The notes beneath the pieces were generated by a model. That model did not search any database. It worked only from the letters and a program-made list of their open reading frames with translations, and was not told the origin of the DNA. Below are positions 1 to 35,010 of a stretch of DNA of 35,010 nt, piece after piece (positions within the stretch are counted from its first letter, which is position 1; every line of letters begins with the position of its first letter). Source of the DNA: a virus (Duplodnaviria > Heunggongvirae > Uroviricota > Caudoviricetes). The DNA is taken from positions 1 through 35,010 of IMG/VR virus record IMGVR_UViG_3300045988_019110. One strand, 5' to 3'. The position numbers were made by a program, and so were the translations under genes.

Positions 1-23
1 CCCTATTATATTGGGGTGTGCAA
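1..23 (-). promoter_or_regulatory. truncated copy of the TTGCAY-17-TACTAT promoter family, oriented leftward out of the window
   Basis: Bases 1-24 (ccctattatattggggtgtgcaag) match 34811-34834 and the reverse complement of 21713-21735; the -10 would lie beyond the window edge. Confidence 0.3.
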
Positions 24-130
24 GTAGTGTGCTAGAATAAGTTTGCGCCTAGTGTCGCACACGAAAAGCGGGTGGTTCCCGTCTGGCGCGTCAATCTTAA
101 CCTGTAACCTCTTAACCAAAGGATTAAAGA

Positions 131-547
131 ATGAAACTTTCTGATTTTTATTTTGCCGATAAACACGCAGAAGGCCGCCGTATGCCCATTTTACTGCCGA
201 GTGGTGAAGACTCCGGTGAATGGTTGCAGGTGATGGGGCCTGATTGTGACGTAGCGGTTCGCGCCGGGCGCGCCTTTGTATCGGCTAACTTCGCGTTGAA
301 AGAGCAACTCGAAGAGCTTGATGCGAAATGCAAAGCAAAGAATGACTGGACCGAGTACAACGCAAAATATAACTGGATGGCGGAAGACCTAAACCGGCAA
401 CTGGCGGTTGAAGTTGTGACAGGCTGGTCCTTTGATGACGCGTTCTCTAAAGAGGCTCTGGCGGAACTACTCGGTCAGTACCGAGGGCTCGCGGAAGAAG
501 TGGTTAAATACCACACCAAGCTCCGAGAAGAATTATCGGTAAAGTAG
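131..547 (+). CDS. tail assembly chaperone (gpG-like position)
   Basis: 138-aa ORF immediately upstream of the tape measure gene; assignment by synteny only. Confidence 0.45.
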   Translation: MKLSDFYFADKHAEGRRMPILLPSGEDSGEWLQVMGPDCDVAVRAGRAFVSANFALKEQLEELDAKCKAKNDWTEYNAKYNWMAEDLNRQLAVEVVTGWSFDDAFSKEALAELLGQYRGLAEEVVKYHTKLREELSVK

Positions 548-555
548 ACGCGCTG

Positions 556-909
556 TTGAAATATTTTTCGTGGCTCTATATCGAACGACAGAAGAAGCAG
601 AAGTTTGATGATATATCTAAGGGCCACGAAGCGGCGTTAGTAGCGATGGGTATTATCGAAAAGGCGGAACGTAAGGAGCTAAAAGGCCCGGAGTGTCCGC
701 CTGTTTTTTACCCGTTACTAGCTAAATACCGCGCCATTAAATTTCAACAGCGCGAAACAGCAGACCAGGTAGTTGTCTACCCGAGGGGGATGCTATCATG
801 GGGTGACTTACAGGACTTCAAGGCAGCTACCGGGACAGACGTTAGTTTCTTTGAAGCGGATTTAATTATGGCGCTAGACGCCGTGTTCGAGGGCCGAGAC
901 GATGGCTGA
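556..909 (+). CDS. possible -1 frame extension of the tail assembly chaperone (gpGT-like) or separate small protein
   Basis: -1 frame is open from 451; track start is TTG; 3' end overlaps the tape measure start (ATGGCTGA); no canonical slippery heptamer found. Confidence 0.3.
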   Translation: MKYFSWLYIERQKKQKFDDISKGHEAALVAMGIIEKAERKELKGPECPPVFYPLLAKYRAIKFQQRETADQVVVYPRGMLSWGDLQDFKAATGTDVSFFEADLIMALDAVFEGRDDG

Positions 910-3232
910 TACCGCATCGCTGGTGGCGAGAGTAACGGCGGAAGGCGCCGCTACTGCCGCCAAGCAATTAGATAACTTTGCCGCAAGTGCAACAAAGGCC
1001 GAAGCCGCTACCGATAAAATGACTCCAGCGGTTAAAGAAGCCGCGGCAACTACCCCTAAATTCGGAAGCGCAGTAACAAACGTTTCCTACCAGTTGCAGG
1101 ACTTTATCGTCCAGGTAAGCAGCGGGCAGTCCGCTTTACTTGCATTTAGTCAACAAGCGCCACAATTGTTGTCCGGCTTCGGCGCACTTGGAGCTGTGCT
1201 TGGTATCACCGCGGCTGCTACCAGTGTGTTGTATAACGCTTTTGGCTCGACTAACGAAGCCACTAAAAACCTTGAGTCATCTACTAAGGCCCTTAACGCC
1301 GTTATCCAGACATCTAAAACCGGCGTCACGGAGTTATCTGACAGTTACATCCAACTGGCTACCGGCGTAGAAACGGCAACCGCGTCACAGGCACAACTTG
1401 AAGCGGGCATTGCTGGCGCGGAAAACACGATTGCGGCTATGAACGCTAAGCTGAAAGAGACGGCTGACATTAGTTATTTGATGTCTGGTTCTATCACTGG
1501 CGCTAATGATTCTCTGCAAAAAGGGCAAACCAACACATCCAGTTACACTGGATTCCTGTCGAGTCTGGCGGACCAGTTCGGTGTAACAAAACAGCAGGCG
1601 GAAGAGTTAATCCCGTTACTGGCGAGTGTAGCTGAGAAGCCTACACAAGATAACGTGCTGGCGCTTACCACTCGTATGGGCGAGCTTAGCTCGGCTACAG
1701 ACAGCAAAGTTACCCCGGCGTTTCGTAATTTCCGCGCAGAGCTTCTCAACGCGATTGCTACACAAGACACTGCTAAAAAGTCGTTAGATATTCTCAAGGC
1801 GGCACAATTAGGCCAGGCAGAAGCAACTAACTCCAGCACCGAAGCAACTAAGCAGAACATCACTAAGATGATTGAGTATGCTCAGGCTCAGTTGCAGGGT
1901 GCTAAAGCTGTGCTCGCATTTAACGCTGCCCAGGACAAACAGCAATTTGCTCAGTCCGGTGCTACCGCAGAGCAGATAGCGCAGTACAACGAATTAATCA
2001 ACAAGCAGTACGAGAAAGACGTTGCCAACTACGATGCTGCGCAGCAGAAGAAAGCAGAGGCCGAAGCTAAATCGGCAGCGGCCCGCGCTAAGTCCGAAGC
2101 CGACCGACAAGCCGCGCAGGAAAAACAGGCAGATGCTTTCCTAGCGTCGCTAGAGAGAGGGCAGAGCGACCAGCTAAAAGCTATAGACGCTGCGGAATCC
2201 CAAAAGCTACAGACACTTGATGATTATCGGGCTAAAGATTTAGTAAGCCAGCAGGAGTATGAGGCGGCTAGGCTACTTATCACTACTGACGCCGCCCGGG
2301 CACGACAGAAAGTAGAAGACAGCGTCACACAGAAGCAACAAAAAATAACAGCGTCTGTGGACCCGATAGCTAAGTTGCAACAGGAGCGTGAAGCTCGTCT
2401 TAAGGTGATTGATGAGTATGAGCAGCTTGAGACCGCCAATCATGAAACAGCGTTAGCCGCGCGACAAGCTGCGGAAAACACTTACAACGAGGGGCTGCGC
2501 GCCGCCGCTGAGGAGAACTTCCGCGCACAAAGTATGTGGAACGATATGCTGCTTGATGGGTTGGATGCGGTTGCCGGTGCGACTACGAACAGTATAGTCG
2601 GTCTTCTCAACGGCACCCAATCTGCGGAGGAGGCCGCTAAGAACCTTGGCAATGCGTTGCTGTCTTCTGTAGTAGGTAGCCTGGTAGAAATGGGTGCGCA
2701 GTACCTCACAAATATGATTATCGGTCAGACGGCTAACGCCGCTATGGTTGCTTCGTCCGTTGCATCAGGCACTGCCGTCGCCGCGGCATGGGCACCAGCC
2801 GCTGCTATGGCGTCTTTGGCATCCTTTGGGGCTAACGCCGCGCCGGCAGCAGCCGGTATTTCTTCGACCACAGCATTGGCTGCAGGATTAGCACTAACTG
2901 GCGTGCGTGAGCAAGGAGGCCAAATGAACGCTGGCGGCAGCTACCTGGTTGGGGAGCGTGGCCCTGAGATTATCAGGATGCCAGGGGCCGGGCGCGCGGT
3001 GAACGCAAGCCAAACACGGCAACAGTTAAATGGCAACAGTAGCAGAAATGGTGGCGATAACGTCACCATCGTCAACAACACCACCGGACGCGTTGATTCT
3101 GCCGTAACGGAACGTGATGACGAAGGTCGTTTACGTATTATAATCAGTGAAACAGTAGCGTCGCAGTTACAGGATAACAACTCACCGATTTCTAAAGCTC
3201 GCCGCGCTACCCGCGGTCAGCCTGGGTATTAA
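902..3232 (+). CDS. tail tape measure protein
   Basis: 776-aa Ala/Gln-rich, coiled-coil-like protein with Gly/Ala-rich hydrophobic segment near the C-terminus; position after chaperone ORFs. Confidence 0.85.
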   Translation: MADTASLVARVTAEGAATAAKQLDNFAASATKAEAATDKMTPAVKEAAATTPKFGSAVTNVSYQLQDFIVQVSSGQSALLAFSQQAPQLLSGFGALGAVLGITAAATSVLYNAFGSTNEATKNLESSTKALNAVIQTSKTGVTELSDSYIQLATGVETATASQAQLEAGIAGAENTIAAMNAKLKETADISYLMSGSITGANDSLQKGQTNTSSYTGFLSSLADQFGVTKQQAEELIPLLASVAEKPTQDNVLALTTRMGELSSATDSKVTPAFRNFRAELLNAIATQDTAKKSLDILKAAQLGQAEATNSSTEATKQNITKMIEYAQAQLQGAKAVLAFNAAQDKQQFAQSGATAEQIAQYNELINKQYEKDVANYDAAQQKKAEAEAKSAAARAKSEADRQAAQEKQADAFLASLERGQSDQLKAIDAAESQKLQTLDDYRAKDLVSQQEYEAARLLITTDAARARQKVEDSVTQKQQKITASVDPIAKLQQEREARLKVIDEYEQLETANHETALAARQAAENTYNEGLRAAAEENFRAQSMWNDMLLDGLDAVAGATTNSIVGLLNGTQSAEEAAKNLGNALLSSVVGSLVEMGAQYLTNMIIGQTANAAMVASSVASGTAVAAAWAPAAAMASLASFGANAAPAAAGISSTTALAAGLALTGVREQGGQMNAGGSYLVGERGPEIIRMPGAGRAVNASQTRQQLNGNSSRNGGDNVTIVNNTTGRVDSAVTERDDEGRLRIIISETVASQLQDNNSPISKARRATRGQPGY

Positions 3233-3235
3233 ACT

Positions 3236-3730
3236 ATGTCTTCTTTAAGATTCCCTATGTCCCTTCGTCCGATAGTGTCGAAGGGGTACTCCCAGACCAG
3301 AGGGGGTAATATCTGGCGCACCGAGGTTCAGGGCGGATTACCTCGTCAGGGGCGAGACACGTACTTTGAGCCGGTGCCGATTAGCGTGACGCTTGTCGTG
3401 TCTTCTCTCGGGCGTCAGGCGTTTTATAGCTTCCTGAACAACATCGACGGCGGGGCGTCCTCGTTTATCATGCCGCATGATACGGGTATGGGCATCGAGG
3501 ACCACCAGGTACTTATCACGTCAACGATTAGTGACAGCACCGACGATGGCAAGAACTGGGTCATTACTTTCACCGCCACGGCAGAGCGCACAGCAATTCA
3601 GGAAGATACATGTCTTACGAAGAATCTGCCTGATTTGTTCGGCTGCTATGGGGATTGCTTAGGCGGATTCCTTAAAGCATACGGAACCGCGCAATCAACG
3701 TTTCCACGAATTTGGGACCCGATGCAATGA
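3236..3730 (+). CDS. minor tail protein (gpM-like position)
   Basis: 164-aa ORF directly after the tape measure gene; synteny. Confidence 0.45.
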   Translation: MSSLRFPMSLRPIVSKGYSQTRGGNIWRTEVQGGLPRQGRDTYFEPVPISVTLVVSSLGRQAFYSFLNNIDGGASSFIMPHDTGMGIEDHQVLITSTISDSTDDGKNWVITFTATAERTAIQEDTCLTKNLPDLFGCYGDCLGGFLKAYGTAQSTFPRIWDPMQ

Positions 3731-4242
3731 GCCAGGAATCAGTAGAAGCCGCATATCGCCGTAAACTGGCATCTAACCCGGACGGCGAACTGGATTACAT
3801 TACTCTTGAAATAACGCACCCGCTTCTCTCGAAGCGGTGGTTACTCGTGCGTGGGACGTCTGACCTTACCGCCACTCTTGAAACTGGCGAAACTGTTACG
3901 TTCGAGGCCACGCCTATGGACGCCAAGAACGCCGCAAACAATAATGACATGGACCAGACGGCCTCGTTCTCACTGCCAGATGTTCTTAACATTCTCGATG
4001 AAGAGATGGACCGCATCCCGTATAGCAATACAGAGTTACCTAAATTCATATTCCGCCGTTATGTAAGCACGGACCTGTCGTACCCGTGCGATGGCCCGGT
4101 GATATACGAATTGCAGACGTTGACGCAAGAAAAAGGCGTGTTCACCGCCGAGACCGGAACGCCTATGCTCAACCAACGGCAGACAGGAATCCTGATGACG
4201 CCGGAAGAAATACCACTGTTGCGAGGGGTACTTTTGTCATGA
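3727..4242 (+). CDS. minor tail protein (gpL-like position)
   Basis: ATG at 3727 overlaps upstream stop (ATGA); N-terminus MSQESVEAAYRR; synteny. Confidence 0.45.
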   Translation: MSQESVEAAYRRKLASNPDGELDYITLEITHPLLSKRWLLVRGTSDLTATLETGETVTFEATPMDAKNAANNNDMDQTASFSLPDVLNILDEEMDRIPYSNTELPKFIFRRYVSTDLSYPCDGPVIYELQTLTQEKGVFTAETGTPMLNQRQTGILMTPEEIPLLRGVLLS

Positions 4243-4604
4243 GTATCACTGACTATACGGGCCTCCCTTATGACTTCCGTCGTTACAATTGTTGGCATCA
4301 CGTACGCAGGGTGCGCGGCGATGTTGGCCTAGCTACCCCGACTTTCGACGTAACATCACCAACTGCGATAGCCTCGGCGTTTGATGCAGGACACTCCGAC
4401 CCGAAAGGTCTGGAACGTGCCGCCAGTCCGCAGAATTATGATGCCGTGTTGCTTGGCACTTATCACAGGGGGCGTGTAGTGTGGCACGCAGGCGTGTATT
4501 ATGACGGTATGGTAAGCCACTGTGAGTTAGCGTCCAGACAAGTGCGTCTCGACCGCCTGGACGATTTGCGCGACACATATCAGGAGATTGAATTTTGGCG
4601 ATAG
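4239..4604 (+). CDS. tail assembly protein, NlpC/P60-like (gpK-like)
   Basis: ATG at 4239 overlaps upstream stop (ATGA); YNCWHHV motif with Cys/His typical of NlpC/P60 peptidase fold; synteny. Confidence 0.5.
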   Translation: MSITDYTGLPYDFRRYNCWHHVRRVRGDVGLATPTFDVTSPTAIASAFDAGHSDPKGLERAASPQNYDAVLLGTYHRGRVVWHAGVYYDGMVSHCELASRQVRLDRLDDLRDTYQEIEFWR

Positions 4605-7144
4605 TCATCCACTACACCCGCAACGAAGACGGGACGTTCTCGCAAAAACGGCATAACGACTCGCCGCTGAATTTCGTCGTAAACCATATCCCTGATGGTG
4701 TACCGTTTCGCGTTTTCCTCGAAGAGATAGGAGAGGATAACGACGTAACAGAAGATTTCGACGCATTAAAACAGGATGCCGTTTTCCACATCCTGGAGGG
4801 GGCTGGGGGCGGCGCTATCAAGGGTGTGATGAAAGTGTTCAGTATAATCCTTAAACCGCTGGCTAAATTACTCACACCGTCAACAAAGGGCGCGTCTAAC
4901 AATCTCGCTAACCAGCAAGCGGACTCGCCGAATAACAGCCTGACAGACCGAAATAACAAGGCCCGACCATACGAGCGAACTTATGACATCTGCGGCCGGG
5001 TGCAGACGATACCTAATAACCTTATGACCACCTATAAGGTTTTCGATAATGCAGGACGTATCATCGAGTACGGCTACTATGACGCCGGGCGTGGGTATCT
5101 TGACGTTAAAGCAGAAGACATCACCGACGGTGACACCAAAGTCCAGGAGATAACCGGAACTTCTGTAGCGGTGTATGCCCCGTACACATCACCCAATAAC
5201 ACAAGCTCTCCGCAACTTCTTGTTGGCGAACCTATCGACCAAAAGTTGTATATCACCATCGCATCTAATGAAGTAGACGGTGCGGTACTGAAAGCTCAAA
5301 ACGGCATAAGAGTAAACCCAAGCGATACCGGAGAGATATCACTGCAAGGGACAACAGGCATTGTACGTGATGCAACCGGGGATTCCGCGTTTACAGAAAT
5401 TCTGTCAGTTGGCGATGTGGCCGTTTTCAATCTCATTCTGGTAAAAGATGTTGCCAACGTAAGCGGCAATTATACAGTTACTTACGTCGATGATTTCGAG
5501 GTTAGAGTCGCTGTAGGGGGTATGCTCACCGAATGGCAGAAGTTGCCGTCTGGTTTTACCCAGCTGACACAGGGCAATGAGGCGTGGATTTCACCCTCAA
5601 ACACATATGATAAGTCATTGACGGACTGGACGACGCTAAACCGTCTGCCGGTAGAGCGCATCGTTGCTAATATCGCCGCCGCTAATGGCATGTATAAAGA
5701 CAATGGCAGTAAACTAAGGGCCTCTGTCACCGTCGAGTTGCAGTACCAGTTACTAGATGCAACCGGAACGCCTTACGGGCCTGTATATAGTAAGCAGGGC
5801 ACCATCTCAGGGCGCTCTTCTGATTACACCGGTGTGACAATCTACGCGGACCTGCCATCGGCGTCTAATGTTCGTGTACGGGCGCGCAGGGTGACAAATC
5901 TTGACCTTGCTTTCGAGGGTACAGTCGTAGACGAGGTTTCGTATATAAACCTGTACGGGCAAATACGCGACACCACACCTAACTACGGCAACAGAACCAC
6001 CGTACATTCCGCGCGTAAACAGACGCCCAGGGCCGCAGAGGTTAAACAGCCACAATTGCGAATGGTGGTAACTGAGATGGCGTACAAGTACCTCGGTAAC
6101 GGTGTTTTTGACTCTGTAAGAACGCCAAACACGCAAGCGGTACAGTCGCTGATTCGTCTCGCCCGTGACCCGGATGTCGGCGCGTTGAATCTGACAACGG
6201 CGAATATGGATAAACTGTTAGCAGTACAGAGCGAAATTGAGAGTTATTTCGGTAGTGCATCCGCAGGAGAATTTTGCTATACGTTTGATGATTACAAAAC
6301 TACGATGCAGGACATAGTAACTACGATAGCGGAAGCAATTTTCTGTACCCCATATCGAAGAGGTGCAGATATTCTTCTGGACTTTGAACGCCCGCGGATT
6401 GGCCCCGAGATGGTATTCACCCATCGCAGCAAAACTACCGCTACGGAGAAGTGGACGCGCACGTTTAACGACGCTCAGGTATACGACAGCCTTAAGTTTT
6501 CCTACATCGACCCAGATACTAACGTCAAAGAGACTATTAGCATTCCAGCTGAAGGTGGTGTTAATACCGAAACGTATGACTCCAAAGGTATACGTAATTA
6601 TCGTCAGGCGTACTGGGCGGCGTACCGTCGGTATCAGAAGAACCTGTTGAAGAAAGTCACGGTATCCTTTACGGCGACAGAAGAAGGGATTTTTGCGATG
6701 CCCGGGCGCGCGGTAAGTGTGGTGAAAGGTTCTCGCATGGCCCCTCAGGATGGCTATATAATCGCCGTTAACGGCCTGACGCTTACGCTATCGCAACCAG
6801 TTACATTTACCCACGGAGATGACCATTCACTCATCCTTAAGAAGCGTGATGGCGGTGTTCAGAGTGTTGCAGTTGTGCCAGGAAGTCACGACCGTGAAGT
6901 GATTATGTTATCCGCGCCGCAGGAGGCAATTTACACAGGGAATAGCGCACTAAAAACTGAGTTTTCATTCGGCAACGAAGCAAGGCATAATGCTCAGATG
7001 ATTCTTGTTTCTACAGTTGACCCGGCAGACGACAGAACAGTTAAGATTACCGGGATTAACTATGAAGCAGATTTCTATAAATACGACGGCGTCGCACCTT
7101 TCGGTAGCGGTTTCTCCGACGGATTCAGCAACGGTTTTAGTTAA
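4595..7144 (+). CDS. tail tip / host specificity protein with gpI-like N-terminal region
   Basis: 849-aa ORF after the gpK-like gene; N-terminal Gly-rich hydrophobic stretch (EGAGGGAIKGVMKVFSIIL) resembles lambda gpI; track start is TTG. Confidence 0.5.
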   Translation: MAIVIHYTRNEDGTFSQKRHNDSPLNFVVNHIPDGVPFRVFLEEIGEDNDVTEDFDALKQDAVFHILEGAGGGAIKGVMKVFSIILKPLAKLLTPSTKGASNNLANQQADSPNNSLTDRNNKARPYERTYDICGRVQTIPNNLMTTYKVFDNAGRIIEYGYYDAGRGYLDVKAEDITDGDTKVQEITGTSVAVYAPYTSPNNTSSPQLLVGEPIDQKLYITIASNEVDGAVLKAQNGIRVNPSDTGEISLQGTTGIVRDATGDSAFTEILSVGDVAVFNLILVKDVANVSGNYTVTYVDDFEVRVAVGGMLTEWQKLPSGFTQLTQGNEAWISPSNTYDKSLTDWTTLNRLPVERIVANIAAANGMYKDNGSKLRASVTVELQYQLLDATGTPYGPVYSKQGTISGRSSDYTGVTIYADLPSASNVRVRARRVTNLDLAFEGTVVDEVSYINLYGQIRDTTPNYGNRTTVHSARKQTPRAAEVKQPQLRMVVTEMAYKYLGNGVFDSVRTPNTQAVQSLIRLARDPDVGALNLTTANMDKLLAVQSEIESYFGSASAGEFCYTFDDYKTTMQDIVTTIAEAIFCTPYRRGADILLDFERPRIGPEMVFTHRSKTTATEKWTRTFNDAQVYDSLKFSYIDPDTNVKETISIPAEGGVNTETYDSKGIRNYRQAYWAAYRRYQKNLLKKVTVSFTATEEGIFAMPGRAVSVVKGSRMAPQDGYIIAVNGLTLTLSQPVTFTHGDDHSLILKKRDGGVQSVAVVPGSHDREVIMLSAPQEAIYTGNSALKTEFSFGNEARHNAQMILVSTVDPADDRTVKITGINYEADFYKYDGVAPFGSGFSDGFSNGFS

Positions 7145-7156
7145 AGAGGACTCTAT

Positions 7157-9031
7157 ATGTCAAGCGGATGCGGTGACGTTTTAAGCCTGGCGGATTTACA
7201 GACCGCCAAGAAACACCAGATTTTCGAAGCTGAAGTCATCACTGGTAAATCCGGTGGTGTTGCAGGTGGTGCGGATATTGATTATGCAACTAACCAGGTT
7301 ACCGGGCAGACGCAGAAGACCCTCCCAGCTGTTCTTCGCGATGCCGGGTTTTCTCCTGTGTCGTGGGATTTCTCAACAGGCGGCACACTGACTGCCGCCG
7401 ACCGTGGCAAAGTTGTCTATGACCCCGTAAGTAAAACGTGGTATTCGTACGCAGGTACGTTGCCTGTTGTGGTTCCTGCATCCTTTAACCCGGTTGGTAA
7501 CGCGGACTGGAAGCCTCAGACTGACCCAAAATTGCGTACTGATTTGGCTAACACATCGAATGAAGCCTTGGGTGACGCATTAATTGGAACAAAGCAGCCT
7601 TTCACAAACTCATCTTCTCGCACTCAGCACGATAAAAACCTTGATAGAGTTAGTATTCTTGATTTTTTAGGGGCAAAAGGTGATGGAGTTACTGACTGCA
7701 CGGCAGCAATACAGGCCGCAGCCAATTATTCAAAAGCCTCCGGTAAGGCGATATATTTCCCGGCTGGAAACTATCTGATTAAAAACTCAATTAGCATTCC
7801 AGTTGGCGATCATTACAGTAAGAACGGTGTTGTTTTTATCGGTGATGGGAAAGGTTCTACGCGTATTACCAAGGATACTGTTGGAACCATCAACGCAACA
7901 TATAACGCTATCTTCTTGGTTGATGAGGGTTACAACTTCACGCTCAAAGGAATCTTGTTATATGACCAGACAGATGAATCTTTCGGCGTAGTTTTCACTA
8001 GCTGGTTTAGCGGATTCTATGCAGATGATTTCTATACTTTCGTAACCCATACCGGGATTTTGTGCGTTGGCGACTTTTTTATAAACAGCATTACGAATGG
8101 GATGCTTGATGGGGGACAAAATGGTTTCTATATGGCTAAATCAGGCACCACAAACCAATTTGACGGTCTATTTGCCGCAGGGCAATCCGGATACGGCTTC
8201 CAGTTAACTGGTGGATACTCCCGGGTCGGTGCGCTTGCGTGTGACAGCTGTAAAGGCACTCCGTACCATTTCAAAGGATTCATCGGCTCTGTCGGCAGCC
8301 TCGGCGCAGAAAATCCAGATGATTATCGTCAGGATGGTATCGTTAAATTGTCTGTGGCATCCCAGGTAGTAATCGACAAAGTATATACCGTTGCCATTCA
8401 CCTGAAAGACACCGCTTCATTTATATCTCTTGCTGGTGACTGTACTCTTACGCTTAACGAGCTGATTATTTCTGGCGGGCAGTCTACCGGGTACTTATAC
8501 GACGTTATCGCCAACTCGTACTTGACGCTGGGCGTAAAGATGCCGGATGGCTTTACTTTGAAGGGTAACAGGTCAGAGGGCGTTGTTTTTACCGGGCGAT
8601 TTGGGGACGATGTTCGACATTTCAAAAACAGTAACATGGACGTATCATGGCTTGGCCGTTATGACCTTTATGGTAAATCATACTCAGCTGCATTTCCTAA
8701 GGCTATCCACTTAAATAGTTATGGTCAGCCACGCAGGGCCGGTGCTGACGGTTCTGTTAACAATGACTATGCAGTTAGACCTAATCGTGGTGACATATTT
8801 CTGGAGAATAACCCAGCAGTTAATCCGTCTGCTGGTTACATAATTCTTAACCCTGGCTCAGGGTCTTTGATGGATGCAACATATGCGAGCATTCCTATCC
8901 GTATAGGTGGAACGACAGCACAGAGACCAGTAAAACCGCCACAGACCACAATGTATTTCGATATGACACTTGGGAAGCCAGTCTGGTATTACGGAACTGG
9001 CTGGGTTGATGCTACTGGAGCTACGGTATAA
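7157..9031 (+). CDS. tailspike protein with pectate-lyase-like right-handed beta-helix (polysaccharide depolymerase candidate)
   Basis: 624 aa; N-terminal virion-anchor-like region; FLGAKGDGVTDCTAAIQAAANYS motif typical of pectate-lyase-superfamily depolymerases; RBS aagagga upstream. Confidence 0.7.
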   Translation: MSSGCGDVLSLADLQTAKKHQIFEAEVITGKSGGVAGGADIDYATNQVTGQTQKTLPAVLRDAGFSPVSWDFSTGGTLTAADRGKVVYDPVSKTWYSYAGTLPVVVPASFNPVGNADWKPQTDPKLRTDLANTSNEALGDALIGTKQPFTNSSSRTQHDKNLDRVSILDFLGAKGDGVTDCTAAIQAAANYSKASGKAIYFPAGNYLIKNSISIPVGDHYSKNGVVFIGDGKGSTRITKDTVGTINATYNAIFLVDEGYNFTLKGILLYDQTDESFGVVFTSWFSGFYADDFYTFVTHTGILCVGDFFINSITNGMLDGGQNGFYMAKSGTTNQFDGLFAAGQSGYGFQLTGGYSRVGALACDSCKGTPYHFKGFIGSVGSLGAENPDDYRQDGIVKLSVASQVVIDKVYTVAIHLKDTASFISLAGDCTLTLNELIISGGQSTGYLYDVIANSYLTLGVKMPDGFTLKGNRSEGVVFTGRFGDDVRHFKNSNMDVSWLGRYDLYGKSYSAAFPKAIHLNSYGQPRRAGADGSVNNDYAVRPNRGDIFLENNPAVNPSAGYIILNPGSGSLMDATYASIPIRIGGTTAQRPVKPPQTTMYFDMTLGKPVWYYGTGWVDATGATV

Positions 9032-9036
9032 TGTAA

Positions 9037-9056
9037 GGCCCCTCACGGGGCCTTTT
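9037..9056 (+). terminator. rho-independent terminator between convergent tail and replication modules
   Basis: GGCCCC-tcac-GGGGCC hairpin followed by TTTT, directly after the tailspike stop. Confidence 0.5.
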
Positions 9057-9058
9057 CT

Positions 9059-9196
9059 CTACTCTTCTGATAACTTCTCCAGTACAAACGCCAGTTGCGC
9101 ATTAGCGGCGTCTCTTTGCTGCCGTAGTCGTAGAACCTCCTCTTCGAGTTCCTTGATACGTTTTTGCAATGCCGGAATCGGGGCTGTGATGTTCAT
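9059..9196 (-). CDS. small coiled-coil protein (45 aa), last gene of leftward operon
   Basis: ATG overlaps the SNF2 helicase stop (ATGA coupling); heptad-like MNITAPIPALQKRIKELEEEVLRLRQQRD; not in ORF track (<60 aa). Confidence 0.3.
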   Translation of the reverse strand: MNITAPIPALQKRIKELEEEVLRLRQQRDAANAQLAFVLEKLSEE

Positions 9197-10617
9197 TTCT
9201 TACTCCTACGTTTCATATACTCAAGGAGGATATCCTGCACCTGTTTTTTCTCGTCGGTGCGTGAAGTGACAACAGAATCTAACGTATCTTTAGCAATAAT
9301 CTTGTAGATAAAAACGGGGCGATTGTGCCCAGATTGCTTTTGTCGTGTTGGACCTATGCGCTCTATAACCTGCAAATAGTGCTCAAGGTTCCATCCCTGA
9401 CTGAAAAAAGCCATATGATGGCCGCCGTCTTGTAGCGATATACCATGCCCGGCTGACGCAGGATGCACGCATAATATTTCGATTTCACCGCGGTTCCACG
9501 CTTCCATCTGCTTATTACCCTTCGCACCTTTGGCAAACGCCTGGGCCTGCGGGAATCGCTTAAGGATGCGCTCCAGTTCGTGCTTAAACTGATAGGCCAC
9601 CAGTAACGGCGCTCCCTGTAACTCCTCGACAATGGACTCCAGAGCATCCAGTTTCGTGTCGTGTACTTTCTCCCAGTCTTTCGTTGCTTCTCCGTCTGGC
9701 CCTGACACATACACGGCACCAGATGCAATCTGCAAACACTTCGACGTCTTCGCTGCCGCGTTAGCCGCTTCAACTTCCCCGCTTTCCAGTTCTGCGAATA
9801 ATTTCTCCTCCATATCGATGTACGCCTGACGTGCTTTCTTAGGCAGGTCGATTTCAACCGGCACGATAATAGGCGCCTCGCAACCGAACCACTCGGCGGC
9901 GTCAATCGTGAGACTAACGTCCTTCATCTTCTGGTGGATTTCAGTATCCGCACCCGGGCGCGCATGATATTCACGCGCCATCGCCGACTTACCTTTCTGT
10001 ACCGAGTTAAACCAGCGGTCTGTGAATGCCGTGTACGATGAACCGAGGCGCTCGCCCGCGTCGATAAACCAGTTCTGACCCCACAGGTCTTTGAGGCCGT
10101 TGGGTGATGGTGTGCCTGTCAGGTTAATGAACCGCTTAACTTTACCAAATGCCACTTTGCTAAGCGCCTTTGCCCGCTTGCTTCCACCAGAACGGCTGCG
10201 GAATGACTTAAGCTTCGTGCTTTCATCGGCAACGATAACGGTAAAAGGCCAGTCATCTTTGCCGTAGTAGTCAATCAGCCATTCAATAACTTCGTAGTTT
10301 GTGCACACCACGTTAGCGTCAGACTCCAGCGCCGCGATGCGGCGCTTCTCTGAACCGGTCGCATCAACGACACGAAGACAAGGAAATTGCCATTTCTCTT
10401 GTTCTGCTGGCCATGTGCCAGACGCAACACGCAACGGGGCGAGAATTAACACGCGGTCGTCATCATTAAGTTGGCCGTTGCGGAACAGTCTGTTTAGAAC
10501 CCACATTGTCGCGGAACTTTTGCCCGCGCCCATCGAAGCCCAAATATTACAGCGCGGATGTCGCAGCATGAACGAAGTCATGAGCTTCTGGTACTCGCGC
10601 CTTTGAAACTTAGACAT
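9193..10617 (-). CDS. SNF2/DEAD-like superfamily 2 helicase
   Basis: Walker A-like ASMGAGKSS and DExx-box VIVADESTK; start re-set to ATG at 10617 (GAGG Shine-Dalgarno), since track N-terminal extension overlaps the upstream gene. Confidence 0.7.
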   Translation of the reverse strand: MSKFQRREYQKLMTSFMLRHPRCNIWASMGAGKSSATMWVLNRLFRNGQLNDDDRVLILAPLRVASGTWPAEQEKWQFPCLRVVDATGSEKRRIAALESDANVVCTNYEVIEWLIDYYGKDDWPFTVIVADESTKLKSFRSRSGGSKRAKALSKVAFGKVKRFINLTGTPSPNGLKDLWGQNWFIDAGERLGSSYTAFTDRWFNSVQKGKSAMAREYHARPGADTEIHQKMKDVSLTIDAAEWFGCEAPIIVPVEIDLPKKARQAYIDMEEKLFAELESGEVEAANAAAKTSKCLQIASGAVYVSGPDGEATKDWEKVHDTKLDALESIVEELQGAPLLVAYQFKHELERILKRFPQAQAFAKGAKGNKQMEAWNRGEIEILCVHPASAGHGISLQDGGHHMAFFSQGWNLEHYLQVIERIGPTRQKQSGHNRPVFIYKIIAKDTLDSVVTSRTDEKKQVQDILLEYMKRRSKK

Positions 10618-11293
10618 GATTGGCCTCGTAAACTGCTTTTGCGAAACCTCGTGGGGTGAGGCTGCGGATTGTCTTTGTTCTGGCGCTCTTTCCGCCGAGT
10701 TTAGCCCAACCAGGGTTATCCCCGCTATCAGCGGCAACTACAGCAACGTCGGGCATAACAAACCCATTGCCTACCCATAGGCACGTCTTTTTAACATAGG
10801 CATCCCGCGCTGGGATAACATCCGGAAACATTGGATGCGTGTCGTCTTCCGGTAGATAGCCGCCGTATTCGTGCGGGTTGAACACATAATCAGGCTTACG
10901 CCATAAAGATGAAAGAACACTAACCGGGTTCTCAATCATATAGGGTACGTTATACTTTTTAGCCAGACGTGCCGCCACTTTGCATGTAATCACGGCCTCT
11001 ACCTGAAACGTCGGGTTATTCTTGCGCTTAGCTTCGAAATGGCGCGACCCACTAACGGCTAAATCCGTGCATGGGGGGAACGAAAAAATAATATCTGGCG
11101 CAACCTCGAAGTCGAATTTATTATCAATCCACGCGTTTATATAGTGGATGTTCTCGTGTTCAACCCTCGCGCCCAATCGTGCGTAGTCTCCGTGGTCCGC
11201 GCCATCATAGTTGAAACAATAGCAAGTATGGCCTGCTTCTGCCCACGGCCGGGCCATAAGGCCCGAACCGTCAAACAATGACCAGACAATCAT
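10610..11293 (-). CDS. compact DNA cytosine-C5 methyltransferase-like protein
   Basis: 227 aa with motif I-like LFDGSGL, motif IV-like FPPCT (catalytic Pro-Cys), motif VI-like IENPV and GNGFV near C-terminus; ATG overlaps upstream stop. Confidence 0.5.
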   Translation of the reverse strand: MIVWSLFDGSGLMARPWAEAGHTCYCFNYDGADHGDYARLGARVEHENIHYINAWIDNKFDFEVAPDIIFSFPPCTDLAVSGSRHFEAKRKNNPTFQVEAVITCKVAARLAKKYNVPYMIENPVSVLSSLWRKPDYVFNPHEYGGYLPEDDTHPMFPDVIPARDAYVKKTCLWVGNGFVMPDVAVVAADSGDNPGWAKLGGKSARTKTIRSLTPRGFAKAVYEANHV

Positions 11294-11481
11294 TTAGCCA
11301 CCAGAACTAACTCTTTACGCCCGAACGCCGTAACGTTACCGGTTACATCTTCGATAACCAGTTTACCGTTCGACTCGACGTACACCGTATCAACGGCAAC
11401 AGGACGACGGGTCTTAACGTTGAAAATCATGTCGCCAGGTACGATGTCACGTGCTGGTTTACGGTCATATTCGTATTTCAT
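11290..11481 (-). CDS. hypothetical protein
   Basis: 63-aa ORF with AGGA RBS; translationally coupled to downstream gene. Confidence 0.4.
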   Translation of the reverse strand: MKYEYDRKPARDIVPGDMIFNVKTRRPVAVDTVYVESNGKLVIEDVTGNVTAFGRKELVLVAK

Positions 11482-11520
11482 TTCTCAATTCCTTATAGTT
11501 AAGGCCCCGAAGGGCCTGTA

Positions 11521-11775
11521 TTAGTTAGATAATTCGGCTTGAACTTGCTTAATAAGTTCTCTAGCCGTTGTGAAGTCTACAGACAGACACTTAGCGACGT
11601 CTTCGGTCAGCACTTTGCAGCCAACTGACCCGAAACCGAGAATACGGTTTACCTCAGAAACCTTCATGGACCATGAGTAATTAGCCGACGCGCCAGTGTA
11701 TTTACCGATTCGAACAGATGAATCGATTGAACCCATAATCATGGTGTTTACTGACAGTTGAAGTTCGATAGCCAT
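11521..11775 (-). CDS. hypothetical protein, first gene downstream of leftward promoter P1
   Basis: 84-aa ORF with aagga RBS, immediately downstream of the TTGACA-17-TATAGT promoter. Confidence 0.45.
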   Translation of the reverse strand: MAIELQLSVNTMIMGSIDSSVRIGKYTGASANYSWSMKVSEVNRILGFGSVGCKVLTEDVAKCLSVDFTTARELIKQVQAELSN

Positions 11776-11777
11776 TT

Positions 11778-12095
11778 TTATAATTCCTTATATTGTTGGG
11801 GTATGTGCTTACTATAATAGCTCGCTATTAGGGTGTCAACCTGTTTAACCGAACCAACGACAAAAACATTCGCGCCACGTTTTCGGAATCTTTCATGTTC
11901 ACGTAACTGGTGCGGGTCTGGCTTCGTGTTTTCGTCTTTCTTCACCTCGACGAACCAGACGATGCCGCCAGGGAGAATTACCAGCAGGTCGGGAGCGCCG
12001 GAACGTCCTTCGTAAGACAGCTTACGAACGAGGCCCCCCAGGGCCTCGAATCGCTCTTTTGCGTATTTCTGTATTTTGCCCTCAGGCGTACTCAT
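11778..12095 (-). CDS. VRR-NUC domain nuclease
   Basis: 105 aa; PD-(D/E)XK-type motif GAPDLLVILPGGIVWFVEVKK typical of VRR-NUC. Confidence 0.6.
   Translation of the reverse strand: MSTPEGKIQKYAKERFEALGGLVRKLSYEGRSGAPDLLVILPGGIVWFVEVKKDENTKPDPHQLREHERFRKRGANVFVVGSVKQVDTLIASYYSKHIPQQYKEL
11811..11839 (-). promoter_or_regulatory. sigma70-type promoter P1 (TTGACA-17-TATAGT) with palindrome in spacer
   Basis: On - strand: TTGACA (11839-11834), 17-nt spacer containing AATAGCgaGCTATT, TATAGT (11816-11811); overlaps the 3' end of the VRR-NUC ORF. Confidence 0.5.
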
Positions 12096-12297
12096 CTATA
12101 CACCCCTCGCGTTTCGTATGTTCAATACCGCAGCGCGGACAGATTCGGCGGTCTTCTTCATAGAACCAGTAGATTTTCATTCCAGCACCCATAGATAAAT
12201 TGCGATGAACATGCTCAATATGGCAACCATCATGCCGTATTGCCCCTCGTGACAGTAGACACCGGCGGCGAATCCCGCCAGTACCGCGATAATCAGT

Positions 12298-15200
12298 TTA
12301 CTTGGCATAACGTTTTAACTCCTGACCTTCTGCTACAAGAGGAAACCCCTCGGCCCATTCCGGTAATTCACACATCAACCGCTCGAGTTCAGCGACATTG
12401 TATTCCGGCGCATCTGGAGTTTCGCACACCAGTTCATCGTGTACCGAGAGTACGATAGGATACCCACCACGCTCAACGTTAATCATCGCATAGGCAAGTA
12501 AATCACGGCACAGCGCCTGAACAATGTTTTCGCAGGCCTTGCCGCCGTGTGTGTACAGGGTAGTCCATTGGCGGGTTAACTGGTTTTCGCCTTGATACTT
12601 GATTCGCACATTCGTGTTTACCCGTCCGTCTTCATCTGTTTCCTTTGTCACACTAACCCCGATTCCCGGATAGGAAAGGATACGACCTGACGGCAACTCC
12701 ATACACAACCACCAACCCGGAACCTTCCTGCCGGATGAATCAAATTCTACAGTGCGCCATATGCGGATAGCCCTTTCCCCGTTCCTGCGCAAGTGCGCTC
12801 CCGCCCAAAATTCACGACCAGGGTTACGAACAGCGGCTAAAATTCCGTCTTTAAGGTCGCGCCAGAAAGCTACTGTTTCCGGGTGTGACTCGCGCCACAT
12901 ACGCTTGATCGCGTCGCATGTGCGCCACACTTTCTTGTCCAGAATATACGACGGTCGGTCGTCCTTTTCGCCCGGATGCGGCGGTCGCTTTGCTTCCTGG
13001 ATACGCGCCCACTCATAACCGCGTGCGGTAGCTGCCCATATGTGGTCAGGGAATGTACCGTCCATTGTTTTAGCCATCTCAATAAGGTCGAGGCCTAAGT
13101 TTTTGGCGAACGTAACGAACGCTCCGACACCCCCCTCATAGCCTAGGCCAAGCTCGCAGTTATGCGCCACAAGAAAGCCAGAGTCTGAGGCTATAAGAAA
13201 ACGGTTGCCGTCTTCCACATCAATCAGGTCGTACACCGGCTCGCAGTAGGTTAATTTCCCGCTCAAGTTCAGCAATGCGGGCAACGGCTGCATCGTACTT
13301 TCGTTGAAGCTCGGGTATTTGCCGTCTGTTTCGGCAGTTTTCAGAACGGCTGACAAACCGAATGTTTCCAGGTTCGTAGTTACCGTCTGTGTCGATTCTA
13401 TCCATTTCGAGGTTCGGGTCATCCCAGCCTTCCAGAGTTTGAACATATCTAAGAAAAGACCTTTTATCAGTCCTCCACTGGTCGAATACCGTGATGCCTC
13501 TTGCCCCGTAGTTTTTATAACCCTTATCCCTGGGGCTTGTTGTTCGCGTGATCGCCGCTGACAGCCGGTTGAGTAATCGCGTTCTGTGCGCATCATCCGG
13601 CATTGCGTCTTCGTAGCAGAAATACTGTTTACGATATTTTTTTGTTGCTTCAAGGGCGCAGCGGTTGCATTGAGTGGTTTTACCAGCTCTGACGTTGTCA
13701 TAATAGACCCGCCCCGGCATCTCTCCGCAATCACATTGGACGAGTAGTTGTCTTTGGCCTTGTCGTTTTGGTAACTCGCGCAGGATAACCAAGCGTCCAT
13801 ACCTCTCTCCAGGGCGAGGCCCATCATATATCTGTTTGAAGCGAGTTGCTTTGCCTGCTTCCAGGAATGCGCCAAGATTTTGTGGTCTTCGGTCATTAGC
13901 ACCCCGTCCACATTTATTACCGGTTTCCACCCCATAAGGTGCGCGCCTTTTGTATTCACCCATTTTTCACCGCTCCATACTTTATCTGTTGATGTAACCG
14001 CCATAATATCCTTAAATCCGCCATTGGTCAAAACTTGGGTATGGCGGTGAAGGCAGGCCTTACCAATCTGGCGTAAATCTTTACGTTCCTTCTTAATGTC
14101 GTCTGGGTCCATTCCGAACATCTTGCCCGCGGTTACACAATAAATGTCCAGTCCGGCACGGAACGTATCGAGCGCGGTTTCTTCACCTGCCAGCCACGCA
14201 AGTCCGCGGCCTTCAACGTTAGAGTAATCGGCAACAACAAACTTATGTCCTGCTTCCGGTATGATGCAGCTGCGAACCGTCGATGCCGTTAGCTTGGCTA
14301 CGTCAAATCGGCGGTGAGCACGACCCTTAAGTAACGCTGAAATGCCTTTATCCAGTTCATCATCATGATAGTACCCGCGGGCCAAGTTCTGCGGCTGGAA
14401 GCCTTTACCTGCCCATCGCAGAGTACGTTTTGCCCCACCGTACTGCAGGCAACCGCGACGGCGGTCGTCCGACGAGCGGCCTAACAGCAATGGGTTGTAT
14501 TTCGTGGACGCTGTTGACGCGGCACCGAGGCGCATTTCGATAATCGTACGGGCATCGTCCGGTAAATCATCGTCCGCCAACAGGTCATTCAGCGTCGACT
14601 TCTGTGCGTTGTGGATGCGGTGTGCGGGGGCAAGTTCACGCAGAATAGGTAGAAAGTCTTTACCAGTAAGTGAGCCGCCGTATTTGCGTTGGGCTTCTTC
14701 CTGTAACTGCGCTTTGTGTTTCTCCACAGCTTCAATCGCGGCTTCCGCCAGTGCAACGTCAACCTTAAACCCACGGTCATTGATTAACTGGTCCAGCTCC
14801 AGTACACGGTCCTCGAACTCTGAGTTACCCCACCGCGGCAGTTTATGGAAGACTTCACGCATCGCAGTGATGTCGCTCACGGCGTACTTGATGAACAGTG
14901 CCCACTCGTCCGGGTGTGTTTCGGCGGTGTAACGGCGGATTTTGTAGTTCTTCGGCGTCGGTTTAGAAAAACGCTTAATCAGCGCCTTGCCGCGTTTATC
15001 TTTCGCGTTGTCCGCGGATACACCCAGCACTTCACATAGCGCATCAAGCGAACCTGGTAGCGCGTGACGAAACGCCCAAATCATCGTATCAATGGTGTTG
15101 CTTACAGGAATGTCAAAGCCCCAGCAGTGCTTCATGATGAGCCTGTCGAACATTGAGCCGTTGTGCCACACCATCTTGATGCGGCTGTTTGGCTTAACCA

Positions 15201-15396
15201 GGCGGCGCAAGGCGCGATGCAAATCCCCCGGCATGTCGCTGCCGTCGGTGCAGTCCCATACCTGCACAGGCTCGTCGTCAAAAGCATAGGTACAGATAAG
15301 CACTTCTGTAGTCGGATGCTCGGCGTAAGCGTAGGAGCCGACTTTCTTTAAATTGGCTTCGGAGAATGTTTCAAAGTCTAAGAACAGGTAACTCAT
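12298..15396 (-). CDS. DNA polymerase, family A, with 3'-5' exonuclease domain; intein-containing
   Basis: 1032-aa ORF; N-terminal exo motif LFLDFETFS; motif A VVADYSNVEGRGLAW; motif B split as RQIGKA / CELGLGYEGG by a ~299-aa insertion with intein hallmarks. Confidence 0.85.
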   Translation of the reverse strand: MSYLFLDFETFSEANLKKVGSYAYAEHPTTEVLICTYAFDDEPVQVWDCTDGSDMPGDLHRALRRLVKPNSRIKMVWHNGSMFDRLIMKHCWGFDIPVSNTIDTMIWAFRHALPGSLDALCEVLGVSADNAKDKRGKALIKRFSKPTPKNYKIRRYTAETHPDEWALFIKYAVSDITAMREVFHKLPRWGNSEFEDRVLELDQLINDRGFKVDVALAEAAIEAVEKHKAQLQEEAQRKYGGSLTGKDFLPILRELAPAHRIHNAQKSTLNDLLADDDLPDDARTIIEMRLGAASTASTKYNPLLLGRSSDDRRRGCLQYGGAKRTLRWAGKGFQPQNLARGYYHDDELDKGISALLKGRAHRRFDVAKLTASTVRSCIIPEAGHKFVVADYSNVEGRGLAWLAGEETALDTFRAGLDIYCVTAGKMFGMDPDDIKKERKDLRQIGKACLHRHTQVLTNGGFKDIMAVTSTDKVWSGEKWVNTKGAHLMGWKPVINVDGVLMTEDHKILAHSWKQAKQLASNRYMMGLALERGMDAWLSCASYQNDKAKDNYSSNVIAERCRGGSIMTTSELVKPLNATAAPLKQQKNIVNSISATKTQCRMMRTERDYSTGCQRRSREQQAPGIRVIKTTGQEASRYSTSGGLIKGLFLDMFKLWKAGMTRTSKWIESTQTVTTNLETFGLSAVLKTAETDGKYPSFNESTMQPLPALLNLSGKLTYCEPVYDLIDVEDGNRFLIASDSGFLVAHNCELGLGYEGGVGAFVTFAKNLGLDLIEMAKTMDGTFPDHIWAATARGYEWARIQEAKRPPHPGEKDDRPSYILDKKVWRTCDAIKRMWRESHPETVAFWRDLKDGILAAVRNPGREFWAGAHLRRNGERAIRIWRTVEFDSSGRKVPGWWLCMELPSGRILSYPGIGVSVTKETDEDGRVNTNVRIKYQGENQLTRQWTTLYTHGGKACENIVQALCRDLLAYAMINVERGGYPIVLSVHDELVCETPDAPEYNVAELERLMCELPEWAEGFPLVAEGQELKRYAK
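13159..14055 (-). other. intein inserted in PolA motif B
   Basis: Pol-frame residues 448-746: N-terminal CLHRHTQVLT (block A), LMTEDHKIL (block B), C-terminal VYDLIDVEDGNRFLIA...FLVAHN followed by +1 Cys (blocks F/G). Confidence 0.65.
13220..13963 (-). CDS. HNH endonuclease-like ORF nested inside the intein in an alternate reading frame
   Basis: 247-aa ORF, different frame from the polymerase; ATG with GGAG 9 nt upstream; motifs GRLVIL...CDCGEM...CNRC and YKNYGARGITVFDQW...DRIDTDGNYEPGNIRFVSRSEN. Confidence 0.5.
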   Translation of the reverse strand: MGEYKRRAPYGVETGNKCGRGANDRRPQNLGAFLEAGKATRFKQIYDGPRPGERYGRLVILRELPKRQGQRQLLVQCDCGEMPGRVYYDNVRAGKTTQCNRCALEATKKYRKQYFCYEDAMPDDAHRTRLLNRLSAAITRTTSPRDKGYKNYGARGITVFDQWRTDKRSFLRYVQTLEGWDDPNLEMDRIDTDGNYEPGNIRFVSRSENCRNRRQIPELQRKYDAAVARIAELEREINLLRAGVRPD

Positions 15397-15412
15397 TATT
15401 TTCGACCCTTAG

Positions 15413-15434
15413 TAAAAAGGCCCAATGAAGGGCC
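15413..15434 (-). terminator. rho-independent terminator (- strand) between SSB-like gene and polymerase gene
   Basis: On - strand AGGCCC-ttcatt-GGGCC hairpin followed by TTTTT. Confidence 0.45.
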
Positions 15435-15455
15435 TTAGTTAAATTGATTCAGTTA

Positions 15456-16091
15456 TCAACGGCGACGACGTTCGCGGCGAGGTGCTTCATCTTCTTCTTC
15501 GTCTTCGTCTTCCAGGTCGTCGGTGCTTGCTACTACACTGGAACCCCCGAAGCGTTTACCTTCGCCCGCATACTTGATGCCGAGGATGGTAGCGCACAAG
15601 TTTTTCCATTCTTTGTGCCACCATAGCTCTACAGATACGTTTGCTACACACCCGCTGTATACCTGCTCGCCTTCTACTTCCTGCCCGTCGATGTTGAAAT
15701 CAGGCTCGGTTTGTTTTTCGCCTTTAGCTGAGGTCATAATTACAGGTTGGCGGTTGTTAGTAGCGCGGAAATACAGACCTTCTTCAAAATCTTCAATCGG
15801 ATTGTCACGCATTGCCAGGTCACGGACGCAGCATTTGTCTGCGTGGTGGTCTACGCCGTAGTTGGCCTTCATCCATTTTTCAGCAGCAGCTGTCCCGATT
15901 GCCTCTGTTACAACTTCCAGAGCGGTGTCGTAAAGCGCGTCGATTTGAGGGTGGTCAGGCTGCATAAGAACCGTAACCTGATATTTGCCCTTAATCAGTT
16001 TACCTGTTTTCTTGTCCTCAGAGTCGGCAGCACGTTCAAATACGTTAACCCATGCAGTGTTTACTTTACGCAGATTCAGTTTCAGTCCCAC
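15456..16091 (-). CDS. putative ssDNA-binding protein (DUF2815-like) with acidic C-terminal region
   Basis: 211 aa, GTG start with GAGGG RBS; acidic tail DDLEDEDEEEDE; sits between Cas4-like exonuclease and PolA, a position typical of phage SSB in this module type. Confidence 0.4.
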   Translation of the reverse strand: MGLKLNLRKVNTAWVNVFERAADSEDKKTGKLIKGKYQVTVLMQPDHPQIDALYDTALEVVTEAIGTAAAEKWMKANYGVDHHADKCCVRDLAMRDNPIEDFEEGLYFRATNNRQPVIMTSAKGEKQTEPDFNIDGQEVEGEQVYSGCVANVSVELWWHKEWKNLCATILGIKYAGEGKRFGGSSVVASTDDLEDEDEEEDEAPRRERRRR

Positions 16092-16154
16092 AGTTCAGCC
16101 CTCATTAAGTTTAGATTTTAAGTTTACTCCGGGAACCGCCCGGCCAGTGATTTA

Positions 16155-16183
16155 ACTATAATAGCTCGCTATTCGGTAGTCAA
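16155..16183 (-). promoter_or_regulatory. sigma70-type promoter P2 (TTGACT-17-TATAGT) with palindrome in spacer
   Basis: On - strand: TTGACT, 17-nt spacer containing GAATAGcgagCTATT, TATAGT; near-identical to P1. Confidence 0.5.
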
Positions 16184-16187
16184 CACT

Positions 16188-17444
16188 TTATTCTAAATCT
16201 TCTTCACTAACCTGATTCCACTCAGGACGTTTGTCGTCTGCCGTTGCTACGCATGGCGCGCCCGGCTTACGGGTAATAAAGTCTTTCAGTTCTTCTTCCG
16301 GTATGACTTTAATAGCTTCGGTCGGTGTCATCAGCACTTCTTTAGTCAGCTTATCGCCGTAGAGTTCTGTTACTTTCTCCGTGTCTTTCCACGCACGGTT
16401 GCCCATTTTACCTTCAACCAGCTTGTACCCAGGAACTTTCTTACCAGAATGCAACGCGGCGGCCATAGCTTTCTCAACCTTGTCGATGTGCTGGCGCAAC
16501 AACGGCAACTTCTCATACTCAGCGACGAGTTGCTCCGGCGTAAGTTCAAGCGCGAAGTCGTCTTCAAGTTCTTCCGCCAGTACAGAATTAACGGTTCTTG
16601 TACGCGCGGCGCACTGTTCTGAGAACCGGCACCACTGACAACCATCGACAGACGGCTTGAAGTCCGACGCTTTCAGGTTCTTCTTGCCGCGGGAATAAGC
16701 ATCAAGGGCCAACAGCGCCCGTTTCTGCGCGAACTTAGCGAACAGTTCCAGACCTTCGACCGAGATGTCCCACTCCGACGCGCCGCCAGCGTACGGCTGG
16801 AAGATTACCAGACGAACAACTTTGATGTTATAACGTCTCTTGAGTCGGCGATAAACACCGAGAGCGTAAAGCATAAGCTGCTTGTTTTCTTTCGCTTCAA
16901 CACGATGCCGTCCTGTTTTCAGGTCGCCGATAATGAGCATGTGCTCGTCGGTGTTAGCCTGTTCCTGAACGGCAACAAGGTCAGCAGTCCCGAACGTCTC
17001 GACGCCTTCGTAACCCGGATGCAATACCTCAGTAAGATTGACGCGCATCTCGAGCTTGGAATAAGTCGCGACATCGATAATCGGTTTGCAGTAGTCGGTG
17101 TACTTTCGCACCTGCTCAATCATGTCGGCCGTAATCAGTACCGCGCCTTTCATCGGGCTGATTAGCGCCTTAATCTGGCCTTTACCCTCATCCAGCACGT
17201 AAGCACCGACTTCACGCTCTAACGGCAACGCGGTTCCTCGAATATAGGCGTTGAGATGGACCTCAGCTATGGTGTGGCACGCGGTCCCCGTAACAGCAGC
17301 TTTACCTGACGTGTTAGGAATATCTTTTTCACAGGCCAGTGATGCACTGCACGTCAGCCACTTTTTAGCGCCTGACGGCGACAGTAAGGCGTGCACATCA
17401 TTATTGCCGCCACGTTCCTTTAAAATCATACCCTGCTCTCCCAC
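16188..17444 (-). CDS. PD-(D/E)XK Cas4/RecB-like exonuclease (DUF2800-like)
   Basis: 418 aa; N-terminal LSPSGAKKWLTC motif and C-terminal Cys cluster CQWCRFSEQC typical of Cas4-like iron-sulfur nucleases. Confidence 0.6.
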   Translation of the reverse strand: MGEQGMILKERGGNNDVHALLSPSGAKKWLTCSASLACEKDIPNTSGKAAVTGTACHTIAEVHLNAYIRGTALPLEREVGAYVLDEGKGQIKALISPMKGAVLITADMIEQVRKYTDYCKPIIDVATYSKLEMRVNLTEVLHPGYEGVETFGTADLVAVQEQANTDEHMLIIGDLKTGRHRVEAKENKQLMLYALGVYRRLKRRYNIKVVRLVIFQPYAGGASEWDISVEGLELFAKFAQKRALLALDAYSRGKKNLKASDFKPSVDGCQWCRFSEQCAARTRTVNSVLAEELEDDFALELTPEQLVAEYEKLPLLRQHIDKVEKAMAAALHSGKKVPGYKLVEGKMGNRAWKDTEKVTELYGDKLTKEVLMTPTEAIKVIPEEELKDFITRKPGAPCVATADDKRPEWNQVSEEDLE

Positions 17445-17698
17445 TGGTCAATTAAATGTCGTGTCTTATGGTCACAATGCATAGCCCAGCCATACATAGA
17501 CTCGAAGACATAAAAGTCAGGTTTGGCGAAAGTCGTGCGCTTAATCTGTGACACGTGACGGCCTATATCTTTAGGCCGCGGTACTTTGCCTAAGTACGCC
17601 ATCTCTTCCATCAGGTGCGCACCGGACGGCGCACGTAACAGCCATAGCGCCTCCGTGTTATCCCGCCTGTCAACGGCGCGGTAGAGTTGGTAAATCAT
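17426..17698 (-). CDS. hypothetical protein
   Basis: 90-aa ORF overlapping the downstream gene start by 19 nt. Confidence 0.35.
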   Translation of the reverse strand: MIYQLYRAVDRRDNTEALWLLRAPSGAHLMEEMAYLGKVPRPKDIGRHVSQIKRTTFAKPDFYVFESMYGWAMHCDHKTRHLIDQWESRV

Positions 17699-17740
17699 AT
17701 TTCCGACCCTCAGTTAAAGCGGCCCGAAGGCCGCCTATAG

Positions 17741-18223
17741 TTATTCTTCTTCGAAATACTTGTTCTTGATTGCCGTCAGGCGTTCCAGGTACTCGGCCAG
17801 GTCTTCGTCTTTAATCGCGGTAATCTTCATCTTCTTACCGGTGAACTCTTCCAGCAGTTCGTCGGAATCATCACACGCGGCATCGCTAGGACCTTCGTTA
17901 ATCGCATCGTCGATAGCCTGAATCTGGCCACGAAGAGACTTGTAATCGACTTCTTCTTTCTCTTCTTCCGGCTCTGGCGTCGGTTCCTCTACTTTAGCTT
18001 TACGCGGCTTGCGTTTTGGCTTCTCTTCTTCCGCCGGTTTGGTGTCAACGATGTCTTCACCTTCGACCGGGATTTCTTTTGTTGTCTCGATTGTTGCGGT
18101 TTGTTCAACGACCCCGGCGACTAATGCAGTTTTTGCAACATTAACTTGTTTTGCACTGTTCGCAGCAATCAGTTCATGTGCAACTACGAAACGTTCCAGT
18201 AATTTTAAAAATTGTTCTAACAT
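17741..18223 (-). CDS. acidic, low-complexity early protein of unknown function
   Basis: 160 aa, Glu/Asp-rich with a short basic KPKRKPRKAK patch; first gene downstream of promoter P3. Confidence 0.45.
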   Translation of the reverse strand: MLEQFLKLLERFVVAHELIAANSAKQVNVAKTALVAGVVEQTATIETTKEIPVEGEDIVDTKPAEEEKPKRKPRKAKVEEPTPEPEEEKEEVDYKSLRGQIQAIDDAINEGPSDAACDDSDELLEEFTGKKMKITAIKDEDLAEYLERLTAIKNKYFEEE

Positions 18224-18254
18224 TTGTTTCTCTCCTCTCGTTTGGTATGGGCTA

Positions 18255-18284
18255 ACTATAATAGCTAACTATTCAGGTTGTCAA
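18255..18284 (-). promoter_or_regulatory. sigma70-type promoter P3 (TTGACA-18-TATAGT) with palindrome in spacer
   Basis: On - strand: TTGACA, spacer containing GAATAGttagCTATT, TATAGT; divergent from the HTH gene at 18349. Confidence 0.5.
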
Positions 18285-18348
18285 TGGGCTTTCCTAAAAT
18301 AATTAATATGGTACTATTCACATATCAACTGACTAAGGAGTAATTGAC

Positions 18349-18564
18349 ATGCAACCATCTGAACTAGGCATCCGTGTAGAGCAACGCCGCAAAGAACTCG
18401 GCATCTCTCAACGCCGTCTGGCGGTCCTGGCTGGCGTTTCCCAGGGCGCGATTAATCAGCTGGCGCTCGGTGTAACTCAGGACGTACGCCCGGCAACACT
18501 GTTCAAGCTGGCGGAAGTGCTGGAAGTAGACGCCAAGTGGCTGGCGTTCGGTGAAGGGGCTTAA
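18349..18564 (+). CDS. XRE-family helix-turn-helix transcriptional regulator (Cro/CI-like)
   Basis: 71 aa; classic HTH GISQRRLAVLAGVSQGAINQL; AGGAG RBS; lone + strand gene between - strand operons. Confidence 0.7.
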   Translation: MQPSELGIRVEQRRKELGISQRRLAVLAGVSQGAINQLALGVTQDVRPATLFKLAEVLEVDAKWLAFGEGA

Positions 18565-18578
18565 GCCCCTTTCTTTTT
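18554..18578 (+). terminator. rho-independent terminator after HTH gene
   Basis: Palindromic GGGGCTTAAGCCCC hairpin overlapping the stop codon, followed by TTTCTTTTT. Confidence 0.5.
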
Positions 18579-18580
18579 AC

Positions 18581-20821
18581 CTATTCTAAATCCTCCTCTG
18601 TCACCACCAGCATTTCATTCGGCTCATATATCGTCTTTGGTCTTAATCTGTCACCCATCTTTTCCGGTATCCGGTAGGTGCCCGGTATAACTTCACCGTT
18701 AACATCGCACCCTAACATCAACTCACCGTCTTTCAGCATCTTCTCGAGATGATGGTTGGTTATGGCGTGGTCGCCCGAATTCGCCACTATCTGCCGTTGT
18801 GTAAAACCTCGTCCGGTGTCGTCTGACTGTTGCAGGTCCTCCAGCGCGGCAAGTATTGATTCCTTACGCCCTTCATCCTTTCCACGTTTTACAGCGTTCT
18901 TTACGTTTTCTTTACCTTCTTTCGTCAGCCCTTCTTCCCGCTCTTTCTCCTCGTCAGTTTTGAACGGCTCGAAACCCCACGGCATCAGCACAAGCGCCTT
19001 GTGCGGCTCAGGCAGGTCCAGGTTTACGATTGTGCCGTATTCCTCTGTGCTACCCAGGAACTCAACCGCACGGTACTCTTTCGGCGGTGGTGCTTCACGG
19101 AACTGTACCGACTCCAGCACCATGCCAACCGTCTTCTGTTGAGGCCCGTGCTTAAATTTAGAGTGGTATACGTTTATCTGACGGTCGGTAGCGCGTTCAA
19201 TTGTCAGTTCCACGTCAACGCCCGCATACAGCGCGCCGCTGCCACGGGCTTTCTTTCCGCCCTTCGGTGTGTGGTGAACAACACCTACCGCGGCTTTAGT
19301 CGCATCACGCACTTCTTTCAGGATGGCGATAACTTTACCCATACCGATTGCCGTTGATGAACTGTTCTCGTCAAACTTATCAATCGTCAGGGCCAGGGTC
19401 TGGTTGAGGGTGTCAAACGCGACCATGCCGATAGGTTCATCGCCAGCGGTTTCACGCATTAACTTAATCAGGTTTTTCAGTTTTCCGACTTCGCCCATGT
19501 CGATGACATGTACATAATCTTTACCTTCCTCTCCGTATTTAGCCGCGAGTGCATCAATACGTGTGCGGGTAGCCGCGCCACCCTCACCGTCGATATAGAA
19601 ATGGTGACAGCGCTGGGTATCCGCCCCTGCGAAGCGATAGCCAGCGGCGCTAAGGTACATCACCCCCAGCGTATAGAATGATTTGTACGTGCCAGATTCT
19701 CCGACGATATCCCAGATACAATCCGACGGCATGTACCCTTCTACGACGAAATCAGCCTTTACCGGTTCTGGTAATTCGTCCTCCTCGAAGTCCTCGTCGT
19801 CTTCCAGGTCGTCCAGGCTGCATGAAACGGATTCACGCGCACCCCATCCGATAGCCTCAGCCACTTCACTAAACGGCAGCCCGGTCGCGTCGCACGCATA
19901 CTTCCACACCTCTTTCGGTGACATGCCTTCGGTTGCCGTAATGTCGGTGTCGTGAATCATGGTTACGTTCGGTGCTTCGTAGCCCTCTCGCGGGAAACAC
20001 AGCAGGAAGTCGTCCGGCCGCGGTGTCGGGTCGCTGTAGTTTTCCGCATGTTCTGGTGTGGCGGGCATCTTAAGGCCGCGAGGTGTCATGACACCGCCGT
20101 ACTCAAAAGCCAGTGCCTCGAACGCGTCTGTAAACGCGGTGCGCAGTTCTTCCGGTATCTGGTAATCCGATGCGCTGCTCACCTCGTAATCCGGGATGCC
20201 TTCCAGTAACTCATCCGGGTCAATCAGGTCGTTGCGACGCGACCAGATAACCTGAGAGCCAACCGGCGGCAGGTACATCGGTTGGGACAGAGTAAACCCG
20301 CTGCGGTCAGCGCCCATGCCTTTGAAGAAGTGCTCCAGCAATCCATGACGAACACGGATGATGTCGCCACCCTCAACAGGACTGGCCAGCGGCATGACGA
20401 CACGAAAGCGCGGAGACTCATCGGTATGGGATGCCGTGGTATATAGGCACATCGCCTGGCGGCTGCGCTTAACCAGGCGCACAGCTTCCTGATACTCTTC
20501 CGGCGTTGCACTGTCGAAGTCCAGATACGCCAGCGACGATTTGCTTACAGACGCATCACAGCGATAGAAGAAGCCTTTACGCGCTTGCTTAAAGTCGCCG
20601 GTTTCCAGGTCTTTTACGGTGCTGTGAGTAGAGTCGCACGCGGCGGTGATATATCCCGGCGCGGTCTTCGGGTTAATCCCGTCTCGGACAGAATCGAGCG
20701 GCTGGATTAACTCTTTCAGGTCGTCCAGTGTTGCCGTGTGTGTAGTTCTGACGTTTATATCCTTTTTCTCTGCTCGCGCGTTGCGGCGTGACCACGAGTA
20801 GGATAAAATTACATCGGACAT
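18581..20821 (-). CDS. primase-helicase (AEP-type primase-polymerase N-terminal domain fused to RecA-like helicase)
   Basis: 746 aa; AEP-like motifs AYLDFD and TTASHTDESPRF; Walker A GESGTYKS and VVHHTPKGG-type helicase motif. Confidence 0.7.
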   Translation of the reverse strand: MSDVILSYSWSRRNARAEKKDINVRTTHTATLDDLKELIQPLDSVRDGINPKTAPGYITAACDSTHSTVKDLETGDFKQARKGFFYRCDASVSKSSLAYLDFDSATPEEYQEAVRLVKRSRQAMCLYTTASHTDESPRFRVVMPLASPVEGGDIIRVRHGLLEHFFKGMGADRSGFTLSQPMYLPPVGSQVIWSRRNDLIDPDELLEGIPDYEVSSASDYQIPEELRTAFTDAFEALAFEYGGVMTPRGLKMPATPEHAENYSDPTPRPDDFLLCFPREGYEAPNVTMIHDTDITATEGMSPKEVWKYACDATGLPFSEVAEAIGWGARESVSCSLDDLEDDEDFEEDELPEPVKADFVVEGYMPSDCIWDIVGESGTYKSFYTLGVMYLSAAGYRFAGADTQRCHHFYIDGEGGAATRTRIDALAAKYGEEGKDYVHVIDMGEVGKLKNLIKLMRETAGDEPIGMVAFDTLNQTLALTIDKFDENSSSTAIGMGKVIAILKEVRDATKAAVGVVHHTPKGGKKARGSGALYAGVDVELTIERATDRQINVYHSKFKHGPQQKTVGMVLESVQFREAPPPKEYRAVEFLGSTEEYGTIVNLDLPEPHKALVLMPWGFEPFKTDEEKEREEGLTKEGKENVKNAVKRGKDEGRKESILAALEDLQQSDDTGRGFTQRQIVANSGDHAITNHHLEKMLKDGELMLGCDVNGEVIPGTYRIPEKMGDRLRPKTIYEPNEMLVVTEEDLE

Positions 20822-20878
20822 ATTATAATTCCTTCAGCAAGTAATTTGGCCTCGGCGCTCTAACGTCGGGGCTTTCTT

Positions 20879-21112
20879 TTATTCCAGGTCTTCTAAAGTA
20901 GCGGTCATTCCGCGAACTTCAGCGACAGCACTATATTTCCCGCCGACATTTTTCACGACACCGGATTTAACCAACACCTTCAATGACCCTTCAATGATGG
21001 CGGAACTATAGTACTTAAAATAACTGCGGCGCAAGTCGATAACACTGCACGACCCTTTTTTACGTGTTAATGAAACGACCGCCGTAAATACGCGTGACTG
21101 GAACTCGGTCAT
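20879..21112 (-). CDS. hypothetical protein
   Basis: 77-aa ORF translationally coupled to the upstream HTH gene; C-terminus LEDLE. Confidence 0.4.
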   Translation of the reverse strand: MTEFQSRVFTAVVSLTRKKGSCSVIDLRRSYFKYYSSAIIEGSLKVLVKSGVVKNVGGKYSAVAEVRGMTATLEDLE

Positions 21113-21279
21113 TTCACGTTCTCCTTAATCCACGCTTCCACTTTCTCCGGGTCAAACGTACCTGGCTGCCGGCGGCCCATAATGCGGGTACAGCAATCAG
21201 GGAACTTCCCGCTCTTTAACCAGTTATTCAGCGTGCGACGAGTAACCCCGATGCGCTCTGCTACTTCATTCTGCGTCAT
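21109..21279 (-). CDS. AlpA-like helix-turn-helix DNA-binding protein
   Basis: Start re-set to ATG at 21279 with GAGGG RBS; MTQNEVAERIGVTRRTLNNWLKSGKFP HTH; candidate TTGATT-17-TATACT promoter upstream. Confidence 0.5.
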   Translation of the reverse strand: MTQNEVAERIGVTRRTLNNWLKSGKFPDCCTRIMGRRQPGTFDPEKVEAWIKENVK

Positions 21280-21620
21280 TCTCAAACCCTCATTATCAGT
21301 TAACAAAATCGAGTATACATTGCGAATAATGGGAAATCAAACATAATCGCACCTATTGACATTATGAAAATCTTCGTTTAAGGTGCTTCTATATCTTAGT
21401 TACTTTGATTCTTGTTCACCTTGTAAACCCCGCCGAAAACGAGCGCCCAACGCGAAGTGTTAGGCGGCAGTTTACTGAACATAAGAATTATCGTAACTTT
21501 CCTTCCTTAATATCTCCGGTTGCCCTGGGCAAGCTCTATTCTCATCGGCAGCATATCTCTTAAGTAACTGATTTTCTTAATGTACCGTAGATTCACAACC
21601 GTAAAAATGTAACCCTTACC

Positions 21621-21647
21621 GGGCAGGCTTAAGGCCTGCCCTTTAGT
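21621..21647 (+). terminator. terminator-like hairpin inside the 470-bp early intergenic region
   Basis: GGGCAGGC-ttaag-GCCTGCCC 8-bp stem followed by TTTAGTT on the + strand, with no + strand ORF upstream. Confidence 0.4.
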
Positions 21648-21713
21648 TACCAAGTAATAAGAATAAAGGCACAACCCTACCTGAAGAATCACAACGGCAA
21701 TGTAACTATTCTC

Positions 21714-21742
21714 TTGCACACCCCAACATAATAGGATACTAT
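21714..21742 (+). promoter_or_regulatory. sigma70-type promoter (TTGCAC-17-TACTAT) for rightward small-gene operon
   Basis: TTGCAC 21714-21719, 17-nt spacer accccaacataatagga, TACTAT 21737-21742; same element family as 23326, 34832(-) and window start. Confidence 0.45.
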
Positions 21743-21776
21743 TCACTTATCGAAACGAGACATAAGGAATTCAGAA

Positions 21777-21995
21777 ATGAACAAAGCGACCGCAAGCGTA
21801 GTTTCCGCAATCAAAGAAGTTTACGGCATCGATATTTCAGAGCGCGTAATTATCGGGAACAAACGCAACTTCTTTACGTTCGACACCGACGGAATGGATG
21901 AAAATGATTTTAACAACGTACAACGTTTCGCTAACGATAAAGGGCTTCGTAACGAGCCTGCGGGTTACAAGAAATTCGCTATCTACTTTAAATAA
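21777..21995 (+). CDS. hypothetical protein
   Basis: 72-aa ORF with aagga RBS, first gene after promoter. Confidence 0.45.
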   Translation: MNKATASVVSAIKEVYGIDISERVIIGNKRNFFTFDTDGMDENDFNNVQRFANDKGLRNEPAGYKKFAIYFK

Positions 21996-22004
21996 GACAG
22001 AGGA

Positions 22005-22199
22005 GTGAGGGTTATGTTTAAGAAGGGTCAGTTGGTTAGGGATAAAGTTAGCGGTGATTTATTCACTGTAATAGAGTCGAAGTTAATGTGGTTCGGTTTT
22101 GTAGAGGTTAATAGCGTAGCTGGGTTTGGTAAAGGGTTACTCCGTAAATGTGATTTAGAACTCATCGGCAACAATTTTAAATTCAAAGGGGCGAAGTGA
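22005..22199 (+). CDS. hypothetical protein
   Basis: 64-aa ORF with gaggag RBS. Confidence 0.45.
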   Translation: MRVMFKKGQLVRDKVSGDLFTVIESKLMWFGFVEVNSVAGFGKGLLRKCDLELIGNNFKFKGAK

Positions 22200-22438
22200 T
22201 GCAAATAATAATTACAGATAACACAGTTACCTACGAAAAAGGTGGCGACAATACTCTGGAGAGCATAGGCGTAAATATAGGTGACGTTTTTGATGTGCTT
22301 GGTACTGTATCGGGCGGCTGGTGGATTAAGGTTGGACGCAACAAAGTTCCGGTAACTAAGGCCGAAGCGGAAATATACACAACGGCATCGAATCATGATG
22401 CTCGTGCGGACGACTCTGAGGGAGGTTGCCGTAAATGA
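22196..22438 (+). CDS. hypothetical protein
   Basis: 80-aa ORF, start overlaps upstream stop. Confidence 0.45.
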   Translation: MMQIIITDNTVTYEKGGDNTLESIGVNIGDVFDVLGTVSGGWWIKVGRNKVPVTKAEAEIYTTASNHDARADDSEGGCRK

Positions 22439-22626
22439 GAATTCGTATAACTGATATTGATTATGTGGACCCGCGCGATGGTGACAATTTGCCGCTTAGT
22501 TACTGTGGTGTTGCCCTCGGTGATGAGTTCGAGGTTATCCATGCAGGGACTGACATGTTCATTATTGAGTATGTAGCGGGGTATATGGTCGTGCACTCCT
22601 GTGAATGCGAAGTTCTGGAGGACTAA
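22435..22626 (+). CDS. hypothetical protein
   Basis: 63-aa ORF, start overlaps upstream stop. Confidence 0.45.
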   Translation: MRIRITDIDYVDPRDGDNLPLSYCGVALGDEFEVIHAGTDMFIIEYVAGYMVVHSCECEVLED

Positions 22627-22629
22627 GTT

Positions 22630-22824
22630 ATGAACCCATATAACCAATTTCGTTTGCGCCGTCTGATTGGTGGTCTGCGCGCAGCCGAGTTTGTTGTTAA
22701 ATGCTGGGGGAAAGCTGAGATATCCTATAGACAGCCGTGGCATTTGGCTCACGCTAAGGCGGTAGCGCAGTACCGTGAGTACAAGTTAAACAGTTTCCTA
22801 AAGCACCATGGGGTCGAGTTATGA
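22630..22824 (+). CDS. hypothetical protein
   Basis: 64-aa ORF in tightly packed operon. Confidence 0.4.
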   Translation: MNPYNQFRLRRLIGGLRAAEFVVKCWGKAEISYRQPWHLAHAKAVAQYREYKLNSFLKHHGVEL

Positions 22825-22964
22825 GAGAAGCATTCGAACGGTGGGCTGTCGTTGAGGGCCTACCTGTTAACAAGGGTTCGAAGAAAGAGTACCTGAACGT
22901 TAAGACGCGTCTCGCGTGGCGGGCGTGGAAAGCTGGTGTGTTGTTTATCGCGAATCAGAGGTGA
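22821..22964 (+). CDS. hypothetical small protein (47 aa)
   Basis: ATG overlaps upstream stop (ATGA); fills the gap to the next gene; not in ORF track (<60 aa). Confidence 0.3.
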   Translation: MREAFERWAVVEGLPVNKGSKKEYLNVKTRLAWRAWKAGVLFIANQR

Positions 22965-22967
22965 GAT

Positions 22968-23165
22968 ATGGGTGAGTGGATTAAGTGCAGTGAGCGGATG
23001 CCAGGTGATTTTGAAGATGTGCTGGTTTCAGACGGGGTTGACGTTGAGGTGATGTGGTGGGATTGCGACGGTTTCTGGGATTGTTGGGCGCCGCGTAACT
23101 CAAATATCAGTAGTGAGGATGTTACCCACTGGATGCCGTTACCAGAGCCGCCATCGCTGGCGTAA
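22968..23165 (+). CDS. DUF551-like protein
   Basis: 65 aa with Trp-rich core and C-terminal HWMPLPEPP motif characteristic of DUF551 phage proteins. Confidence 0.5.
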   Translation: MGEWIKCSERMPGDFEDVLVSDGVDVEVMWWDCDGFWDCWAPRNSNISSEDVTHWMPLPEPPSLA

Positions 23166-23210
23166 CAGGTGGTGTAACAGGTCAATAGTTTGGGATTTTA
23201 CTGAGTGACT

Positions 23211-23240
23211 TACGCTGCTACACAGCAGCGTATCATTTTT
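23211..23240 (+). terminator. rho-independent terminator
   Basis: ACGCTGCT-acac-AGCAGCGT hairpin followed by a T-rich tract (atcatttttctcattttt). Confidence 0.5.
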
Positions 23241-23325
23241 CTCATTTTTGTTCTATTTCACCAAACGCAACAATCGAAGCGACTATTGCAGGAGATGCAA
23301 CAATACAAACACCAATAAAATTTAC

Positions 23326-23354
23326 TTGCACACTTATATAGAATAGGATACTAT
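23326..23354 (+). promoter_or_regulatory. sigma70-type promoter (TTGCAC-17-TACTAT) with perfect GAATAG-N4-CTATTC palindrome
   Basis: TTGCAC 23326-23331; TACTAT 23349-23354; palindrome GAATAGgataCTATTC overlapping the -10. Confidence 0.45.
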
Positions 23355-23385
23355 TCAGTTACACAAACGAGAGGAGAGGCAGAAG

Positions 23386-23535
23386 ATGGTTACTTTGATG
23401 ATTATGGAATTTGAAAACAGCACCGCAACTTATCGCGAGATGACTATGGTGCAGGCGTACCACCTGGCCTCAAACGGCAACTTCTACAAGGCTCAAATCA
23501 TCAACGAGTTTGGGGTGATTGACTATGAATTTTAG
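23386..23535 (+). CDS. hypothetical small protein (49 aa)
   Basis: ATG with GAGGAGAGG RBS; not in ORF track (<60 aa). Confidence 0.35.
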   Translation: MVTLMIMEFENSTATYREMTMVQAYHLASNGNFYKAQIINEFGVIDYEF

Positions 23536-23797
23536 AAGCTACACCGTTACCGTTGATTTTGAGGGGCTGGAATTGCCCCTCCCAAATAACTATCGGTATA
23601 TAACCCGTGACCGTTTCGGATTTATCCAGGGGTGGAGGAACAAACCAACAGACACTGAGTTTGGGATGTCGGGCGGAGAAGAGATGCCGATCACTTTCGG
23701 GCATCAGAGTAGCAACGAAGAACTTAAAACGGTTATTCGTAAGTATCGCCGCCGCGGTAACACCGGCCTTATAGCGATAACAGGCGCTGTTGAATAA
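23519..23797 (+). CDS. hypothetical protein
   Basis: 92-aa ORF (track start TTG; ATG at 23525 is an alternative start). Confidence 0.4.
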   Translation: MTMNFRSYTVTVDFEGLELPLPNNYRYITRDRFGFIQGWRNKPTDTEFGMSGGEEMPITFGHQSSNEELKTVIRKYRRRGNTGLIAITGAVE

Positions 23798-23816
23798 ACG
23801 AGAGGAGAGACAGAAG

Positions 23817-24503
23817 ATGAGTAGCAAAAACGAAGTATTCGAGTACCTGATTGACCAGTTACGGCAGCAGGTAACTAAGAAAGATGTCATATCTTTCAAT
23901 GTGTCTGTGCGTATATCCGACCTTGATGATGTCAAGCAGGTAATTCACAACCTACAGCAGCATATCGCCGGTAAGGACGATGAAATACGAGCGCTGAAAG
24001 ACAGTTTACGGCAGCAGGTAAATAACAGTCCGTACAAGCAACAGTGCGAAGACCTGGCGCATGAGGTGCAGTCACTCAAGAATCAGTTACGTGATGCGTC
24101 GGCGCGGATTAAGGAACTAACCTGTGCGCTGGATTGCGCTGAAAACGAGGTTATGTGTCTTCGTTCAATCGTTGACCTGGACCCTAAAGGCGCGATTGGG
24201 TACATCCGGCGGGCAAATAGTGCAATGACTGACATCCTGCGCCGCCAATACCTTAGCAAAGCACTTGAGGAACTCGGATGTAAGGATGCGCCAGAACAAT
24301 CCGGTCGCAGAAAAGAAGATACTCAGGGATGCGGGCATGACTGGGTTCTGGATGAAAAAGGGGACTACTTCGTTTGTGCTAAATGCGGTGAGCAAGAAGC
24401 TGAATTAGTTGATTGCCGGCACACTAATACCGTAGGTTTGCGTAAAGGTTTCGCCCCAGGGTTTACTAAAAAGTGTCTGGATTGCGGGGCTAAACTTAAA
24501 TGA
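23817..24503 (+). CDS. coiled-coil protein with C-terminal Cys-rich zinc-ribbon-like motifs
   Basis: Start re-set to ATG at 23817 with GAGGAGAG RBS; heptad-rich middle; CGHDW...CAKCG...C...CLDCG at C-terminus. Confidence 0.5.
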   Translation: MSSKNEVFEYLIDQLRQQVTKKDVISFNVSVRISDLDDVKQVIHNLQQHIAGKDDEIRALKDSLRQQVNNSPYKQQCEDLAHEVQSLKNQLRDASARIKELTCALDCAENEVMCLRSIVDLDPKGAIGYIRRANSAMTDILRRQYLSKALEELGCKDAPEQSGRRKEDTQGCGHDWVLDEKGDYFVCAKCGEQEAELVDCRHTNTVGLRKGFAPGFTKKCLDCGAKLK

Positions 24504-24703
24504 CCAGCATCCTCTTTATCTGGGTACTGTCCGGGGGCCAGATGCACCTCGCGGCAACAGAAACGTTTTATTCTATGGAGGCGTGCCAGTCAGCGGCACG
24601 CGCCGCAGAGAACGCGCACTTCCTGTTTCAGGGCGACAAGCCAAACGATTCAGAGGTACGTGCTATCTGCTCACCTAAGCGACTTGGTAAACAGGAGAAG
24701 TGA
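24500..24703 (+). CDS. hypothetical protein
   Basis: 67-aa ORF, hydrophobic N-terminus, coupled to flanking genes. Confidence 0.4.
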   Translation: MTSILFIWVLSGGQMHLAATETFYSMEACQSAARAAENAHFLFQGDKPNDSEVRAICSPKRLGKQEK

Positions 24704-24882
24704 TTATGGTACAGAGATATTCTAACAACGGTTTTTGTGTACCGGATGCCGACGGTAGATACGTCAAATACGAAGACTACGCGAAACTTGAAGCCGAGTT
24801 GCAGAAATACAAAGACCAGTTCCCGGGTTATGCCGAGTGCGCGAACTGTGGGTCAATTACACATGTGGAAGGGGTGGAGTGA
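24700..24882 (+). CDS. hypothetical protein, paralog A (MVQRY family)
   Basis: 60-aa ORF; shares MVQRY...VKY.DY..LEA.L with the next gene. Confidence 0.4.
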   Translation: MIMVQRYSNNGFCVPDADGRYVKYEDYAKLEAELQKYKDQFPGYAECANCGSITHVEGVE

Positions 24883-25076
24883 TGGTACAGAGATATGAGG
24901 TGAACGCGTGGGGCCGGCCAGAGCCTGAGATGGTTAAGTACGCATATGGGGATTATGTAGAATATGATGATTATCTTAAACTCGAAGCAAAATTACGTGA
25001 ATTCGCTGAACAGGTAATGTATGAACCTTGTTCTAAAGTTACTGAAGAGATGGCGCGTGAGATTCTCGGTATATGA
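24882..25076 (+). CDS. hypothetical protein, paralog B (MVQRY family)
   Basis: ATG at 24882 overlaps upstream stop (TGATG); N-terminus MVQRYEVNAW; tandem paralog of 24700..24882. Confidence 0.4.
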   Translation: MVQRYEVNAWGRPEPEMVKYAYGDYVEYDDYLKLEAKLREFAEQVMYEPCSKVTEEMAREILGI

Positions 25077-25366
25077 GCCTTGCAACTGACATCCTGAAAC
25101 GAAGCGGCATTGCGCCGCTGTCGCCGAGAGCTAAAACGCAGATATACAAGCGACGTCGTAACGCGCTGTACCCTGAGATTCAGGCCAGACGCAAAGTAGT
25201 CCGCGCCTGTGGGTTCCAGAACGGGAAGGCCGTGAATCTCGGTGAGTTTAAAACAAAGGAACGCGCGGCAATCGCTAACCGGTTATTTAATTACTGGAAA
25301 TCGCTGGGATACGATGATATTCCGACGAAACCACAGAGACGACAATACATCTGGAGACATAAATGA
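25073..25366 (+). CDS. hypothetical basic protein
   Basis: 97-aa Arg/Lys-rich ORF, coupled to the downstream gene (ATGA). Confidence 0.45.
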   Translation: MSLATDILKRSGIAPLSPRAKTQIYKRRRNALYPEIQARRKVVRACGFQNGKAVNLGEFKTKERAAIANRLFNYWKSLGYDDIPTKPQRRQYIWRHK

Positions 25367-25803
25367 CTACTATCGCGTTCGATGGAAAGACAATGGCCTG
25401 TGACACGCGTGTTGTGTGCGGAAGTAACTGCTACAACACAGACACAAAGATTTACGAGAATGAGTTTGTTGTTATTGGGGTGGCCGGAGATGCGGGGGTT
25501 GGTATCCTTTTAGTGAAGGACGACGGTATTCTTCGACCACAGCCCTACGACTTCGATTTCGAAGCCCTGGTGTTCGTGAAAGACACAGAAAAAGTGTATA
25601 AAGTCGCGTTTTATAAATCGTGGGATTGTGCGCTTAGTTCGGTTATCCCTGTTGCTGATGTGTACGCCGCCGTAGGGTCTGGCTCGCCATATGCCCCGGC
25701 GGCTATGTACTTAGGTCATACAGCGACACGTGCGATTACTGTAGCCTCCCAATTCGACACTAACACCGGAGGCAAGATTATTGTCAAACCGTTATTAGGA
25801 TAA
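25363..25803 (+). CDS. HslV/proteasome beta-subunit-like Ntn-hydrolase peptidase
   Basis: 146 aa; N-terminal MTTIAF (Thr nucleophile position), VVIGVAGDAG and AVGSGSPYAPAA motifs closely mirroring HslV KVIAGFAGG and AIGSGGPYAQAA. Confidence 0.55.
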   Translation: MTTIAFDGKTMACDTRVVCGSNCYNTDTKIYENEFVVIGVAGDAGVGILLVKDDGILRPQPYDFDFEALVFVKDTEKVYKVAFYKSWDCALSSVIPVADVYAAVGSGSPYAPAAMYLGHTATRAITVASQFDTNTGGKIIVKPLLG

Positions 25804-25862
25804 TTCCTACACGTGGTATCCTCCAGTTACTGCATACTTAATACGCACCTGGAGGATTCATC

Positions 25863-26171
25863 TTGGATAAATTTACTGAAACAGTGACAGGCTGGCTTCT
25901 CGCTGCCGCGCTAGCCGGAGGGGTAATCGGACTACGACAACATAAGTCCGTTATTTCTGGCCCCATCGACGGCTTCTGCTTTATTGCAACTGGCTTCACT
26001 TGCGCCGTATTTGGCGCACCTCTGGCAGCTCAATGGTTCGGTATCACGGGTGACCGTGAAATCGCGGGCCTGGGCTTCATCATTGCCATTCTCTGGATGC
26101 CTATCTATTCCCGCCTTTCTGGCATCGTCGCCGGAGAATACATCGCACGTCGAGGAGGCCCGGATGAATGA
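25863..26171 (+). CDS. holin-like membrane protein
   Basis: 102 aa with predicted transmembrane helices; TTG start with GGAGGA RBS; immediately upstream of endolysin region. Confidence 0.45.
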   Translation: MDKFTETVTGWLLAAALAGGVIGLRQHKSVISGPIDGFCFIATGFTCAVFGAPLAAQWFGITGDREIAGLGFIIAILWMPIYSRLSGIVAGEYIARRGGPDE

Positions 26172-26436
26172 GTTATTCTGGTTCGGCGGTATGCTGGCAA
26201 TCGGAGGCACATCGCTGTTTAATGTATACCACTCCAGCGTTGACGACGGACTATTTGGTAGGGTGCTCTATATCCTGACCGCTATTGTCTGTGCCGCCGG
26301 ATGTATCCACCTGTTACAGGGCAGCATGTCGCCCACGCTGCCAGAGACATTAATCACATTAGTTGCGCTGCGTCAGATTCGCCAGGCGTGGCTGGCATAC
26401 GGAGGACATAAGCGTGTCTCGAAACATTTCAGATAA
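26164..26436 (+). CDS. membrane protein (second holin / antiholin candidate)
   Basis: ATG at 26164 overlapping upstream stop; two hydrophobic segments (FWFGGMLAIGGTSLF, VLYILTAIVCAAGCI). Confidence 0.4.
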   Translation: MNELFWFGGMLAIGGTSLFNVYHSSVDDGLFGRVLYILTAIVCAAGCIHLLQGSMSPTLPETLITLVALRQIRQAWLAYGGHKRVSKHFR

Positions 26437-26902
26437 TGGGCTGCATTTCACCGCCGCATTTGAGGGGTTCCGGGGAACTGCGTATCGCGCTACGCCGAAC
26501 GAAAAGTACCTGACTATCGGGTACGGTCACTACGGCCCAGACGTAACACCCGGTAAGACCATCACACCGGGGCAGGGCCTCCTGTTACTGAATCGCGATA
26601 TGGCTAAGGCCGTGGCTGCGGTTGATGCAGCAGCGCACCATTCGCTGACACAGGCGCAGTTCGACGCGGTGTGTGACCTGGTCTATAACGCGGGTGCTGG
26701 TGTGATTGGGGTTAATACTGGCACGGGTAAGGCGCTGCGTTCTGGTGATATTGCGACGCTGCGTGCTAAGCTGGCGCTGTTTATCAACCAGAACGGCAAA
26801 CCGCTACTAGGCCTGCGTCGCCGTACTGCGGGTCGGCTGGCGCTGTTCGACGGTAAACCGTGGCAGGAGGCTGAGGCTATTGGGCGCGCGGTGAAAGGTT
26901 GA
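26414..26902 (+). CDS. endolysin, T4-lysozyme-like (GH24-type) muramidase
   Basis: GTG start with GGAGGA RBS; EGFRGTAYRATPNEKYLTIGYGHYG motif typical of phage lysozymes. Confidence 0.65.
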   Translation: MSRNISDNGLHFTAAFEGFRGTAYRATPNEKYLTIGYGHYGPDVTPGKTITPGQGLLLLNRDMAKAVAAVDAAAHHSLTQAQFDAVCDLVYNAGAGVIGVNTGTGKALRSGDIATLRAKLALFINQNGKPLLGLRRRTAGRLALFDGKPWQEAEAIGRAVKG

Positions 26903-26967
26903 CACCTAAGACCAATCCGACGATACTTAAATCACCTCCTGCTCCATCCCTCTGCTCTCCAGTTTTA

Positions 26968-26999
26968 TCCCGGCCCTGACCCAGCCGGGATTTTTTTTT
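26968..26999 (+). terminator. rho-independent terminator after lysis cassette
   Basis: CCCGGC-cctgaccca-GCCGGG hairpin followed by a 9-T run. Confidence 0.6.
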
Positions 27000-27021
27000 A
27001 TCTATTTTCTGTAATGACTAG

Positions 27022-27050
27022 TTGACTATTACCTACGACCCTACTATATT
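27022..27050 (+). promoter_or_regulatory. sigma70-type promoter (TTGACT-17-TATATT)
   Basis: TTGACT 27022-27027, 17-nt spacer, TATATT 27045-27050; followed by AACGAGA leader and ATG at 27084. Confidence 0.5.
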
Positions 27051-27083
27051 TACTTCGCCGACAACGAGAACGGGGTAGAGAAG

Positions 27084-27233
27084 ATGAAAATCACAGATAC
27101 CGAAGCATTCAAAGACGCACAACTGATGGCACGCATCGCCGTTAGTAACCTGAGCAACAGCATTCCGGCGGACGCGTTCTGGTTCGCTGCGATGCAGACA
27201 CTGAAAGCAGCTTATGCAGGAGAGAAGAAATGA
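27084..27233 (+). CDS. hypothetical small protein (49 aa)
   Basis: ATG with purine-rich RBS; stop overlaps next start; not in ORF track (<60 aa). Confidence 0.35.
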   Translation: MKITDTEAFKDAQLMARIAVSNLSNSIPADAFWFAAMQTLKAAYAGEKK

Positions 27234-27427
27234 AAGTTAAAGCCACTAAAATTCTCTGGTTAGCCGCCCTTGACTATGTCACAGAGGGTAAAGTGTATGA
27301 TGTATACAACCCGACAGCTACTGGTTTCGGTTATATAGTATCCGACGACGACTGCGATATTTTCATAGACTTTGGTAACGATGATGGTGACGGTTTCCAT
27401 GGCGTTAAATGGGAGATTGTAGAATGA
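27230..27427 (+). CDS. hypothetical protein
   Basis: 65-aa ORF with ggagag RBS. Confidence 0.4.
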   Translation: MKVKATKILWLAALDYVTEGKVYDVYNPTATGFGYIVSDDDCDIFIDFGNDDGDGFHGVKWEIVE

Positions 27428-27585
27428 GCGAACAAGGCCCAGTAAGCCAGCCGTTACGAGTAGGTCGTAAAGTCAGTAACGTCCCGTTCCCGACACGCGA
27501 GGAACTGATGAAACGCAACAGTTTCCCGGGGCCGGACAAGAACAAGTATCTCAATCGCATGTGGGGAGAGCGTAAAAATGACTGA
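27424..27585 (+). CDS. hypothetical small protein (53 aa)
   Basis: ATG overlaps upstream stop (ATGA); stop overlaps next start; not in ORF track (<60 aa). Confidence 0.3.
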   Translation: MSEQGPVSQPLRVGRKVSNVPFPTREELMKRNSFPGPDKNKYLNRMWGERKND

Positions 27586-27814
27586 CCGCGAATACGAAAA
27601 GATGATGGTAGAGGCTGTTAACGGCGGCGTAGACATCGGACACGTTATGTACGTCCTGAATACTAAAATCGCGGTAGCCGAGCAAATGGTGGAGTCGCTT
27701 TATGAGACACGCCGTGAACTGATTAACCGCTTCAACCTGAACAAGGGGCGCGCTATTTCTGACGATTTTGATGGGGATTACCGAAATGGTGATTTTTATG
27801 AGGGAGCCGAATAA
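27578..27814 (+). CDS. hypothetical protein
   Basis: 78-aa ORF in coupled array. Confidence 0.4.
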   Translation: MTDREYEKMMVEAVNGGVDIGHVMYVLNTKIAVAEQMVESLYETRRELINRFNLNKGRAISDDFDGDYRNGDFYEGAE

Positions 27815-28104
27815 TGCCTAAAATCACAATTGCATCACTCGAGCGCCGTATTCTGGTGCTTGAGTCGGAGAAGCAGACGTTAGGCGGACAACTGTCAATT
27901 AACGGCGAGTTTCAACTGGAGGCGTTTAAAGAGCTTCTGGCTATTAAGGCCCAAGAACCGAACGTGTACGCGGGGTTGTTCGTCGGTGAAGATAGTTCTT
28001 CTCTGGCTTACTACAACACGGCAACCGCAGCTTCAAAGGATGGGGCGGATGTAATAATCCCTCTGTATGACAATGTTGTTGGGCCAGAAGATGAAAGAGC
28101 CTGA
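27814..28104 (+). CDS. hypothetical protein
   Basis: 96-aa ORF with ggagcc RBS. Confidence 0.4.
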   Translation: MPKITIASLERRILVLESEKQTLGGQLSINGEFQLEAFKELLAIKAQEPNVYAGLFVGEDSSSLAYYNTATAASKDGADVIIPLYDNVVGPEDERA

Positions 28105-28273
28105 GCCAGTAGTTATCGATGGCGTCCTGTGGAAACCTTACGCGGTTAACCACATCGACGCCGACGGGAAGAAGTTCAGCTTCTACATTTTTGCAATCAG
28201 CCGCGAGCACGCCGCCTGTGTGGTAAACGATATACGAGAAACGGCGTGGCTTGGTGATGAGATAGTGGGGTGA
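28067..28273 (+). CDS. hypothetical protein
   Basis: 68-aa ORF; start uncertain (ATG at 28067 or 28091). Confidence 0.35.
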   Translation: MTMLLGQKMKEPEPVVIDGVLWKPYAVNHIDADGKKFSFYIFAISREHAACVVNDIRETAWLGDEIVG

Positions 28274-28360
28274 GAGTATGAGTCTCGAGGTGGTTATCGG
28301 TCTGGTGGGTCTTAGTTACTTCGTTGGGCTATTGGTTGGGTTTCTGTGGGGTAGATACTA

Positions 28361-28642
28361 ATGGCACGCACTGTTGCATCGAGATTCACTGATATTGAAT
28401 CTGCGATAGAAGAAGCTGTTTATAGCAAATTCTGTAACCCCTCTGCGACACATAACTACGGGGTTATCATTAAATACGGCAAGTTTGAAATCAGGAGAGT
28501 GCGCGCCGATCGTCCGCACGAGTTTTTATGGACCACAGAAAGCCTAGTCCCGCGGTGCCACGTTTACACAAGTGGCGCGCACACTATTTTTGTGGACATC
28601 ACTAAGAAAGACATTACTGTCACTAAAGGAGAGACAAATTGA
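28361..28642 (+). CDS. hypothetical protein
   Basis: 93-aa ORF. Confidence 0.4.
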   Translation: MARTVASRFTDIESAIEEAVYSKFCNPSATHNYGVIIKYGKFEIRRVRADRPHEFLWTTESLVPRCHVYTSGAHTIFVDITKKDITVTKGETN

Positions 28643-28875
28643 TTACCAGCATCCCTAAACTGATTGAAGAGTATGGAAATATGTCTGAGCCCTGCCGACA
28701 AACCGGCATCTGCGAAATGACAATTGCGAAGTACAGCAAAGACGTGAATTGCGAGCGCCACGTAATTTATAACAACCGTCTTATGACGCACGTTAAGACA
28801 AGTCCGGTGTTATTCACGCGCCGTGGTATCACTAAAACTGAGCAACGCATTGCTAAAGAGGAGAGCGGGGGATGA
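28639..28875 (+). CDS. hypothetical protein
   Basis: 78-aa ORF, start overlaps upstream stop. Confidence 0.4.
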   Translation: MITSIPKLIEEYGNMSEPCRQTGICEMTIAKYSKDVNCERHVIYNNRLMTHVKTSPVLFTRRGITKTEQRIAKEESGG

Positions 28876-29054
28876 TTGATATTTTGAAAGTTACAAATGC
28901 CGTTGGCTGCCTGGTGTTTTGGTTGGCGTTTCTCGGTGTGCTGATAAAACAACCGACTTTGTTTAACAGTCTTCCTAGTTATCTGTGGTGGCCTATGTTT
29001 TTAGGCATGGTTGTATCAGGCGTGGCGGGCATCCTTTTGTGGTTTTTCAAATGA
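28872..29054 (+). CDS. small membrane protein
   Basis: 60-aa ORF with two hydrophobic segments (VGCLVFWLAFLGVLI, WWPMFLGMVVSGVAGILLWFF). Confidence 0.4.
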   Translation: MIDILKVTNAVGCLVFWLAFLGVLIKQPTLFNSLPSYLWWPMFLGMVVSGVAGILLWFFK

Positions 29055-29326
29055 GATTACTAATAATACCTAACGCCTGGGTTATCGCTGTAGCTAACGA
29101 CCATTACGGTGGCGACGGTAAAAGAGCACAACGACACGGCCTATATAACTGATTGGAGAGTGAAAAATGATTGAATTTGATGATGTTTTATTTGAGAAAT
29201 ATAACGGAAGGGTGTTTTTGACTGTGATGTACGGTGTTTACTCAAAGTCCTTTGACGGGTTTTCGAAAGCAGATTGTATAAATCAACTACTATCGTGGGT
29301 CGCAAGACGCAAATAACCAATAACAA

Positions 29327-29348
29327 GCCCTCTACGGAGGGCTTTTCT
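29327..29348 (+). terminator. rho-independent terminator before packaging genes
   Basis: GCCCTC-tacg-GAGGGC hairpin followed by TTTTCTGT. Confidence 0.45.
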
Positions 29349-29442
29349 GTACATCCCACCCAATCCACTTATATAATCCCTTTAGACGCGTAGGGCGCGT
29401 CTGGTGCGCTCTGATGGTCAGACGCATATGCAAGGGGATTCT

Positions 29443-29952
29443 ATGAAGCTGAAACTCAAGCAGCCATCGCCAGAGGTGGTGCAAGCTGCACATGAAGAAG
29501 CTGTTAGCGCAAACCGCCGACGTAAAAGACCGCGTGGCAAACAGAGCCTTTATCAATCATCCCGTAATTCCGCCGCGTTGTGGGACCCGGACTATTGCGA
29601 CGCGTTAATCGAATTCTTCGACCGCACGTCATGGGAGCTTGTGCCCACGTCTAAGGGTGACGAACGCCCACTGATTCAGGATAAACCACCGTCACTGGCC
29701 CGCTTCGCCTTACACATCGGCGTCACTATCCCGATTATTAAGCTGTGGTTGCGCGAGATTCCTGCATTTGCAGAAGCCTGGGAGACAGCACAGGCGCTGG
29801 AAGAGGCGTACTTCACCGAGACCGGGGCCGCGGGTATATCTGCTACGTTTGCCGCGGCTAAGCTGGGGCTGAATAAGAAAGAAGAATCGACTGGCGAGGG
29901 TTCCGAACCTATCGAGATTCGTTTCGTTAAAGCTGTTAAACCGGGGGGGTGA
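29443..29952 (+). CDS. terminase small subunit
   Basis: Start re-set to ATG 29443 with AAGGGGA RBS; basic N-terminus and HTH-like segment; immediately upstream of large terminase. Confidence 0.55.
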   Translation: MKLKLKQPSPEVVQAAHEEAVSANRRRKRPRGKQSLYQSSRNSAALWDPDYCDALIEFFDRTSWELVPTSKGDERPLIQDKPPSLARFALHIGVTIPIIKLWLREIPAFAEAWETAQALEEAYFTETGAAGISATFAAAKLGLNKKEESTGEGSEPIEIRFVKAVKPGG

Positions 29953-29955
29953 GTA

Positions 29956-31191
29956 ATGGATATCCCATTAACAGAACCCCAACAGGACTTTGTATTCAGT
30001 ACAAAAACACATCCGGCTATTGTCGCAGGACTGGGGGCGGGTAAGTCCCGCGCGGCAACGATGCGCCTTTTGTATCTTATGTTGCGTGAGCGCGGGATAA
30101 ACACCCTGTACACCATGCCTACGTATGACCTGTTGAAGCTGCGCGCCATCCCTGGTGTGGTTGATGACCTGAATATGATGGGGCTTAAGTACGACCTCAA
30201 CAAATCAGAATACAGTATCCACGTTAAGGGGTACGGTACTATGTTTTTCAGGTCATACGACAACCCGAACCGCCTAATCGCTTTTGAAGTAGCCCATTCT
30301 GTCGCCGATGAACTTGACGTTCTTACTAAAGAACAGGCGTCTCTGGTGTGGCGTAAAATTTCAGAGCGTACCCGACAGCCTTGCAGAGGGGGTAACAGTA
30401 TTGCTGCTGTGACTACACCTGACCAGGGATTCTCTGGATTTGTGTATGACTATTGGGTTACTAACGCTGACAGTTCTACGGAACTGATTAAGGCGTCTAC
30501 ATTGTCGAACCCATATTTACCTGAAGGCTACGTCGAACAGATACGCAGGAACTACGACGCGGCTTTGGCTGATATGTATATCAACGGTGAATTTGTCAGT
30601 TTGACGGCCAATAAGGTGTATCACTATTTCAAACGAAGCACACACGACTCCACTCGCACCTTGCAGAACGGAGACGCTCTGCACATAGGGTTGGACTTTA
30701 ATATAGGCGGATGTTGCGCCACTGTGAGCGTTATCGAAGACGGCAACCCGACGGTTGTTGATGAGTTTGTCAGCCATAATACCGACGACTTCGTCAATAA
30801 TGTCAGGATACGGTATCCAGGCCATACGGTTACGGTTTACCCTGACGCCTCTGGTCGCTCAGGCCACACTAACGCATCATTATCCGACATAGGTATCATC
30901 GAAAAAGCCGGCTTACGTGTTAACGCTCCAAGTAAGAACCCATTCGTTAAAGACAGAATAAACGCGGTTAACGCTCTTTTGTCACATAGCCGTTTGAGGG
31001 TTAACACTTCAAAATGCCCTAAATTAACGCAGTCACTGGAGACGCAGGGGTATAACGATAATGGCGAACCGGAGAAGTTTAAAACTCACCCCGCTATCGA
31101 CGACTGGAACGACAGTTTAGGTTATTGTATGCATAGGTTGTTCCCTGTGGTCCGCCCTGTTATCAGTACACCAGTTCGTTTCGCACTTTAA
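29956..31191 (+). CDS. terminase large subunit
   Basis: 411 aa; N-terminal ATPase Walker A-like AIVAGLGAGKSRAA; C-terminal nuclease-like region; followed by portal gene. Confidence 0.75.
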   Translation: MDIPLTEPQQDFVFSTKTHPAIVAGLGAGKSRAATMRLLYLMLRERGINTLYTMPTYDLLKLRAIPGVVDDLNMMGLKYDLNKSEYSIHVKGYGTMFFRSYDNPNRLIAFEVAHSVADELDVLTKEQASLVWRKISERTRQPCRGGNSIAAVTTPDQGFSGFVYDYWVTNADSSTELIKASTLSNPYLPEGYVEQIRRNYDAALADMYINGEFVSLTANKVYHYFKRSTHDSTRTLQNGDALHIGLDFNIGGCCATVSVIEDGNPTVVDEFVSHNTDDFVNNVRIRYPGHTVTVYPDASGRSGHTNASLSDIGIIEKAGLRVNAPSKNPFVKDRINAVNALLSHSRLRVNTSKCPKLTQSLETQGYNDNGEPEKFKTHPAIDDWNDSLGYCMHRLFPVVRPVISTPVRFAL

Positions 31192-31203
31192 GAGGATTAT
31201 TCA

Positions 31204-32685
31204 ATGTTAACTATGAACGGTCAGAATCAGGGTGTTAAGACCAAACACCGGGAATGGCTGCATCACTTCGATAAATGGCAGAAGGTGCGACACGCCCTAG
31301 AGGGTGACCTTATTCGCTATCTCCGTAATGTTGGGAAGAACGAGCCTGACCCGGCCTACGCAGCACAGCGCCAGGAAGAATACGAGAACGGTGCTATTTG
31401 CTACAACTTCACTAAACGTACCCTGGCAGGGATGGTCGGTAGTGTCATGCGCAAAGACCCTGAGCAGATTATCCCACCTGAACTGGAGTACCTGTTACAT
31501 AACGCTGATGGTTCCGGTGTCGGTCTGTGGCAGCACGCGCAGGATACGCTGATGGAGATTGACTCAGTGGGTCGTGGCGGGTTGCTGGTGGACGCGCCGG
31601 AGACAGCCGCGGCAACTGCGGCAGAACAGAACGCAGGGTTATTAAACCCGGTCATCGCATTCTACACCGCAGAGAACATCATCAACTGGCGACTGACACG
31701 CATCGGTTCAGTTAACCGCGTGACGATGGTCGTGCTGCGTGAGGTATGGGAATACTCAGAACCGGGCGCAGAGTTCGAAACAAAGTTCGGCGAGCAATAC
31801 CGTGTCCTTGACCTGATTGACGGTCGCTACCGTCAGCGCATTTACCGCTTCGATGCCGAAGGTGGTGCTCAGGGTGGAGTAATCGAAATCTTCCCGAAAC
31901 TAGGCGAACAGTTACGCGGCAAAATCCCGTTCACGTTCATTGGGGCGAGCAACAACGACGCCACTATCGACGATGCACCTTTGCTACCGTTGGCCGAGCT
32001 AAACATAGGGCACTTCAGAAATTCGGCTGATGTGGAAGAGGCCAGCTTTATAGTAGGCCAACCGACACTGTTCATTGCCCCCGGCGAGAATATGAGCATG
32101 GAGCAATGGAAAGAAGCCAACCCCCACGGCATCCGCATGGGGTCGCGTTCAGGGCATAACATCGGCTCCGGTGGCAATGCGTTTCTGGTTCAGGCGGCGG
32201 AAACTAACCTCGCCAAGCAGAACATGCTGGATAAAGAGAATCAGGCCATCCAGATTGGCGCGCAGCTTATTACTCCGACGCAGCAAATCACCGCAGAATC
32301 GGCCCGCCTGCAACGCGGCGCTGATACGTCAGTTATGGCGACAATCGCACGTAACGTAAGCATGGCGTATACCGATGCATTGCGCTGGGTGGCTGCGATG
32401 CTTGGATTGCGCGAGGGAACAGAGATTGAGTTCAAACTGAACATGGAGTTCTTCCTGCAGCCCATGACCGCTCAGGACCGTGCACAGTGGATGGCGGATA
32501 TCAACGCTGGCCTGTTACCGGCTACTGCTTATTACGCGGCATTGCGTAAGGCGGGGGTGACTGACTGGACCGACGAGGATATCCAGAACGCTATCGAAGA
32601 CGCGCCGCTGCCGTTAAGTGCTGTTACTCAGGTGGCAGGAGAGATTCCGCAGTCGGCGCAGCAACAACAGGAAGCCGCCCAGTAG
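31204..32685 (+). CDS. portal protein
   Basis: 493-aa ORF directly downstream of large terminase, with aagagga RBS; size and position typical of portal. Confidence 0.7.
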   Translation: MLTMNGQNQGVKTKHREWLHHFDKWQKVRHALEGDLIRYLRNVGKNEPDPAYAAQRQEEYENGAICYNFTKRTLAGMVGSVMRKDPEQIIPPELEYLLHNADGSGVGLWQHAQDTLMEIDSVGRGGLLVDAPETAAATAAEQNAGLLNPVIAFYTAENIINWRLTRIGSVNRVTMVVLREVWEYSEPGAEFETKFGEQYRVLDLIDGRYRQRIYRFDAEGGAQGGVIEIFPKLGEQLRGKIPFTFIGASNNDATIDDAPLLPLAELNIGHFRNSADVEEASFIVGQPTLFIAPGENMSMEQWKEANPHGIRMGSRSGHNIGSGGNAFLVQAAETNLAKQNMLDKENQAIQIGAQLITPTQQITAESARLQRGADTSVMATIARNVSMAYTDALRWVAAMLGLREGTEIEFKLNMEFFLQPMTAQDRAQWMADINAGLLPATAYYAALRKAGVTDWTDEDIQNAIEDAPLPLSAVTQVAGEIPQSAQQQQEAAQ

Positions 32686-32698
32686 TAAGTTCACATAT

Positions 32699-32719
32699 AG
32701 CCCCGAAAGGGGCTTTCTT
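32699..32719 (+). terminator. terminator-like GC hairpin after portal gene
   Basis: GCCCC-gaaa-GGGGC hairpin followed by TTTCTTA. Confidence 0.35.
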
Positions 32720-32724
32720 ATAGT

Positions 32725-33801
32725 ATGCTATTAACTTTAGCACCACAGGGTTTATCTATGAGCTTACTTACATCCCTAATCAGCCACCAGATTTGGCTGC
32801 AACGCACCGCATCCGGTGAAGTGAAAGACCTCGCACCGTTCATTAAGGAGATGCGGGACGAAATCAAACGGCAGGTGCTGCTGTTTGGTGACGACGGGCG
32901 CAGCACTGCGCGACTGAATAAACTGTTACGCGACCTCGAAGAAGCACTGACAGGACTTACTGGTGACTGGCAAACAAAGCTGACAGAAGACCTCAAGGAA
33001 CTGGCGGCGTATGAGGCCGAGTGGAACGCAAAGACCCTTACCGCCAACGTGAATGCGGAATTTGTTACACCTACCGCCGAACAGGTGTGGGCTGCCGCTG
33101 AGTTTCAACCCTTATCGTTAAGCGACAAGCCTGTTGACTTCACGAAGCTGATGTCGGGCTGGGGCGAAACCGAAGTCGCGCGCCTTGTAACCGGCGTTAA
33201 GATGGGCTTTGTACAAGGCCAAACCACACGGCAGATTGTTAAGAATGTCGTAGGCGCTGGTGGCCTGGCCGACATCTCTGAACGTAACGCTGCGACGGTA
33301 ATCCGCACCGCGCTATCTCACGTGTCCAACGAAGCCCGTAACGAGACGTACCGCCAGAACGCCGACATCATCGGGAAGTACGAGTGGGTGTCAACATTGG
33401 ACAGCCGTACCAGTACGATTTGCAGAGCCAGAGACGGAATGACGTGGGAAATTGGTAAAGGGCCGATGCCCCCCGCCCATCCGAATTGCCGGTCGTGCAC
33501 GGCTCCGGTAATCAGTTCAGAGTTCGACTTCCTCGATAAAGGCGCAAAGCGCGCGGCTAAAGGTGCGGACGGCGGCACTCAGGTAAGCGCGGACACCACT
33601 TACTACGAGTTCCTTAAACAACAACCGGCGTGGTTTCAGGATGAAGCGCTCGGCCCGGTGCGGGGTAAGATTTTCCGTAACAGCGGTATATCGCCGGAAG
33701 AGTTTCGCGTAATATCTGTAGATGGTTTCGGGAATCCGCTCACGCTTAAGCAGATGGCGGAACTCGATAAACGTGTTGCTGATTATCTGAAAGGGGGTTA
33801 A
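32725..33801 (+). CDS. head morphogenesis protein (SPP1 gp7 / Mu F-like)
   Basis: 358 aa; PPAHPNCRSC motif characteristic of the Mu F-like minor head protein domain; position after portal. Confidence 0.65.
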   Translation: MLLTLAPQGLSMSLLTSLISHQIWLQRTASGEVKDLAPFIKEMRDEIKRQVLLFGDDGRSTARLNKLLRDLEEALTGLTGDWQTKLTEDLKELAAYEAEWNAKTLTANVNAEFVTPTAEQVWAAAEFQPLSLSDKPVDFTKLMSGWGETEVARLVTGVKMGFVQGQTTRQIVKNVVGAGGLADISERNAATVIRTALSHVSNEARNETYRQNADIIGKYEWVSTLDSRTSTICRARDGMTWEIGKGPMPPAHPNCRSCTAPVISSEFDFLDKGAKRAAKGADGGTQVSADTTYYEFLKQQPAWFQDEALGPVRGKIFRNSGISPEEFRVISVDGFGNPLTLKQMAELDKRVADYLKGG

Positions 33802-34262
33802 TGATGGGCTTTTTCAAAGTAACTGATGTTCCGTCGCGTCGCGTAGTCCAGTACGCCCGCGTGTCTGGCTCCGGTGAGAACGTGGTGTTTATTGAGGATG
33901 AAAGTGTACTAGGTACACCAGTAGACGATATGCCGTTTGCGGACAAGACCGGTATTTCGCTACCTGCGGCGGGTATGCTTTACGAGATTCCGTATCTGGC
34001 GGATGTGGGCGATGTGTATTTCTCAGTGCAACCGCAGGACACTGAACTGGCGGACGGAAGCGCAACTATCACTGTCGATGTTAAGGCAGGCAAAGCACCC
34101 TATGCTTTGACATGGTACAAAGACGGCAAGGAAGTGGTCAACGCCCCGGAAGAGGCTTTGTCTCTGACGGTTAATGCAGCCGGCGAATACTTCGTTAAAG
34201 TCGCCGATGCCGACGGCGTGGAGGCGGTAAGCAAAGCGGCGAAGGTTACTAAGCCAGAATGA
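33801..34262 (+). CDS. structural protein with Ig-like C-terminal domain (decoration/scaffold-associated candidate)
   Basis: 153 aa; C-terminal YALTWYKDGKEV...AGEYFVKV pattern resembling Ig-like domains; aaggggg RBS. Confidence 0.4.
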   Translation: MMGFFKVTDVPSRRVVQYARVSGSGENVVFIEDESVLGTPVDDMPFADKTGISLPAAGMLYEIPYLADVGDVYFSVQPQDTELADGSATITVDVKAGKAPYALTWYKDGKEVVNAPEEALSLTVNAAGEYFVKVADADGVEAVSKAAKVTKPE

Positions 34263-34265
34263 TAA

Positions 34266-34293
34266 AAGGCCCCATAATGGGGCCTTAGTTTTG
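34266..34293. terminator. bidirectional terminator between convergent genes
   Basis: AGGCCCC-ataat-GGGGCCT hairpin flanked by A-run and T-rich tract. Confidence 0.5.
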
Positions 34294-34295
34294 CG

Positions 34296-34484
34296 CTAAC
34301 TCAGCCTTTCGATTATAAGTTCAGCCAGTGCAACAGCTTCATTCGCGTCAAAGACGGCATAACCATCGCCAATATCCATTTGGCAACCATCAATGCCAAA
34401 GAAATCTATTCTGCAATCACGGCCATCTGAATCCTGAAACTCCGCAACAACATTACCAATTTCGTCACGTTTTATTTTAAACAT
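34296..34484 (-). CDS. hypothetical acidic protein
   Basis: 62-aa ORF on - strand, second gene of reverse-oriented cassette. Confidence 0.4.
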   Translation of the reverse strand: MFKIKRDEIGNVVAEFQDSDGRDCRIDFFGIDGCQMDIGDGYAVFDANEAVALAELIIERLS

Positions 34485-34496
34485 TTGAGACCTCTG

Positions 34497-34775
34497 TTAG
34501 CGATAGACTGTACCGACACTAAAACCATTGACCATTGTAGGGTTCTGCATCAGACCTTTGTTTACTTTTGCTTCCCATACTGTGGGGGTAATCACTACAT
34601 CACAACGTTTGAACGACTTCTTCAGAATTGCTGCAAATCTTTTAGCAGCCGATTCGGATTTGCAAGTAACTGAAACATAGATTCTGTCCAGACCAAAAAC
34701 CGTAATTTCGTGGTAAGCAATGCCGGATTTCACCAAAGTTTCTTTAATAGCAGCTTTATCTGCCGGTGTCATCAT
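34497..34775 (-). CDS. hypothetical protein
   Basis: 92-aa ORF with GGGAGG RBS, downstream of - strand promoter at 34804..34832. Confidence 0.45.
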   Translation of the reverse strand: MMTPADKAAIKETLVKSGIAYHEITVFGLDRIYVSVTCKSESAAKRFAAILKKSFKRCDVVITPTVWEAKVNKGLMQNPTMVNGFSVGTVYR

Positions 34776-34803
34776 TTAAGCACCTCCCGTTTAAGTTATC
34801 CGA

Positions 34804-34832
34804 ATAGTACCCTATTATATTGGGGTATGCAA
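34804..34832 (-). promoter_or_regulatory. sigma70-type promoter (TTGCAT-17-TACTAT) driving reverse-oriented cassette
   Basis: On - strand: TTGCAT, spacer accccaatataataggg, TACTAT; followed by palindrome CTATTCGAATAG at 34881-34892 in the same region. Confidence 0.45.
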
Positions 34833-35010
34833 GCGCGAACACCAACTATTCCAGTTATTCCGCTCAATTGTAGATGTTGGAATAAACTATTCGAATAGTT
34901 GACTTTTCACTGAAAATATGATAAGCTCCACCTGAGCTTGTGAAGTATGAACAAGCGACCGCGGCGCGGGCAGGTAACGGAGCGGGACGTAAGTCCTGAG
35001 TGTAGTTACG

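Follow-up and report, generated by a model that had tools for sequence, protein, structure and literature searches.

The window, a stretch of 35,010 nucleotides of viral DNA, carries a dcm-like gene whose product is, in our judgement, quite probably an active, orphan AdoMet-dependent C5 methyltransferase belonging to a compact phage Dcm-like family (PHROG 757), and encoded within the early/replication operon of a Jersey/Kagunavirus-like siphophage. The open reading frame has 227 codons, begins with ATG and fills exactly the interval listed in Table 1. A tblastn search places homologues in 1,523 phage records. Because 4,875 homologues were recovered, and the product matches PHROG 757 ('DNA methyltransferase') across residues 1-226 (E 5e-86), we regard this frame as a real gene and reject a non-gene reading. 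As the preliminary description held, the gene adjoins that of a SNF2-type helicase (Pfam SNF2-rel_dom, E 4e-12, plus Helicase_C; PHROG 62, E 4e-165). The helicase gene is the downstream neighbour, its real ATG lies at 10617 within an 8-nt overlap with the dcm stop (ATGTCTAA), and it is translationally coupled to dcm. On the other side, the dcm ATG overlaps the stop of a small upstream frame (ATGA). The DNA that flanks the gene in the window most resembles Kagunavirus records (89% identity).

Table 1. Position of the dcm-like gene, its neighbours and the principal features of its product within the window
Feature	Residues	Position	Strand	Description	Basis
dcm-like gene		10610..11293	-	227-aa compact C5-cytosine DNA methyltransferase (probable); span includes stop codon	
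SNF2-type DNA helicase gene		9193..10617	-		Pfam and PHROG matches, junction sequence
63-aa ORF upstream of dcm		11290..11481	-	PHROG 4879	Stop/ATG overlap
Motif I	6-12	11258..11278	-	AdoMet-binding loop LFDGSGL, after strand beta1	Alignment
Motif IV	72-76	11066..11080	-	FPPCT, catalytic nucleophile Cys75	Alignment and conservation
Motif VI	120-124	10922..10936	-	IENPV, Glu121	Aligned with canonical ENV
Family-specific conserved loop	140-167	10793..10876	-	HEYGGYLPEDDTHPMFPDVIPARDAYV	Conservation, hhalign, model
Probable motif VIII-equivalent strand and GNGF turn	168-178	10760..10792	-	KKTCLWVGNGF	Conservation, model
Variable segment at TRD position	182-208	10670..10750	-		Low pLDDT, poor conservation, length comparison
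C-terminal conserved block	209-225	10619..10669	-	IRSLTPRGFAKAVYEAN; motif IX-like RxLTPR, then terminal helix	Conservation, hhalign

The protein had been described as an unusually compact enzyme. Its shortness is borne out, at 227 aa against 287-374 aa in ten canonical phage C5 methyltransferases, 327 aa in M.HhaI and 291 aa in the catalytic domain of DNMT3B. That it is unusual is not, as the compact form ranks among the commonest phage methylase families, with 1,966 clusters at 50% identity and lengths nearly all between 200 and 260 aa, and the genomes of Jersey, TLS and BASEL phages already carry annotations for it. Small size is a trait of the whole family, in which a natural fusion of the compact methylase domain with a D12 Dam methylase (P0253) also occurs.

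The predicted structure of the window protein (AF2; pLDDT 79.8, pTM 0.83) is a class I Rossmann methyltransferase fold closest to C5 methyltransferases, and DNMT3A/B are the closest folds. The four motif strings quoted in the preliminary description are all present in the protein, including GNGFV at residues 175-179. By HMMER and hhalign, motifs I, IV and VI fall on those of DNMT3B, HaeIII, Dcm and the ten canonical phage enzymes, and the hhalign comparison with the latter reaches E 1.3e-4. LFDGSGL of motif I aligns with LFDGIAT of DNMT3B, LFSGAGG of HaeIII and LFAGIGG of Dcm, and the Pro-Cys of FPPCT with the PC of the same three enzymes. The motif IV Cys is kept in 98 of 100 diverse representatives of the family, and in motif VI the Glu, Asn and Pro are kept in 99, 93 and 98 of them, respectively. 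Across 74 diverse members, C75, E121, P123, Y166 and W173 are invariant, and the window protein has all the family-invariant positions (C75, E121, P123, P140, Y166, W173, P181 and R210-S-x-T-P-x-G). Two positions are more variable. Conservation of the first Gly of motif I (G9) is restricted to the enterobacterial-phage subfamily and does not extend across the wider compact family; the acidic position of motif II is Asn28 in the window protein and Asp in 91% of the wider family, and the K42/KarlJaspers type, which is active, also has Asn there.

Against Pfam PF00145 the window protein reaches 15.5 bits, under the gathering score of 22, which homologues 63-67% identical to it pass (24.7-28.5 bits, the highest being P0071 at 28.5); E < 0.01 is reached by 4 of the 74 diverse members. 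No match was returned by NCBIfam or PADLOC, by Pfam scans of isolated C-terminal fragments, or by phmmer against the PDB with residues 160-227, and a phmmer search for related solved structures gave nothing relevant. Profile searches against solved C5 methyltransferases yielded weak matches over motifs I-IV (E 0.35-0.7). Alignment to E. coli Dcm by hhalign is limited to motifs I-VI and is not significant (E 0.27), and nothing in the C-terminal half of that enzyme aligned with the family. We do not assign the protein to the E. coli Dcm/EcoRII type, as homology across the target-recognition domain (TRD) was not found.

In the model the family-specific loop at residues 140-167 sits between a helix (140-146) and a strand (170-175); P140 and Y166 are invariant in the family alignment, with D164 conserved to 90% or more. 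Against the canonical profile, hhalign pairs the EYGG of this loop with the 'dfGvPQ' that precedes motif VIII, and some 20 inserted residues follow. We infer that the loop contacts DNA. The QxRxR of motif VIII is not recognisable; a conserved K168-K169-T170 stands at the expected place, at the start of strand 170-175, and hhalign of the family with the canonical profile or with DNMT3A gave no reliable alignment at the motif VIII region. These three residues probably occupy the motif VIII position, judging from the superposition on DNMT3A by which the corresponding K175 and K176 of phage K42 Dcm were designated substrate-binding (bioRxiv 10.1101/2023.08.16.553469). Among the 100 representatives, K168 and T170 are each kept in 95% and W173 in 98%. 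The likeness of KKTCLW-GN to RARYFWGN of DNMT3A is a lead and not a result, because the hhalign score of the family against DNMT3A 790-912 (15.6) lies within the range of the shuffled controls (mean 12.6, maximum 24.8).

The motif X assignment of GNGFV, and with it the canonical motif order that had been proposed, is not supported. GNGF comes straight after the strand bearing K168, K169 and T170; its Asn (N176) is found in 43 of the 100 representatives, whereas the Asn of motif X is invariant in the canonical set, and the canonical motif X profile block has no match there. Nor did profile comparison with that block detect a GN(S/A)V motif X anywhere in the window protein. When aligned locally by hhalign, the canonical IX-X block instead finds its best match in IRSLTPRGFAK, as motif IX (RRLTPRECFR), a weak match of 11 columns (E 0.02). 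By sequence likeness it is the C-terminal RSLTPRG that resembles motif IX. This block is well conserved (R210 95%, S211 85%, P214 90%, G216 92%, A220 86%), and its terminal helix is present in the model at residues 215-225.

The sub-threshold Pfam score and the missing canonical motifs VIII and X, together with tight coupling to the helicase gene, might be taken to favour a catalytically dead or RNA-acting (DNMT2-like) protein that serves the replication module as a DNA- or RNA-binding factor. We consider this highly improbable, and the pseudo-enzyme reading was rejected. Experimental indications for an active C5 methyltransferase come from a homologue, the Dcm of phage K42, which is near-identical to KarlJaspers Dcm. 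K42 Dcm triggers the retron Ec86 (Eco1); escaper mutations map in dcm, Dcm toxicity is dependent on Ec86, and 5mC was detected by LC-MS in the msDNA and lost in a C82A/E128A/K175A/K176A mutant (bioRxiv 10.1101/2023.08.16.553469, published as Cell Rep 2024;43:114857). The four mutated residues, present at the same positions in KarlJaspers Dcm, align with C75, E121, K168 and K169 of the window protein, for which the same activity would be expected by analogy. Dcm genes were present in 34 of 35 Ec86-sensitive phages (bioRxiv 10.1101/2023.08.16.553469).

This product also bears on the suggestion that the enzyme had been repurposed for another base modification. Transfer of a non-methyl group, such as carboxymethyl from Cx-SAM, or the opening step of a hypermodification pathway, is in our view barely credible: the K42 homologue makes 5mC, and neither the window nor phage Jersey showed a Cx-SAM synthase, TET enzyme or glycosyltransferase. 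A carboxymethyltransferase of the 8yf3 type was rejected, as no partner that makes Cx-SAM was seen nearby.

If the window protein is an active methyltransferase, catalysis would be expected to follow the canonical C5 route. The target cytosine would be flipped out and attacked at C6 by Cys75 of motif IV (PPC), while Glu121 of motif VI (ENP) would protonate N3, and AdoMet, bound by the motif I loop together with the Rossmann core, would supply the methyl group. The arginines of motif VIII may be replaced by K168, K169 and T170. As there is no separate TRD, reading of the DNA would fall to the catalytic loop, the 140-167 loop and the 28-residue variable loop (182-208), which precedes the helix bearing the motif IX-like RSLTPRG. 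The enzyme likely serves to methylate the phage's own DNA as it replicates, which may blunt cytosine-sensitive restriction; in the BASEL study, carriage of these methylase genes showed no simple relation to restriction resistance. As a side effect, the phage would probably be detectable by Ec86, which senses methylation of the stem-loop of its own msDNA.

The variable segment at the TRD position has low pLDDT at residues 190-198 and is poorly conserved at 183-197, and it contains a loop of the 'DNPGWAKLGG' type that is NPGW-type in both the window protein and KarlJaspers Dcm. In 191 family members, the median length of the stretch between the P181 and R210 equivalents is 28 residues, and canonical phage enzymes have about 95 more residues from motif VIII to the C-terminus, with a TRD of 80-120 aa. 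By analogy with K42 Dcm, CCWGG would be the target of the window enzyme; for K42 itself this motif was assumed from E. coli Dcm and not mapped, with msDNA mutagenesis as its sole support (bioRxiv 10.1101/2023.08.16.553469). The window contains 70 CCWGG sites against about 91 expected, a mild under-representation rather than avoidance, and motif counts of this kind cannot settle the specificity of the enzyme. A literature search for methylome or restriction data on the Dcm of Jersey-like or T1-like phages found no direct determination of specificity.

The same C5 chemistry could be exercised with short or relaxed specificity (2-4 bp, or near-nonspecific), as a 'blanket' anti-restriction methylase of the promiscuous kind raised in the preliminary description. 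The brevity of the segment at the TRD position, the assumed status of the K42 motif and the fact that DNMT3A/B, the closest folds, read only CpG are all consistent with such a scheme. A different or wider target is further hinted at by the Ec86 experiments in MG1655, a host with its own dcm, where the retron responded to the phage enzyme alone (bioRxiv 10.1101/2023.08.16.553469), although overexpression could also explain this. Against it, defence was lost when either C of the msDNA CCTGG was mutated, which fits CCWGG as the recognised site; cells tolerated the homologue well enough for it to be assayed; and the conserved extra loop at 140-167 could supply specific contacts. On balance we think blanket methylation rather unlikely. 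A broader proposal, which we put forward tentatively and would not expect to prevail, is that the compact family is a TRD-less minimal C5 methyltransferase that acts elsewhere than on the inner cytosine of CCWGG, perhaps on a shorter or relaxed motif, on the outer cytosine or on DNA in unusual forms, for instance hairpins. Were it true, a target of this kind would explain the triggering of Ec86 in a dcm+ host by the phage enzyme and not by host Dcm, and the compact family would constitute the smallest known sequence-reading C5 methyltransferase scaffold.

The finding of a C5 methyltransferase gene in this phage is an ordinary one with little that is new: the gene has an orthologue that was annotated as a phage methylase long ago, and it comes from a very common, annotated family with a member known from experiment to make 5mC and to trigger Ec86. 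Its practical relevance may lie in host range and in the choice of strains for phage therapy, as the DNA of the window phage, by analogy with K42, probably contains 5mC, and Ec86/Eco1 probably senses the phage. More broadly, a natural minimal C5 methyltransferase of about 225 aa is a reasonable subject for methylome and structural study, and for enzyme engineering.

Among known systems, the canonical C5 methyltransferases (M.HhaI, M.HaeIII and E. coli Dcm; PF00145) have in common with the window protein the Rossmann core, motifs I, IV (PC) and VI (ENx) in the same order, and, by a weak match, a motif IX-like RxLTPR. The window protein has 60-150 fewer residues, lacks the TRD and small domain, probably has KKT in place of QxRxR, and is without a recognisable GN(S/A)V motif X. 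The catalytic domains of DNMT3A and DNMT3B, despite their likeness in fold, are only 12-16% identical to it, are about 285 aa long and have recognisable motifs VIII (RxR), IX and X; no significant profile match to DNMT3A 790-912 was found, and the window protein does not belong to the DNMT3 family. KarlJaspers (Bas06) Dcm (bas06_0055; 711 bp, 236 aa) is much closer, being 62% identical over the full length (E 1e-108), and has both the 'DNPGWAK' type of variable loop and the C-terminal IRSLTPRGFA block. About 38% of residues nevertheless differ, KarlJaspers belongs to the Drexlerviridae whereas the window phage belongs to the Guernseyvirinae, and two small ORFs lie between its dcm and helicase genes, unlike in the window. 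Closest of all is the orthologue gp37 of Salmonella phage Jersey (KF148055), which lacks the polymerase insert carried by the window. Jersey gp37 and the window protein share 96.5% identity; the Jersey gene is likewise 684 bp long and occupies the same position, with the same layout and 8-nt overlap onto the helicase gene, and its GenBank label, 'C-5 cytosine-specific DNA methylase', is accompanied by an annotation note that likens it to the Dcm of phage TLS.

The best-supported reading of these analyses is that the 227-aa product of the dcm-like gene is a predicted orphan AdoMet-dependent DNA C5-cytosine methyltransferase, and the gene belongs to a phage methylase family that is among the commonest and includes a characterized relative. 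The core of the preliminary description, a compact, C5 methylase-like protein adjoining a SNF2 helicase, was right and the feature is real: the four motif strings it quoted are all found in the translated minus-strand ORF, whereas plus-strand translation of the same interval gave many stops. The gene is housed in a minus-strand replication operon, with genes for a VRR-NUC nuclease and a family A DNA polymerase upstream. Its start codon shares the sequence ATGA with the stop codon of a 63-aa ORF, and its last codons overlap by 8 nt the ATG of the following gene (junction sequence ATGTCTAA), which encodes a SNF2-type helicase (Pfam SNF2-rel_dom, E 4e-12, and Helicase_C; PHROG 62, E 4e-165). The true helicase start is the ATG at 10617, the TTG start called at 10737 by the ORF finder being an artefact.

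Positions of the features discussed (nucleotides of the window, or residues of the 227-aa protein; secondary structure from the AF2 model)
Feature	Position	Strand	Remark
dcm-like ORF	10610..11293	-	ATG start, 227 codons (ORF listing and translation)
Family A DNA polymerase gene	12298-15396	-	1,032 aa
Polymerase insert	13159-14055	-	299 aa, in frame
Nested ORF	13220-13963	-	247 aa
Tailspike gene	7157-9031	+	624 aa
Three consecutive ORFs	22028-23935	-	122, 119 and 144 aa
LFDGSGL	residues 6-12
FPPCT	residues 72-76
IENPV	residues 120-124
GNGFV	residues 175-179
beta1	residues 2-6		motif I
beta2	residues 23-28
beta3	residues 49-53
beta4	residues 68-71		then PPC
Helices	residues 83-114
beta5	residues 118-122		ENP
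Helix	residues 124-130
Short strand	residues 136-138
Helix	residues 140-146		then conserved loop up to residue 167
Strand	residues 170-175		TCLWVG, then poorly predicted variable segment
Helices	residues 194-199, 204-211, 215-225

The DNA of this region is 85-89% identical to that of Kagunavirus and Jerseyvirus siphophages (Guernseyvirinae; 457 records), and Salmonella phage Jersey is collinear with the window. Jersey gp37, annotated 'C-5 cytosine-specific DNA methylase, similar to Dcm of phage TLS', is 96.5% identical to the window protein and has the same length, position and 8-nt helicase overlap; the dcm-like gene is the orthologue of an already annotated gene. The polymerase is larger than that of Jersey (726 aa) by a clean in-frame insert between '...RQIGKA' and 'CELGLGY...', with intein-type boundaries (Cys first, His-Asn last, then Cys). 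Wholly within the insert, on the same strand and in another reading frame, the nested ORF matches HNH endonuclease PHROG 374 (E 7e-47), and the polymerase-frame translation across it is open and looks low-complexity. No Hint or intein domain was found by Pfam at E <= 1. The insert may be a mini-intein with an out-of-frame homing endonuclease gene, with some 744 nt of dual coding. The tailspike, which has a pectate-lyase-like domain, resembles that of Jersey only over its N-terminal ~197 aa (48% identity), the remainder being without counterpart, and looks like a receptor-binding module swap. The three consecutive ORFs, with neither Jersey counterpart nor PHROG match, may be accessory or anti-defence cargo.

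The sequence by itself gives thin evidence for C5 methyltransferase identity. With Pfam PF00145 the window protein reaches 15.5 bits (gathering score 22), covering motifs I-IV only, and NCBIfam gave no match. PF00145 reaches E < 0.01 in only 4 of 74 diverse family members, and its cut-off is passed by homologues 63-67% identical (24.7-28.5 bits). The hits of PDB profile searches, to DNMT3B and M.HaeIII, reached only E 0.35-0.7, aligned from motif I to the Pro-Cys. Against a profile built from ten canonical phage C5 methyltransferases and E. coli Dcm, the family aligns at E 1.3e-4 (hhalign) through motifs I, IV and VI, continuing to 'EYGG', paired with canonical 'dfGvPQ'. Cys75, Glu121, Pro123, Tyr166 and Trp173 show no variation, or almost none, across 74-100 divergent members.

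The protein was initially thought unusually compact. PHROG 757 ('DNA methyltransferase') matches its whole length (E 5e-86), and tblastn found homologues in 1,523 phage records, including T1-like Drexlerviridae, rV5-like myoviruses, N15/phiKO2-like phages, Klebsiella weberviruses, and Campylobacter and Vibrio phages. Among 5.8 billion proteins searched there were 4,875 homologues, and a profile search of cluster representatives recovered 1,966 clusters (50% identity) at E <= 1e-3, 876 of them at 1e-10. As nearly all representatives are 200-260 aa long, compactness is not peculiar to this gene but is conserved throughout a very large family of phage proteins. Two natural fusions occur, joining the compact domain to a D12-class N6-adenine (Dam) methylase (P0253, 563 aa) or to an HNH endonuclease domain (P0261, 348 aa).

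In the AF2 model the strand order is as expected for the catalytic domain, and the assignment of motifs I, IV and VI is secure. GNGFV had been taken for motif X, in canonical order, which these results do not support; GNGF probably sits at the motif VIII place instead, directly after strand 170-175, at whose start lie the conserved K168, K169 and T170. Its Asn is kept in 43 of 100 family representatives, whereas every enzyme of the canonical set has the Gly-Asn of motif X, and the canonical motif X block gave no match at GNGFV. KKT is probably motif VIII; the lysines equivalent to K168/K169 in the experimentally studied K42 homologue were called substrate-binding via DNMT3A superposition (bioRxiv 10.1101/2023.08.16.553469). 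A resemblance of KKTCLW-GN to DNMT3A RARYFWGN (DNMT3A sequence checked against PDB) is a lead only, its hhalign score being no higher than that of shuffled controls. A motif IX-like element ends the protein, the best match of the canonical IX-X block being IRSLTPRGFAK against motif IX RRLTPRECFR (E 0.02), and no canonical motif X could be detected. Where canonical enzymes have a whole target-recognition domain (TRD), the family has only ~28 residues, counted from the P181 to the R210 equivalent (median, 191 members), so that the early remark on little room for a TRD was correct.

Functional evidence comes from phage K42, which shares 95.4% genome identity with KarlJaspers/Bas06 (Drexlerviridae) (bioRxiv 10.1101/2023.08.16.553469) and whose 711-bp dcm triggers retron Ec86 (bioRxiv 10.1101/2023.08.16.553469; Cell Rep 2024;43:114857). 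All four Ec86 escaper phages carried lesions inside or just upstream of dcm, expression of the gene was toxic only with Ec86 present, and 34 of 35 Ec86-sensitive phages encode a Dcm of this type (bioRxiv 10.1101/2023.08.16.553469). LC-MS detected 5-methylcytosine in msDNA, and the modified base was gone in a C82A/E128A/K175A/K176A mutant (bioRxiv 10.1101/2023.08.16.553469). The suggestion of an enzyme repurposed for another base modification found no support: the homologue makes 5-methylcytosine, and no Cx-SAM synthase, TET, glycosyltransferase or dCMP-modifying enzyme was present in the Jersey annotation or the window ORFs checked. A C5 methyltransferase of this kind would be expressed alongside the replication genes and methylate phage DNA, and Ec86 msDNA would be methylated incidentally.

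Specificity is the weak point of this best-supported reading. CCWGG was taken as the target on the model of E. coli Dcm, the sole support being that mutation of msDNA CCTGG ended defence (bioRxiv 10.1101/2023.08.16.553469). Since the assay host MG1655 carries its own dcm and only the phage enzyme triggers Ec86, we infer that the target or substrate range of the phage enzyme may differ from that of host Dcm. CCWGG is mildly under-represented in the window (70 sites against ~91 expected), so sites are available for protection; the BASEL study found no simple relation between such methylase genes and restriction resistance. GATC is extremely avoided (5 sites in 35 kb against ~127 expected, maximal-order Markov model, z about -20), at 7808, 12907 (in the polymerase gene, ~250 nt beyond the insert), 13550 (inside the insert), 23689 and 28508. 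CATG, CTAG and several 6-bp palindromes (GGCGCC, AAGCTT, GGTACC, GGGCCC) are also depleted, and the window revealed no Dam-type methylase.

KarlJaspers bas06_0055 (MZ501090), which carries the annotation 'Dcm-like C5 cytosine methyltransferase', is exactly 711 bp long. Its product and the window protein share 62% identity along the full length (E 1e-108). Its C82, E128, K175 and K176 pair with window C75, E121, K168 and K169, and both proteins have a 'DNPGWAK'-type variable loop; the window protein thus belongs to a family with a functionally tested member.

Follow-up and report, generated by a model that had tools for sequence, protein, structure and literature searches.

Three leftward promoters in a viral genome fragment have the same short inverted repeat in their cores, which raises the question of whether this repeat is an operator and, if so, which protein would occupy it. 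The window analyzed is a stretch of DNA of 35,010 nucleotides, and its source is a Kagunavirus-type virulent siphophage (Guernseyvirinae), a lytic coliphage. The reading favored here, judged to have somewhat better than an even chance of being correct, is that an operator of the form AATAG-N4-CTATT is present at no fewer than seven promoters and would be bound by the phage's own 71-amino-acid repressor, which resembles 434 Cro.

Leftward promoters and a shared palindrome

The initial annotation described three minus-strand promoters with TTGACA or TTGACT, a spacer of 17-18 nt, and TATAGT, each with an inverted repeat in its spacer. All three can be found at the positions given below, and the repeat is real, although a 14-bp palindrome, AATAG-N4-CTATT, is the more accurate description. 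The predicted promoters, their putative operators, and the genes downstream are as follows.

11811-11839, minus strand: P1, class 1, TTGACA-17-TATAGT (consensus match 11/12); -35 TTGACA at 11834-11839, operator AATAGCGAGCTATT at 11816-11829, -10 TATAGT at 11811-11816; downstream genes 11521-11775, 11290-11481, a C5-methylase-like ORF (10610-11293), and a SNF2 helicase (9193-10737)
16155-16183, minus strand: P2, class 1, TTGACT-17-TATAGT (consensus match 10/12); -35 TTGACT at 16178-16183, operator AATAGCGAGCTATT at 16160-16173, -10 TATAGT at 16155-16160; downstream genes for an Enc34-type ssDNA-binding protein (15456-16091) and DNA polymerase A (12298-15396)
18255-18284, minus strand: P3, class 1, TTGACA-18-TATAGT (consensus match 11/12); -35 TTGACA at 18279-18284, operator AATAGTTAGCTATT at 18260-18273, -10 TATAGT at 18255-18260; downstream genes 17741-18223, 17426-17698, and a DUF2800/PD-(D/E)XK exonuclease (16188-17444)

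Each of these promoters has the hexamers near TTGACA and TATAAT, the spacing of 17 +/- 1 bp, and the A2 and T6 of the -10 element that mark sigma70 promoters, and because the hexamers are so near consensus, no activator should be needed. The three promoters occupy ranks one, two, and four of the promoter-like matches in 9000-24000, a region where the total number of such matches (15 versus 14.0 expected) is not above chance. A 19-mer common to the three (AATAGnnAGCTATTATAGT; AATAGNNAGCTATTATAGT) occurs in three exact copies versus 0.03 expected, and the record for phage Jersey marks the site equivalent to P2 as a promoter. In this class, the palindrome resides in the spacer with its center near -18.5, and its final T doubles as the initial T of the -10 hexamer.

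The placement of P1 inside the 3' end of a VRR-NUC coding sequence is correct insofar as P1 lies in the last codons of the minus-strand ORF 11778-12095, but the gene label is weakly supported. The VRR-NUC Pfam match (E 4.6e-4) is under the gathering cut-off, and the ORF matches the endonuclease family phrog_93 (1.8e-33) and also a Holliday-junction-resolvase phrog. No Rfam family was matched in 9000-24000, and a hairpin in the P2 leader had no stability above that of shuffled sequence (z = +1.9).

A motif search of the window, which had been suggested as a check, recovered P1-P3 and also revealed exact palindromes at 21730, 23342, and 34803 plus a conserved one-mismatch copy at 18305. Thus, the palindrome is shared by the three leftward promoters as had been claimed, but they are not its only carriers, since at least seven such promoters exist and the palindrome takes two registers among them. 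In the second class (PR1, PR2, PL4, and P_xre), which has the form TTGCAY-17-TACTAT, the palindrome covers the -10 element, with its right half forming the hexamer TACTAT and its center near -12.5. These predicted sites and one possible weak site are as follows.

18305-18318, plus strand: imperfect operator AATATGGTACTATT of P_xre, class 2; its right half gives the -10 TACTAT at 18312-18317
21714-21743, plus strand: PR1, class 2; -35 TTGCAC at 21714-21719, operator AATAGGATACTATT at 21730-21743, -10 TACTAT at 21737-21742; downstream gene 21777-21995, then small rightward genes
23326-23355, plus strand: PR2, class 2; -35 TTGCAC at 23326-23331, operator AATAGGATACTATT at 23342-23355, -10 TACTAT at 23349-23354; downstream gene 23386-23535 (phrog_4653), then others
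34803-34832, minus strand: PL4, class 2; -35 TTGCAT at 34827-34832, operator at 34803-34816 (minus strand AATAGGGTACTATT), -10 TACTAT at 34804-34809; downstream, a counter-oriented 92-aa ORF (34497-34775) within the structural module
27017-27030, plus strand: possible weak operator ACTAGTTGACTATT with one mismatch, within a site at 27017-27050, overlapping the -35 of TTGACT-17-TATATT

At all seven sites, the palindrome lies over either the spacer/-10 junction or the -10 element of a properly spaced -35/-10 pair. The distance from the -10 element to the start codon is 28-35 nt at six of the seven and 63 nt at P2, with a ribosome-binding site before the start. The -10 element of P_xre is 31 nt upstream of the start of the HTH gene, and its -35 element is very weak in the window phage (CTTTCC) and is TTGCAC in Jerseyvirus. 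The P_xre and P3 operators have centers 45 bp apart, and the G-to-T imperfection of the former is kept in all Kagunavirus lineages. The promoter-like site at 27017-27050 comes directly after a terminator, and the counterpart of its weak operator in Jerseyvirus SETP7 has the mirrored mismatch (AATAGTTGACTAGT). Placing the class-2 -10 element at TATAAT/CATAAT over the left half-site was rejected, as the conserved TTGCAY would then be just 10 bp away and no other -35 element could serve.

Abundance and conservation of the palindrome

Exact copies of AATAG-N4-CTATT in the window number six versus 0.03 expected, and copies with at most one mismatch number 10 versus 0.73 expected from shuffles. No other 5-N-5 palindrome is as strongly over-represented, whether in the window, in Kagunavirus LM08P1 (8 copies), or in Jerseyvirus SETP7 (5 copies), and a set of 38 Kagunavirus loci (696 kb) contains 171 exact copies. 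In unconditioned alignments of orthologous promoters, conservation is 0.99-1.00 in the half-sites, 0.80-0.95 in the center, and 0.78-0.94 in the upstream spacer, ranges that leave out P2, for which values are lower throughout and some sequences may be misaligned or paralogous. Among P1 orthologs, the half-sites are conserved at 0.99 and the center at 0.80, with nine different central tetramers, and the P3 half-sites are invariant across 36 unique orthologs.

Jerseyvirus keeps the same palindrome sites despite diverged flanks, and the sites also persist in lineages where the identity of the HTH_3 protein falls to 78-82%. The base flanking the operator is always T in Jerseyvirus and is G or T in Kagunavirus. 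Cornellvirus-type relatives lack the palindrome, and a search of Cornellvirus SP-031 and vB_SenTO17 for an alternative repeated palindrome or motif that might have changed along with their diverged HTH_3 protein found nothing beyond terminators. Overall, the symmetry, over-representation, and conservation of the element, along with its overlap with the promoter core, provide comparative support for the earlier proposal of an operator between the -35 and -10 elements of strong sigma70 promoters. That P1-P3 are real promoters, and that AATAG-N4-CTATT functions as an operator in their cores, is likewise supported at the level of sequence.

Candidate binding proteins and competing explanations

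Two small proteins encoded in the window, both named in the initial annotation, are the principal candidates for the operator-binding factor.

18349-18564, plus strand: 71-aa HTH_3 (XRE) protein, the favored candidate, with recognition helix SQGAINQL
21109-21279, minus strand: 56-aa early protein of the HTH_17 type, a rival to the favored candidate, whose gene would be transcribed from a palindrome-free promoter-like site TTGATT-17-TATACT at 21312-21340

The 71-aa protein matches Pfam HTH_3 (2.3e-12), and its best PDB match is phage 434 Cro, which is also 71 aa in length (E 5.4e-7, compared with 1.3e-5 for the 434 repressor). Its gene is flanked by two of the putative operators, and one of these belongs to the gene's own promoter. 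The operators of 434 are 14 bp long and vary in the center but not in the outer bases, and the 71-aa protein keeps the Gln that opens the recognition helix and, in 434, reads adenine 1. Judging from this homology and gene arrangement, the 71-aa protein is most likely the binder of AATAG-N4-CTATT.

Covariation between the HTH_3 protein and the operator is mixed. The helix SQGAINQL is the same in nearly all Kagunavirus variants (the single exception is SQSAINQL), and the Jerseyvirus ortholog, which is 52% identical, has the helix SQSLITHL with the operator core unchanged. Cornellvirus-type phages carry an HTH_3 homolog that is 41-43% identical, yet they have no palindromes. A large protein search for close HTH_3 or HTH_17 homologs in independent lineages returned only Kagunavirus-like relatives (at least 78% identity). 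A profile scan of IMG/VR returned phages of the Kagunavirus, Jerseyvirus, and Cornellvirus types and otherwise unrelated matches of 30-44% without the palindrome and a partial match of 28 residues. The P3/HTH_3 region has no prophage copy among 5,426 complete E. coli genomes, where just a CRISPR spacer was found.

If the favored reading is correct, P1, P2, and P3 would be host sigma70 promoters that drive the leftward DNA-replication and recombination operons, each with a 14-bp dyad-symmetric operator in its core that at least four further promoters share. A dimeric phage DNA-binding protein at these sites, with the 434-Cro-like HTH_3 protein as the likeliest occupant, would block RNA polymerase. 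As the level of this protein rises, the promoters for replication and accessory genes would be turned down, either as a shut-off or as feedback. Because the HTH gene's own promoter has a weaker, conserved operator, P_xre would be the last to be shut off, resulting in negative autoregulation. The divergent early promoters (21312-21384) are free of the operator, and at 27022 the late-region promoter carries just the one-mismatch copy, and so both would largely escape repression.

No study of gene-expression timing in Kagunavirus or Jerseyvirus was found, save for one Kagunavirus RNA-seq data set that gives coarse time classes (PMC12645636). In these data, from phage K1B4, DNA polymerase and the methylases peak late and a 'specific DNA binding' gene (004) is in the middle class, which is a poor fit with a simple early shut-off. 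Phage reads peaked at only 8.9%, which could mean that the infection did not represent a clean single cycle (PMC12645636).

It is possible, if unlikely, that the palindrome is instead bound by the HTH_17 protein or by gp77 (77 aa, 20879-21112), a predicted winged-helix protein, both of them early products of the operator-free promoter, in an early-to-middle switch that works by repression or by positive action on RNA polymerase. The HTH_17 protein is essentially restricted to Kagunavirus and Jerseyvirus, both of which have the operator, and it is 88% identical between them with an almost unchanged helix-turn-helix. Cornellvirus-type phages lack the palindrome and also lack HTH_17, gp77, and gp63, and so the cross-genus pattern fits these proteins at least as well as it fits HTH_3, although this presence/absence argument involves three lineages only. 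Within Kagunavirus, however, the HTH_17 recognition helix varies non-conservatively (TRRTLNNW, TRQTINNW, and STMTLNRW in EC3-1), and EC3-1, with its changed helix, still has eight exact sites. Furthermore, small excisionase/HTH_17 proteins are usually monomers that recognize asymmetric or direct-repeat sites, and a palindrome lying over the -10 element could not serve a conventional activator. A fold search with gp77 yielded generic winged-helix matches only. In the K1B4 data, HTH gene 008 is among only four early-peaking genes (PMC12645636), and it is equated with the HTH_17 gene by its functional label alone.

The repeated block might also be no more than a promoter cassette that was duplicated, or a variant promoter that RNA polymerase recognizes directly, in either case with no dedicated binder. 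In two genome papers (PMC9825357, PMC8790156), the motif is listed with no role beyond phage promoter or regulatory element. In Kagunavirus fBC-Eco01, it was reported by PHIRE as a 'phage-specific promoter' (tgAATAGTa-ccTATTat-T, 7 copies) and credited to a phage RNA polymerase (PMC9825357), and the PHIRE motif of the Jersey-like phage SGP-C is TAATAGTACCCTATTATGTT (PMC8790156). Judged by their sequences, both motifs are the same element as AATAG-N4-CTATT. The stretch of at least 19 contiguous bases shared by P1-P3 and the leader AAACGAGAGGAGA common to several promoters are expected after duplication. This explanation is nonetheless quite unlikely, as the palindrome occurs in two registers relative to the -35 and -10 elements with unrelated flanks, and its symmetric halves are invariant while the center and spacer drift, both within and between genera. 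No phage RNA polymerase gene is annotated in phiSD1 (a partial stretch), SETP7, or EC3-1 or was found among the window ORFs examined, which leaves the label of a promoter for phage RNA polymerase baseless.

Another proposal, considered very unlikely, is that the palindrome serves as a dock from which a small early factor (HTH_17 and/or gp77), seated within the promoter core, acts on RNA polymerase. If true, such docking would give a virulent siphophage a new, dyad-binding means of reprogramming the host polymerase at its middle promoters.

A host transcription factor common to E. coli and Salmonella could explain why Kagunavirus (E. coli) and Jerseyvirus (Salmonella) have the same operator core even though their HTH_3 recognition helices differ. 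AATAG-N4-CTATT is not known to be the site of any enterobacterial factor. Cornellvirus phages also infect Salmonella, yet they have no such sites, and the genus-specific preference at the operator flank points to a phage-specific reader, making a host factor highly improbable.

It is extremely unlikely that the element is a loading site for an antiterminator of the Q/AlpA type. Terminator-like hairpins are enriched in the region (26 versus 16.3 expected), and Q/AlpA systems likewise place their binding element between the -35 and -10 elements (PMC9371919). However, AlpA has more than 140 aa and acts as a single molecule on an asymmetric 6-bp element, and it requires a -10-like pause element beyond the start site (PMC9371919), whereas the palindrome is a dyad, half of its copies cover the -10 element, and the candidate proteins are 56-77 aa long. 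No conserved -10-like pause element follows P1-P3, and none of the small HTH proteins matched a Q/AlpA family. Finally, a MerR-type spacer operator, which calls for a 19-20 bp spacer and a coiled-coil MerR protein, was rejected given spacers of 17-18 bp and a 56-aa HTH_17 protein whose MerR_1 match is under the cut-off.

Relation to known systems and implications

The putative repression system built on the 71-aa protein has parallels with that of phage 434. The alignment with 434 Cro spans the entire protein, and the predicted operators are similarly dyad-symmetric 14-bp sequences with conserved outer bases beginning with A and four variable central base pairs. In both systems, operators overlap the promoter core and the regulator gene adjoins, and is divergent from, a regulated promoter. 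In contrast, the cI partner, the integrase, and the tripartite OR/OL arrays of 434 are all absent from the window phage system, and the annotations of complete relatives list neither an integrase nor a second repressor. Whereas 434 has OR1-3 and OL1-3, the window phage has single operators over at least seven promoters, of which only those of P3 and P_xre are paired (45 bp). The half-site is AATAG rather than the ACAA of 434, and recognition-helix residues 2, 3, 5, and 6 of the 71-aa protein are unlike those of 434 Cro.

Certain temperate phages use one regulator at many dispersed sites, as seen with C1 of bacteriophage P1, the 'stoperators' of mycobacteriophage L5 gp71, and the inverted repeats of phiC31. 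The likeness lies in a small regulator and one short site repeated genome-wide near the promoters of several operons. Those regulators maintain lysogeny, and the sites of bacteriophage P1 and L5 are asymmetric, whereas lysogeny genes are absent from the window phage.

The dyad symmetry, the two registers, and the link to a Cro-like protein are in neither of the two earlier genome papers (PMC9825357, PMC8790156), and the present analysis corrects the published label of a promoter for phage RNA polymerase. It also defines a testable regulon of at least seven predicted promoters, one 14-bp operator, and one favored 71-aa regulator. Phages of both Kagunavirus and Jerseyvirus have been isolated widely, and their use in therapy and food biocontrol is being promoted. 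If the model is true, infection should be weakened when the 71-aa protein is provided in trans, and the operator-promoter pairs could serve as compact, strong, repressible parts for engineering. The regulatory circuit would be sound yet fairly ordinary. Conceptually, it would represent a Cro-only circuit without cI that has been retained by a virulent phage lineage, which phage biologists would find interesting but not surprising.

Genomic context of the promoters

A 12-kb stretch of the window has matches in 468 phage records. Of these, Kagunavirus isolates and Shigella phage phiSD1 match best, at ~86-90% identity and with identical gene order. The genes are laid out in the window as follows:

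Up to ~9 kb, + strand: tail genes
9.2 to 21.3 kb, leftward: replication/recombination block
After 21.3 kb: small genes (rightward), lysis genes and head genes

The leftward block includes an SNF2 helicase, a C5-methylase-like ORF, DNA polymerase A, an Enc34-type ssDNA-binding protein, a DUF2800/PD-(D/E)XK exonuclease and a primase-helicase. The polymerase ORF (12298-15396) encodes 1032 aa versus ~725 aa in relatives, and carries an in-frame insertion of 299 aa (13159-14055, -) matching phrog_93 'endonuclease'. This insertion opens with Cys (GKA/CLHRH) and ends with His-Asn followed by Cys (VAHN/CELGLGY), features that together read as an intein signature.

A palindrome shared by two classes of predicted promoters

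The three leftward promoters proposed in the initial annotation read exactly as described, and rank first, second and fourth among promoter-like matches between 9 and 24 kb, where the total of such matches is at chance level. They have AATAGnnAGCTATTATAGT in common (3 copies versus 0.03 expected). P1 does lie inside the 3'-terminal codons of ORF 11778-12095, but the VRR-NUC label given to this gene falls below the Pfam cut-off (E 4.6e-4); the ORF is endonuclease/VRR-NUC-like, with a phrog_93 match of 1.8e-33.

The inverted repeat reported in the three spacers is also present, although its core is a 14-bp palindrome, AATAG-N4-CTATT, that is not confined to them. A direct scan of the window found further exact copies at 21730, 23342 and 34803 and one-mismatch copies at 18305, 27017, 32719 and 34894. 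Base composition predicts 0.03 exact copies, whereas six are present. When inverted repeats were counted without bias (all 4-6 bp arms, 0-10 bp gaps), this was the sole 5-bp/6-bp palindrome at the reporting threshold in the window; in the same count, the complete Kagunavirus LM08P1 genome had eight copies, Jerseyvirus SETP7 five (as TAATAG-N4-CTATTA) and Cornellvirus SP-031 none. Across 38 Kagunavirus-type loci totaling 696 kb there are 171 exact copies. The earlier observation is confirmed and extended to the following sites:

11811-11839, - strand: P1, class 1
16155-16183, - strand: P2, class 1
18255-18284, - strand: P3, class 1
21714-21743, + strand: PR1, class 2
23326-23355, + strand: PR2, class 2
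34803-34832, - strand: PL4, class 2
18305-18318, + strand: P_xre, class 2, promoter of the 71-aa HTH gene, left half AATAT

In class 1, TTGACA is followed after 5-6 nt by the palindrome, whose final T is the initial T of TATAGT, and in class 2, TTGCAY and TACTAT are separated by 17 nt, with TACTAT forming palindrome positions 8-13. At six sites, a start codon equipped with a ribosome-binding site follows 28-35 nt downstream; at the seventh, P2, the distance is 63 nt. If transcription is assumed to start 7 nt after the -10 element, the operator is centered near -18.5 in class 1 and near -12.5 in class 2, both of which are positions that would exclude RNA polymerase. The phage Jersey record annotates the equivalents of P2 and PR2 as sigma70-like promoters; our literature search found neither experimental work nor any paper noting the dyad, the two registers or the link to a Cro-like protein.

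Several other elements were observed. A divergent, palindrome-free pair of promoter-like sites upstream of the HTH_17 gene (21312-21384; TTGATT-17-TATACT leftward, towards that gene, and TTGACA-17-TAAGGT rightward) probably represents immediate-early promoters. After a terminator upstream of late-region genes, a promoter-like site at 27017-27050 carries a one-mismatch operator over its -35 element, ACTAGTTGACTATT, and the SETP7 equivalent (41001-41034) is mismatched in the opposite half, AATAGTTGACTAGT; this suggests a conserved low-affinity site. The operator half-sites also occur in everted order (CTATT-CG-AATAG) at 34885-34900, where AACTATTCGAATAGTT forms a perfect palindrome of 16 bp that adjoins the TTGACT of a promoter-like site directed rightward (34899-34927) and is also kept in LM08P1. 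Finally, a leader and ribosome-binding-site block, AAACGAGAGGAGA, is common to several operator-bearing promoters (window 18226-18247 and 23362-23380; SETP7 32960-32985 and 37690-37710), and CATACCCCAAC, which follows P1, is also the spacer of class-2 promoters. This suggests that promoter-leader cassettes have been duplicated and reshuffled.

Conservation of the proposed operator

Orthologous promoters were aligned (10-36 distinct sequences each) without using the motif for selection. P2 was left out of the means, as its alignment is lower throughout and apparently includes some misaligned or paralogous sequences.

Mean conservation at orthologous promoters, P2 excluded
Half-sites: 0.99-1.00
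Central 4 bp: 0.80-0.95
6 nt upstream: 0.78-1.00

Nine different operator centers occur at P1 alone. Operator sites are retained in Jerseyvirus despite diverged flanks, and also where the HTH_3 protein falls to 78-82% identity; even the imperfect AATAT half of the P_xre operator is conserved within Kagunavirus. Symmetric conservation, a drifting center and two registers argue against a mere duplicated promoter cassette and point to binding by a dimeric protein. The proposal that the spacer repeat is an operator is supported. The base flanking the half-sites is T in 14/14 Jerseyvirus cases, whereas in Kagunavirus it is T in 128, G in 112 and another base in 16. In Cornellvirus SP-031, the P3 equivalent (10960-11010) is TTGCAC-18-TATAGT with ATTAGTTTAGTATT at the operator position, a two-mismatch, non-symmetric relic in unchanged register. 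In this genus, the primase and HTH_3 genes share a strand, with the primase gene downstream.

Candidate operator-binding proteins

The gene at 18349-18564 encodes a 71-aa HTH_3 protein whose best solved homolog is phage 434 Cro (E 5.4e-7, aligned end to end), also of 71 aa, followed by 434 repressor. The 434 operators share the 14-bp length of the palindrome; their outer bases, starting with A, are conserved, and their center is variable and not contacted. Adenine 1 is read by the Gln that opens the recognition helix, and this Gln is conserved in the 71-aa protein. The gene neighbors two operators, that of P3 and the copy in its own promoter, and the helix SQGAINQL is constant in nearly all Kagunavirus variants (one exception, SQSAINQL). 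Counting against this candidate, the Jerseyvirus ortholog is 52% identical and has the helix SQSLITHL, yet the operator core is identical and only the flank base differs. On balance, it is reasonably probable that the 71-aa protein binds the operator.

A CRISPR-annotated stretch of one complete E. coli genome (NZ_AP025214.2) is 100% identical to 35 bases within this gene (18512-18546), and none of 5,426 complete genomes of this species carries the P3/HTH region as a prophage-like copy. RNA-seq of phage K1B4 assigns an HTH gene (008) to a set of four early genes, gene 004 ('specific DNA binding') to the middle class, and polymerase and methylases to the late one (PMC12645636). Phage reads reached at most 8.9% (PMC12645636), so the infection may not be a clean single cycle and these time classes are weak evidence either way.

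It is rather unlikely that the operator is instead bound by the 56-aa early protein HTH_17 (21109-21279, -) or the 77-aa protein gp77 (20879-21112, -). HTH_17 is 88% identical between Kagunavirus and Jerseyvirus, and HTH_17, gp77 and gp63 are all missing from Cornellvirus-type phages, which lack the palindrome; however, the HTH_17 helix changes non-conservatively within Kagunavirus (TRRTLNNW, TRQTINNW, STMTLNRW), and EC3-1, with the most divergent HTH_17, retains eight exact operators. The gp77 gene is located between the HTH_17 and primase genes, and its product is predicted to fold as a winged helix of three helices plus a beta-hairpin (pLDDT 80), with only generic winged-helix matches, the top one (T4 MotA N-terminal domain) not significant. 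The remaining probability falls jointly to a host factor and to there being no binder.

MerR-type activation requires 19-20 bp spacers and was rejected given the 17-18 bp found here. Q/AlpA-type antiterminators likewise have a site between -35 and -10, but AlpA is much larger, recognizes its asymmetric 6-bp site as a monomer and requires a downstream pause element (PMC9371919), none of which fits.

Overall, the evidence supports a Cro-type repressor-operator regulon, without cI, dispersed through a virulent genome, in which the 71-aa protein would be the likely binder.

What the first reader, a model, noticed from the sequence alone, without database searches (positions are those of the whole stretch)
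13159..14055. Intein in DNA polymerase motif B with a complete HNH endonuclease ORF encoded in a different frame
The 1032-aa polymerase ORF is interrupted between RQIGKA and CELGLGYEGG (family A motif B) by ~299 residues that begin CLHRHTQVLT, contain LMTEDHKIL, and end VAHN before a Cys: the hallmarks of an intein. The intein interior, read in the polymerase frame, is featureless, while a different frame on the same strand (13220..13963) is open for 247 codons and encodes a convincing HNH-type endonuclease (CDCGEM...CNRC zinc motif, DRIDTDGNYEPGNIRFVSRSEN) with its own ATG and a GGAG Shine-Dalgarno. Two frames open over the same 744 nt is unlikely by chance. Either a free-standing homing endonuclease gene is nested out of frame inside a mini-intein, or the assembly carries compensating indels, or the precursor is made by recoding.
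Basis: partly seen in the sequence, partly recalled or inferred. Interest (0 to 1): 0.85.

Follow-up and report, generated by a model that had tools for sequence, protein, structure and literature searches.

The report
Polymerase intein hiding an out-of-frame endonuclease gene
A self-splicing protein insert (intein) in a phage DNA polymerase carries, in a second reading frame of the same DNA, a separate gene for a homing-endonuclease-like protein; the arrangement is real, conserved in hundreds of phages, and belongs to a kind first described only in 2025.

Summary
The 1032-aa family A polymerase ORF (12298..15396, minus strand) carries an 897-nt intein (13159..14055) in motif B. A 247-codon ORF (13220..13963) lies inside it, two bases out of frame.

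It is not an assembly error. Thirteen distinct relatives and 69 distant metagenomic loci keep both frames open, while the third frame has 24-31 stops.

Only the two ends of the intein fold, and they form a Hint domain. The roughly 150 residues between them are predicted disordered and unconserved. That same DNA is conserved in the other frame (49% against 25% amino-acid identity), where it encodes a zinc-finger plus HNH-like protein typical of free-standing phage homing endonucleases.

Best reading: a mini-intein whose linker is overprinted on an independently translated homing-endonuclease gene. Its Shine-Dalgarno sequence and ATG are built from conserved intein codons. A sigma-70-like promoter is also embedded at intein nt 24-52, in 16 of 33 distant relatives.

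The intein is 99% identical between phages whose flanking polymerase sequence is 75-87% identical, which indicates recent horizontal transfer.

The "HNH" label is only partly supported: no Pfam match, and the canonical catalytic His is an invariant Arg.

Out-of-frame endonuclease genes in inteins were reported in 2025 for actinophages. This is a new, much larger member of that kind.

The parts
12298..15396 (-). Family A DNA polymerase precursor ORF (1032 aa including the intein)
   Evidence: ORF. Pfam DNA_pol_A E 1.1e-16 on both sides of the insert, plus a weak 3'-5' exonuclease match; annotated as DNA polymerase in homologous Guernseyvirinae phages.
14056..15396 (-). N-extein (447 aa), ending ...RQIGKA
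   Evidence: The intein-less allele of phage RP180 reads RQIGKA|CELGLGYEGG without a break.
13159..14055 (-). Intein, 897 nt / 299 aa, class 1 features (Cys1, T55xxH58, H298-N299, +1 Cys)
   Evidence: invariant C1, T55, H58, H298, N299 in 36 inteins. (profile hits PDB inteins, E 4e-4). (Hint fold). (479 phage records hold the uninterrupted junction).
13756..14055 (-). N-terminal Hint lobe (intein residues 1-100), blocks A and B
   Evidence: pLDDT 96-98; variation concentrated at polymerase-frame third codon positions before the nested ORF starts (7, 2, 15).
13291..13746 (-). Polymerase-frame linker (intein residues 104-255): translated but predicted disordered and unconserved, kept only free of stop codons
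   Evidence: pLDDT 29-47, no secondary structure. (polymerase-frame second codon position is the most variable, 77 of 130 sites). (24.8% identity in this frame against 49.4% in the other). (stop-free by selection, not chance).
13159..13290 (-). C-terminal Hint lobe (intein residues 256-299), blocks F and G, ending VAHN
   Evidence: pLDDT 92-97 for residues 265-299. (last 61 nt vary at positions 1, 1, 12 of the polymerase frame)..
13220..13963 (-). Nested out-of-frame gene, 247 aa: homing-endonuclease-like protein (leader, CapR-type Zn finger, helical domain, HNH-like beta-beta-alpha motif, C-terminal helix)
   Evidence: (phrog_374 'HNH endonuclease' E 6.9e-47, plus four more endonuclease PHROGs). 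(305 homologues of about 240-250 aa). (variation at its third codon positions). (AlphaFold2 mean pLDDT 81).
13649..13816 (-). Zn-ribbon DNA-binding module of the nested protein (residues about 50-105; C77, C79, C99, C102)
   Evidence: four invariant Cys. (Pfam CapR homology domain in 8 of 37 homologues, above the curated cut-off in P0043 and P0084; the window protein itself does not score). PMC10448857 describes CapR Zn fingers as DNA-binding domains of phage homing endonucleases.
13328..13411 (-). HNH-like beta-beta-alpha motif (residues 185-212: LEMDRIDTDGNYEPGNIRFVSRSENCRN)
13961..13976 (-). Translation start of the nested gene: GGAG (13976..13973), 9-nt spacer, ATG (13963..13961), built from the intein codons for W-S-G-E-K-W
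   Evidence: in distant relatives a start codon at intein nt 92 or 98 and an upstream GGGAYGG come from the conserved WDGxEW codons.
14003..14031 (-). Sigma-70-like promoter TTGACC-17 nt-TATTAT inside the intein's block A coding region, about 40 nt upstream of the nested ATG (inferred promoter of the nested gene)
   Evidence: 10 of 12 matches. (16 of 33 distant inteins match at exactly this position; background 1.7e-4 per position). (synonymous bias: Leu TTG 19/26, Ala GCT 18/19, Ile ATA 14/29, against backgrounds of 0.14, 0.16 and 0.11).
12298..13158 (-). C-extein (286 aa plus stop), beginning CELGLGYEGGVGAF

Best explanation
The 897-nt insert is a composite mobile element made of two genes written on the same DNA.

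Gene 1, in the polymerase frame, is a class 1 mini-intein. Its N-terminal lobe of about 100 residues and C-terminal lobe of about 40 residues form the Hint splicing domain. About 150 disordered residues join them, and their only requirement is to contain no stop codon. After translation the intein is inferred to excise itself and join RQIGKA to CELGLGYEGG. That restores the O-helix (motif B) of the polymerase.

Gene 2, two bases out of phase, encodes a 247-aa protein of the free-standing phage homing-endonuclease type, with a CapR-like zinc finger and an HNH-like motif. It is inferred to be translated on its own from the GGAG-N9-ATG. It is possibly transcribed from its own sigma-70-like promoter. 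Both signals are overprinted on conserved intein codons. The protein is inferred to cut or nick intein-less polymerase alleles during co-infection, so that repair copies the whole insert (homing).

Shown here: both frames are open and under selection, the Hint fold, the disordered linker, intein-less alleles, horizontal transfer, and conserved start signals.

Inferred: splicing, separate translation, promoter activity, nuclease activity and its target.
For: Anatomy.

Both frames are kept open:
- 13 distinct close relatives with 221 variable sites.
- 69 of 69 further IMG/VR loci at 42-71% identity of the nested protein.
- All 34 tested host ORFs are PolA homologues interrupted at motif B.
- Chance is excluded: P 0.004 to 1e-4 in the window; no stop-free trial in 5000 for two distant members under either test, and 0 to 0.006 for two others.

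Selection switches frame along the element (variable sites by codon position):
- Polymerase frame in the first 92 nt: 7, 2, 15.
- Polymerase frame in the last 61 nt: 1, 1, 12.
- Nested frame in nt 260-740: 36, 17, 77.
- The same middle DNA gives 49.4% identity in the nested frame and 24.8% in the polymerase frame.

Intein: invariant C1, T55, H58, H298, N299 and a +1 Cys. The profile hits PI-MtuI and Neq Pol inteins. The AlphaFold2 and Foldseek results support a Hint fold.

Precise insertion: intein-less alleles are common.

Nested protein: PHROG endonuclease families, free-standing relatives, CapR zinc finger, and a confident fold.

Mobility: the intein is 99.1% identical between the window and f18SE while the exteins are 75-87% identical. 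It is 83.5% against 62-72% for the Dhillonvirus SO-1. Among phage records, 166 carry it while 479 hold the uninterrupted junction.

Independent expression:
- A stop lies just upstream of the ATG, and the SD and ATG are conserved.
- The second phase class has AAGGAG-N6-ATG.
- A promoter-like element is conserved beyond what the amino acids require.

No intron.
Against: There is no direct evidence that the 247-aa protein is made, that the intein splices, or that the promoter fires.

The nuclease assignment is weak:
- Pfam and NCBIfam give no HNH match for the window protein or for free-standing relatives.
- Foldseek against PDB finds nothing.
- The position of the canonical catalytic His is an invariant Arg.

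Pfam also fails to call Hint on the window intein.

Promoter-like matches in the 3.6-kb region around the gene are not more numerous than in shuffles. The statistics treat related sequences as independent.

Homing could in principle be driven by an endonuclease encoded elsewhere.
Confidence: 0.85

Rival explanations
1. Assembly or sequencing artefact: one or two compensating indels have thrown an ordinary in-frame HNH intein out of frame in this assembly.
For: One old GenBank record (SS3e) does differ by two gaps, and its polymerase is annotated in three pieces.
Against: Thirteen distinct, independently sequenced relatives are ungapped over 897 nt and keep the same two frames. So do 69 distant IMG/VR loci and a Logan contig. 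No single frame ever contains both the Hint ends and the HNH-like core.
Confidence: 0.01
2. Recoding: ribosomes shift from the polymerase frame into the endonuclease frame and back (or only in). The endonuclease domain would then be made as part of the intein precursor, as in canonical inteins.
For: The nested frame is the -1 frame relative to the polymerase, the commonest direction of programmed frameshifting in phages. No expression data exclude it.
Against: - A stop codon closes the nested frame just upstream of the ATG in the window and within the first 53-92 nt of the intein in relatives.
- No X XXY YYZ heptamer is present or conserved around it.
- Two shifts would be needed to regain the C-terminal Hint lobe.
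- The polymerase frame would not need to stay open through the middle, yet it does.
- A sister lineage uses the other alternative frame with a canonical AAGGAG-N6-ATG.
Confidence: 0.03
3. The nested ORF is a decaying or domesticated remnant, a DNA-binding protein without nuclease activity. The intein now persists by vertical descent, or is mobilised by an endonuclease encoded elsewhere (collaborative homing).
For: - The catalytic His of HNH is replaced by Arg throughout the family.
- There is no curated HNH match.
- CapR itself is a domesticated endonuclease DNA-binding domain used as a repressor (PMC8096241 and PMC10448857).
- One relative (L017) carries a nonsense codon in the nested frame with the intein frame intact.
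Against: - The ORF is intact in 82 of 83 loci examined (13 close relatives and 69 further IMG/VR loci; L017 is the one exception) and evolves under purifying selection.
- The intein moved recently between diverged polymerase alleles with sharp boundaries.
- No other endonuclease gene travels with the 897-nt unit.
- The Arg is also present in free-standing relatives with a homing-endonuclease-like distribution, so it is a family trait rather than decay.
Confidence: 0.1
4. The insert is a group I intron carrying an HNH gene, as the Sodalis phage SO-1 GenBank record states.
For: SO-1 gp38 and gp39 are annotated 'type I self-splicing intron'. Phage polymerase genes do host such introns (PMC3428280).
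Against: - No Rfam intron match at E <= 1.
- The polymerase frame is kept open through the whole insert in every relative, which an intron does not need.
- The ends encode a Hint domain with Cys1, HN and a +1 Cys.
Confidence: 0.01

Closest known systems
Non-canonical actinobacteriophage inteins with an endonuclease VII-like homing endonuclease in 'frame 3' of the intein (Gosselin, Arsenault, Gogarten, bioRxiv 10.1101/2025.01.02.630785)
   Same: - A same-strand, out-of-frame endonuclease ORF lies between the splicing blocks.
- The in-frame middle is unstructured.
- The endonuclease is related to free-standing phage endonucleases.
- There are signs of continuing transfer.
- The proposed origin is invasion of an intein by a free-standing endonuclease gene.
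   Different: - Different endonuclease family: a CapR zinc finger plus an HNH-like core with Arg, although phrog_1035 'endonuclease VII' matches weakly (E 2e-5).
- Different extein: family A polymerase motif B.
- Different hosts: enterobacterial Guernseyvirinae and Dhillonvirus phages, and many uncultured phages.
- Far larger: 166 GenBank phages and 301 IMG/VR loci.
- Both alternative frames are used in sister lineages.
- Start signals and a promoter-like element are embedded in Hint codons. That paper left expression open.
ShiLan domain: out-of-frame HNH endonuclease insertion in a mycobacteriophage DNA methylase (Arsenault et al. 2025, PMC11855218)
   Same: - A hidden endonuclease gene in an alternate frame of an insertion that stays open in the host gene's frame.
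- The stop codon sits at the very end of the insertion (TAAC there). In several relatives here the stop is caT AAc of the terminal His-Asn.
   Different: ShiLan has no splicing domains and is thought to remain in the protein. Here the insertion is flanked by a complete Hint domain. ShiLan has no detectable ribosome-binding site, and leaderless translation was proposed for it. Here an SD and ATG are conserved.
Fractured genes: split inteins with a free-standing endonuclease gene between the halves (Dassa et al. 2009, PMC2677866)
   Same: A free-standing-type endonuclease gene sits between the N- and C-terminal intein parts inside an essential replication gene. Under their model this locus would be the contiguous intermediate.
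   Different: In fractured genes the host frame is broken into two genes and splicing is in trans. Here the host frame is continuous, and selection keeps it so.
SETP3-type Salmonella phage DNA polymerase intein as annotated in GenBank ('intein-containing DNA polymerase precursor'; vB_SenS-Ent1 mat_peptide 'intein, encoding splicing domains')
   Same: It is the same element, at 92-99% nucleotide identity.
   Different: Those records annotate it as a splicing-only intein and do not annotate the nested ORF. Only SO-1 annotates the nested ORF (where it is read as an intron ORF); SS3e has a protein named HNH endonuclease, in a record whose polymerase is split into three ORFs by two gaps.
Canonical inteins with an in-frame HNH or LAGLIDADG endonuclease domain, and inteins with an antisense LAGLIDADG gene (cited in the 2025 preprint)
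   Same: A Hint domain split by endonuclease-coding DNA; homing into a conserved site of a replication protein.
   Different: Here the endonuclease is neither part of the intein polypeptide nor on the opposite strand. It shares the strand and the nucleotides but not the frame.

Membership tests
Class 1 intein (Hint domain) | Cys/Ser at position 1, block B TxxH, penultimate His and terminal Asn, Cys/Ser/Thr at +1 | tested here: met
   C1, T55, H58, H298 and N299 are invariant in 36 aligned inteins, and a +1 Cys is present.
Class 1 intein (Hint domain) | Hint fold | tested here: met
   AlphaFold2 gives pLDDT 96-98 (residues 1-100) and 92-97 (265-299). The top 34 Foldseek PDB hits are all inteins or Hint domains, probability about 1.0, best E 5e-3, covering only the N-terminal lobe. 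The profile hits PI-MtuI at E 4e-4.
Class 1 intein (Hint domain) | Recognition by curated intein models (Pfam Intein_splicing/Hint, NCBIfam intein N- and C-terminal models) | tested here: not met
   No match for the window intein. Only 1-2 of 36 relatives score weakly, E 0.02-0.06. This is a failure of model sensitivity, not of a defining biochemical feature.
Class 1 intein (Hint domain) | Precise in-frame insertion at a conserved site, with intein-less alleles | tested here: met
   479 phage records hold the uninterrupted junction. RP180 reads RQIGKA|CELGLGYEGG.
Class 1 intein (Hint domain) | Protein splicing demonstrated | not testable with these tools
   Needs expression of the precursor.
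HNH (beta-beta-alpha-Me) endonuclease | Beta-beta-alpha metal finger | tested here: inconclusive
HNH (beta-beta-alpha-Me) endonuclease | Catalytic His at the end of strand 1 (first H of HNH) | tested here: not met
   The position is an invariant Arg (D188-R189) in 37 homologues and in the two free-standing relatives read through this motif, which have ERID and NRIN.
HNH (beta-beta-alpha-Me) endonuclease | Conserved Asn residues of the motif | tested here: met
   N200, N209 and N212 are invariant.
HNH (beta-beta-alpha-Me) endonuclease | Match to curated HNH models | tested here: not met
   No Pfam or NCBIfam HNH match for the window protein, 36 homologues or free-standing relatives. Only PHROG families named 'HNH endonuclease' match.
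HNH (beta-beta-alpha-Me) endonuclease | Nuclease activity | not testable with these tools
   Inferred only from the mobility pattern.
CapR-type Zn-finger DNA-binding domain of phage homing endonucleases (PF21817) | Four-Cys motif and a match to the Pfam model | tested here: inconclusive
   C77, C79, C99 and C102 are invariant. Eight of 37 homologues match, two above the curated cut-off. The window protein itself does not score.
Intein with same-strand out-of-frame homing endonuclease gene (Gosselin et al. 2025) | Endonuclease-like ORF in an alternate frame between the splicing blocks, with the host frame open and unstructured there | tested here: met
Intein with same-strand out-of-frame homing endonuclease gene (Gosselin et al. 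2025) | Nested ORF related to free-standing phage endonuclease genes | tested here: met
   L019 and L022 hold free-standing relatives with no open alternate frame. The family has 111,989 cluster representatives at E <= 1e-3.
Intein with same-strand out-of-frame homing endonuclease gene (Gosselin et al. 2025) | Evidence of continued horizontal transfer | tested here: met
   Intein 99.1% identical against exteins 75-87%. Sporadic distribution across three genera.
Split intein / fractured gene | Host gene broken into two ORFs by the endonuclease gene | tested here: not met
   The host frame is continuous in all 83 loci examined.
Group I intron with endonuclease ORF | Intron RNA structure; no need for an open host frame | tested here: not met
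   No Rfam match at E <= 1. The host frame is conserved open.
Programmed ribosomal frameshift | Slippery heptamer where the frames overlap, with no independent start | tested here: not met
   No heptamer. A stop, then an SD and ATG, sit at the entry to the nested frame.

The most novel reading that the evidence does not exclude
This would be an ancient and very successful composite mobile element. A free-standing-type endonuclease gene has been overprinted on the linker of a mini-intein. All its expression signals (sigma-70 promoter, Shine-Dalgarno, start codon, and in some members the stop codon) are written into conserved Hint-domain codons. The endonuclease would then be transcribed and translated independently of the polymerase it parasitises.

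Its nuclease would be a previously uncharacterised Arg-for-His variant of the HNH finger. That variant defines a family of more than 100,000 sequence clusters with no curated model.
Probability: 0.4. Interest if true: 0.75.

Novelty: new member of a known kind. Interest (0 to 1): 0.6.

Why it matters
Inteins are textbook cases in which the splicing domain and the homing endonuclease form one polypeptide. Architectures that uncouple the two were reported only in 2025, in a few dozen actinophage inteins, with expression left unexplained.

This locus shows the same principle in Salmonella, E. coli, Shigella and Sodalis phages that are easy to grow and engineer, and in hundreds of uncultured phages. 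It also offers concrete, testable expression signals.

- It gives a tractable system to test whether a nested endonuclease drives intein homing.
- It can show how two proteins share 744 nt under opposing constraints.
- It bears on whether inteins acquired their endonucleases by invasion of free-standing genes (the "splicing first" model, with fractured genes as the broken outcome).

There are practical consequences too. Genome annotation pipelines miss this gene in nearly all of the 166 GenBank records. The disordered roughly 150-residue linker shows that this mini-intein tolerates a large arbitrary insert, which is useful for intein engineering.

Tried and rejected
- Pfam and NCBIfam on both frames of the window insert gave nothing meaningful. 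Pfam on 36 relatives' inteins gave only marginal Hint or Intein_splicing scores.
- phmmer and a profile search of the nested protein against PDB sequences gave only zinc-ribbon look-alikes such as COX5B and RSC8.
- Pfam and NCBIfam on free-standing relatives and on long multi-repeat relatives, to find a transitive link to a curated nuclease family, found none.
- Rfam search for an intron found none.
- Literature searches for SETP3, Jerseyvirus or SO-1 plus intein or HNH found no description of the nested gene.
- The polymerase-frame match to phrog_93 'endonuclease' (E 5e-197) was set aside as probably not independent evidence. I judged that family likely to be built from these same intein-containing polymerases, but did not check its membership.
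- I considered that the promoter-like hexamers merely reflect the conserved amino acids VLT and AIV. I rejected this because the synonymous codon choices are strongly biased, and because the sister lineage with a different start site keeps the amino acids but not the hexamers.
Full report
**What is there**

The window comes from a Guernseyvirinae (Kagunavirus/Jerseyvirus-like) siphophage. The best nucleotide matches of its polymerase gene are Escherichia and Salmonella phages at 86-94% identity.

On the minus strand a 1032-codon ORF (12298..15396) encodes a family A DNA polymerase. Pfam DNA_pol_A matches on both sides of an insert. The insert reads RQIGKA|CLHRHTQVLT...MTEDH...FLVAHN|CELGLGYEGG and occupies 13159..14055 (897 nt, 299 codons). 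It splits motif B (RxxxKxxx[F/L]GxxY).

A 247-codon ORF lies inside it at 13220..13963, on the same strand and two bases out of phase. GGAG sits 9 nt upstream of its ATG.

**Is the double open frame real, and more than chance?**

The 897-nt insert occurs in 166 GenBank phage records. I compared thirteen distinct copies at 83-99% identity.

- They are ungapped and differ at 221 sites.
- All keep both frames open.
- The third frame has 24-31 stops.

I resampled synonymous codons of the 247-aa ORF using the phage's own codon usage. The polymerase frame stayed stop-free in 0.4% of trials. Permuting the ORF's own codons did so in 0.01%. An assembly artefact is therefore excluded.

**The arrangement is ancient and widespread**

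A pattern scan of IMG/VR with an alignment of homologues found 301 loci that encode a relative. The best 80 were returned.

- I checked the 69 loci that are not copies of the close relatives. They are 42-71% identical in the nested protein.
- In every one, the homologue lies inside a 600-1280-codon ORF in the +1-shifted frame.
- In the 34 where I delimited the intein, the host ORF is a PolA homologue (23-68% identity, E <= 4.5e-20). It is interrupted in motif B by a 277-299-codon insert beginning with Cys and ending HN|C.

At least four nearby insertion points are used: GKx|C, GKxA|C, GKVxELA|C and GKTTILG|C.

More distant relatives (L018, L020, L021) sit in homologous PolA inteins, but in the other alternative frame. 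Others (L019, L022) are free-standing genes whose alternate frames are full of stops.

For two distant nested members, no trial in 5000 gave a stop-free host frame under either test. For two others the probability was 0 to 0.006, depending on the test.

**Which frame is under selection, and where?**

Counts of variable sites by codon position (first, second, third) among the close relatives:

| Segment of the intein | Polymerase frame | Nested frame |
|---|---|---|
| First 92 nt, before the nested ORF | 7, 2, 15 | not applicable |
| nt 260-740 | 17, 77, 36 | 36, 17, 77 |
| Last 61 nt | 1, 1, 12 | not applicable |

In the middle, the second position of the polymerase codons is the most variable. 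The polymerase-frame amino acids there are therefore not conserved.

Across 34 distant loci the same middle DNA is 49.4% identical as protein in the nested frame, and 24.8% in the polymerase frame. The polymerase frame is constrained there only to avoid stops.

**The intein**

In an alignment of 36 inteins, the first ~95 and last ~38 residues are conserved. C1, T55, H58 (block B TxxH), H298 and N299 are invariant. The middle is not conserved.

- Curated models miss the window intein.
- A profile of the alignment hits solved inteins (PI-MtuI E 4e-4, Neq Pol, DnaX).
- AlphaFold2 gives pLDDT 96-98 for residues 1-100 and 92-97 for 265-299. Residues 104-255 score about 30 and have no secondary structure.
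- The 34 best Foldseek PDB hits are all inteins or Hint domains.

Intein-less alleles are common. 479 phage records hold the uninterrupted junction. Phage RP180 reads RQIGKA|CELGLGYEGG, exactly the predicted spliced product. No intron is detectable. This corrects the "type I self-splicing intron" note in the Sodalis phage SO-1 record, which does annotate the nested ORF as gp39.

**The nested protein**

It matches PHROG families named HNH endonuclease (phrog_374 E 6.9e-47; also 3377 and 2081), restriction endonuclease (8790) and endonuclease VII (1035). It has 305 word-index homologues of about 240-250 aa.

A full profile search finds 111,989 cluster representatives at E <= 1e-3, and 394 at E <= 1e-30.

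AlphaFold2 gives mean pLDDT 81:

- a disordered leader (residues 1-45, encoded over the N-terminal Hint lobe);
- a beta domain with invariant C77, C79, C99 and C102;
- a helical domain;
- a strand-strand-helix at 185-211;
- a long C-terminal helix.

The four-Cys module is the CapR-type zinc finger. Eight of 37 homologues match PF21817. Barth et al. (PMC10448857) describe this domain as the DNA-binding domain of phage homing endonucleases.

The strand-strand-helix carries DRIDxxGxYEPGNxRFxxxxxNxxN. That follows the template of the HNH finger, but the catalytic His position is an invariant Arg. The same holds in free-standing relatives.

I therefore call it homing-endonuclease-like and HNH-like. 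It is not a demonstrated HNH enzyme.

**Mobility**

Between this phage and Salmonella phage f18SE the intein is 99.1% identical. The flanking polymerase sequence is 75-87% identical, and the transitions are sharp. Against the Dhillonvirus SO-1 the figures are 83.5% and 62-72%.

Together with the patchy distribution (166 records with the intein, 479 with the uninterrupted junction), this is the signature of recent horizontal transfer of the 897-nt unit.

Many metagenomic homologues sit on contigs of about 850-1300 bp. One that I read holds just the intein plus 27 and 63 nt of extein. Both frames are open in it.

**How the nested gene is expressed (inference)**

In the window a stop closes the nested frame immediately upstream of the ATG. 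The SD and ATG are made from the intein codons for W-S-G-E-K-W.

In distant relatives the conserved intein motif WDGxEW (tgGGAyGGnnnnGArTGG) supplies a purine-rich SD-like stretch. It also supplies an ATG or GTG at intein nt 92, or an ATG at nt 98.

In the other-phase lineage the start is AAGGAG-N6-ATG, made from (K/Q)G(V/E)(K/R)DV codons.

The consensus scan finds TTGACC-17-TATTAT at 14031..14003, which is intein nt 24-52, about 40 nt upstream of the ATG.

- On its own this is unremarkable: 2 sites were found where 2.7 are expected.
- However, 16 of 33 distant inteins have a match by the same criteria at exactly that position. The background elsewhere in the same ORFs is 1.7e-4 per position.
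- The codons involved are biased synonymously: Leu TTG 19/26 (background 0.14), Ala GCT 18/19 (0.16) and Ile ATA 14/29 (0.11).
- Neighbouring third codon positions are saturated.
- This region lies upstream of the nested ORF, so the constraint is not protein-coding. The other-phase lineage keeps the amino acids but not the hexamers.

I read this as an embedded promoter for the nested gene, at moderate confidence. The tests assume that related sequences are independent.

**Comparison with what is known**

Same-strand out-of-frame endonuclease genes inside inteins were first reported by Gosselin, Arsenault and Gogarten (bioRxiv 10.1101/2025.01.02.630785). That was an endonuclease VII-like gene in "frame 3" of actinophage inteins, which they state had not been reported before.

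The same group described an out-of-frame HNH insertion without splicing domains in a methylase. They discussed the open question of how such genes are translated (PMC11855218).

Dassa et al. (PMC2677866) described the broken version: split inteins with a free-standing endonuclease gene between the halves.

I found no description of the nested gene in the SETP3/Jersey-type polymerase intein. Most GenBank records annotate only "intein-containing DNA polymerase precursor".

This locus is therefore a new and much larger member of a recently recognised kind. It differs in endonuclease family, extein and hosts. It uses two frame phases and has identifiable expression signals.

**Verdict**

Assembly error is refuted, and recoding is unsupported.

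Confidence is 0.85 in the composite element, meaning a mini-intein plus a separately translated nested endonuclease-like gene. It is lower for nuclease chemistry (about 0.6) and for promoter function (about 0.5).

Noticed in passing
window 14003..14031 (-); intein nt 24-52 in L036-L102: A sigma-70-like promoter (TTGACN-17-TATAGT/TATTAT) is embedded in the intein's block A coding region. It is conserved by synonymous codon choice in about half of the distant relatives.
   Followed up: yes
L018 2242-3225; L020 2021-2950; L021: A sister lineage of PolA motif-B inteins carries a related nested gene in the other alternative frame. It starts at intein nt 106-133 behind AAGGAG-N6-ATG. In L020 the nested ORF runs 22 nt past the intein end into the C-extein.
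   Followed up: partly
L017 2423-3200: One relative has a single in-frame stop in the nested gene (…HKQW*EDRAAFLRYVQT…). The sequence downstream is otherwise intact, and the intein/polymerase frame is still open. This may be early endonuclease decay, or a sequencing error.
   Followed up: partly
L034-L102 host ORFs: The inteins occupy at least four different insertion points within a few codons of motif B: GKx|C, GKxA|C, GKVxELA|C and GKTTILG|C. The +1 Cys is in a different register in each.
   Followed up: no
L036-L080: In several relatives the nested gene's stop codon is the TAA formed by caT AAc of the intein's terminal His-Asn. The nested ORF then spans the intein from nt 92 to its last base but one. 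The ShiLan insertion also ends in TAAC.
   Followed up: no
P0001-P0120; L105: Most metagenomic homologues sit on contigs of about 850-1300 bp. L105 is the intein plus 27 and 63 nt of extein. This suggests that assemblies break at the intein edges, perhaps because intein-plus and intein-less alleles, or several extein backgrounds, coexist in a sample.
   Followed up: partly
P0121-P0266: The core of the nested protein (RCxNPxxxxYxxYGGRGIxV...W and [D/E]RIDxxGxYxPxN) defines a very large family: 111,989 cluster representatives at E <= 1e-3. No Pfam or NCBIfam model matched any member scanned. Many members carry 2-6 repeated modules.
   Followed up: partly
P0172: A 451-aa protein joins an SNF2-related helicase fragment (residues 107-255) directly to this endonuclease-like domain (255-446). 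This may be another replication gene interrupted by a member of the family.
   Followed up: no
AY730274.2 Salmonella phage SS3e (H79, L015): This older record differs from all others by two gaps across the intein (899 against 897 nt). Its polymerase is annotated as three hypothetical proteins, probably because of sequencing errors.
   Followed up: no
L003 4852-5897 (vB_SenS-Ent1) against window 9193..10737 (-): In Ent1 the neighbouring SNF2 helicase carries a LAGLIDADG intein. The window's helicase ORF (514 aa) shows only SNF2 and Helicase_C matches, so this phage appears to lack that second intein.
   Followed up: partly
window 13220..13963 (-), residue 141: The Cys that is nearly invariant in the family's RC motif (C141) is Thr in the window protein and in the two closest homologues aligned (ITRTTSP).
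   Followed up: no

Follow-up and report, generated by a model that had tools for sequence, protein, structure and literature searches.

The window, which is the whole stretch of 35,010 nucleotides analysed here, derives from a Kagunavirus-like siphophage (Guernseyvirinae). Three of its minus-strand open reading frames, coding for a DUF2800 nuclease, a primase-helicase and a 77-residue protein (p77), finish with EDLE followed by a stop codon. The initial annotation had reported this shared terminus on otherwise unrelated proteins, and we read the three ends in the same way (NQVSEEDLE, LVVTEEDLE and TATLEDLE, each before the stop). The carriers are indeed unrelated in the rest of their sequences, being a PD-(D/E)XK nuclease, a RecA-type helicase and a winged helix. 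All three tails are strongly acidic, and the last eight positions of these D-L-E tails hold no aromatic residue.

The nuclease gene (16188..17429, minus strand) matches Pfam DUF2800 (E = 4.5e-68) and PDDEXK_1 (E = 1.5e-8). On sequence criteria the product is a DUF2800/Cas4-like nuclease: the PF10926 score is above the curated cut-off (230.5 bits against 21; PF12705, 35.3 bits), and the Cys cluster (C32, C269, C272, C278) and the PD-(D/E)XK core (D155, D174, K176) are invariant in 52 sequences. The open reading frame was called as 16188..17444 (minus strand) from a GTG at 17444. The start is probably the ATG at 17429, giving 413 amino acids, which follows the homologues and a 100 % identical database copy (P0001). 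The tail V-S-E-E-D-L-E plus TAA (16188..16211, minus strand) lies beyond the Pfam DUF2800 match, which stops at residue 407 of 418.

The primase-helicase gene (18581..20821, minus strand) has a RepA/AAA_25-type helicase core (Pfam AAA_25, E = 2.4e-17) and is annotated in related phage records as replicative helicase-primase. Its tail, V-T-E-E-D-L-E plus TAG, was read directly from the end of the open reading frame (18581..18604, minus strand). A further copy of the motif, overlooked in the initial annotation, lies inside this protein: C-S-L-D-D-L-E (residues 334-340; 19802..19822, minus strand) opens the acidic linker that joins the primase half to the helicase half, with the [DE]DLE core at residues 337-340 (…CSLDDLEDDEDFEEDE). 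Directly upstream of the primase-helicase gene lies that of p77 (20879..21112, minus strand), a small winged-helix protein (phrog_5169) with the tail A-T-L-E-D-L-E plus TAA (20879..20902, minus strand). In the AF2 model of p77 the winged helix spans residues 1-62, and tail residues 67-75 have pLDDT <50.

The fifth copy is in the SSB (15456..16091, minus strand), which the initial annotation had credited with an acidic segment; that segment is present (…ASTDDLEDEDEEEDEAPRRERRRR). By profile and structural model the protein is of the DUF2815/Enc34 (T7 gp2.5) type, with a Pfam Enc34_ssDNA-bd (PF10991) match at E = 2e-11 and an OB fold predicted by AF2 (pLDDT 84) that Foldseek matches to 4KLK, 5ODL, 5ODJ and 4JG2 (E = 2e-9 to 2e-6). 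The motif S-T-D-D-L-E (residues 189-194; 15510..15527, minus strand) comes immediately past the OB domain; beyond it come an acidic run and a basic RRERRRR end. The model places a local helical turn at 190-193 (TDDL), with segments of pLDDT <50 on both sides. The motif is thus probably carried on disordered segments, the nuclease tail being past the DUF2800 end and the p77 and SSB tails being modelled with low confidence. The remaining large protein of the module, the family-A DNA polymerase PolA (12298..15396, minus strand), is the only one that never has the tail; none was found on PolA in any lineage examined. PolA has an Arg-rich segment, HLRRNGERAIRIWR (residues 868-881; 12754..12795, minus strand), which aligns with K587-R591 (KWKRR) of the T7 gp5 front basic patch, although this alignment is weak and of low confidence.

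We compared the frequency of the motif with per-protein shuffles of the window (5000 rounds). The pattern [DE]DLE has five matches in 58 open reading frames (10,809 amino acids), all within four replication proteins, and none in the approximately 50 other frames. The shuffles gave a mean of 0.48, and at least five matches were reached in 0 of 5000. For C-terminal copies the contrast was 3 observed against 0.003 expected. Chance is excluded as the origin of the shared EDLE.

Conservation and joint change of the tails

The tail is conserved in homologues from related phages. EEDLE ends 116 of 120 close nuclease homologues and 115 of 120 primase-helicase homologues, in the latter even when the N-terminal half is only ~62 % identical. 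The internal primase-helicase motif, as C[ST]L[DE]DLE, is kept in 111 of 120, and the acidic run after it varies in length. In 43 SSB homologues (44-96 % identity) D192 and L193 are invariant while the tail is otherwise variable. A p77 homologue with merely 32-34 % identity retains the DLE end. In Jerseyvirus SE2 the three proteins end in …EDDLEA, …EGDLE and …PEDLE.

We then extended the comparison to 22 lineages with the same nuclease, SSB and PolA module. Across these the tails vary by lineage and agree within a genome. Guernseyvirinae have DLE and Chi-like phages have WEDEV; the type is DDDEI in one Aeromonas phage, GLI in one of Pseudomonas, ESLI in one of Yersinia and DLF on a metagenomic contig. 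They change jointly, even in distant phages with this module, on the nuclease, the SSB, the primase-helicase and sometimes other proteins. In Chi-like SPN19 the primase ends in …EWEDEV, the nuclease in …DDDDEV and the SSB in …DWEDEV. The shared tail is found on up to five proteins in other lineages, as in Aeromonas phage BUCT551, where the primase, a hypothetical protein, the nuclease, the SSB and an SNF2 helicase all end in …D[DE][DE]I. PspYZU01 has …GLI, …QLI and …DLI, YeP6 has …AESLI on both nuclease and SSB, and contig L053 has …SDLF and …DDLF. In most other lineages the SSB itself ends with the shared tail.

Permutation tests, resting on about 20 lineages that are not fully independent, showed that nuclease tails resemble those of neighbours in the same genome more than proteins of other genomes (P = 2e-4 to 4e-4), and that a nuclease tail fits its cognate SSB tail better than non-cognate ones (P ~1e-3). 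In Caulobacter phage RW, Bacteroides phage BK687P4 and contig L051 the nuclease and SSB have only the upstream motif in common and not the terminal residues. In distant lineages an F or W stands in the upstream motif, or the tail finishes with I, V, L or F. EDLE is, by this sequence comparison, a local version of the ancient motif "DDFxDL", which these nucleases and SSBs have in common. The motif is real, is selected as a peptide (below) and co-varies between proteins across lineages.

Alternative origins of the shared tail

The initial annotation had allowed for a DNA-level explanation, on the grounds that a YTRGAATAR string also occurs in non-coding context near promoters. Such a signal at the stop codon could be a terminator, part of a promoter, a module-boundary linker or a gene-conversion tract, with the peptide as a by-product. 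The string is over-represented in the window (7 matches against 1.7 expected), the EEDLE codons of the nuclease and primase-helicase tails agree at up to 15 of 15 nucleotides in some genomes, and downstream of the stop lie a promoter (nuclease) and a terminator hairpin (primase-helicase). However, three of the seven matches are the tails themselves and the other four are scattered (positions 32, 17056, 34846 and 34877). Only near-matches (CCGAATAG, CTGAATAG) are found in the two strong promoters, which lie at 16155-16183 and 18255-18284, and this detail of the initial annotation holds only loosely. The downstream elements also differ among the three sites, p77 being followed by another hairpin, and no stop codon accompanies the internal in-frame copies of the SSB and of the primase-helicase linker. 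Across homologues the tail codons vary synonymously (GAA/GAG, GAT/GAC and TTA/TTG/CTG/CTT) and each of the three stop codons occurs; within the window p77 writes GAC CTG, against GAT TTA in the nuclease and primase-helicase tails. A constant peptide written with varying codons and stops shows that selection is on the protein sequence, and this refutes the DNA-level explanation. DNA homogenisation between the nuclease and primase-helicase tails within a genome was not found, their identity being no higher than between genomes (P = 0.58). With nucleotides that vary, flanking contexts that differ and no concerted evolution, an element over the stop codon was rejected, and we regard a DNA signal of any of these kinds as exceedingly improbable.

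At the protein level, each acidic tail might fold onto the DNA-binding surface of its own protein as a self-regulating DNA mimic, in which case the tails would resemble one another through ssDNA mimicry and have no common receptor. Every carrier (nuclease, helicase, SSB and winged-helix protein) is DNA-binding, and the SSB motif forms a local structured turn in the AF2 model. The T7 gp2.5 tail vies with ssDNA for its own groove, and removal of the Enc34 SSB tail alters DNA discrimination (PMC5686142). The nuclease (PD-(D/E)XK), the hexameric helicase (RecA-type), the SSB (OB fold) and p77 (winged helix) have unrelated DNA-binding sites, however, so mimics acting in cis should neither converge within a genome nor change together, as the DLE, DEV, DEI, GLI, ESLI and DLF types do. 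We consider this origin unlikely. For the SSB itself, mimicry is compatible with docking. The tails might instead imitate a host motif, for example the C-terminal tip of host SSB, and so recruit or sequester host replication and repair proteins. The bacterial tip is …DFDDDIPF, and its Pro-Phe end is essential for recognition. The wider motif DDFxDL resembles this tip, and phage proteins that exploit the host SSB tail are known (PMC6393309). Yet the tail type goes with the lineage of the phage and not with its host: among phages of Salmonella and E. coli the tails are DLE (Jersey, Kaguna), DEV (Chi) or DF (T7), and Pseudomonas, Yersinia and Staphylococcus phages have …LI tails that are alike. 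The Guernseyvirinae form is without Pro-Phe, which was found neither on the tails nor on the SSB of the window. Docking on a host factor thus seems quite improbable. A third possibility is that the charged end residues merely stabilise the proteins and that their identity is coincidental. The acidity of the tails fits this, charged C-termini being generally held to be protective in E. coli, where Parsell, Silber and Sauer (1990) reportedly found that charged C-terminal residues guard against C-terminus-directed degradation. Protection from proteolysis leaves unexplained the invariant Leu, the preceding Ser/Thr and the internal copies, as well as the limitation to replication proteins and the co-variation within genomes, and it has very little probability.

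A candidate docking motif and its relation to known systems

We consider it likely, from the comparisons above, that EDLE is a conserved, co-evolving docking motif, common to several proteins of the module, for a phage-encoded candidate receptor. The initial annotation had proposed a docking peptide like the tails of T7 gp4 and gp2.5, and every comparative test run supports this proposal: conservation in homologues, selection on the peptide, the motif in the SSB and the joint change of tails. EDLE would be the Guernseyvirinae form of a motif of approximately [ST]-x-[DE]-D-L-(0 to 3 residues)-COOH, placed on flexible acidic tails or linkers of proteins of a replication/recombination module (nuclease, SSB, PolA, primase-helicase). 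In this phage it would be carried at the C-terminus by the Cas4-like nuclease, the primase-helicase and p77, and internally by the SSB and, in its linker, by the primase-helicase again. These internal positions suggest that a free C-terminus is not strictly required.

We infer from the sequences that the motif binds, and that its receptor is PolA and/or the SSB. The unrelated carriers would share one receptor surface encoded by the phage, binding to it successively or as competitors. The most likely surfaces would be the ssDNA-binding groove of the gp2.5-type SSB, which acidic tails occupy in crystals of this SSB family, and/or a basic patch of the family-A polymerase, where the gp4 and gp2.5 tails dock in T7. 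Docking would place the nuclease, the helicase and p77 at the polymerase or on ssDNA coated with SSB, and would aid hand-off or displacement of the SSB. Several points count against the docking reading. The motif, as read from its sequence, departs from the T7 and SSB-Ct paradigm in having no aromatic residue, Glu as its last residue and internal copies. The SSB of Guernseyvirinae finishes with the basic RRERRRR, in some distant lineages nuclease and SSB agree in the upstream motif only, the lineages behind the permutation tests are few and partly dependent, and the PolA alignment with the T7 patch is weak. The p77 slot is mosaic among Kagunaviruses, many of which have unrelated, tail-less proteins there, and on such genome comparisons p77 is dispensable.

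The pairs lambda Exo/Red-beta and RecE/RecT offer an analogy, in that a phage nuclease is coupled physically to an ssDNA-binding or annealing protein encoded next to it. The lambda coupling goes through the folded C-terminal domain of Red-beta and not through a shared linear tail, and we know of no motif shared with a helicase in lambda-type pairs. DUF2815/gp2.5 proteins have been classed as single-strand annealing proteins, and a conserved duf2800-gp2.5-polA module has been noted (PMC8093625).

ORF6 of Enc34 belongs to the same SSB family as the SSB of the window (Pfam PF10991; Foldseek 5ODL, 5ODJ). In crystals of DUF2815 SSBs and gp2.5 the ssDNA groove of one molecule holds the acidic tail of a neighbour (PMC5686142), which suggests a concrete candidate receptor for the identical tails of the nuclease and primase-helicase. 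Enc34 and Chi-like phages use …W[DE]DEV and not …DLE, and PMC5686142 makes no mention of the same tail on the nuclease, primase or helicase of those phages.

By analogy with the bacterial SSB C-terminus (SSB-Ct, …DDDIPF), the tails would be acidic, disordered segments with a short amphipathic docking motif that serves DNA replication, recombination and repair; DDFxDL resembles DFDDDIPF. In bacteria one tail, that of SSB, serves many receptors, whereas in this phage the tail is on many proteins, which points to one or a few receptors. The bacterial SSB is homotetrameric, while the SSB here is of the gp2.5 type, monomeric or dimeric.

A close parallel is T7, in which we verified the ends of gp2.5 (…EDGDF) and gp4 (…NDTDF). 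Both tails dock on basic patches of T7 DNA polymerase (PMC8472574, PMC12339929). As in T7, unrelated replisome proteins of one phage, the helicase included, have the same short acidic end (here …EEDLE), the two SSBs share the gp2.5/Enc34 OB fold, and the polymerase is a tail-less family-A enzyme whose basic segment aligns, weakly, with KWKRR. The differences are that the C-terminal Phe anchor of T7 is absent here, the hydrophobic anchor being Leu at -2 with Glu last; that the tail also occurs on a Cas4-like nuclease and on a small winged-helix protein, types of protein not known to carry it in T7; and that the SSB motif (STDDLE) is internal, with a basic RRERRRR end that has no T7 counterpart. 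In other lineages, up to five proteins have a common tail. If the docking reading is true, the shared tails would amount to a broadened version of the gp2.5/gp4 tails of T7.

The replication block and its EDLE termini

The genes whose products end in EDLE sit within a leftward replication and recombination block. This block comprises genes for an SNF2 helicase (9193..10737), a family-A DNA polymerase (PolA, 12298..15396), an SSB of the DUF2815/Enc34 type (15456..16091), a DUF2800 (Cas4-like PD-(D/E)XK) nuclease (16188..17444), a primase-helicase (18581..20821), a 77-aa protein (p77, 20879..21112) and an excisionase-like HTH protein (21109..21306). Two small ORFs are listed between the nuclease gene and a rightward HTH repressor-like gene (18349..18564). 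The mechanical nuclease ORF begins with GTG at 17444 and encodes 418 aa; all close database homologues, one of them 100% identical, have 413 aa and begin at the ATG at 17429 (MILKERGG…), the probable true start. Region 16000-21400 matched 447 phage records at 80-95% nucleotide identity, nearly all from Escherichia Kagunavirus and Salmonella Jerseyvirus (Guernseyvirinae) siphophages of ~42-45 kb. PolA is interrupted within polymerase motif B by a 299-aa insertion (13159..14055, minus strand; residues 448-746; …RQIGKA/CLHRH … VAHN/CELGLGYEGG). This insertion starts with Cys, ends with His-Asn and is followed by Cys, the classic signature of an intein. It is absent from closely related phages, whose flanks are 95-97% identical, and no Pfam intein or homing-endonuclease domain was detected in it at E below 0.001.

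The initial annotation had reported that the nuclease, the primase-helicase and p77 all end in EDLE and had proposed a T7-like docking peptide. These termini were borne out (…NQVSEEDLE, …LVVTEEDLE and …TATLEDLE, respectively, each followed by the stop codon), as was the acidic segment of the SSB (…ASTDDLEDEDEEEDEAPRRERRRR). An additional internal copy, absent from that list, was found at the junction of the two halves of the primase-helicase (…CSLDDLEDDEDFEEDE). [DE]DLE is found five times among the window's 58 non-overlapping ORFs, solely in these four proteins, compared with a mean of 0.48 in per-protein shuffles (0 of 5000 reached five), and three C-terminal occurrences were observed against 0.003 expected. 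The shuffle tests exclude a chance origin of the shared motif.

Conservation of the tail in homologues, the check set by the initial annotation, was also found. An EEDLE terminus is present in 116 of the best 120 nuclease homologues and 115 of the best 120 primase-helicase homologues, and it is kept even in primase-helicases whose N-terminal half is only ~62% identical. The nuclease, primase-helicase and p77 counterparts of Jerseyvirus SE2 end in …VTEDDLEA, …TTEGDLE and …ATPEDLE; tails of Serratia phage Tsm2 read …SDVDLA and …YDDLE, and those of Dhillonvirus JL1 read …TDEDLSNE and …TDDDLKD. In the SSB, D192 and L193 are invariant in 43 homologues (44-96% identity) and the rest of the charged tail is variable (consensus …FGGAGETA[TND][DE][DN]DL[GDSE]DD…). 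Of 120 primase-helicase homologues, 111 retain the internal C[ST]L[DE]DLE, which is followed by an acidic run of varying length. For many Kagunavirus primase-helicases, identity of ~91% is confined to the C-terminal 58% of the query (~62% overall), which indicates that the N-terminal primase half (19800..20821) is exchanged as a unit; the exchange junction is near the internal CSLDDLE and its acidic linker.

The tails are located on segments predicted to be flexible. The Pfam DUF2800 model stops at residue 407 of 418, short of the nuclease tail. AF2 monomer models were made of p77 and the SSB. The SSB model (43-sequence alignment, pLDDT 84) has a confident OB domain to about residue 180 that matches DUF2815/Enc34 SSB structures (4KLK, 5ODL, 5ODJ and 4JG2). 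Beyond this domain the linker is of low confidence, a short helical turn coincides exactly with T-D-D-L (190-193), and confidence is again low at the end. For p77 the best model (pLDDT 80) is a winged-helix domain of three helices and two strands (residues 1-62), with pLDDT below 50 over the tail (residues 67-75). Its PDB matches are weak and generic to winged helices (T4 MotA activation domain, LexA N-terminal domain; E above 0.006); it has no Pfam match and falls in a PHROG family of unknown function. The p77 slot, directly upstream of the primase-helicase, is mosaic across Kagunaviruses (comparison loci L004-L031): it is occupied by p77, by a 91- or 106-aa homologue that is 32-34% identical and still ends …DLE, or by unrelated tail-less proteins of 96, 149 or 70 aa. 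Given these tail-less replacements, p77 is an accessory protein.

A separate acidic-aromatic C-terminus is conserved on another protein of the module, a 160-aa '13.88 kDa late protein' (phrog_3127; 17741..18223, minus strand). It reads …NKYFEEE in the window and Jerseyvirus, …KYYEEE in Tsm2 and …TYFELED in JL1, and the protein also has an internal DEDLAE or DEDLE. This C-terminus may be a second type of docking tail.

Peptide conservation and DNA context

The stop regions of the nuclease, primase-helicase and p77 genes are GAAGAAGATTTAGAATAA, GAGGAGGATTTAGAATAG and TTAGAAGACCTGGAATAA. Their downstream contexts differ: a sigma-70-like promoter follows the nuclease gene, a probable bidirectional terminator hairpin the primase-helicase gene and another hairpin the p77 gene. 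The GC-rich hairpin GAAGGGGCTTAAGCCCCTTTC (18553..18573), between the convergent primase-helicase and HTH-repressor genes, has T-runs on both sides and is probably that bidirectional terminator.

Across 30 related IMG/VR loci, together with phages SE2 (Salmonella), Tsm2 (Serratia) and JL1 (Escherichia), we compared the codons of the tails. The peptide stays constant while its codons vary synonymously (GAA/GAG, GAT/GAC, TTA/TTG/CTG/CTT), and all three stop codons occur. This variation shows that selection is on the peptide and refutes the DNA-level explanation that had been kept as a fallback. The fallback string, YTRGAATAR, is indeed enriched (7 versus 1.7 expected), an excess explained by the tails themselves, which count for three of the matches; the other four are scattered and do not fall at the promoters, which have near-matches only. 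Some genomes have near-identical DNA at the nuclease and primase-helicase tails, and gene conversion was therefore tested; it was rejected, with 13.30 of 15 nt shared within genomes and 13.27 across genomes (P = 0.58).

A 22-nt element, GAATAG-NN-AGCTATTATAGTTA, occurs in three copies (11809..11830, 16153..16174 and 18253..18274, all on the minus strand; 0 expected by chance). It includes the -10 hexamer TATAGT and a small palindrome (ATAGC..GCTAT), and two copies fall within strong sigma-70-like promoters, one ahead of the SSB gene and one ahead of the 160-aa gene. The element may combine a phage-specific promoter with an operator, possibly one for the HTH protein encoded at 18349..18564.

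Tails in distant lineages

Among the 11,719 DUF2800 relatives recovered by a search of 1.8 billion representative proteins, the 20 closest clusters terminate in [ST]-D-x-D-L with 0-3 residues after it. More distant relatives have a conserved D[KP]RP, a short spacer and an acidic-aromatic motif of the DDFEDL type, and many terminate in D-L-[ILVAF]. Gene neighbourhoods were then read from individual records in 18 phage lineages and four metagenomic contigs, the contigs having been picked by nuclease tails not previously seen in context (contig L049 is too short to include the SSB).

Across this set the tails of different proteins agree within a genome and differ between lineages. The nuclease and SSB of Yersinia YeP6 end …ETESAESLI and …EGADAESLI. 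Chi-like SPN19 has …PDEWEDEV on the primase, …WDDEDDDEV on the nuclease, …DEDWEDEV on the SSB, …GEEDDV on a 135-aa protein and …VWDDEE on the SNF2 helicase; Klebsiella SAKp15 has …DDDDEV, …DEDDDV and …SEEDDV. Pseudomonas PspYZU01 carries …DDEDGLI on both the SSB and a 240-aa protein, …LQQLI on the nuclease and …LEDLI on the SNF2 helicase. Aeromonas BUCT551 has …DDEEI on the primase, …NDDDI on a 118-aa protein, …DDDEI on both the nuclease and the SSB and …EDDEI on the SNF2 helicase; tails of Rhizobium X2_30 read …DDDI, …DDEI and …DDDDI. Tails of Staphylococcus SMSAP5 are …DDFDKL, …DDEDFL and …LEDLI, and the primase and SSB of Streptococcus Javan3 end …EDDFLD and …DDDFLN. Among the contigs, L053 has …LSDLF (nuclease) and …ADDLF (SSB), L050 has …SDDEI (SSB), …DEDEI (an RdgC homologue, 4953..5891) and …GEDI (a 140-aa protein), and L052 has …DDLL and …DLPL. 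In Caulobacter RW, Bacteroides BK687P4 and contig L051 only the upstream motif is common to the tails. The family-A polymerase had no such tail in any lineage examined.

In permutation tests, nuclease tails were closer to proteins encoded nearby in their own genome than to the corresponding neighbours in other genomes (P = 2e-4 to 4e-4, 18 lineages), and closer to the cognate SSB tail than to non-cognate ones (P about 1e-3, 20 lineages), the ~20 lineages being not fully independent and the tail-similarity scores crude. Set side by side, the nuclease layout (D[KP]RP, 5-10 residues, motif) and the SSB layout (FGG, 3-8 residues, motif) mirror each other within a phage. Most lineages have the motif as DDFxDL; in Chi-like phages it reads AWDxED, Caulobacter RW and Paenibacillus Lena share EFA[NG]L, and the Guernseyvirinae form is xDDLE. 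Given that nuclease and SSB tails mirror each other in this way, EDLE is the local, aromatic-free form of an old motif common to these nucleases and SSBs.

In the window's clade the SSB has a basic end (…APRRERRRR, 15456..15500; long alternating KR/DE repeats in relatives) and the SNF2 helicase ends …YMKRRSKK (9193..9240); in Chi-like, Aeromonas and Pseudomonas phages both proteins end instead with the acidic tail of the lineage. In JL1 (locus L002), a protein of the tail-assembly region (28474..29091) ends …TEDLNE, like the replication tails …DEDLSNE and …DDDLKD, maybe by coincidence.

A candidate docking motif and its relation to known systems

We infer that EDLE is probably a shared docking motif that would bind a receptor within the replication machinery. 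Since unrelated proteins share a flexible peptide that changes in concert between lineages, one co-evolving receptor surface is the simplest explanation. One candidate is the groove with which the gp2.5-type SSB binds ssDNA. Crystals of T7 gp2.5, Enc34 ORF6 and two further DUF2815 proteins have acidic C-termini placed in the concave sheet of neighbouring molecules (PMC5686142), and work cited in that paper shows competition between ssDNA and the gp2.5 tail for this surface. The other candidate is the polymerase. In T7, gp5 has basic patches to which the tails of gp4 (…NDTDF) and gp2.5 (…EDGDF) bind, one of them the front patch K587/K589/R590/R591 (PMC8472574, PMC12339929), and the Arg-rich HLRRNGERAIRIWR of PolA (residues 868-881; 12754..12795) falls at the front-patch position in a multiple alignment that is weak there. 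By docking, the nuclease, helicase and p77 would be recruited to the polymerase or to ssDNA coated with SSB, and hand-off or displacement of the SSB would become possible. According to PMC8093625, which also notes the duf2800-gp2.5-polA module, DUF2815/gp2.5 proteins belong to the annealases.

A broader proposal, to which we give somewhat less than an even chance, is a lineage-specific 'tail code' underlying the organisation of the entire module of DUF2800, DUF2815, PolA and primase-helicase. This module occurs in thousands of siphophages and prophages, whose hosts include both Gram-negative and Gram-positive bacteria. In each phage up to five carriers (primase-helicase, Cas4-like nuclease, gp2.5-type SSB, SNF2 helicase and small accessories such as p77 or RdgC) would share one co-evolving, SSB-like tail and plug it into a single hub, either PolA or the SSB groove.

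Four rival explanations were weighed. The tails might be purely cis-acting DNA mimics, an unlikely role that leaves identical termini on proteins with unrelated DNA-binding sites unexplained. Mimicry of a motif aimed at host proteins, which we consider quite unlikely, fits poorly with a tail type that tracks the phage lineage and not the host. Protection from proteolysis would explain neither the conserved Leu nor the internal copies and is very improbable, and a DNA-level element behind the shared tails is refuted by the synonymous variation.

If docking is confirmed, it would give a first functional clue to what couples the uncharacterised DUF2800 nuclease to the replisome and to the gp2.5-type SSB/annealase, and a testable handle on small hypothetical proteins. 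It would also allow hypothetical phage ORFs to be assigned to the replisome by an inexpensive sequence rule, and would supply a mutable, swappable peptide-receptor pair for studying how replisomes assemble and how recombination intermediates are handed off in E. coli and Salmonella phages that are easy to grow. Should the 'tail code' hold, the last few residues of an unknown ORF would tell whether its product belongs to the replisome or recombinosome, and the tails would serve as incompatibility barriers when phages co-infect.

In T7 it is textbook knowledge that helicase and SSB are tethered to the polymerase by shared acidic tails, and these have been regarded as a peculiarity of that phage involving two proteins. 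We found no description of shared tails in the DUF2800-DUF2815-PolA-primase-helicase module in the searchable literature. The proposal is not a new principle; it extends the T7 idea to a very widespread, different replication/recombination module with a different motif. EDLE is not the bacterial SSB-Ct motif, because it lacks the Pro-Phe tip and the SSB is of a different type. The proposed docking of the DUF2800 nuclease resembles the coupling of phage exonucleases to annealing proteins. The closest known system is the T7 gp2.5/gp4 tail system, which likewise has an acidic peptide common to unrelated replisome proteins, a gp2.5-type SSB and a family-A polymerase without a tail. The C-terminal aromatic residue that defines the T7 tails was looked for and is absent from those of the window, whose hydrophobic anchor is instead Leu at position -2; the SSB here has the motif internally and a basic stretch at its end, and among the carriers are a Cas4-like nuclease and a winged-helix protein, joined in other lineages by an SNF2 helicase and RdgC.

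Follow-up and report, generated by a model that had tools for sequence, protein, structure and literature searches.

The Cro protein of phage 434 (2CRO, 3CRO, 1PER) is a 71-aa protein that consists of a single five-helix XRE domain, with a glutamine opening helix 2, a second glutamine opening helix 3 and an RP motif after helix 3. In 434 complexes (e.g. 3CRO) these two glutamines together recognize the outermost adenine in ACAA-N6-TTGT, an operator of 14 bp. The C1 protein of phage P1 is a single phage repressor with many scattered operators, each overlapping a promoter; it is a large protein that maintains lysogeny and whose monomers bind asymmetric sites of 17 bp. The controller (C) proteins of restriction-modification systems, such as C.AhdI, C.BclI and C.Esp1396I, have a small XRE fold, bind palindromic promoter boxes as dimers and form an autoregulated delay or timing switch that acts mainly at their own operon.

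We analysed a window of 35,010 nucleotides (IMG/VR virus record IMGVR_UViG_3300045988_019110, Caudoviricetes) in which a 71-aa protein with an HTH_3 domain, here called the HTH_3 protein, is encoded at 18349..18564 on the + strand. This protein resembles 434 Cro in its length, its single-domain five-helix XRE fold, the glutamines that open helices 2 and 3 and the RP motif, and its gene likewise lies at a divergent promoter pair. As in 434, the candidate operator forms a dyad of 14 bp whose centre is not conserved and whose outer A lies 6.5 bp from that centre. However, unlike 434 the locus lacks a CI partner, an integrase and a tandem OR1-OR3 array; single operators instead lie over at least nine promoters genome-wide in three registers, the half-site is AATAG rather than ACAA, and the phage is strictly lytic. 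As with P1 C1, a single regulator is proposed to act on dispersed operators that overlap promoters, but here it would be an unrelated small Cro-type protein with symmetric sites and no lysogeny to maintain. The C proteins appear among the fold matches of the HTH_3 protein; unlike them, the HTH_3 protein would act at about 10 dispersed promoters, and no restriction-modification genes are adjacent to it. Most likely the HTH_3 protein is a Cro without a CI, of the same fold family as 434 Cro and with a similar action, but outside any lysis-lysogeny switch.

A megablast search with the region 17700-19000 matched 444 phage records. The top matches were to Kagunavirus (Escherichia phage 26, about 92% at the nucleotide level), and hundreds of records of Salmonella Jerseyvirus matched at 80-90%. 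Since the best matches are Kagunavirus, we take the window to be a segment of a Kagunavirus genome. The annotations of complete genomes from relatives list no integrase, and we found neither a CI-type partner nor an integrase for the HTH_3 protein, which bears out the statement of the earlier note that both were lacking. Kagunavirus belongs to the subfamily Guernseyvirinae, siphophages that are termed strictly lytic (PMC12919940; PMC11990801). An Rfam scan of the window returned no matches. Orthologues of the gene are present at the same position in Guernseyvirinae in more than 500 phage records in GenBank, where they are named "Cro", "transcriptional repressor DicA" or "XRE family transcriptional regulator"; these names are automatic or homology-based only. 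The Cro/repressor/XRE label of this gene is therefore already known.

The HTH_3 open reading frame starts with an ATG at 18349 and ends with a TAA stop at 18562-18564. The Shine-Dalgarno sequence AAGGAG (18335..18340, +) lies 8 nt 5' of the ATG, and every aligned upstream region of Kagunavirus, Jerseyvirus and Cornellvirus-type phages keeps AAGGA(G/A), the form AAGGAA being that of a single Kagunavirus sequence. The promoter of the gene has an extended -10 element, TGgTACTAT, at 18309-18317 (TG at 18309-10, TACTAT at 18312-17) and a poor -35, CTTTCC. Overlapping the -10 is a weak candidate operator, AATATGGTACTATT (18305..18319, +), which includes a CTATTC half-site at 18314-18319 within the extended -10 element, differs from the operator core by one mismatch and is nearly invariant among 36 distinct Kagunavirus sequences. 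From its position, this site in the gene's own promoter is possibly autoregulatory. In Jerseyvirus and Cornellvirus only a half-site or a degenerate site is found at the same promoter, so autoregulation would not be a conserved feature.

Downstream, the terminator scan and RNA folding identified an intrinsic terminator of the form GGGGC-TTAA-GCCCC at 18556..18578 (+), in which the hairpin GGGGCTTAAGCCCC takes up 18556-18569 and TTTCTTTTT comes next, at 18570-18578. Its centroid hairpin folds at -13 kcal/mol, and the TAA stop codon sits in the loop. Relatives keep the GGGGC/GCCCC stem and the T-run while the loop differs (TTAAC, TTAAT, TTGAC); the perfect dyad is specific to this genome. Both neighbours, 17741..18223 and the AAA_25 primase-helicase gene (18581..20821), are on the - strand. 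The HTH_3 gene is thus monocistronic, with its own promoter and terminator and with opposite-strand genes on either side.

Back-to-back with the HTH_3 gene the promoter scan placed promoter P3 (18255..18284, -), which has TTGACA at 18284-18279, an 18-nt spacer and TATAGT at 18260-18255; with 11 of 12 consensus matches it ranks first among the sigma-70 promoters in this region. The spacer carries the candidate operator TAATAGCTAACTATTC (18259-18274). P3 drives 17741..18223, 17426..17698 and an exonuclease gene. The first of these has no Pfam match and belongs to PHROG 3127, a family with no assigned function. The earlier note had described a 71-aa XRE/Cro-like gene on the + strand between - strand genes, placed downstream of an extended -10 that contains CTATTC, divergent from P3 and ended by a palindromic hairpin, and the ORF list, the Pfam match and the promoter and terminator scans agree with that description. 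It had also called this a lone rightward HTH gene and overlooked a second HTH gene, of the HTH_17/excisionase-like type, that lies nearby at 21109..21306 (-).

The Pfam HTH_3 model (PF01381) matched residues 11-65 of the protein with E 2.3e-12 and 47.2 bits, where the cutoff is 23. The best sequence match in the PDB was 434 Cro, itself 71 aa (phmmer E 5.4e-7; 1zug/2cro/3cro; residues 6-68 against 4-64), followed by the DNA-binding domain of 434 repressor and by P22 C2. An AlphaFold2 model built from the single sequence (pLDDT 84) has five helices at 5-17, 21-28, 32-39, 48-57 and 62-66, the third of which, VSQGAINQ, is the recognition helix. When this model was compared to the PDB with Foldseek the top match was again 434 Cro (2cro; TM 0.73/0.79, 40% identity within a range of 38-41%); 434 Cro and 434 repressor led the matches (TM about 0.73-0.79, 36-41% identity) and were followed by SinR, HipB and restriction-modification controller proteins. 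The protein is therefore of the 434 Cro type in size (about 70 aa), in having only a five-helix XRE domain, and in both sequence and fold similarity. The NCBIfam DicA model (NF007257) reached 43.7 bits against a cutoff of 101, matching only the N-terminal HTH half of its 135 positions, so the name "DicA" in some records is not a family assignment.

Other identities for the protein were considered and rejected. A type II antitoxin of the HipB/HigA kind does not fit a monocistronic gene with no toxin neighbour on the same strand, and all of the NCBIfam HipB/HigA antitoxin models scored far below cutoff. A restriction-modification controller protein does not fit neighbours that are replication genes; the only methyltransferase (10610..11293) is 7 kb away in another operon. 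A lambdoid Cro/CI switch module does not fit a locus with no CI-type partner, a single operator per promoter and relatives with no annotated integrase.

We found that the palindrome GAATAG-N4-CTATTC, with at most one mismatch, occurs six times in the window against 0.06 expected, a count reached in none of 100 shuffles. The core AATAG-N4-CTATT is by far the commonest dyad of two 5-bp arms in the window. It is perfect at six positions (11816, 16160, 18260, 21730, 23342 and 34803) and has one mismatch at four (18305, 27017, 32719 and 34894). All six perfect cores lie inside intergenic sigma-70 promoters.

The sites fall into three classes by their register in the promoter. In class A, which takes in the leftward sites 11816, 16160 and 18260, the arrangement is TTGACA-N4/5-AATAGnnnnCTATTATAGT, the dyad lying in the spacer and touching the -10, with its centre at about -18.5. 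No promoters anywhere in the window scored higher in the promoter scan than these, and their spacers are 17-18 bp. In addition to P3 they comprise TTGACT-17-TATAGT (16155..16183, -; core 16160-16173), upstream of the genes for a Gp2.5-like SSB and a DNA polymerase, and TTGACA-17-TATAGT (11811..11839, -; core 11816-11829), upstream of small genes, the methyltransferase and a helicase. In class B (21730+, 23342+, 34803- and the weak 18305+) the arrangement is TTGCAC-17-TACTAT, and the dyad lies over the -10 with its centre at about -12.5. The promoter at 21706..21743 (+; TTGCAC-17-TACTAT, core 21730-21743 over the -10) drives 21777..21995 and small rightward genes; that at 23318..23356 (+) contains the sole perfect 16-mer, GAATAGGATACTATTC (23341-23356), and drives 23386..23535 (DUF7170) and the genes downstream; and that at 34802..34840 (-; TTGCAT-17-TACTAT, core 34803-34816) drives 34497..34775. 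A supposed paralogue of 21777..21995 at 34947 was rejected, the similarity being at the nucleotide level only and in a different reading frame.

Class C comprises two imperfect sites (27017+ and 34894+) whose dyads have their centre over the -35 TTGACT, at about -33.5. At 27017..27050 (+) the imperfect dyad ACTAG-TTGA-CTATT (27017-27030) is followed by the -10 TATATT; this site is conserved in Kagunavirus and Jerseyvirus with a genus-specific flank, showing the same G/T difference as elsewhere. At 34885..34907 (+) the site AATAG-TTGA-CTTTT (34894-34907) is preceded by an everted pair, CTATTC|GAATAG. The promoter of the primase operon (21340..21312) has no operator, so control would be broad but not total.

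The dyad keeps its sequence although its distance from the hexamers changes by 6 and 21 bp between classes, so it does not belong to what RNA polymerase recognizes. We infer that its constant overlap with the core promoter is the signature of a repressor operator. Together this indicates that the palindrome is an independent element, a candidate operator for a repressor. In a phylogenetic footprint, orthologous Kagunavirus promoters were aligned by their flanks with no use of the motif; across 27-36 distinct promoters the half-sites were almost invariant, while no constraint was seen on the dyad centre or on the few bases that separate the dyad from the -35. Taken over more than 60 related genomes, the half-sites likewise stay constant and the 4 bp at the centre drift.

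A tblastn search with the HTH_3 protein against 50,697 phage records found 563 records in three discrete identity classes: Kagunavirus, mostly at 95% or more (two records at 90-95%), Jerseyvirus at about 51% and Cornellvirus-like phages at about 41%. Operators were then compared in complete genomes of each type and at 60 IMG/VR loci, up to 10 kb either side of the gene. We found that the operator is GAATAG-N4-CTATTC in Kagunavirus, TAATAG-N4-CTATTA in Jerseyvirus and TATTA-N6-TAATA in Cornellvirus-like phages. Kagunavirus and Jerseyvirus genomes have 2-6 perfect copies of AATAG-N4-CTATT per 20 kb, at orthologous promoters. In Cornellvirus-type genomes no copy was found, and the promoters carry TATTA-N6-TAATA instead. 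The flanking base in Jerseyvirus was T in 68 of 68 half-sites (36/36 when only distinct sequences are counted). In Kagunavirus, where the -10 sets no constraint, the flank was G on the -35-proximal side of 70 of 76 class A sites and on the downstream side (C on the other strand) of 61/61 class B sites. Orthologous promoters that are otherwise identical switch flank between the genera, from gtgTTGACAcctGAATAG in Kagunavirus to gtgTTGACAcctTAATAG in Jerseyvirus.

The operator variant therefore covaries with the type of HTH_3 protein across three genera. However, this covariation has the same shape as the species tree, ((K,J),C), and is partly confounded with phylogeny, so any factor encoded by the phage would show part of it. 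Within Kagunavirus the protein is under purifying selection: 42 of the 64 variable codons in 36 distinct copies vary only synonymously, and in the recognition helix a single G33S is the one change that is not synonymous. Between genera few conserved genes in this region have diverged as far, with 51% identity compared to 63-89% for its neighbours. Helix 3 reads VSQGAINQ in Kagunavirus, VSQSLITH in Jerseyvirus and VTQSAISH in Cornellvirus-type proteins. Q32 at the start of helix 3 and Q21 at the start of helix 2 are invariant in all three and align with Q29 and Q18 of 434 Cro (Q28 and Q17 of 434 repressor), and all three operator types keep an A 6.5 bp from the dyad. Beyond this glutamine-adenine correspondence, a residue-to-base code taken from the 434 complexes gave no clean rule and was abandoned. 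Three of about four putative specificity positions in the helix differ between Kagunavirus and Jerseyvirus (G33/S, N36/T, Q37/H) while the 10-bp core of their operators is identical; conversely, the Jerseyvirus and Cornellvirus proteins have S33 and H37 in common while their cores differ. A change confined to the operator flank is less than this helix divergence would suggest, and this counts against the HTH_3 protein as the binder.

On balance, the 71-aa 434 Cro-like protein is the best candidate for the factor that binds the palindromes, which are 14-16 bp long and present in almost all of the phage's strong promoters. The earlier note had proposed it as the prime candidate for these sites, a proposal that family and fold, operator geometry and covariation all favour, as far as comparison of sequences can carry it. 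We put the probability at roughly 60% that the HTH_3 protein is a genome-wide, Cro-like negative regulator with dispersed (G/T)AATAG-N4-CTATT(C/A) operators. The protein would bind these sites as a symmetric dimer, and since the operators overlap the cores of sigma-70 promoters, the bound protein would occlude host RNA polymerase. Its targets would be the three leftward promoters of the replication module and the rightward promoters of small genes, with weaker action at the two promoters whose imperfect sites lie over the -35. The HTH_3 protein itself would be expressed from a promoter that is weak, having a poor -35 and relying on its extended -10. A weak promoter with a one-mismatch operator suggests that the protein accumulates after infection and then damps or shuts off the strong promoters. 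Only at a higher concentration would it limit its own synthesis, which in Kagunavirus would give a late negative autoregulation. The negative sign of the regulation and its timing, that is, the action as a "timing switch", are what we infer from this arrangement.

Another protein of the phage could bind the palindromes instead, foremost the HTH_17/excisionase-like protein, which would leave the HTH_3 protein a narrower role at its own divergent promoters or at host targets; we regard this as improbable. The HTH_17 gene encodes 56-65 aa (probable ATG at 21279), is the first gene of the primase operon and lies 2.5 kb from the HTH_3 gene. We took it seriously because its presence matches the core motif: it is found in Kagunavirus and Jerseyvirus, which have AATAG-N4-CTATT in common, and is absent from Cornellvirus-type genomes without this core. 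HTH_17 occurs in 443 phage records compared to the 444 that match the DNA of the region, with a nearly equal breakdown by organism. It also has weak matches to MerR-type proteins, and MerR-like proteins bind promoter spacers; however, the class A spacers are already 17-18 bp long, which would make remodelling of the MerR kind superfluous. Its NCBIfam matches, to "excise" and BldC, are both below cutoff, and small proteins of the excisionase/BldC type typically bind direct repeats, not symmetric dyads.

The HTH_17 alleles also do not follow the operator flank. Within Kagunavirus they are 61-100% identical while the G-flanked operators stay unchanged, and the allele in the window is 86-89% identical to those of Jerseyvirus, where operators are T-flanked, which makes it closer to these than to many Kagunavirus alleles. 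The frequency of the G flank is about 50% in every HTH_17 allele class of Kagunavirus and 0% in Jerseyvirus. Finally, in the Kagunavirus contig L032 HTH_17 and its neighbour are replaced by unrelated ORFs and yet six perfect operators are retained. This is a single metagenomic contig, HTH_17 being otherwise nearly universal in Kagunavirus and Jerseyvirus. A NinH-like protein (28639..28875) was rejected as the binder, its similarity being 61% between Kagunavirus and Jerseyvirus and 66-68% between Kagunavirus and Cornellvirus, which does not follow the operator type.

It is very doubtful that the palindrome is an intrinsic promoter element, or a host-factor site derived from -10-like TATAGT or TACTAT sequences, to which the HTH_3 protein is unrelated. 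The right half-site does overlap or abut the -10 in classes A and B, and TATAGT resembles the half-site (ATAG), so recognition by RNA polymerase would explain part of the conservation. However, half-sites in the spacer or downstream of the -10 are also invariant while the neighbouring spacer bases vary, the dyad occupies three registers relative to the promoter hexamers, and neither sigma-70 consensus hexamer includes the flank base that sets the genera apart. Furthermore, the palindrome differs between phages of the same host, Jerseyvirus and Cornellvirus, yet is common to phages of different hosts. A host transcription factor as the binder was rejected since Jerseyvirus and Cornellvirus both infect Salmonella and their palindromes differ, and the core common to Kagunavirus of E. 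coli and Jerseyvirus of Salmonella likewise makes a host factor unlikely.

We found no published description of these operators and no experiment on the HTH_3 protein in the full-text literature, nor any literature on transcription timing in Guernseyvirinae. The network of operators thus appears undescribed, as do its use of three promoter registers and the operator variants particular to each genus. In an RNA-seq time course of a Kagunavirus, one of only four early genes is an "HTH domain" gene, _008 (PMC12645636). The order of genes in XY1, a close relative, does not tell whether _008 is the HTH_3 gene. Conceptually this is an ordinary Cro-type repressor-operator system, and its value is in annotation and in a testable design rather than in a new principle. 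Guernseyvirinae (Kagunavirus, Jerseyvirus) are among the siphophages most often isolated for biocontrol of E. coli and Salmonella, and are now coming into use as small chassis for synthetic biology (PMC11990801). If the HTH_3 protein acts as proposed, a 71-aa protein and a 16-bp site would provide a compact promoter map of the subfamily and a means to engineer expression or to protect cells from infection. It would also explain the "repressor" and "Cro" annotations in phages declared free of lysogeny genes, labels which are a recurring question in safety assessments for phage therapy.

The HTH_3 protein might bind the operators as proposed and yet serve mainly in competition between phages, the protein that a resident Kagunavirus makes early silencing the promoters of a superinfecting phage with the same type of operator ("heteroimmunity" among virulent phages), so that protein and operator variants would mark out immunity groups. 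One subfamily with three discrete protein types and matched operator variants is in keeping with this idea, as is the greater divergence of the HTH_3 gene relative to its neighbours (51% against 63-89%) between genera. However, the 10-bp core common to Kagunavirus and Jerseyvirus makes cross-repression likely and any such groups leaky, and the hosts of these genera are mostly different, so we give heteroimmunity as the main role very little credence. A related and broader proposal, which we consider unlikely and offer tentatively, is that in this strictly virulent subfamily most transcription runs through one Cro-sized protein and a single family of dispersed operators, which would use three registers across early, replication and late-leading promoters. 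Protein and operator would have diversified together into variants for each genus (G-AATAG, T-AATAG, TATTA-N6-TAATA), and these would define immunity groups governing co-infection and superinfection as well as timing.

In the Cornellvirus Salmonella virus VSiA (L003 34354..37005) we found that the HTH gene, which encodes the 434-Cro-like protein, is followed immediately on its own strand by the primase-helicase gene. Thus the layout in which this gene stands as a lone rightward gene is specific to Kagunavirus and Jerseyvirus, and it stems from the primase block having been inverted. The terminator of the HTH gene (window 18553..18583) has a T-run on the + strand side only. The convergent primase operon has its stop codon at 18581-18583, 12 nt past the end of the hairpin stem at 18569, and ends without a T-run of its own. 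Transcription of the primase operon may therefore continue past this point, crossing the HTH gene in antisense and running on into the operon of P3, the divergent leftward promoter.

The promoters that carry the operator, the palindrome AATAG-N4-CTATT, have in common a leader element, AAACGAG(A)GGAG, located between the promoter and the first start codon (window 18224..18245, 21750..21760, 23365..23376 and 27060..27070). A Shine-Dalgarno site accounts for part of this element; the conservation of ACGAG exceeds it.

Near the right end of the window, a divergent promoter region (34802..34907) contains at least six half-sites and may be a multi-operator control region. Here AACTATTCGAATAGTT (34885-34900) forms a perfect everted 16-bp palindrome immediately adjoining a class C site, in which the dyad covers the -35. 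At the other end, window 1..24 matches 34810-34833, a class B promoter/operator (dyad over the -10), at 95.8%. This match points to another predicted operator-bearing leftward promoter, cut by the window edge.

The first gene of the primase operon is the HTH_17/excisionase-like gene (21109..21306, - strand), which is unusually polymorphic, with 15 alleles of 61-100% amino acid identity within Kagunavirus; the window's own allele resembles those of Jerseyvirus more than it does many of the Kagunavirus ones. In the Kagunavirus metagenomic contig L032 (12559..13144) HTH_17 and the next gene have given way to two other ORFs, one of 149 aa and one of 47 aa that is Cys-rich and zinc-ribbon-like. The divergent primase and rightward operons are separated by a gene-poor stretch of 470 bp (21307..21776) with strong hairpins at 21621-21641 (+) and 21466-21444 (-). 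A search of Rfam gave no match in this stretch, which might serve as an origin or encode a small RNA that is not annotated.

Several replication proteins encoded on the - strand, the primase-helicase (18581..20821), the exonuclease (16188..17444) and a 77-aa protein (20879..21112), share an acidic C-terminal tail, E(E/D)DLE, and the SSB-like protein (15456..16091, - strand) has an acidic stretch close to its C-terminus. These resemble the acidic C-terminal tails by which T7 gp2.5 and gp4 dock onto the polymerase. The DNA polymerase ORF (12298..15396, - strand) encodes 1032 aa, compared with ~720-750 aa in VSiA, PhiSTP2 and XY1, and is 88.6% identical to a gene of the Jerseyvirus relative Ent1 annotated as an intein-containing polymerase. 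The polymerase of the window genome therefore probably contains an intein.

What the first reader, a model, noticed from the sequence alone, without database searches (positions are those of the whole stretch)
21307..21776. 470-bp non-coding control region with a terminator-like hairpin and no plausible ORF
The gap between the divergent AlpA-like gene and the first rightward gene contains a TTGATT-17-TATACT candidate leftward promoter, a + strand TTGACA, a strong hairpin (GGGCAGGC-ttaag-GCCTGCCC followed by a T-rich tract at 21621-21647) and then the TTGCAC-17-TACTAT promoter. No + strand ORF longer than a few codons precedes the hairpin, so a short non-coding transcript, or an attenuator controlling entry into the rightward operon, is possible. 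The 79-aa - strand ORF predicted here overlaps the promoter and has no RBS.
Basis: inference. Interest (0 to 1): 0.45.

Follow-up and report, generated by a model that had tools for sequence, protein, structure and literature searches.

The report
Conserved structured non-coding phage early region
The gap between two divergent gene sets of this E. coli phage encodes no protein but holds a folded, probably RNA, element of unknown function that changes less than the neighbouring genes in about 450 related phages and matches no catalogued RNA family.

Summary
The window is a Kagunavirus-type virulent siphophage.

- **No coding:** no ORF on either strand survives in relatives. The 79-aa minus ORF is intact in 0 of 34 homologues.
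- **Conservation:** against Salmonella Jerseyviruses, 21518-21700 is 82-92% identical, while the flanking genes are 65-85% identical.
- **Promoters:** two back-to-back promoters sit at 21312-21384. The rightward one (invariant TTGACA, 17 bp, TAAGGT) has no gene behind it.
- **SL-A (21398-21498):** a 101-nt hairpin follows. It forms in every homologue although its tip has at least six different sequences. Ten pairs change on both sides.
- **Rest of the region:** a pyrimidine tract, small hairpins, and a 91-nt stem-loop (SL-B, 21582-21672).
- **The "terminator":** this hairpin is the tip of SL-B. Its U tract is weak, and sister modules in related phages lack one.

Rfam, tRNA, E. coli and bacterial-genome searches found nothing.

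My best reading is an immediate-early structured non-coding RNA. It is either released as a discrete RNA or serves as a leader. A DNA-level role, such as a replication origin or priming hairpins, is not excluded. No transcript data exist.

The parts
21109..21279 (-). HTH_17 (excisionase/AlpA-like) regulator gene, 56 aa. It is the first gene of the leftward replication operon.
   Evidence: Pfam HTH_17 E 2e-07. PHROG 66. A 171-nt CDS is annotated in K1ind1 and UTEC10. A GAGGG Shine-Dalgarno lies before ATG 21279. The HTH gene is one of 4 early genes in the K1B4 RNA-seq study (PMC12645636).
21312..21340 (-). Leftward promoter P_L, TTGATT-17-TATACT.
   Evidence: Scan. Conserved in relatives. Annotated as a promoter in PVP-SE2.
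21356..21384 (+). Rightward promoter P_R1: TTGACA (21356-61), 17 bp, TAAGGT (21379-84). The predicted start is near 21391.
   Evidence: Read from the sequence. The CACCTATTGACATT block is invariant and TAAG(G/T)T is kept in 35 distinct homologues. The -10 matches only 3 of 6 and was not called by the scan. RP180 has TTGACT-17-TAAGCT at the same place.
21398..21498 (+). SL-A, a 101-nt imperfect hairpin. Its base is AGTTAC/GTAACT. A 4-nt CCTT bulge is conserved at 21419-21422. The tip (21429-21467) is hypervariable.
   Evidence: All 25 distinct homologues give the same fold independently. z-scores are -3 to -8. Outer helices are 99.6% paired. In the model-based alignment, 10 pairs change on both sides; covariation is 0.182 against 0.102 in shuffles (0/500) and at most 0.069 when slid.
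21499..21518 (+). Unpaired pyrimidine-rich linker, TTCCTTCCTTAATATCTCC.
   Evidence: Unpaired in all folds. Nearly invariant, with only C/T exchanges.
21519..21552 (+). SL-2, a small hairpin (GTTGCC...GGCAGC).
   Evidence: RNAalifold consensus. Changes are one-sided only and keep G-U or Watson-Crick pairs. Support is weak.
21560..21580 (+). SL-3, a small hairpin (TTAAG...CTTAA).
   Evidence: RNAalifold consensus. One pair alternates U-A/U-G. Support is weak.
21582..21672 (+). SL-B, a 91-nt stem-loop module. It closes with GTACC/GGCAC, then has GATT/GAAT and GTAAC (21609-13)/GTTAC (21646-50). It begins with the signature TGCCGTAGATTC (TACCGTAGATTC in this window).
   Evidence: RNAalifold consensus. 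The sister module B' has the same architecture. The segment is 82-92% identical between genera. The lower helices are invariant, so they could not be tested.
21621..21648 (+). Apex hairpin of SL-B, GGGCAGGC-TTAAG-GCCTGCCC, with tail TTTAGTT. This is the terminator-like hairpin of the finding.
   Evidence: Two pairs show compensatory changes: 21625/21637 is A-U 31, G-C 1, G-U 1, A-C 1; 21628/21634 is C-G 28, U-A 5.
21685..21706 (+). R2, a direct repeat of the start of SL-B (AGAATCACAACGGCAATGTAAC against AGATTCACAACCGTAAAAATGTAAC at 21589-21613).
   Evidence: D1. Conserved in relatives.
21712..21747 (+). Class-1 phage promoter: TTGCAC (21714-19), 17 bp, TACTAT (21737-42). The palindrome AATAG-N4-CTATT (21730-43) overlaps it.
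   Evidence: Repeat family with copies at 23324-59 (+), 34833-34798 (-) and 24-1 (-). The same motif was found by PHIRE in phage fBC-Eco01 (PMC9825357).
21777..21995 (+). First rightward gene, 72 aa.
   Evidence: PHROG 7673. Annotated in UTEC10.
21507..21746 (-). 79-aa minus-strand ORF. It is spurious.
   Evidence: Intact in 0 of 34 homologues. Automatic annotations of this stretch disagree between records.

Best explanation
The gap is the immediate-early control region of the phage.

Two back-to-back sigma-70 promoters fire outwards. The leftward one serves the HTH and helicase-primase operon. The rightward one (start near 21391) has no gene behind it. It transcribes about 255-285 nt of non-coding RNA. 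This RNA folds into a 101-nt hairpin (SL-A), an unpaired pyrimidine tract, two small hairpins, and a 91-nt stem-loop (SL-B). The G+C-rich tip of SL-B is the 'terminator-like' hairpin.

I think part of the polymerases stop after that tip, or the RNA is trimmed back to SL-B. Either way a discrete, stable RNA would build up from the first minutes of infection and act as RNA by binding a protein or another RNA. The remaining polymerases would read on into the next promoter and gene cluster.

Shown here:
- absence of coding;
- conservation above that of the neighbouring genes;
- the SL-A fold with compensatory changes;
- the promoter and hairpin motifs and their conservation.

Inferred:
- that the region is transcribed from the plus strand;
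- where the RNA ends;
- that it acts in trans;
- what it binds.
For: - No conserved ORF on either strand, and 1-nt indels lie inside conserved blocks.
- Nucleotide identity to Salmonella phages Ent2, Ent1 and PVP-SE2: helicase-primase 65-66%, 77-aa gene 70-71%, HTH gene 83-84%, 21518-21584 89-90%, 21585-21700 82-92%. The helicase-primase protein is only about 64.5% identical.
- The region was found in 448 phage records, and 291 of them cover at least 80% of it.
- SL-A has the same topology in all distinct homologues, with z-scores of -3 to -8.
- SL-A covariation: 10 pairs change on both sides, and the covariation score is above all 500 shuffles and all slid controls. Outer helices are 99.6% paired.
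- The apex hairpin has two compensatory pairs.
- The -35 block is invariant with a 17-bp spacer and sits about 40 nt upstream of SL-A.
- Unrelated replacement cassettes in Bas71-type phages and RP180 again have a promoter followed by a long G+C hairpin.
- The hairpin is the top-ranked terminator-like site in 13.7 kb. The layout 'hairpin, then about 100 nt, then class-1 promoter' recurs at 23211-32 and 23325.
- In every variant the first gene keeps its own class-1 promoter. P_R1 is therefore not needed to express the genes.
- The plus-strand consensus fold is more stable than the minus-strand one: -43.7 against -38.1 kcal/mol. The z-scores are -3.19 and -2.22.
Against: - There are no transcript data.
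- The -10 of P_R1 matches the consensus at 3 of 6 positions and was not called by the scan.
- The U tract is weak (UUU-AG-UU). The sister modules B', B'' and the RP180 module have none, so termination is not the conserved property of the module.
- Phages that carry only B' would read through.
- Wobble-pair asymmetry does not decide the strand. Each strand finds its own set of G-U pairs.
- No antisense target longer than 12 nt exists in the window, and E. coli genomes hold no match.
- The lower helices of SL-B never vary, so nothing supports or contradicts them.
- Motif enrichment (GTAACT 5 against 0.34 expected; CACAAC 3 against 0.15) and the position beside the replication genes also fit a DNA-level role.
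Confidence: 0.45

Rival explanations
1. Purely cis-acting leader or attenuator. P_R1 transcripts are meant to reach the rightward genes, which include the lysis and virion genes further downstream. The stem-loops would act only on that transcript. Possible actions are partial termination at the SL-B tip, shielding an untranslated leader from Rho, RNase III processing of SL-A, or a put-like change of RNA polymerase.
For: - The region lies directly between an early promoter and a long one-directional gene cluster.
- The U tract is weak, and sister modules lack one, so read-through is likely.
- SL-A is a long imperfect duplex of the kind RNase III cuts (established knowledge, not tested here).
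- P_L and P_R1 lack the AATAG-N4-CTATT palindrome that marks the other promoters, so P_R1 could stay active when those are regulated.
Against: - Every variant keeps a class-1 promoter between the stem-loops and the first gene.
- No antiterminator-like protein was found among 10 neighbouring ORFs.
- There is no boxA-like site.
- The very high sequence conservation of unpaired stretches is more than a Rho shield would need.
Confidence: 0.25
2. DNA-level element. The region would be the replication origin or a priming/loading site, and/or a cluster of regulator-binding sites. The hairpins would form in single-stranded DNA and be recognised by the phage helicase-primase. P_R1 would activate or prime the origin.
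For: - The region adjoins the replication operon. Its helicase is AAA_25 (RepA-like) with an uncharacterised N-terminal half.
- The cumulative GC skew minimum lies at 21-22 kb.
- Short motifs are enriched: GTACT-type GTAACT 5 against 0.34 expected, and CACAAC 3 against 0.15.
- A direct repeat R1/R2 flanks the hairpin.
- The pattern of conserved hairpin base and free tip resembles single-strand initiation signals (from memory, RSF1010 ssiA/ssiB).
- AT-rich stretches of 30-37% GC are present.
- The strand could not be settled from wobble pairs.
Against: - There are no iterons of origin type, no DnaA box and no IHF site.
- The GC skew minimum coincides with the switch of gene orientation, so it does not inform.
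- Four of the six GTAAC copies are simply the two strands of two helices.
- All hairpins sit on one strand behind an invariant promoter.
- The plus strand has G-U pairs in SL-A and SL-2.
Confidence: 0.2
3. An unannotated small protein gene. Candidates are the 79-aa or 28-aa minus ORFs and the 52-aa plus ORF.
For: - The ORFs exist.
- Some automatic annotations call genes here.
Against: - ORF integrity in 34 homologues: 79 aa 0, 52 aa 2, 26 aa 3, 28 aa 13 (Kagunavirus only).
- 1-nt indels lie in conserved blocks.
- The annotated ORFs differ from record to record.
Confidence: 0.02
4. A spacer with promoters only. The hairpins would be chance features.
For: Counts of consensus promoter and terminator hits are close to those in shuffles.
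Against: - Conservation exceeds that of the coding neighbours.
- SL-A covaries.
- z-scores reach -8.
Confidence: 0.01

Closest known systems
Lambda P_R' - 6S RNA - t_R' unit, and the StxS small RNA made from it in Shiga-toxin phages (from memory)
   Same: A phage promoter without its own gene makes a non-coding RNA of about 200 nt. The RNA ends at a hairpin upstream of a one-directional cluster that holds lysis and virion genes. In Stx phages the short RNA also acts in trans.
   Different: - No sequence or Rfam similarity.
- A further promoter follows the hairpin directly.
- No Q-like protein was found among 10 neighbouring ORFs.
- The phage is virulent.
- The RNA is far more structured.
HK022 put RNA (from memory)
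   Same: A structured RNA encoded just downstream of early promoters. It needs no ORF and acts on the transcribing polymerase.
   Different: - put is about 70 nt with two short stem-loops. Here there is a 101-nt and a 91-nt stem-loop plus small ones.
- No sequence similarity.
- No test of antitermination is possible with these tools.
RNase III processing hairpins of the T7 early region and of the lambda N leader (from memory)
   Same: Long imperfect hairpins in untranslated early phage RNA, conserved as structure.
   Different: - SL-A is longer and has a freely evolving tip.
- Cleavage is untested.
- No gene lies directly downstream of SL-A.
Single-strand initiation hairpins (ssiA/ssiB) of RSF1010 oriV, used with an AAA_25 RepA helicase and a dedicated primase (from memory)
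   Same: Hairpins whose base is conserved and whose upper part is free to vary, next to genes for an AAA_25 helicase-primase.
   Different: - The ssi hairpins are about 40 nt, lie on opposite strands and are flanked by iterons.
- Here the hairpins are 91-101 nt, all on one strand, behind a promoter, and there are no iterons.
Rfam Hrs12 (RF02630), the best sub-threshold Rfam match
   Same: The terminal G+C hairpin with a UUAA-type loop aligns.
   Different: The match scores 23.8 bits against a gathering score of 70, with E 0.18. Only the hairpin matches. This is a chance match.

Membership tests
Any Rfam 15 family (4227 models) | Score at or above the family's gathering threshold | tested here: not met
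   There were 0 hits in the whole window. With E up to 10 on 21200-21850, the best hit was Hrs12 at 23.8 bits against 70.
tRNA / tmRNA | ARAGORN detection | tested here: not met
   0 genes.
Intrinsic (Rho-independent) terminator | Short G+C-rich stem-loop | tested here: met
   9 pairs, 7 of them G-C, -17.1 kcal/mol.
Intrinsic (Rho-independent) terminator | Run of U directly after the stem | tested here: inconclusive
   The tail is UUUAGUUA: 3 leading U, and 5 U in 8. This passes the lenient scan but is weak.
Intrinsic (Rho-independent) terminator | U tract kept in the equivalent modules of related phages | tested here: not met
   The leading U run is 2 in B', 0 in B'' and 0 in the RP180 module.
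Sigma-70 promoter (P_R1) | -35 TTGACA and a 16-18 bp spacer | tested here: met
   The -35 matches 6 of 6 with a 17-bp spacer, and is invariant in 35 homologues.
Sigma-70 promoter (P_R1) | -10 hexamer close to TATAAT | tested here: inconclusive
   TAAGGT / TAAGTT / TAAGCT match 3 of 6, with A at position 2 and T at position 6. The hexamer is conserved but was not called by the scan.
Hfq-type base-pairing small RNA | Terminator with a long U tail, and a seed with identifiable targets | tested here: not met
   The U tail is short. No complement longer than 12 nt exists in the window. No E. coli match was found. Hfq binding is not testable with these tools.
Lambda-type nut site | boxA consensus GCTCTT(T/A)A next to a hairpin | tested here: not met
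   There were only 1-mismatch hits, at unrelated places.
Iteron-type replication origin | Three or more direct repeats of about 17-22 bp | tested here: not met
   Only one two-copy 16-nt repeat and short 5-6-nt motifs are present.
Iteron-type replication origin | DnaA box or IHF site, and an AT-rich unwinding stretch | tested here: inconclusive
   There is no exact DnaA box or IHF site. Stretches of 30-37% GC are present.
Protein-coding gene | Reading frame kept in relatives | tested here: not met
   No ORF is kept across both genera.
Structured RNA (generic) | Compensatory base changes in predicted helices, above controls | tested here: met
   For SL-A, 10 pairs and 91 cells change on both sides, and the score is above 500/500 shuffles and all slid controls. 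For the apex hairpin, 2 pairs covary. SL-2, SL-3 and the lower part of SL-B show one-sided changes or none.

The most novel reading that the evidence does not exclude
This is an undescribed family of phage early RNA. It is a multi-domain non-coding RNA of about 280 nt, built from exchangeable stem-loop cassettes (A1/A2/A3 and B/B'/B''). It would be made from the first minutes of infection by all Kagunavirus and Jerseyvirus phages. It would do something that proteins do in other phages, for example priming or marking the replication origin for the RepA-like helicase-primase, or titrating a host RNA-binding or defence factor.
Probability: 0.35. Interest if true: 0.7.

Novelty: new member of a known kind. 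Interest (0 to 1): 0.55.

Why it matters
Kagunavirus and Jerseyvirus phages are among the most often isolated E. coli and Salmonella phages. They are used in phage-therapy and biocontrol products, yet their gene-expression programme is almost unknown.

In the stretch compared here, from the helicase-primase gene to the first rightward gene, the most conserved DNA between the two genera is not a gene. It is this folded non-coding region.

If it is an RNA, it adds a new phage RNA family with a clear experimental handle:
- a promoter that can be knocked out;
- a 101-nt hairpin with natural compensatory variants;
- swap-able modules.

If it is the origin, it defines the replicator of a whole subfamily.

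Either way, genome annotations that place hypothetical proteins here should be corrected. Engineering of these phages should avoid the region.

Tried and rejected
- **Rfam and tRNA:** Rfam at gathering and at permissive thresholds and tRNA/tmRNA found nothing.
- **Small-protein reading:** rejected by ORF integrity in 34 homologues.
- **Antisense targets:** the longest complements in the 35-kb window are 11-12 nt, which is chance level.
- **Host similarity or complementarity:** no match in 5,426 E. coli genomes with megablast or blastn at E up to 10.
- **Bacterial genomes:** 11 hits, all in unrelated taxa, consistent with chance for the pattern.
- **More distant relatives:** nhmmer with the whole-region profile gave no hit at E up to 1 in SP-031, Tsm2, EP23 or RP180. 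Model R1 found SL-A only in A1-type phages.
- **Strand assignment from wobble pairs and energies:** inconclusive.
- **boxA, DnaA box, IHF site:** absent.
- **P4 iteron:** the exact P4 type I iteron octamer TGTTCACC is at 21413-20. It is a single copy and the helicase is AAA_25 only, so I treat it as chance.
- **A second origin candidate:** the gap downstream of the helicase-primase gene holds an HTH_3 gene, not an origin-like stretch.
- **Column-wise pair counting of B against B':** MAFFT shifts the 3' arm by one column, so only a by-eye comparison was possible.
- **Literature:** nothing describes this region. The genome-reduction paper concerns a Skatevirus, not this group.

Full report
**What the window is.** The 551 bases around the finding match 448 phage records. 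The best matches are Kagunavirus phages of E. coli at 90-95% identity, and 329 records (nearly all of them Salmonella phages, where classified Jerseyvirus) match at 60-80%. These are virulent siphoviruses of about 42-45 kb in the subfamily Guernseyvirinae. In K1ind1 the genes left of the region run leftward and encode the HTH protein, a small protein, the helicase-primase, an exonuclease and the DNA polymerase. The genes right of it run rightward and encode many small proteins, then holins and endolysin, then terminase and virion proteins.

**Checking the observation.** There are three corrections.
- The HTH gene starts at ATG 21279, preceded by GAGGG, as in the 171-nt CDS annotated in relatives. 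The gap is therefore 21280-21776.
- Plus-strand ORFs of 26 and 52 aa do precede the hairpin.
- The gene is HTH_17/excisionase-like.

Consensus promoter and terminator hits alone are close to what shuffles give. The case therefore rests on comparison with relatives.

**Not coding.** I aligned 35 distinct homologues, taken from annotated phages, IMG/VR and metagenomes. No ORF of the window is kept in them. The 79-aa minus ORF is intact in 0 of 34, the 52-aa plus ORF in 2, the 26-aa plus ORF in 3, and a 28-aa minus ORF in 13, all from one genus. Single-base indels sit inside otherwise conserved blocks. Automatic annotations place different ORFs here in different records.

**Under selection.** Identity was measured against Salmonella phages Ent2, Ent1 and PVP-SE2.

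| Segment | Nucleotide identity |
|---|---|
| Helicase-primase gene | 65-66% |
| 77-aa gene | 70-71% |
| HTH gene | 83-84% |
| 21391-21517 | 65% |
| 21518-21584 | 89-90% |
| 21585-21700 | 82-92% |

The helicase-primase protein is only about 64.5% identical. In this stretch, from the helicase-primase gene to 21700, non-coding DNA is the best conserved.

**Anatomy.**
1. *Divergent promoters.* Two back-to-back promoters have their -35 boxes 15 bp apart. They are P_L (21340->21312) and P_R1: TTGACA 21356-61, 17 bp, TAAGGT 21379-84. The block CACCTATTGACATT never varies. The -10 of P_R1 matches only 3 of 6, although it keeps the A at position 2 and the T at position 6. RP180 has TTGACT-17-TAAGCT at the same place.
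2. *SL-A, 21398-21498.* All 25 distinct sequences fold on their own into the same long hairpin, with z-scores of -3 to -8. The base (AGUUAC/GUAACU) and a 4-nt bulge (CCUU) are conserved. The apical 40 nt exists in at least six sequence versions, even among near-identical Kagunaviruses, and is always a hairpin.
   - On the plain sequence alignment the outer helices are 99.6% paired. One pair runs A-U (13), G-U (10), G-C (2).
   - I built a covariance model and realigned 33 distinct sequences. There, 10 pairs and 91 cells change on both sides. The covariation score is 0.182, against 0.102 in shuffles (0 of 500 reach it) and at most 0.069 for slid partners. That alignment is fitted to the model, so it leans towards the structure. 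The unfitted results agree with it.
3. *Linker and small hairpins.* A nearly invariant unpaired pyrimidine tract lies at 21499-21518. Two small hairpins follow, at 21519-52 and 21560-80. Their only variation is one-sided and keeps pairing as G-U on the plus strand.
The apex has two compensatory pairs. The lower helices never vary, which says nothing either way.
5. *Repeat and next promoter.* A repeat of the start of SL-B lies at 21685-21706. Then comes the TTGCAC-17-TACTAT promoter.

**Modularity.**
- Bas71-type phages, including K1B4, replace everything from the HTH start to 21572 with an unrelated cassette. That cassette again has a promoter (TTGAAA-18-TATAAT) and a long G+C hairpin. RP180 has a third version.
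- Some Salmonella phages replace SL-B with a sister module B', or follow SL-B with B'. B' starts with the same signature (UGCCG-A-GAUUC), closes with the same UGCC/GGCA and AUUC/GAAU helices, and has a different G+C apex. L042 has yet another version.
- None of these other apex hairpins is followed by a U tract.

The conserved property is therefore the stem-loop, not termination.

**Is the hairpin a terminator?** It is the best terminator-like site in 13.7 kb. A second hairpin at 23211-32 precedes the second class-1 promoter at 23325 in the same way. The tail, however, is UUU-AG-UU. I conclude that it probably stops some polymerases in this phage but is not a dedicated terminator.

**Which strand, and RNA or DNA?** The promoter and the hairpin tail point to the plus strand.
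- The plus-strand consensus fold is more stable: -43.7 against -38.1 kcal/mol. It also has the better z-score, -3.19 against -2.22.
- Counting G-U against A-C does not decide the question. Each strand finds its own G-U set. In the Salmonella versions of SL-A the minus strand folds about as well. The fitted alignment mixes misaligned cells.
- A hairpin in single-stranded DNA would give the same covariation.

**Searches for a known identity or a target.**
- Rfam found nothing and there are no tRNAs.
- No antisense target exists in the window.
- E. coli genomes hold no match, and bacterial genomes gave no genuine hit.
- More distant relatives gave no profile hit.
- There is no boxA, DnaA box or IHF site.
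- No antiterminator or RNA-binding protein was found among ten neighbouring ORFs.
- The literature I could search does not mention the region. One paper found the class-1 promoter motif with PHIRE (PMC9825357). One RNA-seq study lists the HTH gene among four early genes but reports genes only (PMC12645636).

**Verdict.** The most likely reading (0.45) is an immediate-early, rightward, structured non-coding RNA of about 255-285 nt that accumulates as a discrete species and acts as RNA, with some read-through. Two readings remain open. The other is a DNA-level element such as the origin or a priming site for the RepA-like helicase-primase (0.20). That last reading is supported by position, motif enrichment and the GC skew minimum. 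It is weakened by the lack of iterons and by the confounding switch of gene orientation. A small protein gene and chance are excluded for practical purposes. The element belongs to no described family. As a kind of thing, a phage early non-coding structured RNA or leader, it is familiar.

Noticed in passing
window 21712-21747 (+), 23324-23359 (+), 34833-34798 (-), 24-1 (-); about 11850-11815, 16195-16160 and 18295-18260 (-): Two promoter classes share the palindrome AATAG-N4-CTATT. In class 1 (CTTGCAYACCCCAAYATAATAGGRTACTATTC) it overlaps the -10. In class 2 (TTGACA-17-TATAGT, all leftward) it lies in the spacer. It looks like one operator regulon. P_L and P_R1 lack it.
   Followed up: partly
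window 18349-18564 (+), with palindromes at 18259-75 and 18304-20: A lone plus-strand 71-aa HTH_3 (Cro/CI-type) gene sits against the leftward replication operon. Two copies of the palindrome lie just upstream. It is a candidate regulator of the promoter regulon. UTEC10 annotates it as a transcriptional repressor.
   Followed up: partly
window 18235-43 (-), 21753-61, 23365-73, 23796-804 (+): A shared leader motif, AAACGAGA(G/C), lies just before the ribosome-binding sites of genes that follow these promoters. There are 4 copies against 0.65 expected. In addition, 31 nt around two start codons are 87% identical (23358-88 and 23789-819).
   Followed up: partly
window 21413-21420: This is the exact octamer TGTTCACC, which I recall as the type I iteron of satellite phage P4. 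It is a single copy inside the 5' arm of SL-A. The helicase-primase shows only AAA_25. It is probably chance.
   Followed up: partly
window 21391-21712: GTAACT/AGTTAC occurs 5 times against 0.34 expected, and CACAAC 3 times against 0.15. Four of the six GTAAC copies form two helices (the SL-A base and the lower part of SL-B). The CACAAC copies are unexplained.
   Followed up: partly
L014, L021, L032, L075 (Bas71 type); L062 (RP180); L006, L011, L034, L044 (B' only); L042 (B''): The region is a mosaic of exchangeable cassettes with sharp junctions, at the HTH start codon and near window 21572. In Bas76 and LF7074P3 the N-terminal 315-354 residues of the helicase-primase find no tblastn match.
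   Followed up: partly
window 23211-23232 (+): A second hairpin with a T-rich tail (TACGCTGCT-ACAC-AGCAGCGTA, then TCATTTTT) lies about 100 nt before the second class-1 promoter. It repeats the hairpin-then-promoter layout.
   Followed up: no
L005, L006, L030 (Salmonella SL-A): The Salmonella version of SL-A carries a CCCGC insert in its 3' arm. This insert can pair with GCGGG of the apical hairpin, giving an alternative fold that Kagunavirus lacks.
   Followed up: no
window 21777-21995 (+): The first rightward gene matches PHROG 7673, labelled 'internal head protein' (E 6.5e-29), although it sits in the early small-gene cluster. It is absent from many relatives, which start with a different gene (MFKKGQ...).
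   Followed up: no
window 21000-22000: The cumulative GC skew reaches its minimum here. This coincides with the switch of gene orientation.
   Followed up: no

Follow-up and report, generated by a model that had tools for sequence, protein, structure and literature searches.

A 14-bp palindromic operator in two promoter geometries of a Kagunavirus-like phage, probably read by a Cro-like protein

The TTGCAY-N17-TACTAT elements of this phage are best read as host-type promoters overlapped by a palindromic operator, most likely recognized by HTH71, a small phage protein resembling 434 Cro; we put the probability of this reading at roughly 0.6. The window, that is, the whole 35,010-nt stretch of DNA analyzed here, belongs to a Kagunavirus-like siphophage (Guernseyvirinae) with 88-92% nucleotide identity to Kagunavirus phages. 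Phages of the Kagunavirus/Jerseyvirus group are regarded as virulent, and they are often isolated for food safety and therapy. An Rfam scan of the window gave 0 matches, and nothing relevant was found in the literature on promoter mapping in Jersey-like phages, phage MB78, and Ent1.

The original prediction described a promoter family with three complete copies, and exact matches to TTGCAY-N17-TACTAT were indeed found at 21714-21742 (+), 23326-23354 (+), and 34804-34832 (−), the repeated element being 33 bp long. Chance alone would give 0.14 matches, and none of 100 shuffles produced as many as three. A motif scan across the window revealed no further match, even allowing one mismatch. The truncated copy reported at 1-23 (−) is genuine, since the window edge cuts it mid-palindrome and relatives carry the full element there. 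We refer to these four elements as class 2 promoters, with the following parts:

21714-21742, + strand: class 2 promoter P21714; −35 TTGCAC at 21714-21719, ACCCCAA at 21720-21726, operator AATAGgataCTATT at 21730-21743, −10 TACTAT at 21737-21742.
23326-23356, + strand: class 2 promoter P23326, of the "GATAG type" without ACCCCAA; −35 TTGCAC at 23326-23331, spacer ACTTATATAG before AATAG, operator GAATAGgataCTATTC at 23341-23356, −10 TACTAT at 23349-23354.
34803-34832, − strand: class 2 promoter P34804; −35 TTGCAT at 34827-34832, ACCCCAA at 34820-34826, operator at 34803-34816, −10 TACTAT at 34804-34809.
1-23, − strand: class 2 promoter truncated at the window edge; −35 TTGCAC at 18-23, ACCCCAA at 11-17, one operator arm at 3-7.

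Each complete copy lies upstream of an operon start, as had been claimed, with the start codons (21777, 23386, and, on the − strand, 34775) 29-35 nt away, and terminator-like hairpins precede the +-strand copies (21621-21641 and 23211-23232). P21714, whose orthologues are almost invariant in more than 40 relatives, is predicted to drive a small-gene operon beginning at ATG 21777. Likewise, P23326 would drive an operon beginning at ATG 23386 (DUF7170), and P34804 the single gene 34775-34497. Judging from relatives, the edge-cut promoter probably serves accessory genes that are transcribed leftward as an operon, for superinfection immunity and a repair exonuclease. The conserved ACCCCAA spacer ascribed to the whole family was overstated: the string is present in three of the four copies and replaced in P23326, and half of the "spacer" conservation is the left operator arm.

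The recurring unit is a 14-bp palindrome, AATAG-N4-CTATT, with six exact copies in the window, all at promoters. At up to one mismatch, 10 matches were found versus 0.73 expected. With six copies in the window and five in Jerseyvirus Kenya-K7, it far outnumbers every other 5-N-5 palindrome, none of which exceeds two copies. Equal frequency in coding regions, which would have spoken against a regulatory role, was not observed: non-coding sequence makes up 9.0% of the window and holds five of the six exact palindromes, and the sixth, located within the last 60 nt of a gene, immediately precedes the following gene. Complete relatives carry 5-9 exact copies at syntenic promoters, and the palindrome is kept across Kagunavirus, Jerseyvirus, and a Serratia phage. 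Among 90 class 2 sites, the arms are unaltered in 86, and 30 distinct centers occur. As for the palindromes that were said to overlap the promoter copies, the perfect GAATAGgataCTATTC at 23341-23356 does so. The other, CTATTCGAATAG, had been placed at 34881-34892, six positions off from its true location at 34887-34898; it does not overlap the 34804 copy but belongs to a neighboring rightward TTGACT promoter about 55 bp away.

A second promoter geometry sharing this half-site, the TTGACA-N17-TATAGT family (class 1), is also supported, and two tentative sites form a class 3:

18255-18284, − strand: class 1 promoter TTGACA-18-TATAGT, with operator GAATAGttagCTATT at 18260-18273 in the spacer; predicted to drive the leftward gene 18223-17741 and onward.
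16155-16183, − strand: class 1 promoter TTGACT-17-TATAGT, with operator at 16160-16173; upstream of the genes for an ssDNA-binding protein and DNA polymerase.
11811-11839, − strand: class 1 promoter TTGACA-17-TATAGT, with operator at 11816-11829; within the 3'-terminal part of gene 11778-12095 (−), with CATACCCCAAC in the leader at 11795-11805.
27017-27050, + strand: tentative class 3 site, the one-mismatch palindrome ACTAGttgaCTATT over the −35 of TTGACT-17-TATATT.
34887-34927, + strand: tentative class 3 site, CTATTCGAATAG then AATAGttgaCTTTT over the −35 of a rightward TTGACT-17-TAAGCT promoter, divergent from P34804.

The palindrome thus occurs in two registers, with TTG beginning either 10-11 nt or 16 nt upstream of AATAG; it lies over the −10 in the TTGCAY family and within the spacer in the leftward TTGACA-N17-TATAGT family. 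Because its register differs between the two promoter families, independently of the −35 and −10, the palindrome is an operator and not a polymerase element. A single phage regulator for leftward and rightward transcription, at which the original prediction had hinted, is the most economical reading of the invariant arms, variable center, differing registers, and cross-genus conservation.

The promoters themselves display sequence characteristics of the sigma70 type. All three complete class 2 sites have a TTG −35, a 17-bp spacer, within the 17 ± 1 bp of that type, and a TAnnnT −10, and their position before transcription units is consistent. From the end of the −10 to a shared leader, AACGAG, the distance is 12 nt in class 1 (36/36) and 11 nt in class 2 (57/62). 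The class 2 hexamers match the strict sigma70 consensus at only 7 of 12 positions, and for this reason a generic sigma70 scan missed them. We also considered YATAAT (TATAAT/CATAAT) in the spacer as the true −10, but it has no conserved −35 16-18 bp upstream, TTGCAC being only 7 bp off, and the leader-distance comparison favors TACTAT.

Two DNA-binding proteins encoded in the window come chiefly into question as regulators:

18349-18564, + strand: HTH71, a 71-aa HTH_3 (XRE) protein (HTH_3 E = 2e-12).
18305-18318, + strand: imperfect operator AATATggtaCTATT, overlapping the −10 (TGgTACTAT, 18309-18317) of the HTH71 promoter.
21109-21306, − strand: orf65, a 65-aa HTH_17/excisionase-like DNA-binding protein, as an alternative or second regulator.

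HTH71 is most likely the operator-binding repressor. Among solved structures it is most similar to 434 Cro, along its whole length (E = 5e-7); it is conserved in all relatives, and its gene is present in about 500 GenBank records. The gene is located where promoters diverge, flanked by a perfect (18260) and the imperfect (18305) operator, so that a small HTH_3 protein is encoded next to the operators in the same genome, as for 434/P22-type Cro. Members of the HTH71 family in unrelated phages adjoin other 5-N4-5 palindromes, and Serratia phage Tsm2 has kept both HTH71 and the palindrome while orf65 is absent. The imperfect operator, of which only the right arm is kept in Jerseyvirus, suggests possible weak autoregulation. 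The extended −10 at the HTH71 promoter, present here, was set aside as a conserved feature, as it is not conserved in Jerseyvirus. Counting against HTH71 as the reader, its identity between Kagunavirus and Jerseyvirus is only 51%, though the operator arms are identical. Moreover, the link between HTH71 and the palindrome is not universal: Cornellvirus SP-031 has an HTH71 homologue (43% identity) and neither AATAG-N4-CTATT nor a recognizable dyad at the syntenic promoters. A comparison of operator arms with the recognition helix across Tsm2 and SP-031 was therefore uninformative on covariation.

We propose that the TTGCAY-N17-TACTAT elements, whose −10 hexamer is overlapped by the right arm of the 14-bp operator, act as host sigma70-type promoters of insulated early/accessory transcription units. 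In the leftward TTGACA-N17-TATAGT promoters of replication genes, three in number, the same operator sits 6 bp further upstream, within the spacer, and class 1 and class 2 operators would together form one regulon of 5-9 operators per genome. Most likely, an HTH71 dimer reads AATAG-N4-CTATT; accumulating HTH71 would then occlude RNA polymerase and shut down the regulon promoters, repression being the direction of regulation that we infer.

Like the Cro and CI operators of phages 434 and P22, AATAG-N4-CTATT is a 14-bp site of two-fold symmetry, with conserved 5-bp arms and a free 4-bp center, and overlaps core promoter elements; HTH71 also has the same length as 434 Cro (71 aa) and a gene in a divergent promoter region. 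The half-site is AATAG here and ACAA in 434/P22. Unlike the tripartite OR/OL of those phages, a single operator per promoter is spread over 5-9 promoters. No OR1-3/CI lysis-lysogeny switch was recognized, no CI-like two-domain repressor was found in the scanned ORFs, and no lysogeny module was seen. An operator at nearly every early promoter is conventional phage wiring, and no current concept is challenged. A map that combines the two promoter geometries with a single 14-bp operator and a single Cro-like candidate would explain the timing of early, accessory, and replication genes; it could also provide compact repressible promoter parts for engineering these phages and a marker of variable accessory-gene slots.

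The Cro-type operator model does not account for CCCAAYAT, a tract that separates the −35 from the operator; it is a distinct lineage-conserved feature found in three of the four class 2 copies and conserved across two genera. Class 2 may be a separate temporal class, in which the weak TTGCAC −35 and the tract are jointly recognized by a second phage factor (e.g., orf65) at or beside the −35, so that these promoters need, or are tuned by, something beyond sigma70. This idea is compatible with a Cro-type operator, and we regard it as possible, if somewhat unlikely. In 111 unique modules the conserved block runs unbroken from −36 to +2, tract included, while the flanks differ among paralogues; the tract persists in Jerseyvirus as AACCCAATAT and AACCAAACAT, and the non-consensus TTGC −35 is itself conserved. 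The specific pattern is confined to the Kagunavirus-like phage group, at 3-4 copies per contig, and the class 2 promoter of Tsm2, which lacks orf65, also lacks the tract. However, this correlation comes from a single outgroup and is confounded by phylogeny, and the P23326 type appears to work without the tract in all Kagunavirus relatives. In addition, the class 1 promoter at 11811-11839 has an almost identical string, CATACCCCAACAATATAAGGA, in its transcribed leader, which points to common descent and not to a site close to the −35. The T4 MotA/AsiA middle promoters (sigma appropriation) likewise have a conserved, phage-specific box ahead of their TAnnnT −10, the idea that underlies the modified polymerase of the original prediction; unlike these, the class 2 promoters retain the TTG −35 at 17-bp spacing, and their tract, at −29 to −20, is missing from one member. 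Pfam scans identified no MotA or AsiA homologue.

Taken one step further, the class 2 module would be a composite site, with a Cro-like repressor on the dyad and a second factor (e.g., orf65) on TTGCAC-ACCCCAAYAT. We consider this unlikely; if true, it would constitute a two-input temporal switch in a virulent siphophage, separating accessory/host-takeover genes from replication genes.

We likewise doubt, without giving the idea up, that the palindrome is an operator with a reader other than HTH71, such as orf65, a NinH-like protein (28639-28875), or a host factor conserved in enterobacteria. Between Kagunavirus and Jerseyvirus, orf65 is 85% conserved, a figure that fits the identical arms better than the value for HTH71 does, no operator accompanies TTGATT-17-TATACT at 21340-21312, the likely orf65 promoter, and the orf65 homologue of phage K1B4 is an early gene. 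The SP-031 genome, with an HTH71 homologue and no palindrome, points the same way. On the other hand, Tsm2 has the palindrome at 2-3 promoters and no orf65 homologue, and orf65 is restricted to the Kagunavirus/Jerseyvirus clade. Dyads of 14 bp are typically read by the 434 Cro family, and HTH_17/excisionase-type proteins would be atypical readers. In the only RNA-seq study found for the group, on phage K1B4, the homologue of orf65 was assigned to the "early" class and that of HTH71 to the "middle" class, but these temporal classes, coarse, asynchronous, and without 5'-end resolution, neither decide between the two as reader nor allow promoter classes to be assigned (PMC12645636). HTH71 stays our preferred candidate.

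P34804 raises a different question, that of mobility, as it heads a unit of its own:

34266-34775, − strand: moron-like unit downstream of P34804, with a 92-aa ORF (34497-34775) and then a terminator hairpin (34286-34266).

No homologue of the 92-aa ORF was found in nine relatives. Having its own promoter, one gene, and its own terminator, being variable among relatives, and running against the flow of a late operon, the unit corresponds to a moron. The near-identical 33-bp modules might then reflect a recent spread of promoter cassettes with morons, and be mainly recombination joints whose spacer is perhaps unselected. The restriction of the gene behind P34804 to this window would fit, as would its terminator and the finding that in CR01 the P34804 slot is occupied by a paralogue of the gene behind P21714. 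Still, module homology stops exactly at functional promoter boundaries, not at arbitrary points, and the tract and arms survive between genera whose flanks have fully diverged, which makes this explanation very unlikely.

That class 2 elements are promoters for a phage-encoded RNA polymerase is scarcely credible, and the modified polymerase suggested by the original prediction is not supported either: although PHIRE flagged the repeat "tgAATAGTa-ccTATTat-T" seven times in Escherichia phage fBC-Eco01, where it was labeled a phage RNAP promoter (PMC9825357), the scanned ORFs of the window contain no RNA polymerase or sigma domain and hence no single-subunit enzyme of the T7 type, the annotations of Bas73, K1G, CR01, Tsm2, and SP-031 list no RNA polymerase, the TTG-17-TAnnnT geometry is kept, with a −10 practically as far from the shared leader as in the near-consensus class 1, and the element is palindromic and stands in differing registers within sigma70-like promoters. 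The fBC-Eco01 repeat is the same element on the opposite strand, at seven syntenic positions, and its label is a mis-assignment that our map would correct; that paper mentions neither the palindrome and its two registers nor the Cro-like gene (PMC9825357).

A conserved sequence between the −35 and −10 of a host-type promoter is also known from lambda PR' with its Q-binding element, and from other sigma70 promoters where binding of a regulator keeps the spacer conserved. Unlike the lambda element, which is single-copy, downstream of the Q gene, and involved in antitermination, the dyad operator here is repeated at many promoters. A broad IMG/VR scan with the pattern TTG-N13-AATAGNNTACTATT was too unspecific and returned mostly unrelated contigs. 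Its results included a PR'-like element of the lambdoid kind that follows a Q-like gene and shares the palindrome by coincidence.

By Megablast, the window belongs to the Guernseyvirinae siphophages of the Kagunavirus/Jerseyvirus group, with 88-92% nucleotide identity to Escherichia phages CR01, phiSD1, phage 26 and Bas73. Synteny with Bas73 and K1G gave the gene layout: a divergent region that precedes the tail assembly chaperone is followed by the tail genes, the replication genes (leftward, about 9193-21306) and, from 21777 onward, the small-gene, lysis and packaging genes, which run rightward into the head module. The DNA polymerase ORF, 12298-15396 (-), encodes 1032 aa, about 300 aa more than the 726 aa annotated in Bas73 and K1G, and may carry an insertion or fusion; the reported top-scoring stretch of its DNA_pol_A match comprises residues 371-447 only.

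We scanned the window for TTGCAY-N17-TACTAT, proposed as a second promoter family (class 2). Exact matches were found at the three predicted positions against 0.14 expected by chance, and allowing one mismatch added no further site in the window. The truncated copy at bases 1-23 (minus strand) is also present; the window edge falls mid-palindrome, and relatives carry a complete element there. As predicted, the complete copies precede operon starts, with a start codon 29-35 nt downstream of each, and terminator-like hairpins precede both plus-strand copies. The promoters and small DNA-binding proteins are as follows:

11811-11839 (-): class 1 promoter, near-consensus TTGACA-17/18-TATAGT; exact palindrome AATAG-N4-CTATT at 11816, in the spacer
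16155-16183 (-): class 1 promoter, likewise; exact palindrome at 16160, in the spacer
18255-18284 (-): class 1 promoter, likewise; exact palindrome at 18260, in the spacer
21714-21742 (+): class 2 promoter; exact palindrome at 21730
23326-23354 (+): class 2 promoter; exact palindrome at 23342
34804-34832 (-): class 2 promoter; exact palindrome at 34803
27017-27050 (rightward, into packaging and head genes): TTGACT promoter; one-mismatch palindrome over the -35
34887-34927 (rightward, into packaging and head genes): TTGACT promoter; one-mismatch palindrome (34894) over the -35
18349-18564 (+): HTH71, 71 aa, HTH_3 (E = 2e-12)
21109-21306 (-): orf65, 65 aa, HTH_17/excisionase-like

The original prediction was largely real, but its key conserved unit was mis-parsed. 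The ACCCCAA spacer held in three of four copies and failed in the 23326 copy, which reads TTGCAC-ACTTATATAG-AATAG. A half-site common to both families was borne out, as class 1 (the "first family") and class 2 contain the same palindrome. The perfect GAATAGgataCTATTC was correctly located at 23341-23356; CTATTCGAATAG, reported as overlapping the 34804 copy, lies six bases from its given position, at 34887-34898, and belongs to the adjacent rightward TTGACT promoter without any overlap. The true repeated unit is the palindrome AATAG-N4-CTATT, not the ACCCCAA-spaced element. Besides the six exact copies, the window holds four with one mismatch, against 0.73 expected by chance with up to one mismatch. 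It is by far the commonest 5-N-5 palindrome (six copies in the window, five in a Jerseyvirus genome), all others reaching at most two in either. The motif avoids coding DNA: the non-coding DNA, 9.0% of the window, contains five of the six exact copies, and the remaining one is within the final 60 nt of a gene, directly 5' of the next.

In nine complete GenBank relatives, between 5 and 9 exact palindromes per genome lie at syntenic promoters, and these sites recur in 47 IMG/VR loci retrieved via the regulator gene. Both arms are intact at 86 of 90 class 2 sites, with 30 different centre tetranucleotides; invariant arms around a variable centre are the hallmark of a protein dimer touching nothing but the arms. 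In Jerseyvirus the arms persist despite diverged flanks (e.g. TTGCGT-aacccaatat-AATAGagtaCTATT), also in a variant with an 18-bp spacer (TTGACG-taaccaaacat-AATAG), and two to three promoters of Serratia phage Tsm2 retain the dyad. The Cornellvirus-type relatives SP-031 (Salmonella phage FSL SP-031, L058, 10724-11097) and L236 keep the Cro-like gene and a leftward promoter, TTGCAC-18-TATAGT, and AATAG-N4-CTATT was found nowhere in them; their operator, if any, differs. Twelve unrelated lambdoid contigs (L060, L067, L069, L091, L099, L101, L102, L114, L115, L119, L136, L137) carry one copy each of TTGCAG-actgggggtg-AATAGCGTACTATT just 3' of a Q-like gene, whose protein ends ...EYINDKAGFF. It resembles a PR' late promoter whose spacer is conserved, and the palindrome it shares is a coincidence.

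The class 2 palindrome lies 6 bp further downstream than that of class 1, with CTAT inside the -10 TACTAT; across 57 genomes or loci, AATAG follows the start of the TTG by either 10-11 nt or 16 nt. The distance from the -10 end to the shared leader motif AACGAG(AGGAG) is 12 nt in class 1 (36/36) and 11 nt in class 2 (57/62), and this constancy supports the -10 assignments of both classes. Since its registers relative to -35 and -10 differ, the dyad shifts independently of the core promoter elements. The one-mismatch sites at 27017 and 34894 tentatively suggest a third register, by which the same regulator might touch later promoters with lower affinity.

The arrangement is conventional: a small dyad operator would gate host-type promoters. 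Only 7 of 12 positions in the class 2 hexamers agree with the sigma70 consensus, which explains why a generic sigma70 scan missed them; the critical TTG and TAnnnT are kept, with ideal spacing. The operator recurs genome-wide, in at least two registers, in a virulent phage, and its reader is most likely a Cro-like repressor. Recognition by a modified or phage polymerase, suggested from the conserved spacer, found no support, as Pfam and PHROG scans of the 40-odd window ORFs detected DNA polymerase, helicases, nuclease, terminase, portal and lysis proteins and no RNA polymerase or sigma factor, and neither is annotated in the relatives' records examined. The fBC-Eco01 genome paper describes seven PHIRE repeats, 'tgAATAGTa-ccTATTat-T', and reads them as phage-encoded polymerase promoters (PMC9825357). 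These are the same element on the opposite strand at syntenic positions; gene content contradicts that reading, and the label warrants correction.

Near these promoters the window clearly encodes two small DNA-binding proteins, HTH71 and orf65. We favour HTH71 as the candidate binder of AATAG-N4-CTATT on account of its 434 Cro kinship, location and conservation, and because Tsm2 has the dyad without orf65, which is restricted to the Kaguna/Jersey clade. The closest solved structure is 434 Cro, likewise 71 aa (full-length alignment, E = 5e-7). The gene lies in a divergent region, with the perfect operator of promoter 18255-18284 on one side and an imperfect operator, AATATggtaCTATT, over its own -10. 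Every relative examined has a homologue, even where unannotated (95-100% identity in Kagunavirus, 51% in Jerseyvirus, 42-43% in Tsm2 and SP-031), and the protein occurs in 502 GenBank phage records, some annotated 'Cro' or 'repressor'. Homologues in unrelated phages adjoin other 5-N4-5 dyads (ACAGTtaaaACTGT in CobraSix, AAAGGataaCCTTT in Mcat6, ATAACcaaaGTTAT in Magia), so the gene-plus-dyad architecture seems typical of the family. Against HTH71 stand its modest conservation between genera and SP-031, which has a homologue and no dyad. K1B4 (Kagunavirus) time-course RNA-seq, very coarse in timing and without 5'-end resolution, places the orf65 homologue early and the HTH71 homologue in the middle class (PMC12645636). 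Literature searches on the Kagunavirus/Jerseyvirus group turned up neither promoter mapping nor a binding study. The Cornellvirus-type Cro-like protein (43% identity) differs at its helix start (VTQS vs VSQG). The gene is intact yet unannotated in Bas73 (L001, 34027-34239), whose record has a short opposite-strand ORF instead, and in K1G (L002, 33428-33640).

The CCCAAYAT tract is the one residual puzzle of the operator model. A logo of 111 unique modules of this kind showed one block conserved without interruption from about -36 to +2 (cTTGCacACcCCAAtATAATAGGgTACTATTCA), with flanks varying among paralogous sites. Part of this block is accounted for by the left arm of the operator together with YAT; Jerseyvirus, too, keeps the remaining CCCAA. 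In IMG/VR the specific pattern is confined to this phage group, each ~44-kb contig having 3-4 copies. The class 2 family can do without the tract: ACTnnGATAG replaces it in all 23326 orthologues, and TATGTGGCAT takes its place in the class 2 promoter of Tsm2. The window contains eight ACCCCAA occurrences, of which four are promoter-located. The tract may stem from promoter cassettes spreading with mobile accessory genes, a possibility with some support from the 34804 unit. The 92-aa gene there, 34497-34775 (-), matched nothing in Pfam or PHROG, lacks a homologue in all nine close relatives compared, and appears to be a strain-specific accessory gene occupying a variable head-module slot; the unit closes with its own terminator. 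The equivalent slot in CR01 (L003, 45068-45235) holds a paralogue of the 21714 operon's first gene (window 21777-21995; 87% identity over 55 aa), evidence for promoter-plus-gene cassettes moving within these genomes. Serratia phage eta has been reported to carry morons of this kind in the related structural module (PMC3918226). The tract could also be a relic of common ancestry of leaders and promoters: an almost identical string, CATACCCCAACAATATAAGGA, makes up the leader transcribed from class 1 promoter 11811-11839. The third possibility is that a second factor binds the tract.

Between orf65 and the 21714 promoter lies ~400 bp of conserved non-coding DNA (21307-21776), containing:

21356-21384 (+): promoter-like TTGACA-17-TAAGGT
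21340-21312 (-): promoter-like TTGATT-17-TATACT
21621-21641: strong hairpin
21466-21444 (-): second hairpin

No Rfam match was obtained in this stretch, which could be a small RNA or replication origin. The 'ORF' annotated here in relatives, 21507-21746 (-), is apparently a junk translation, and its DNA is conserved even in Jerseyvirus.
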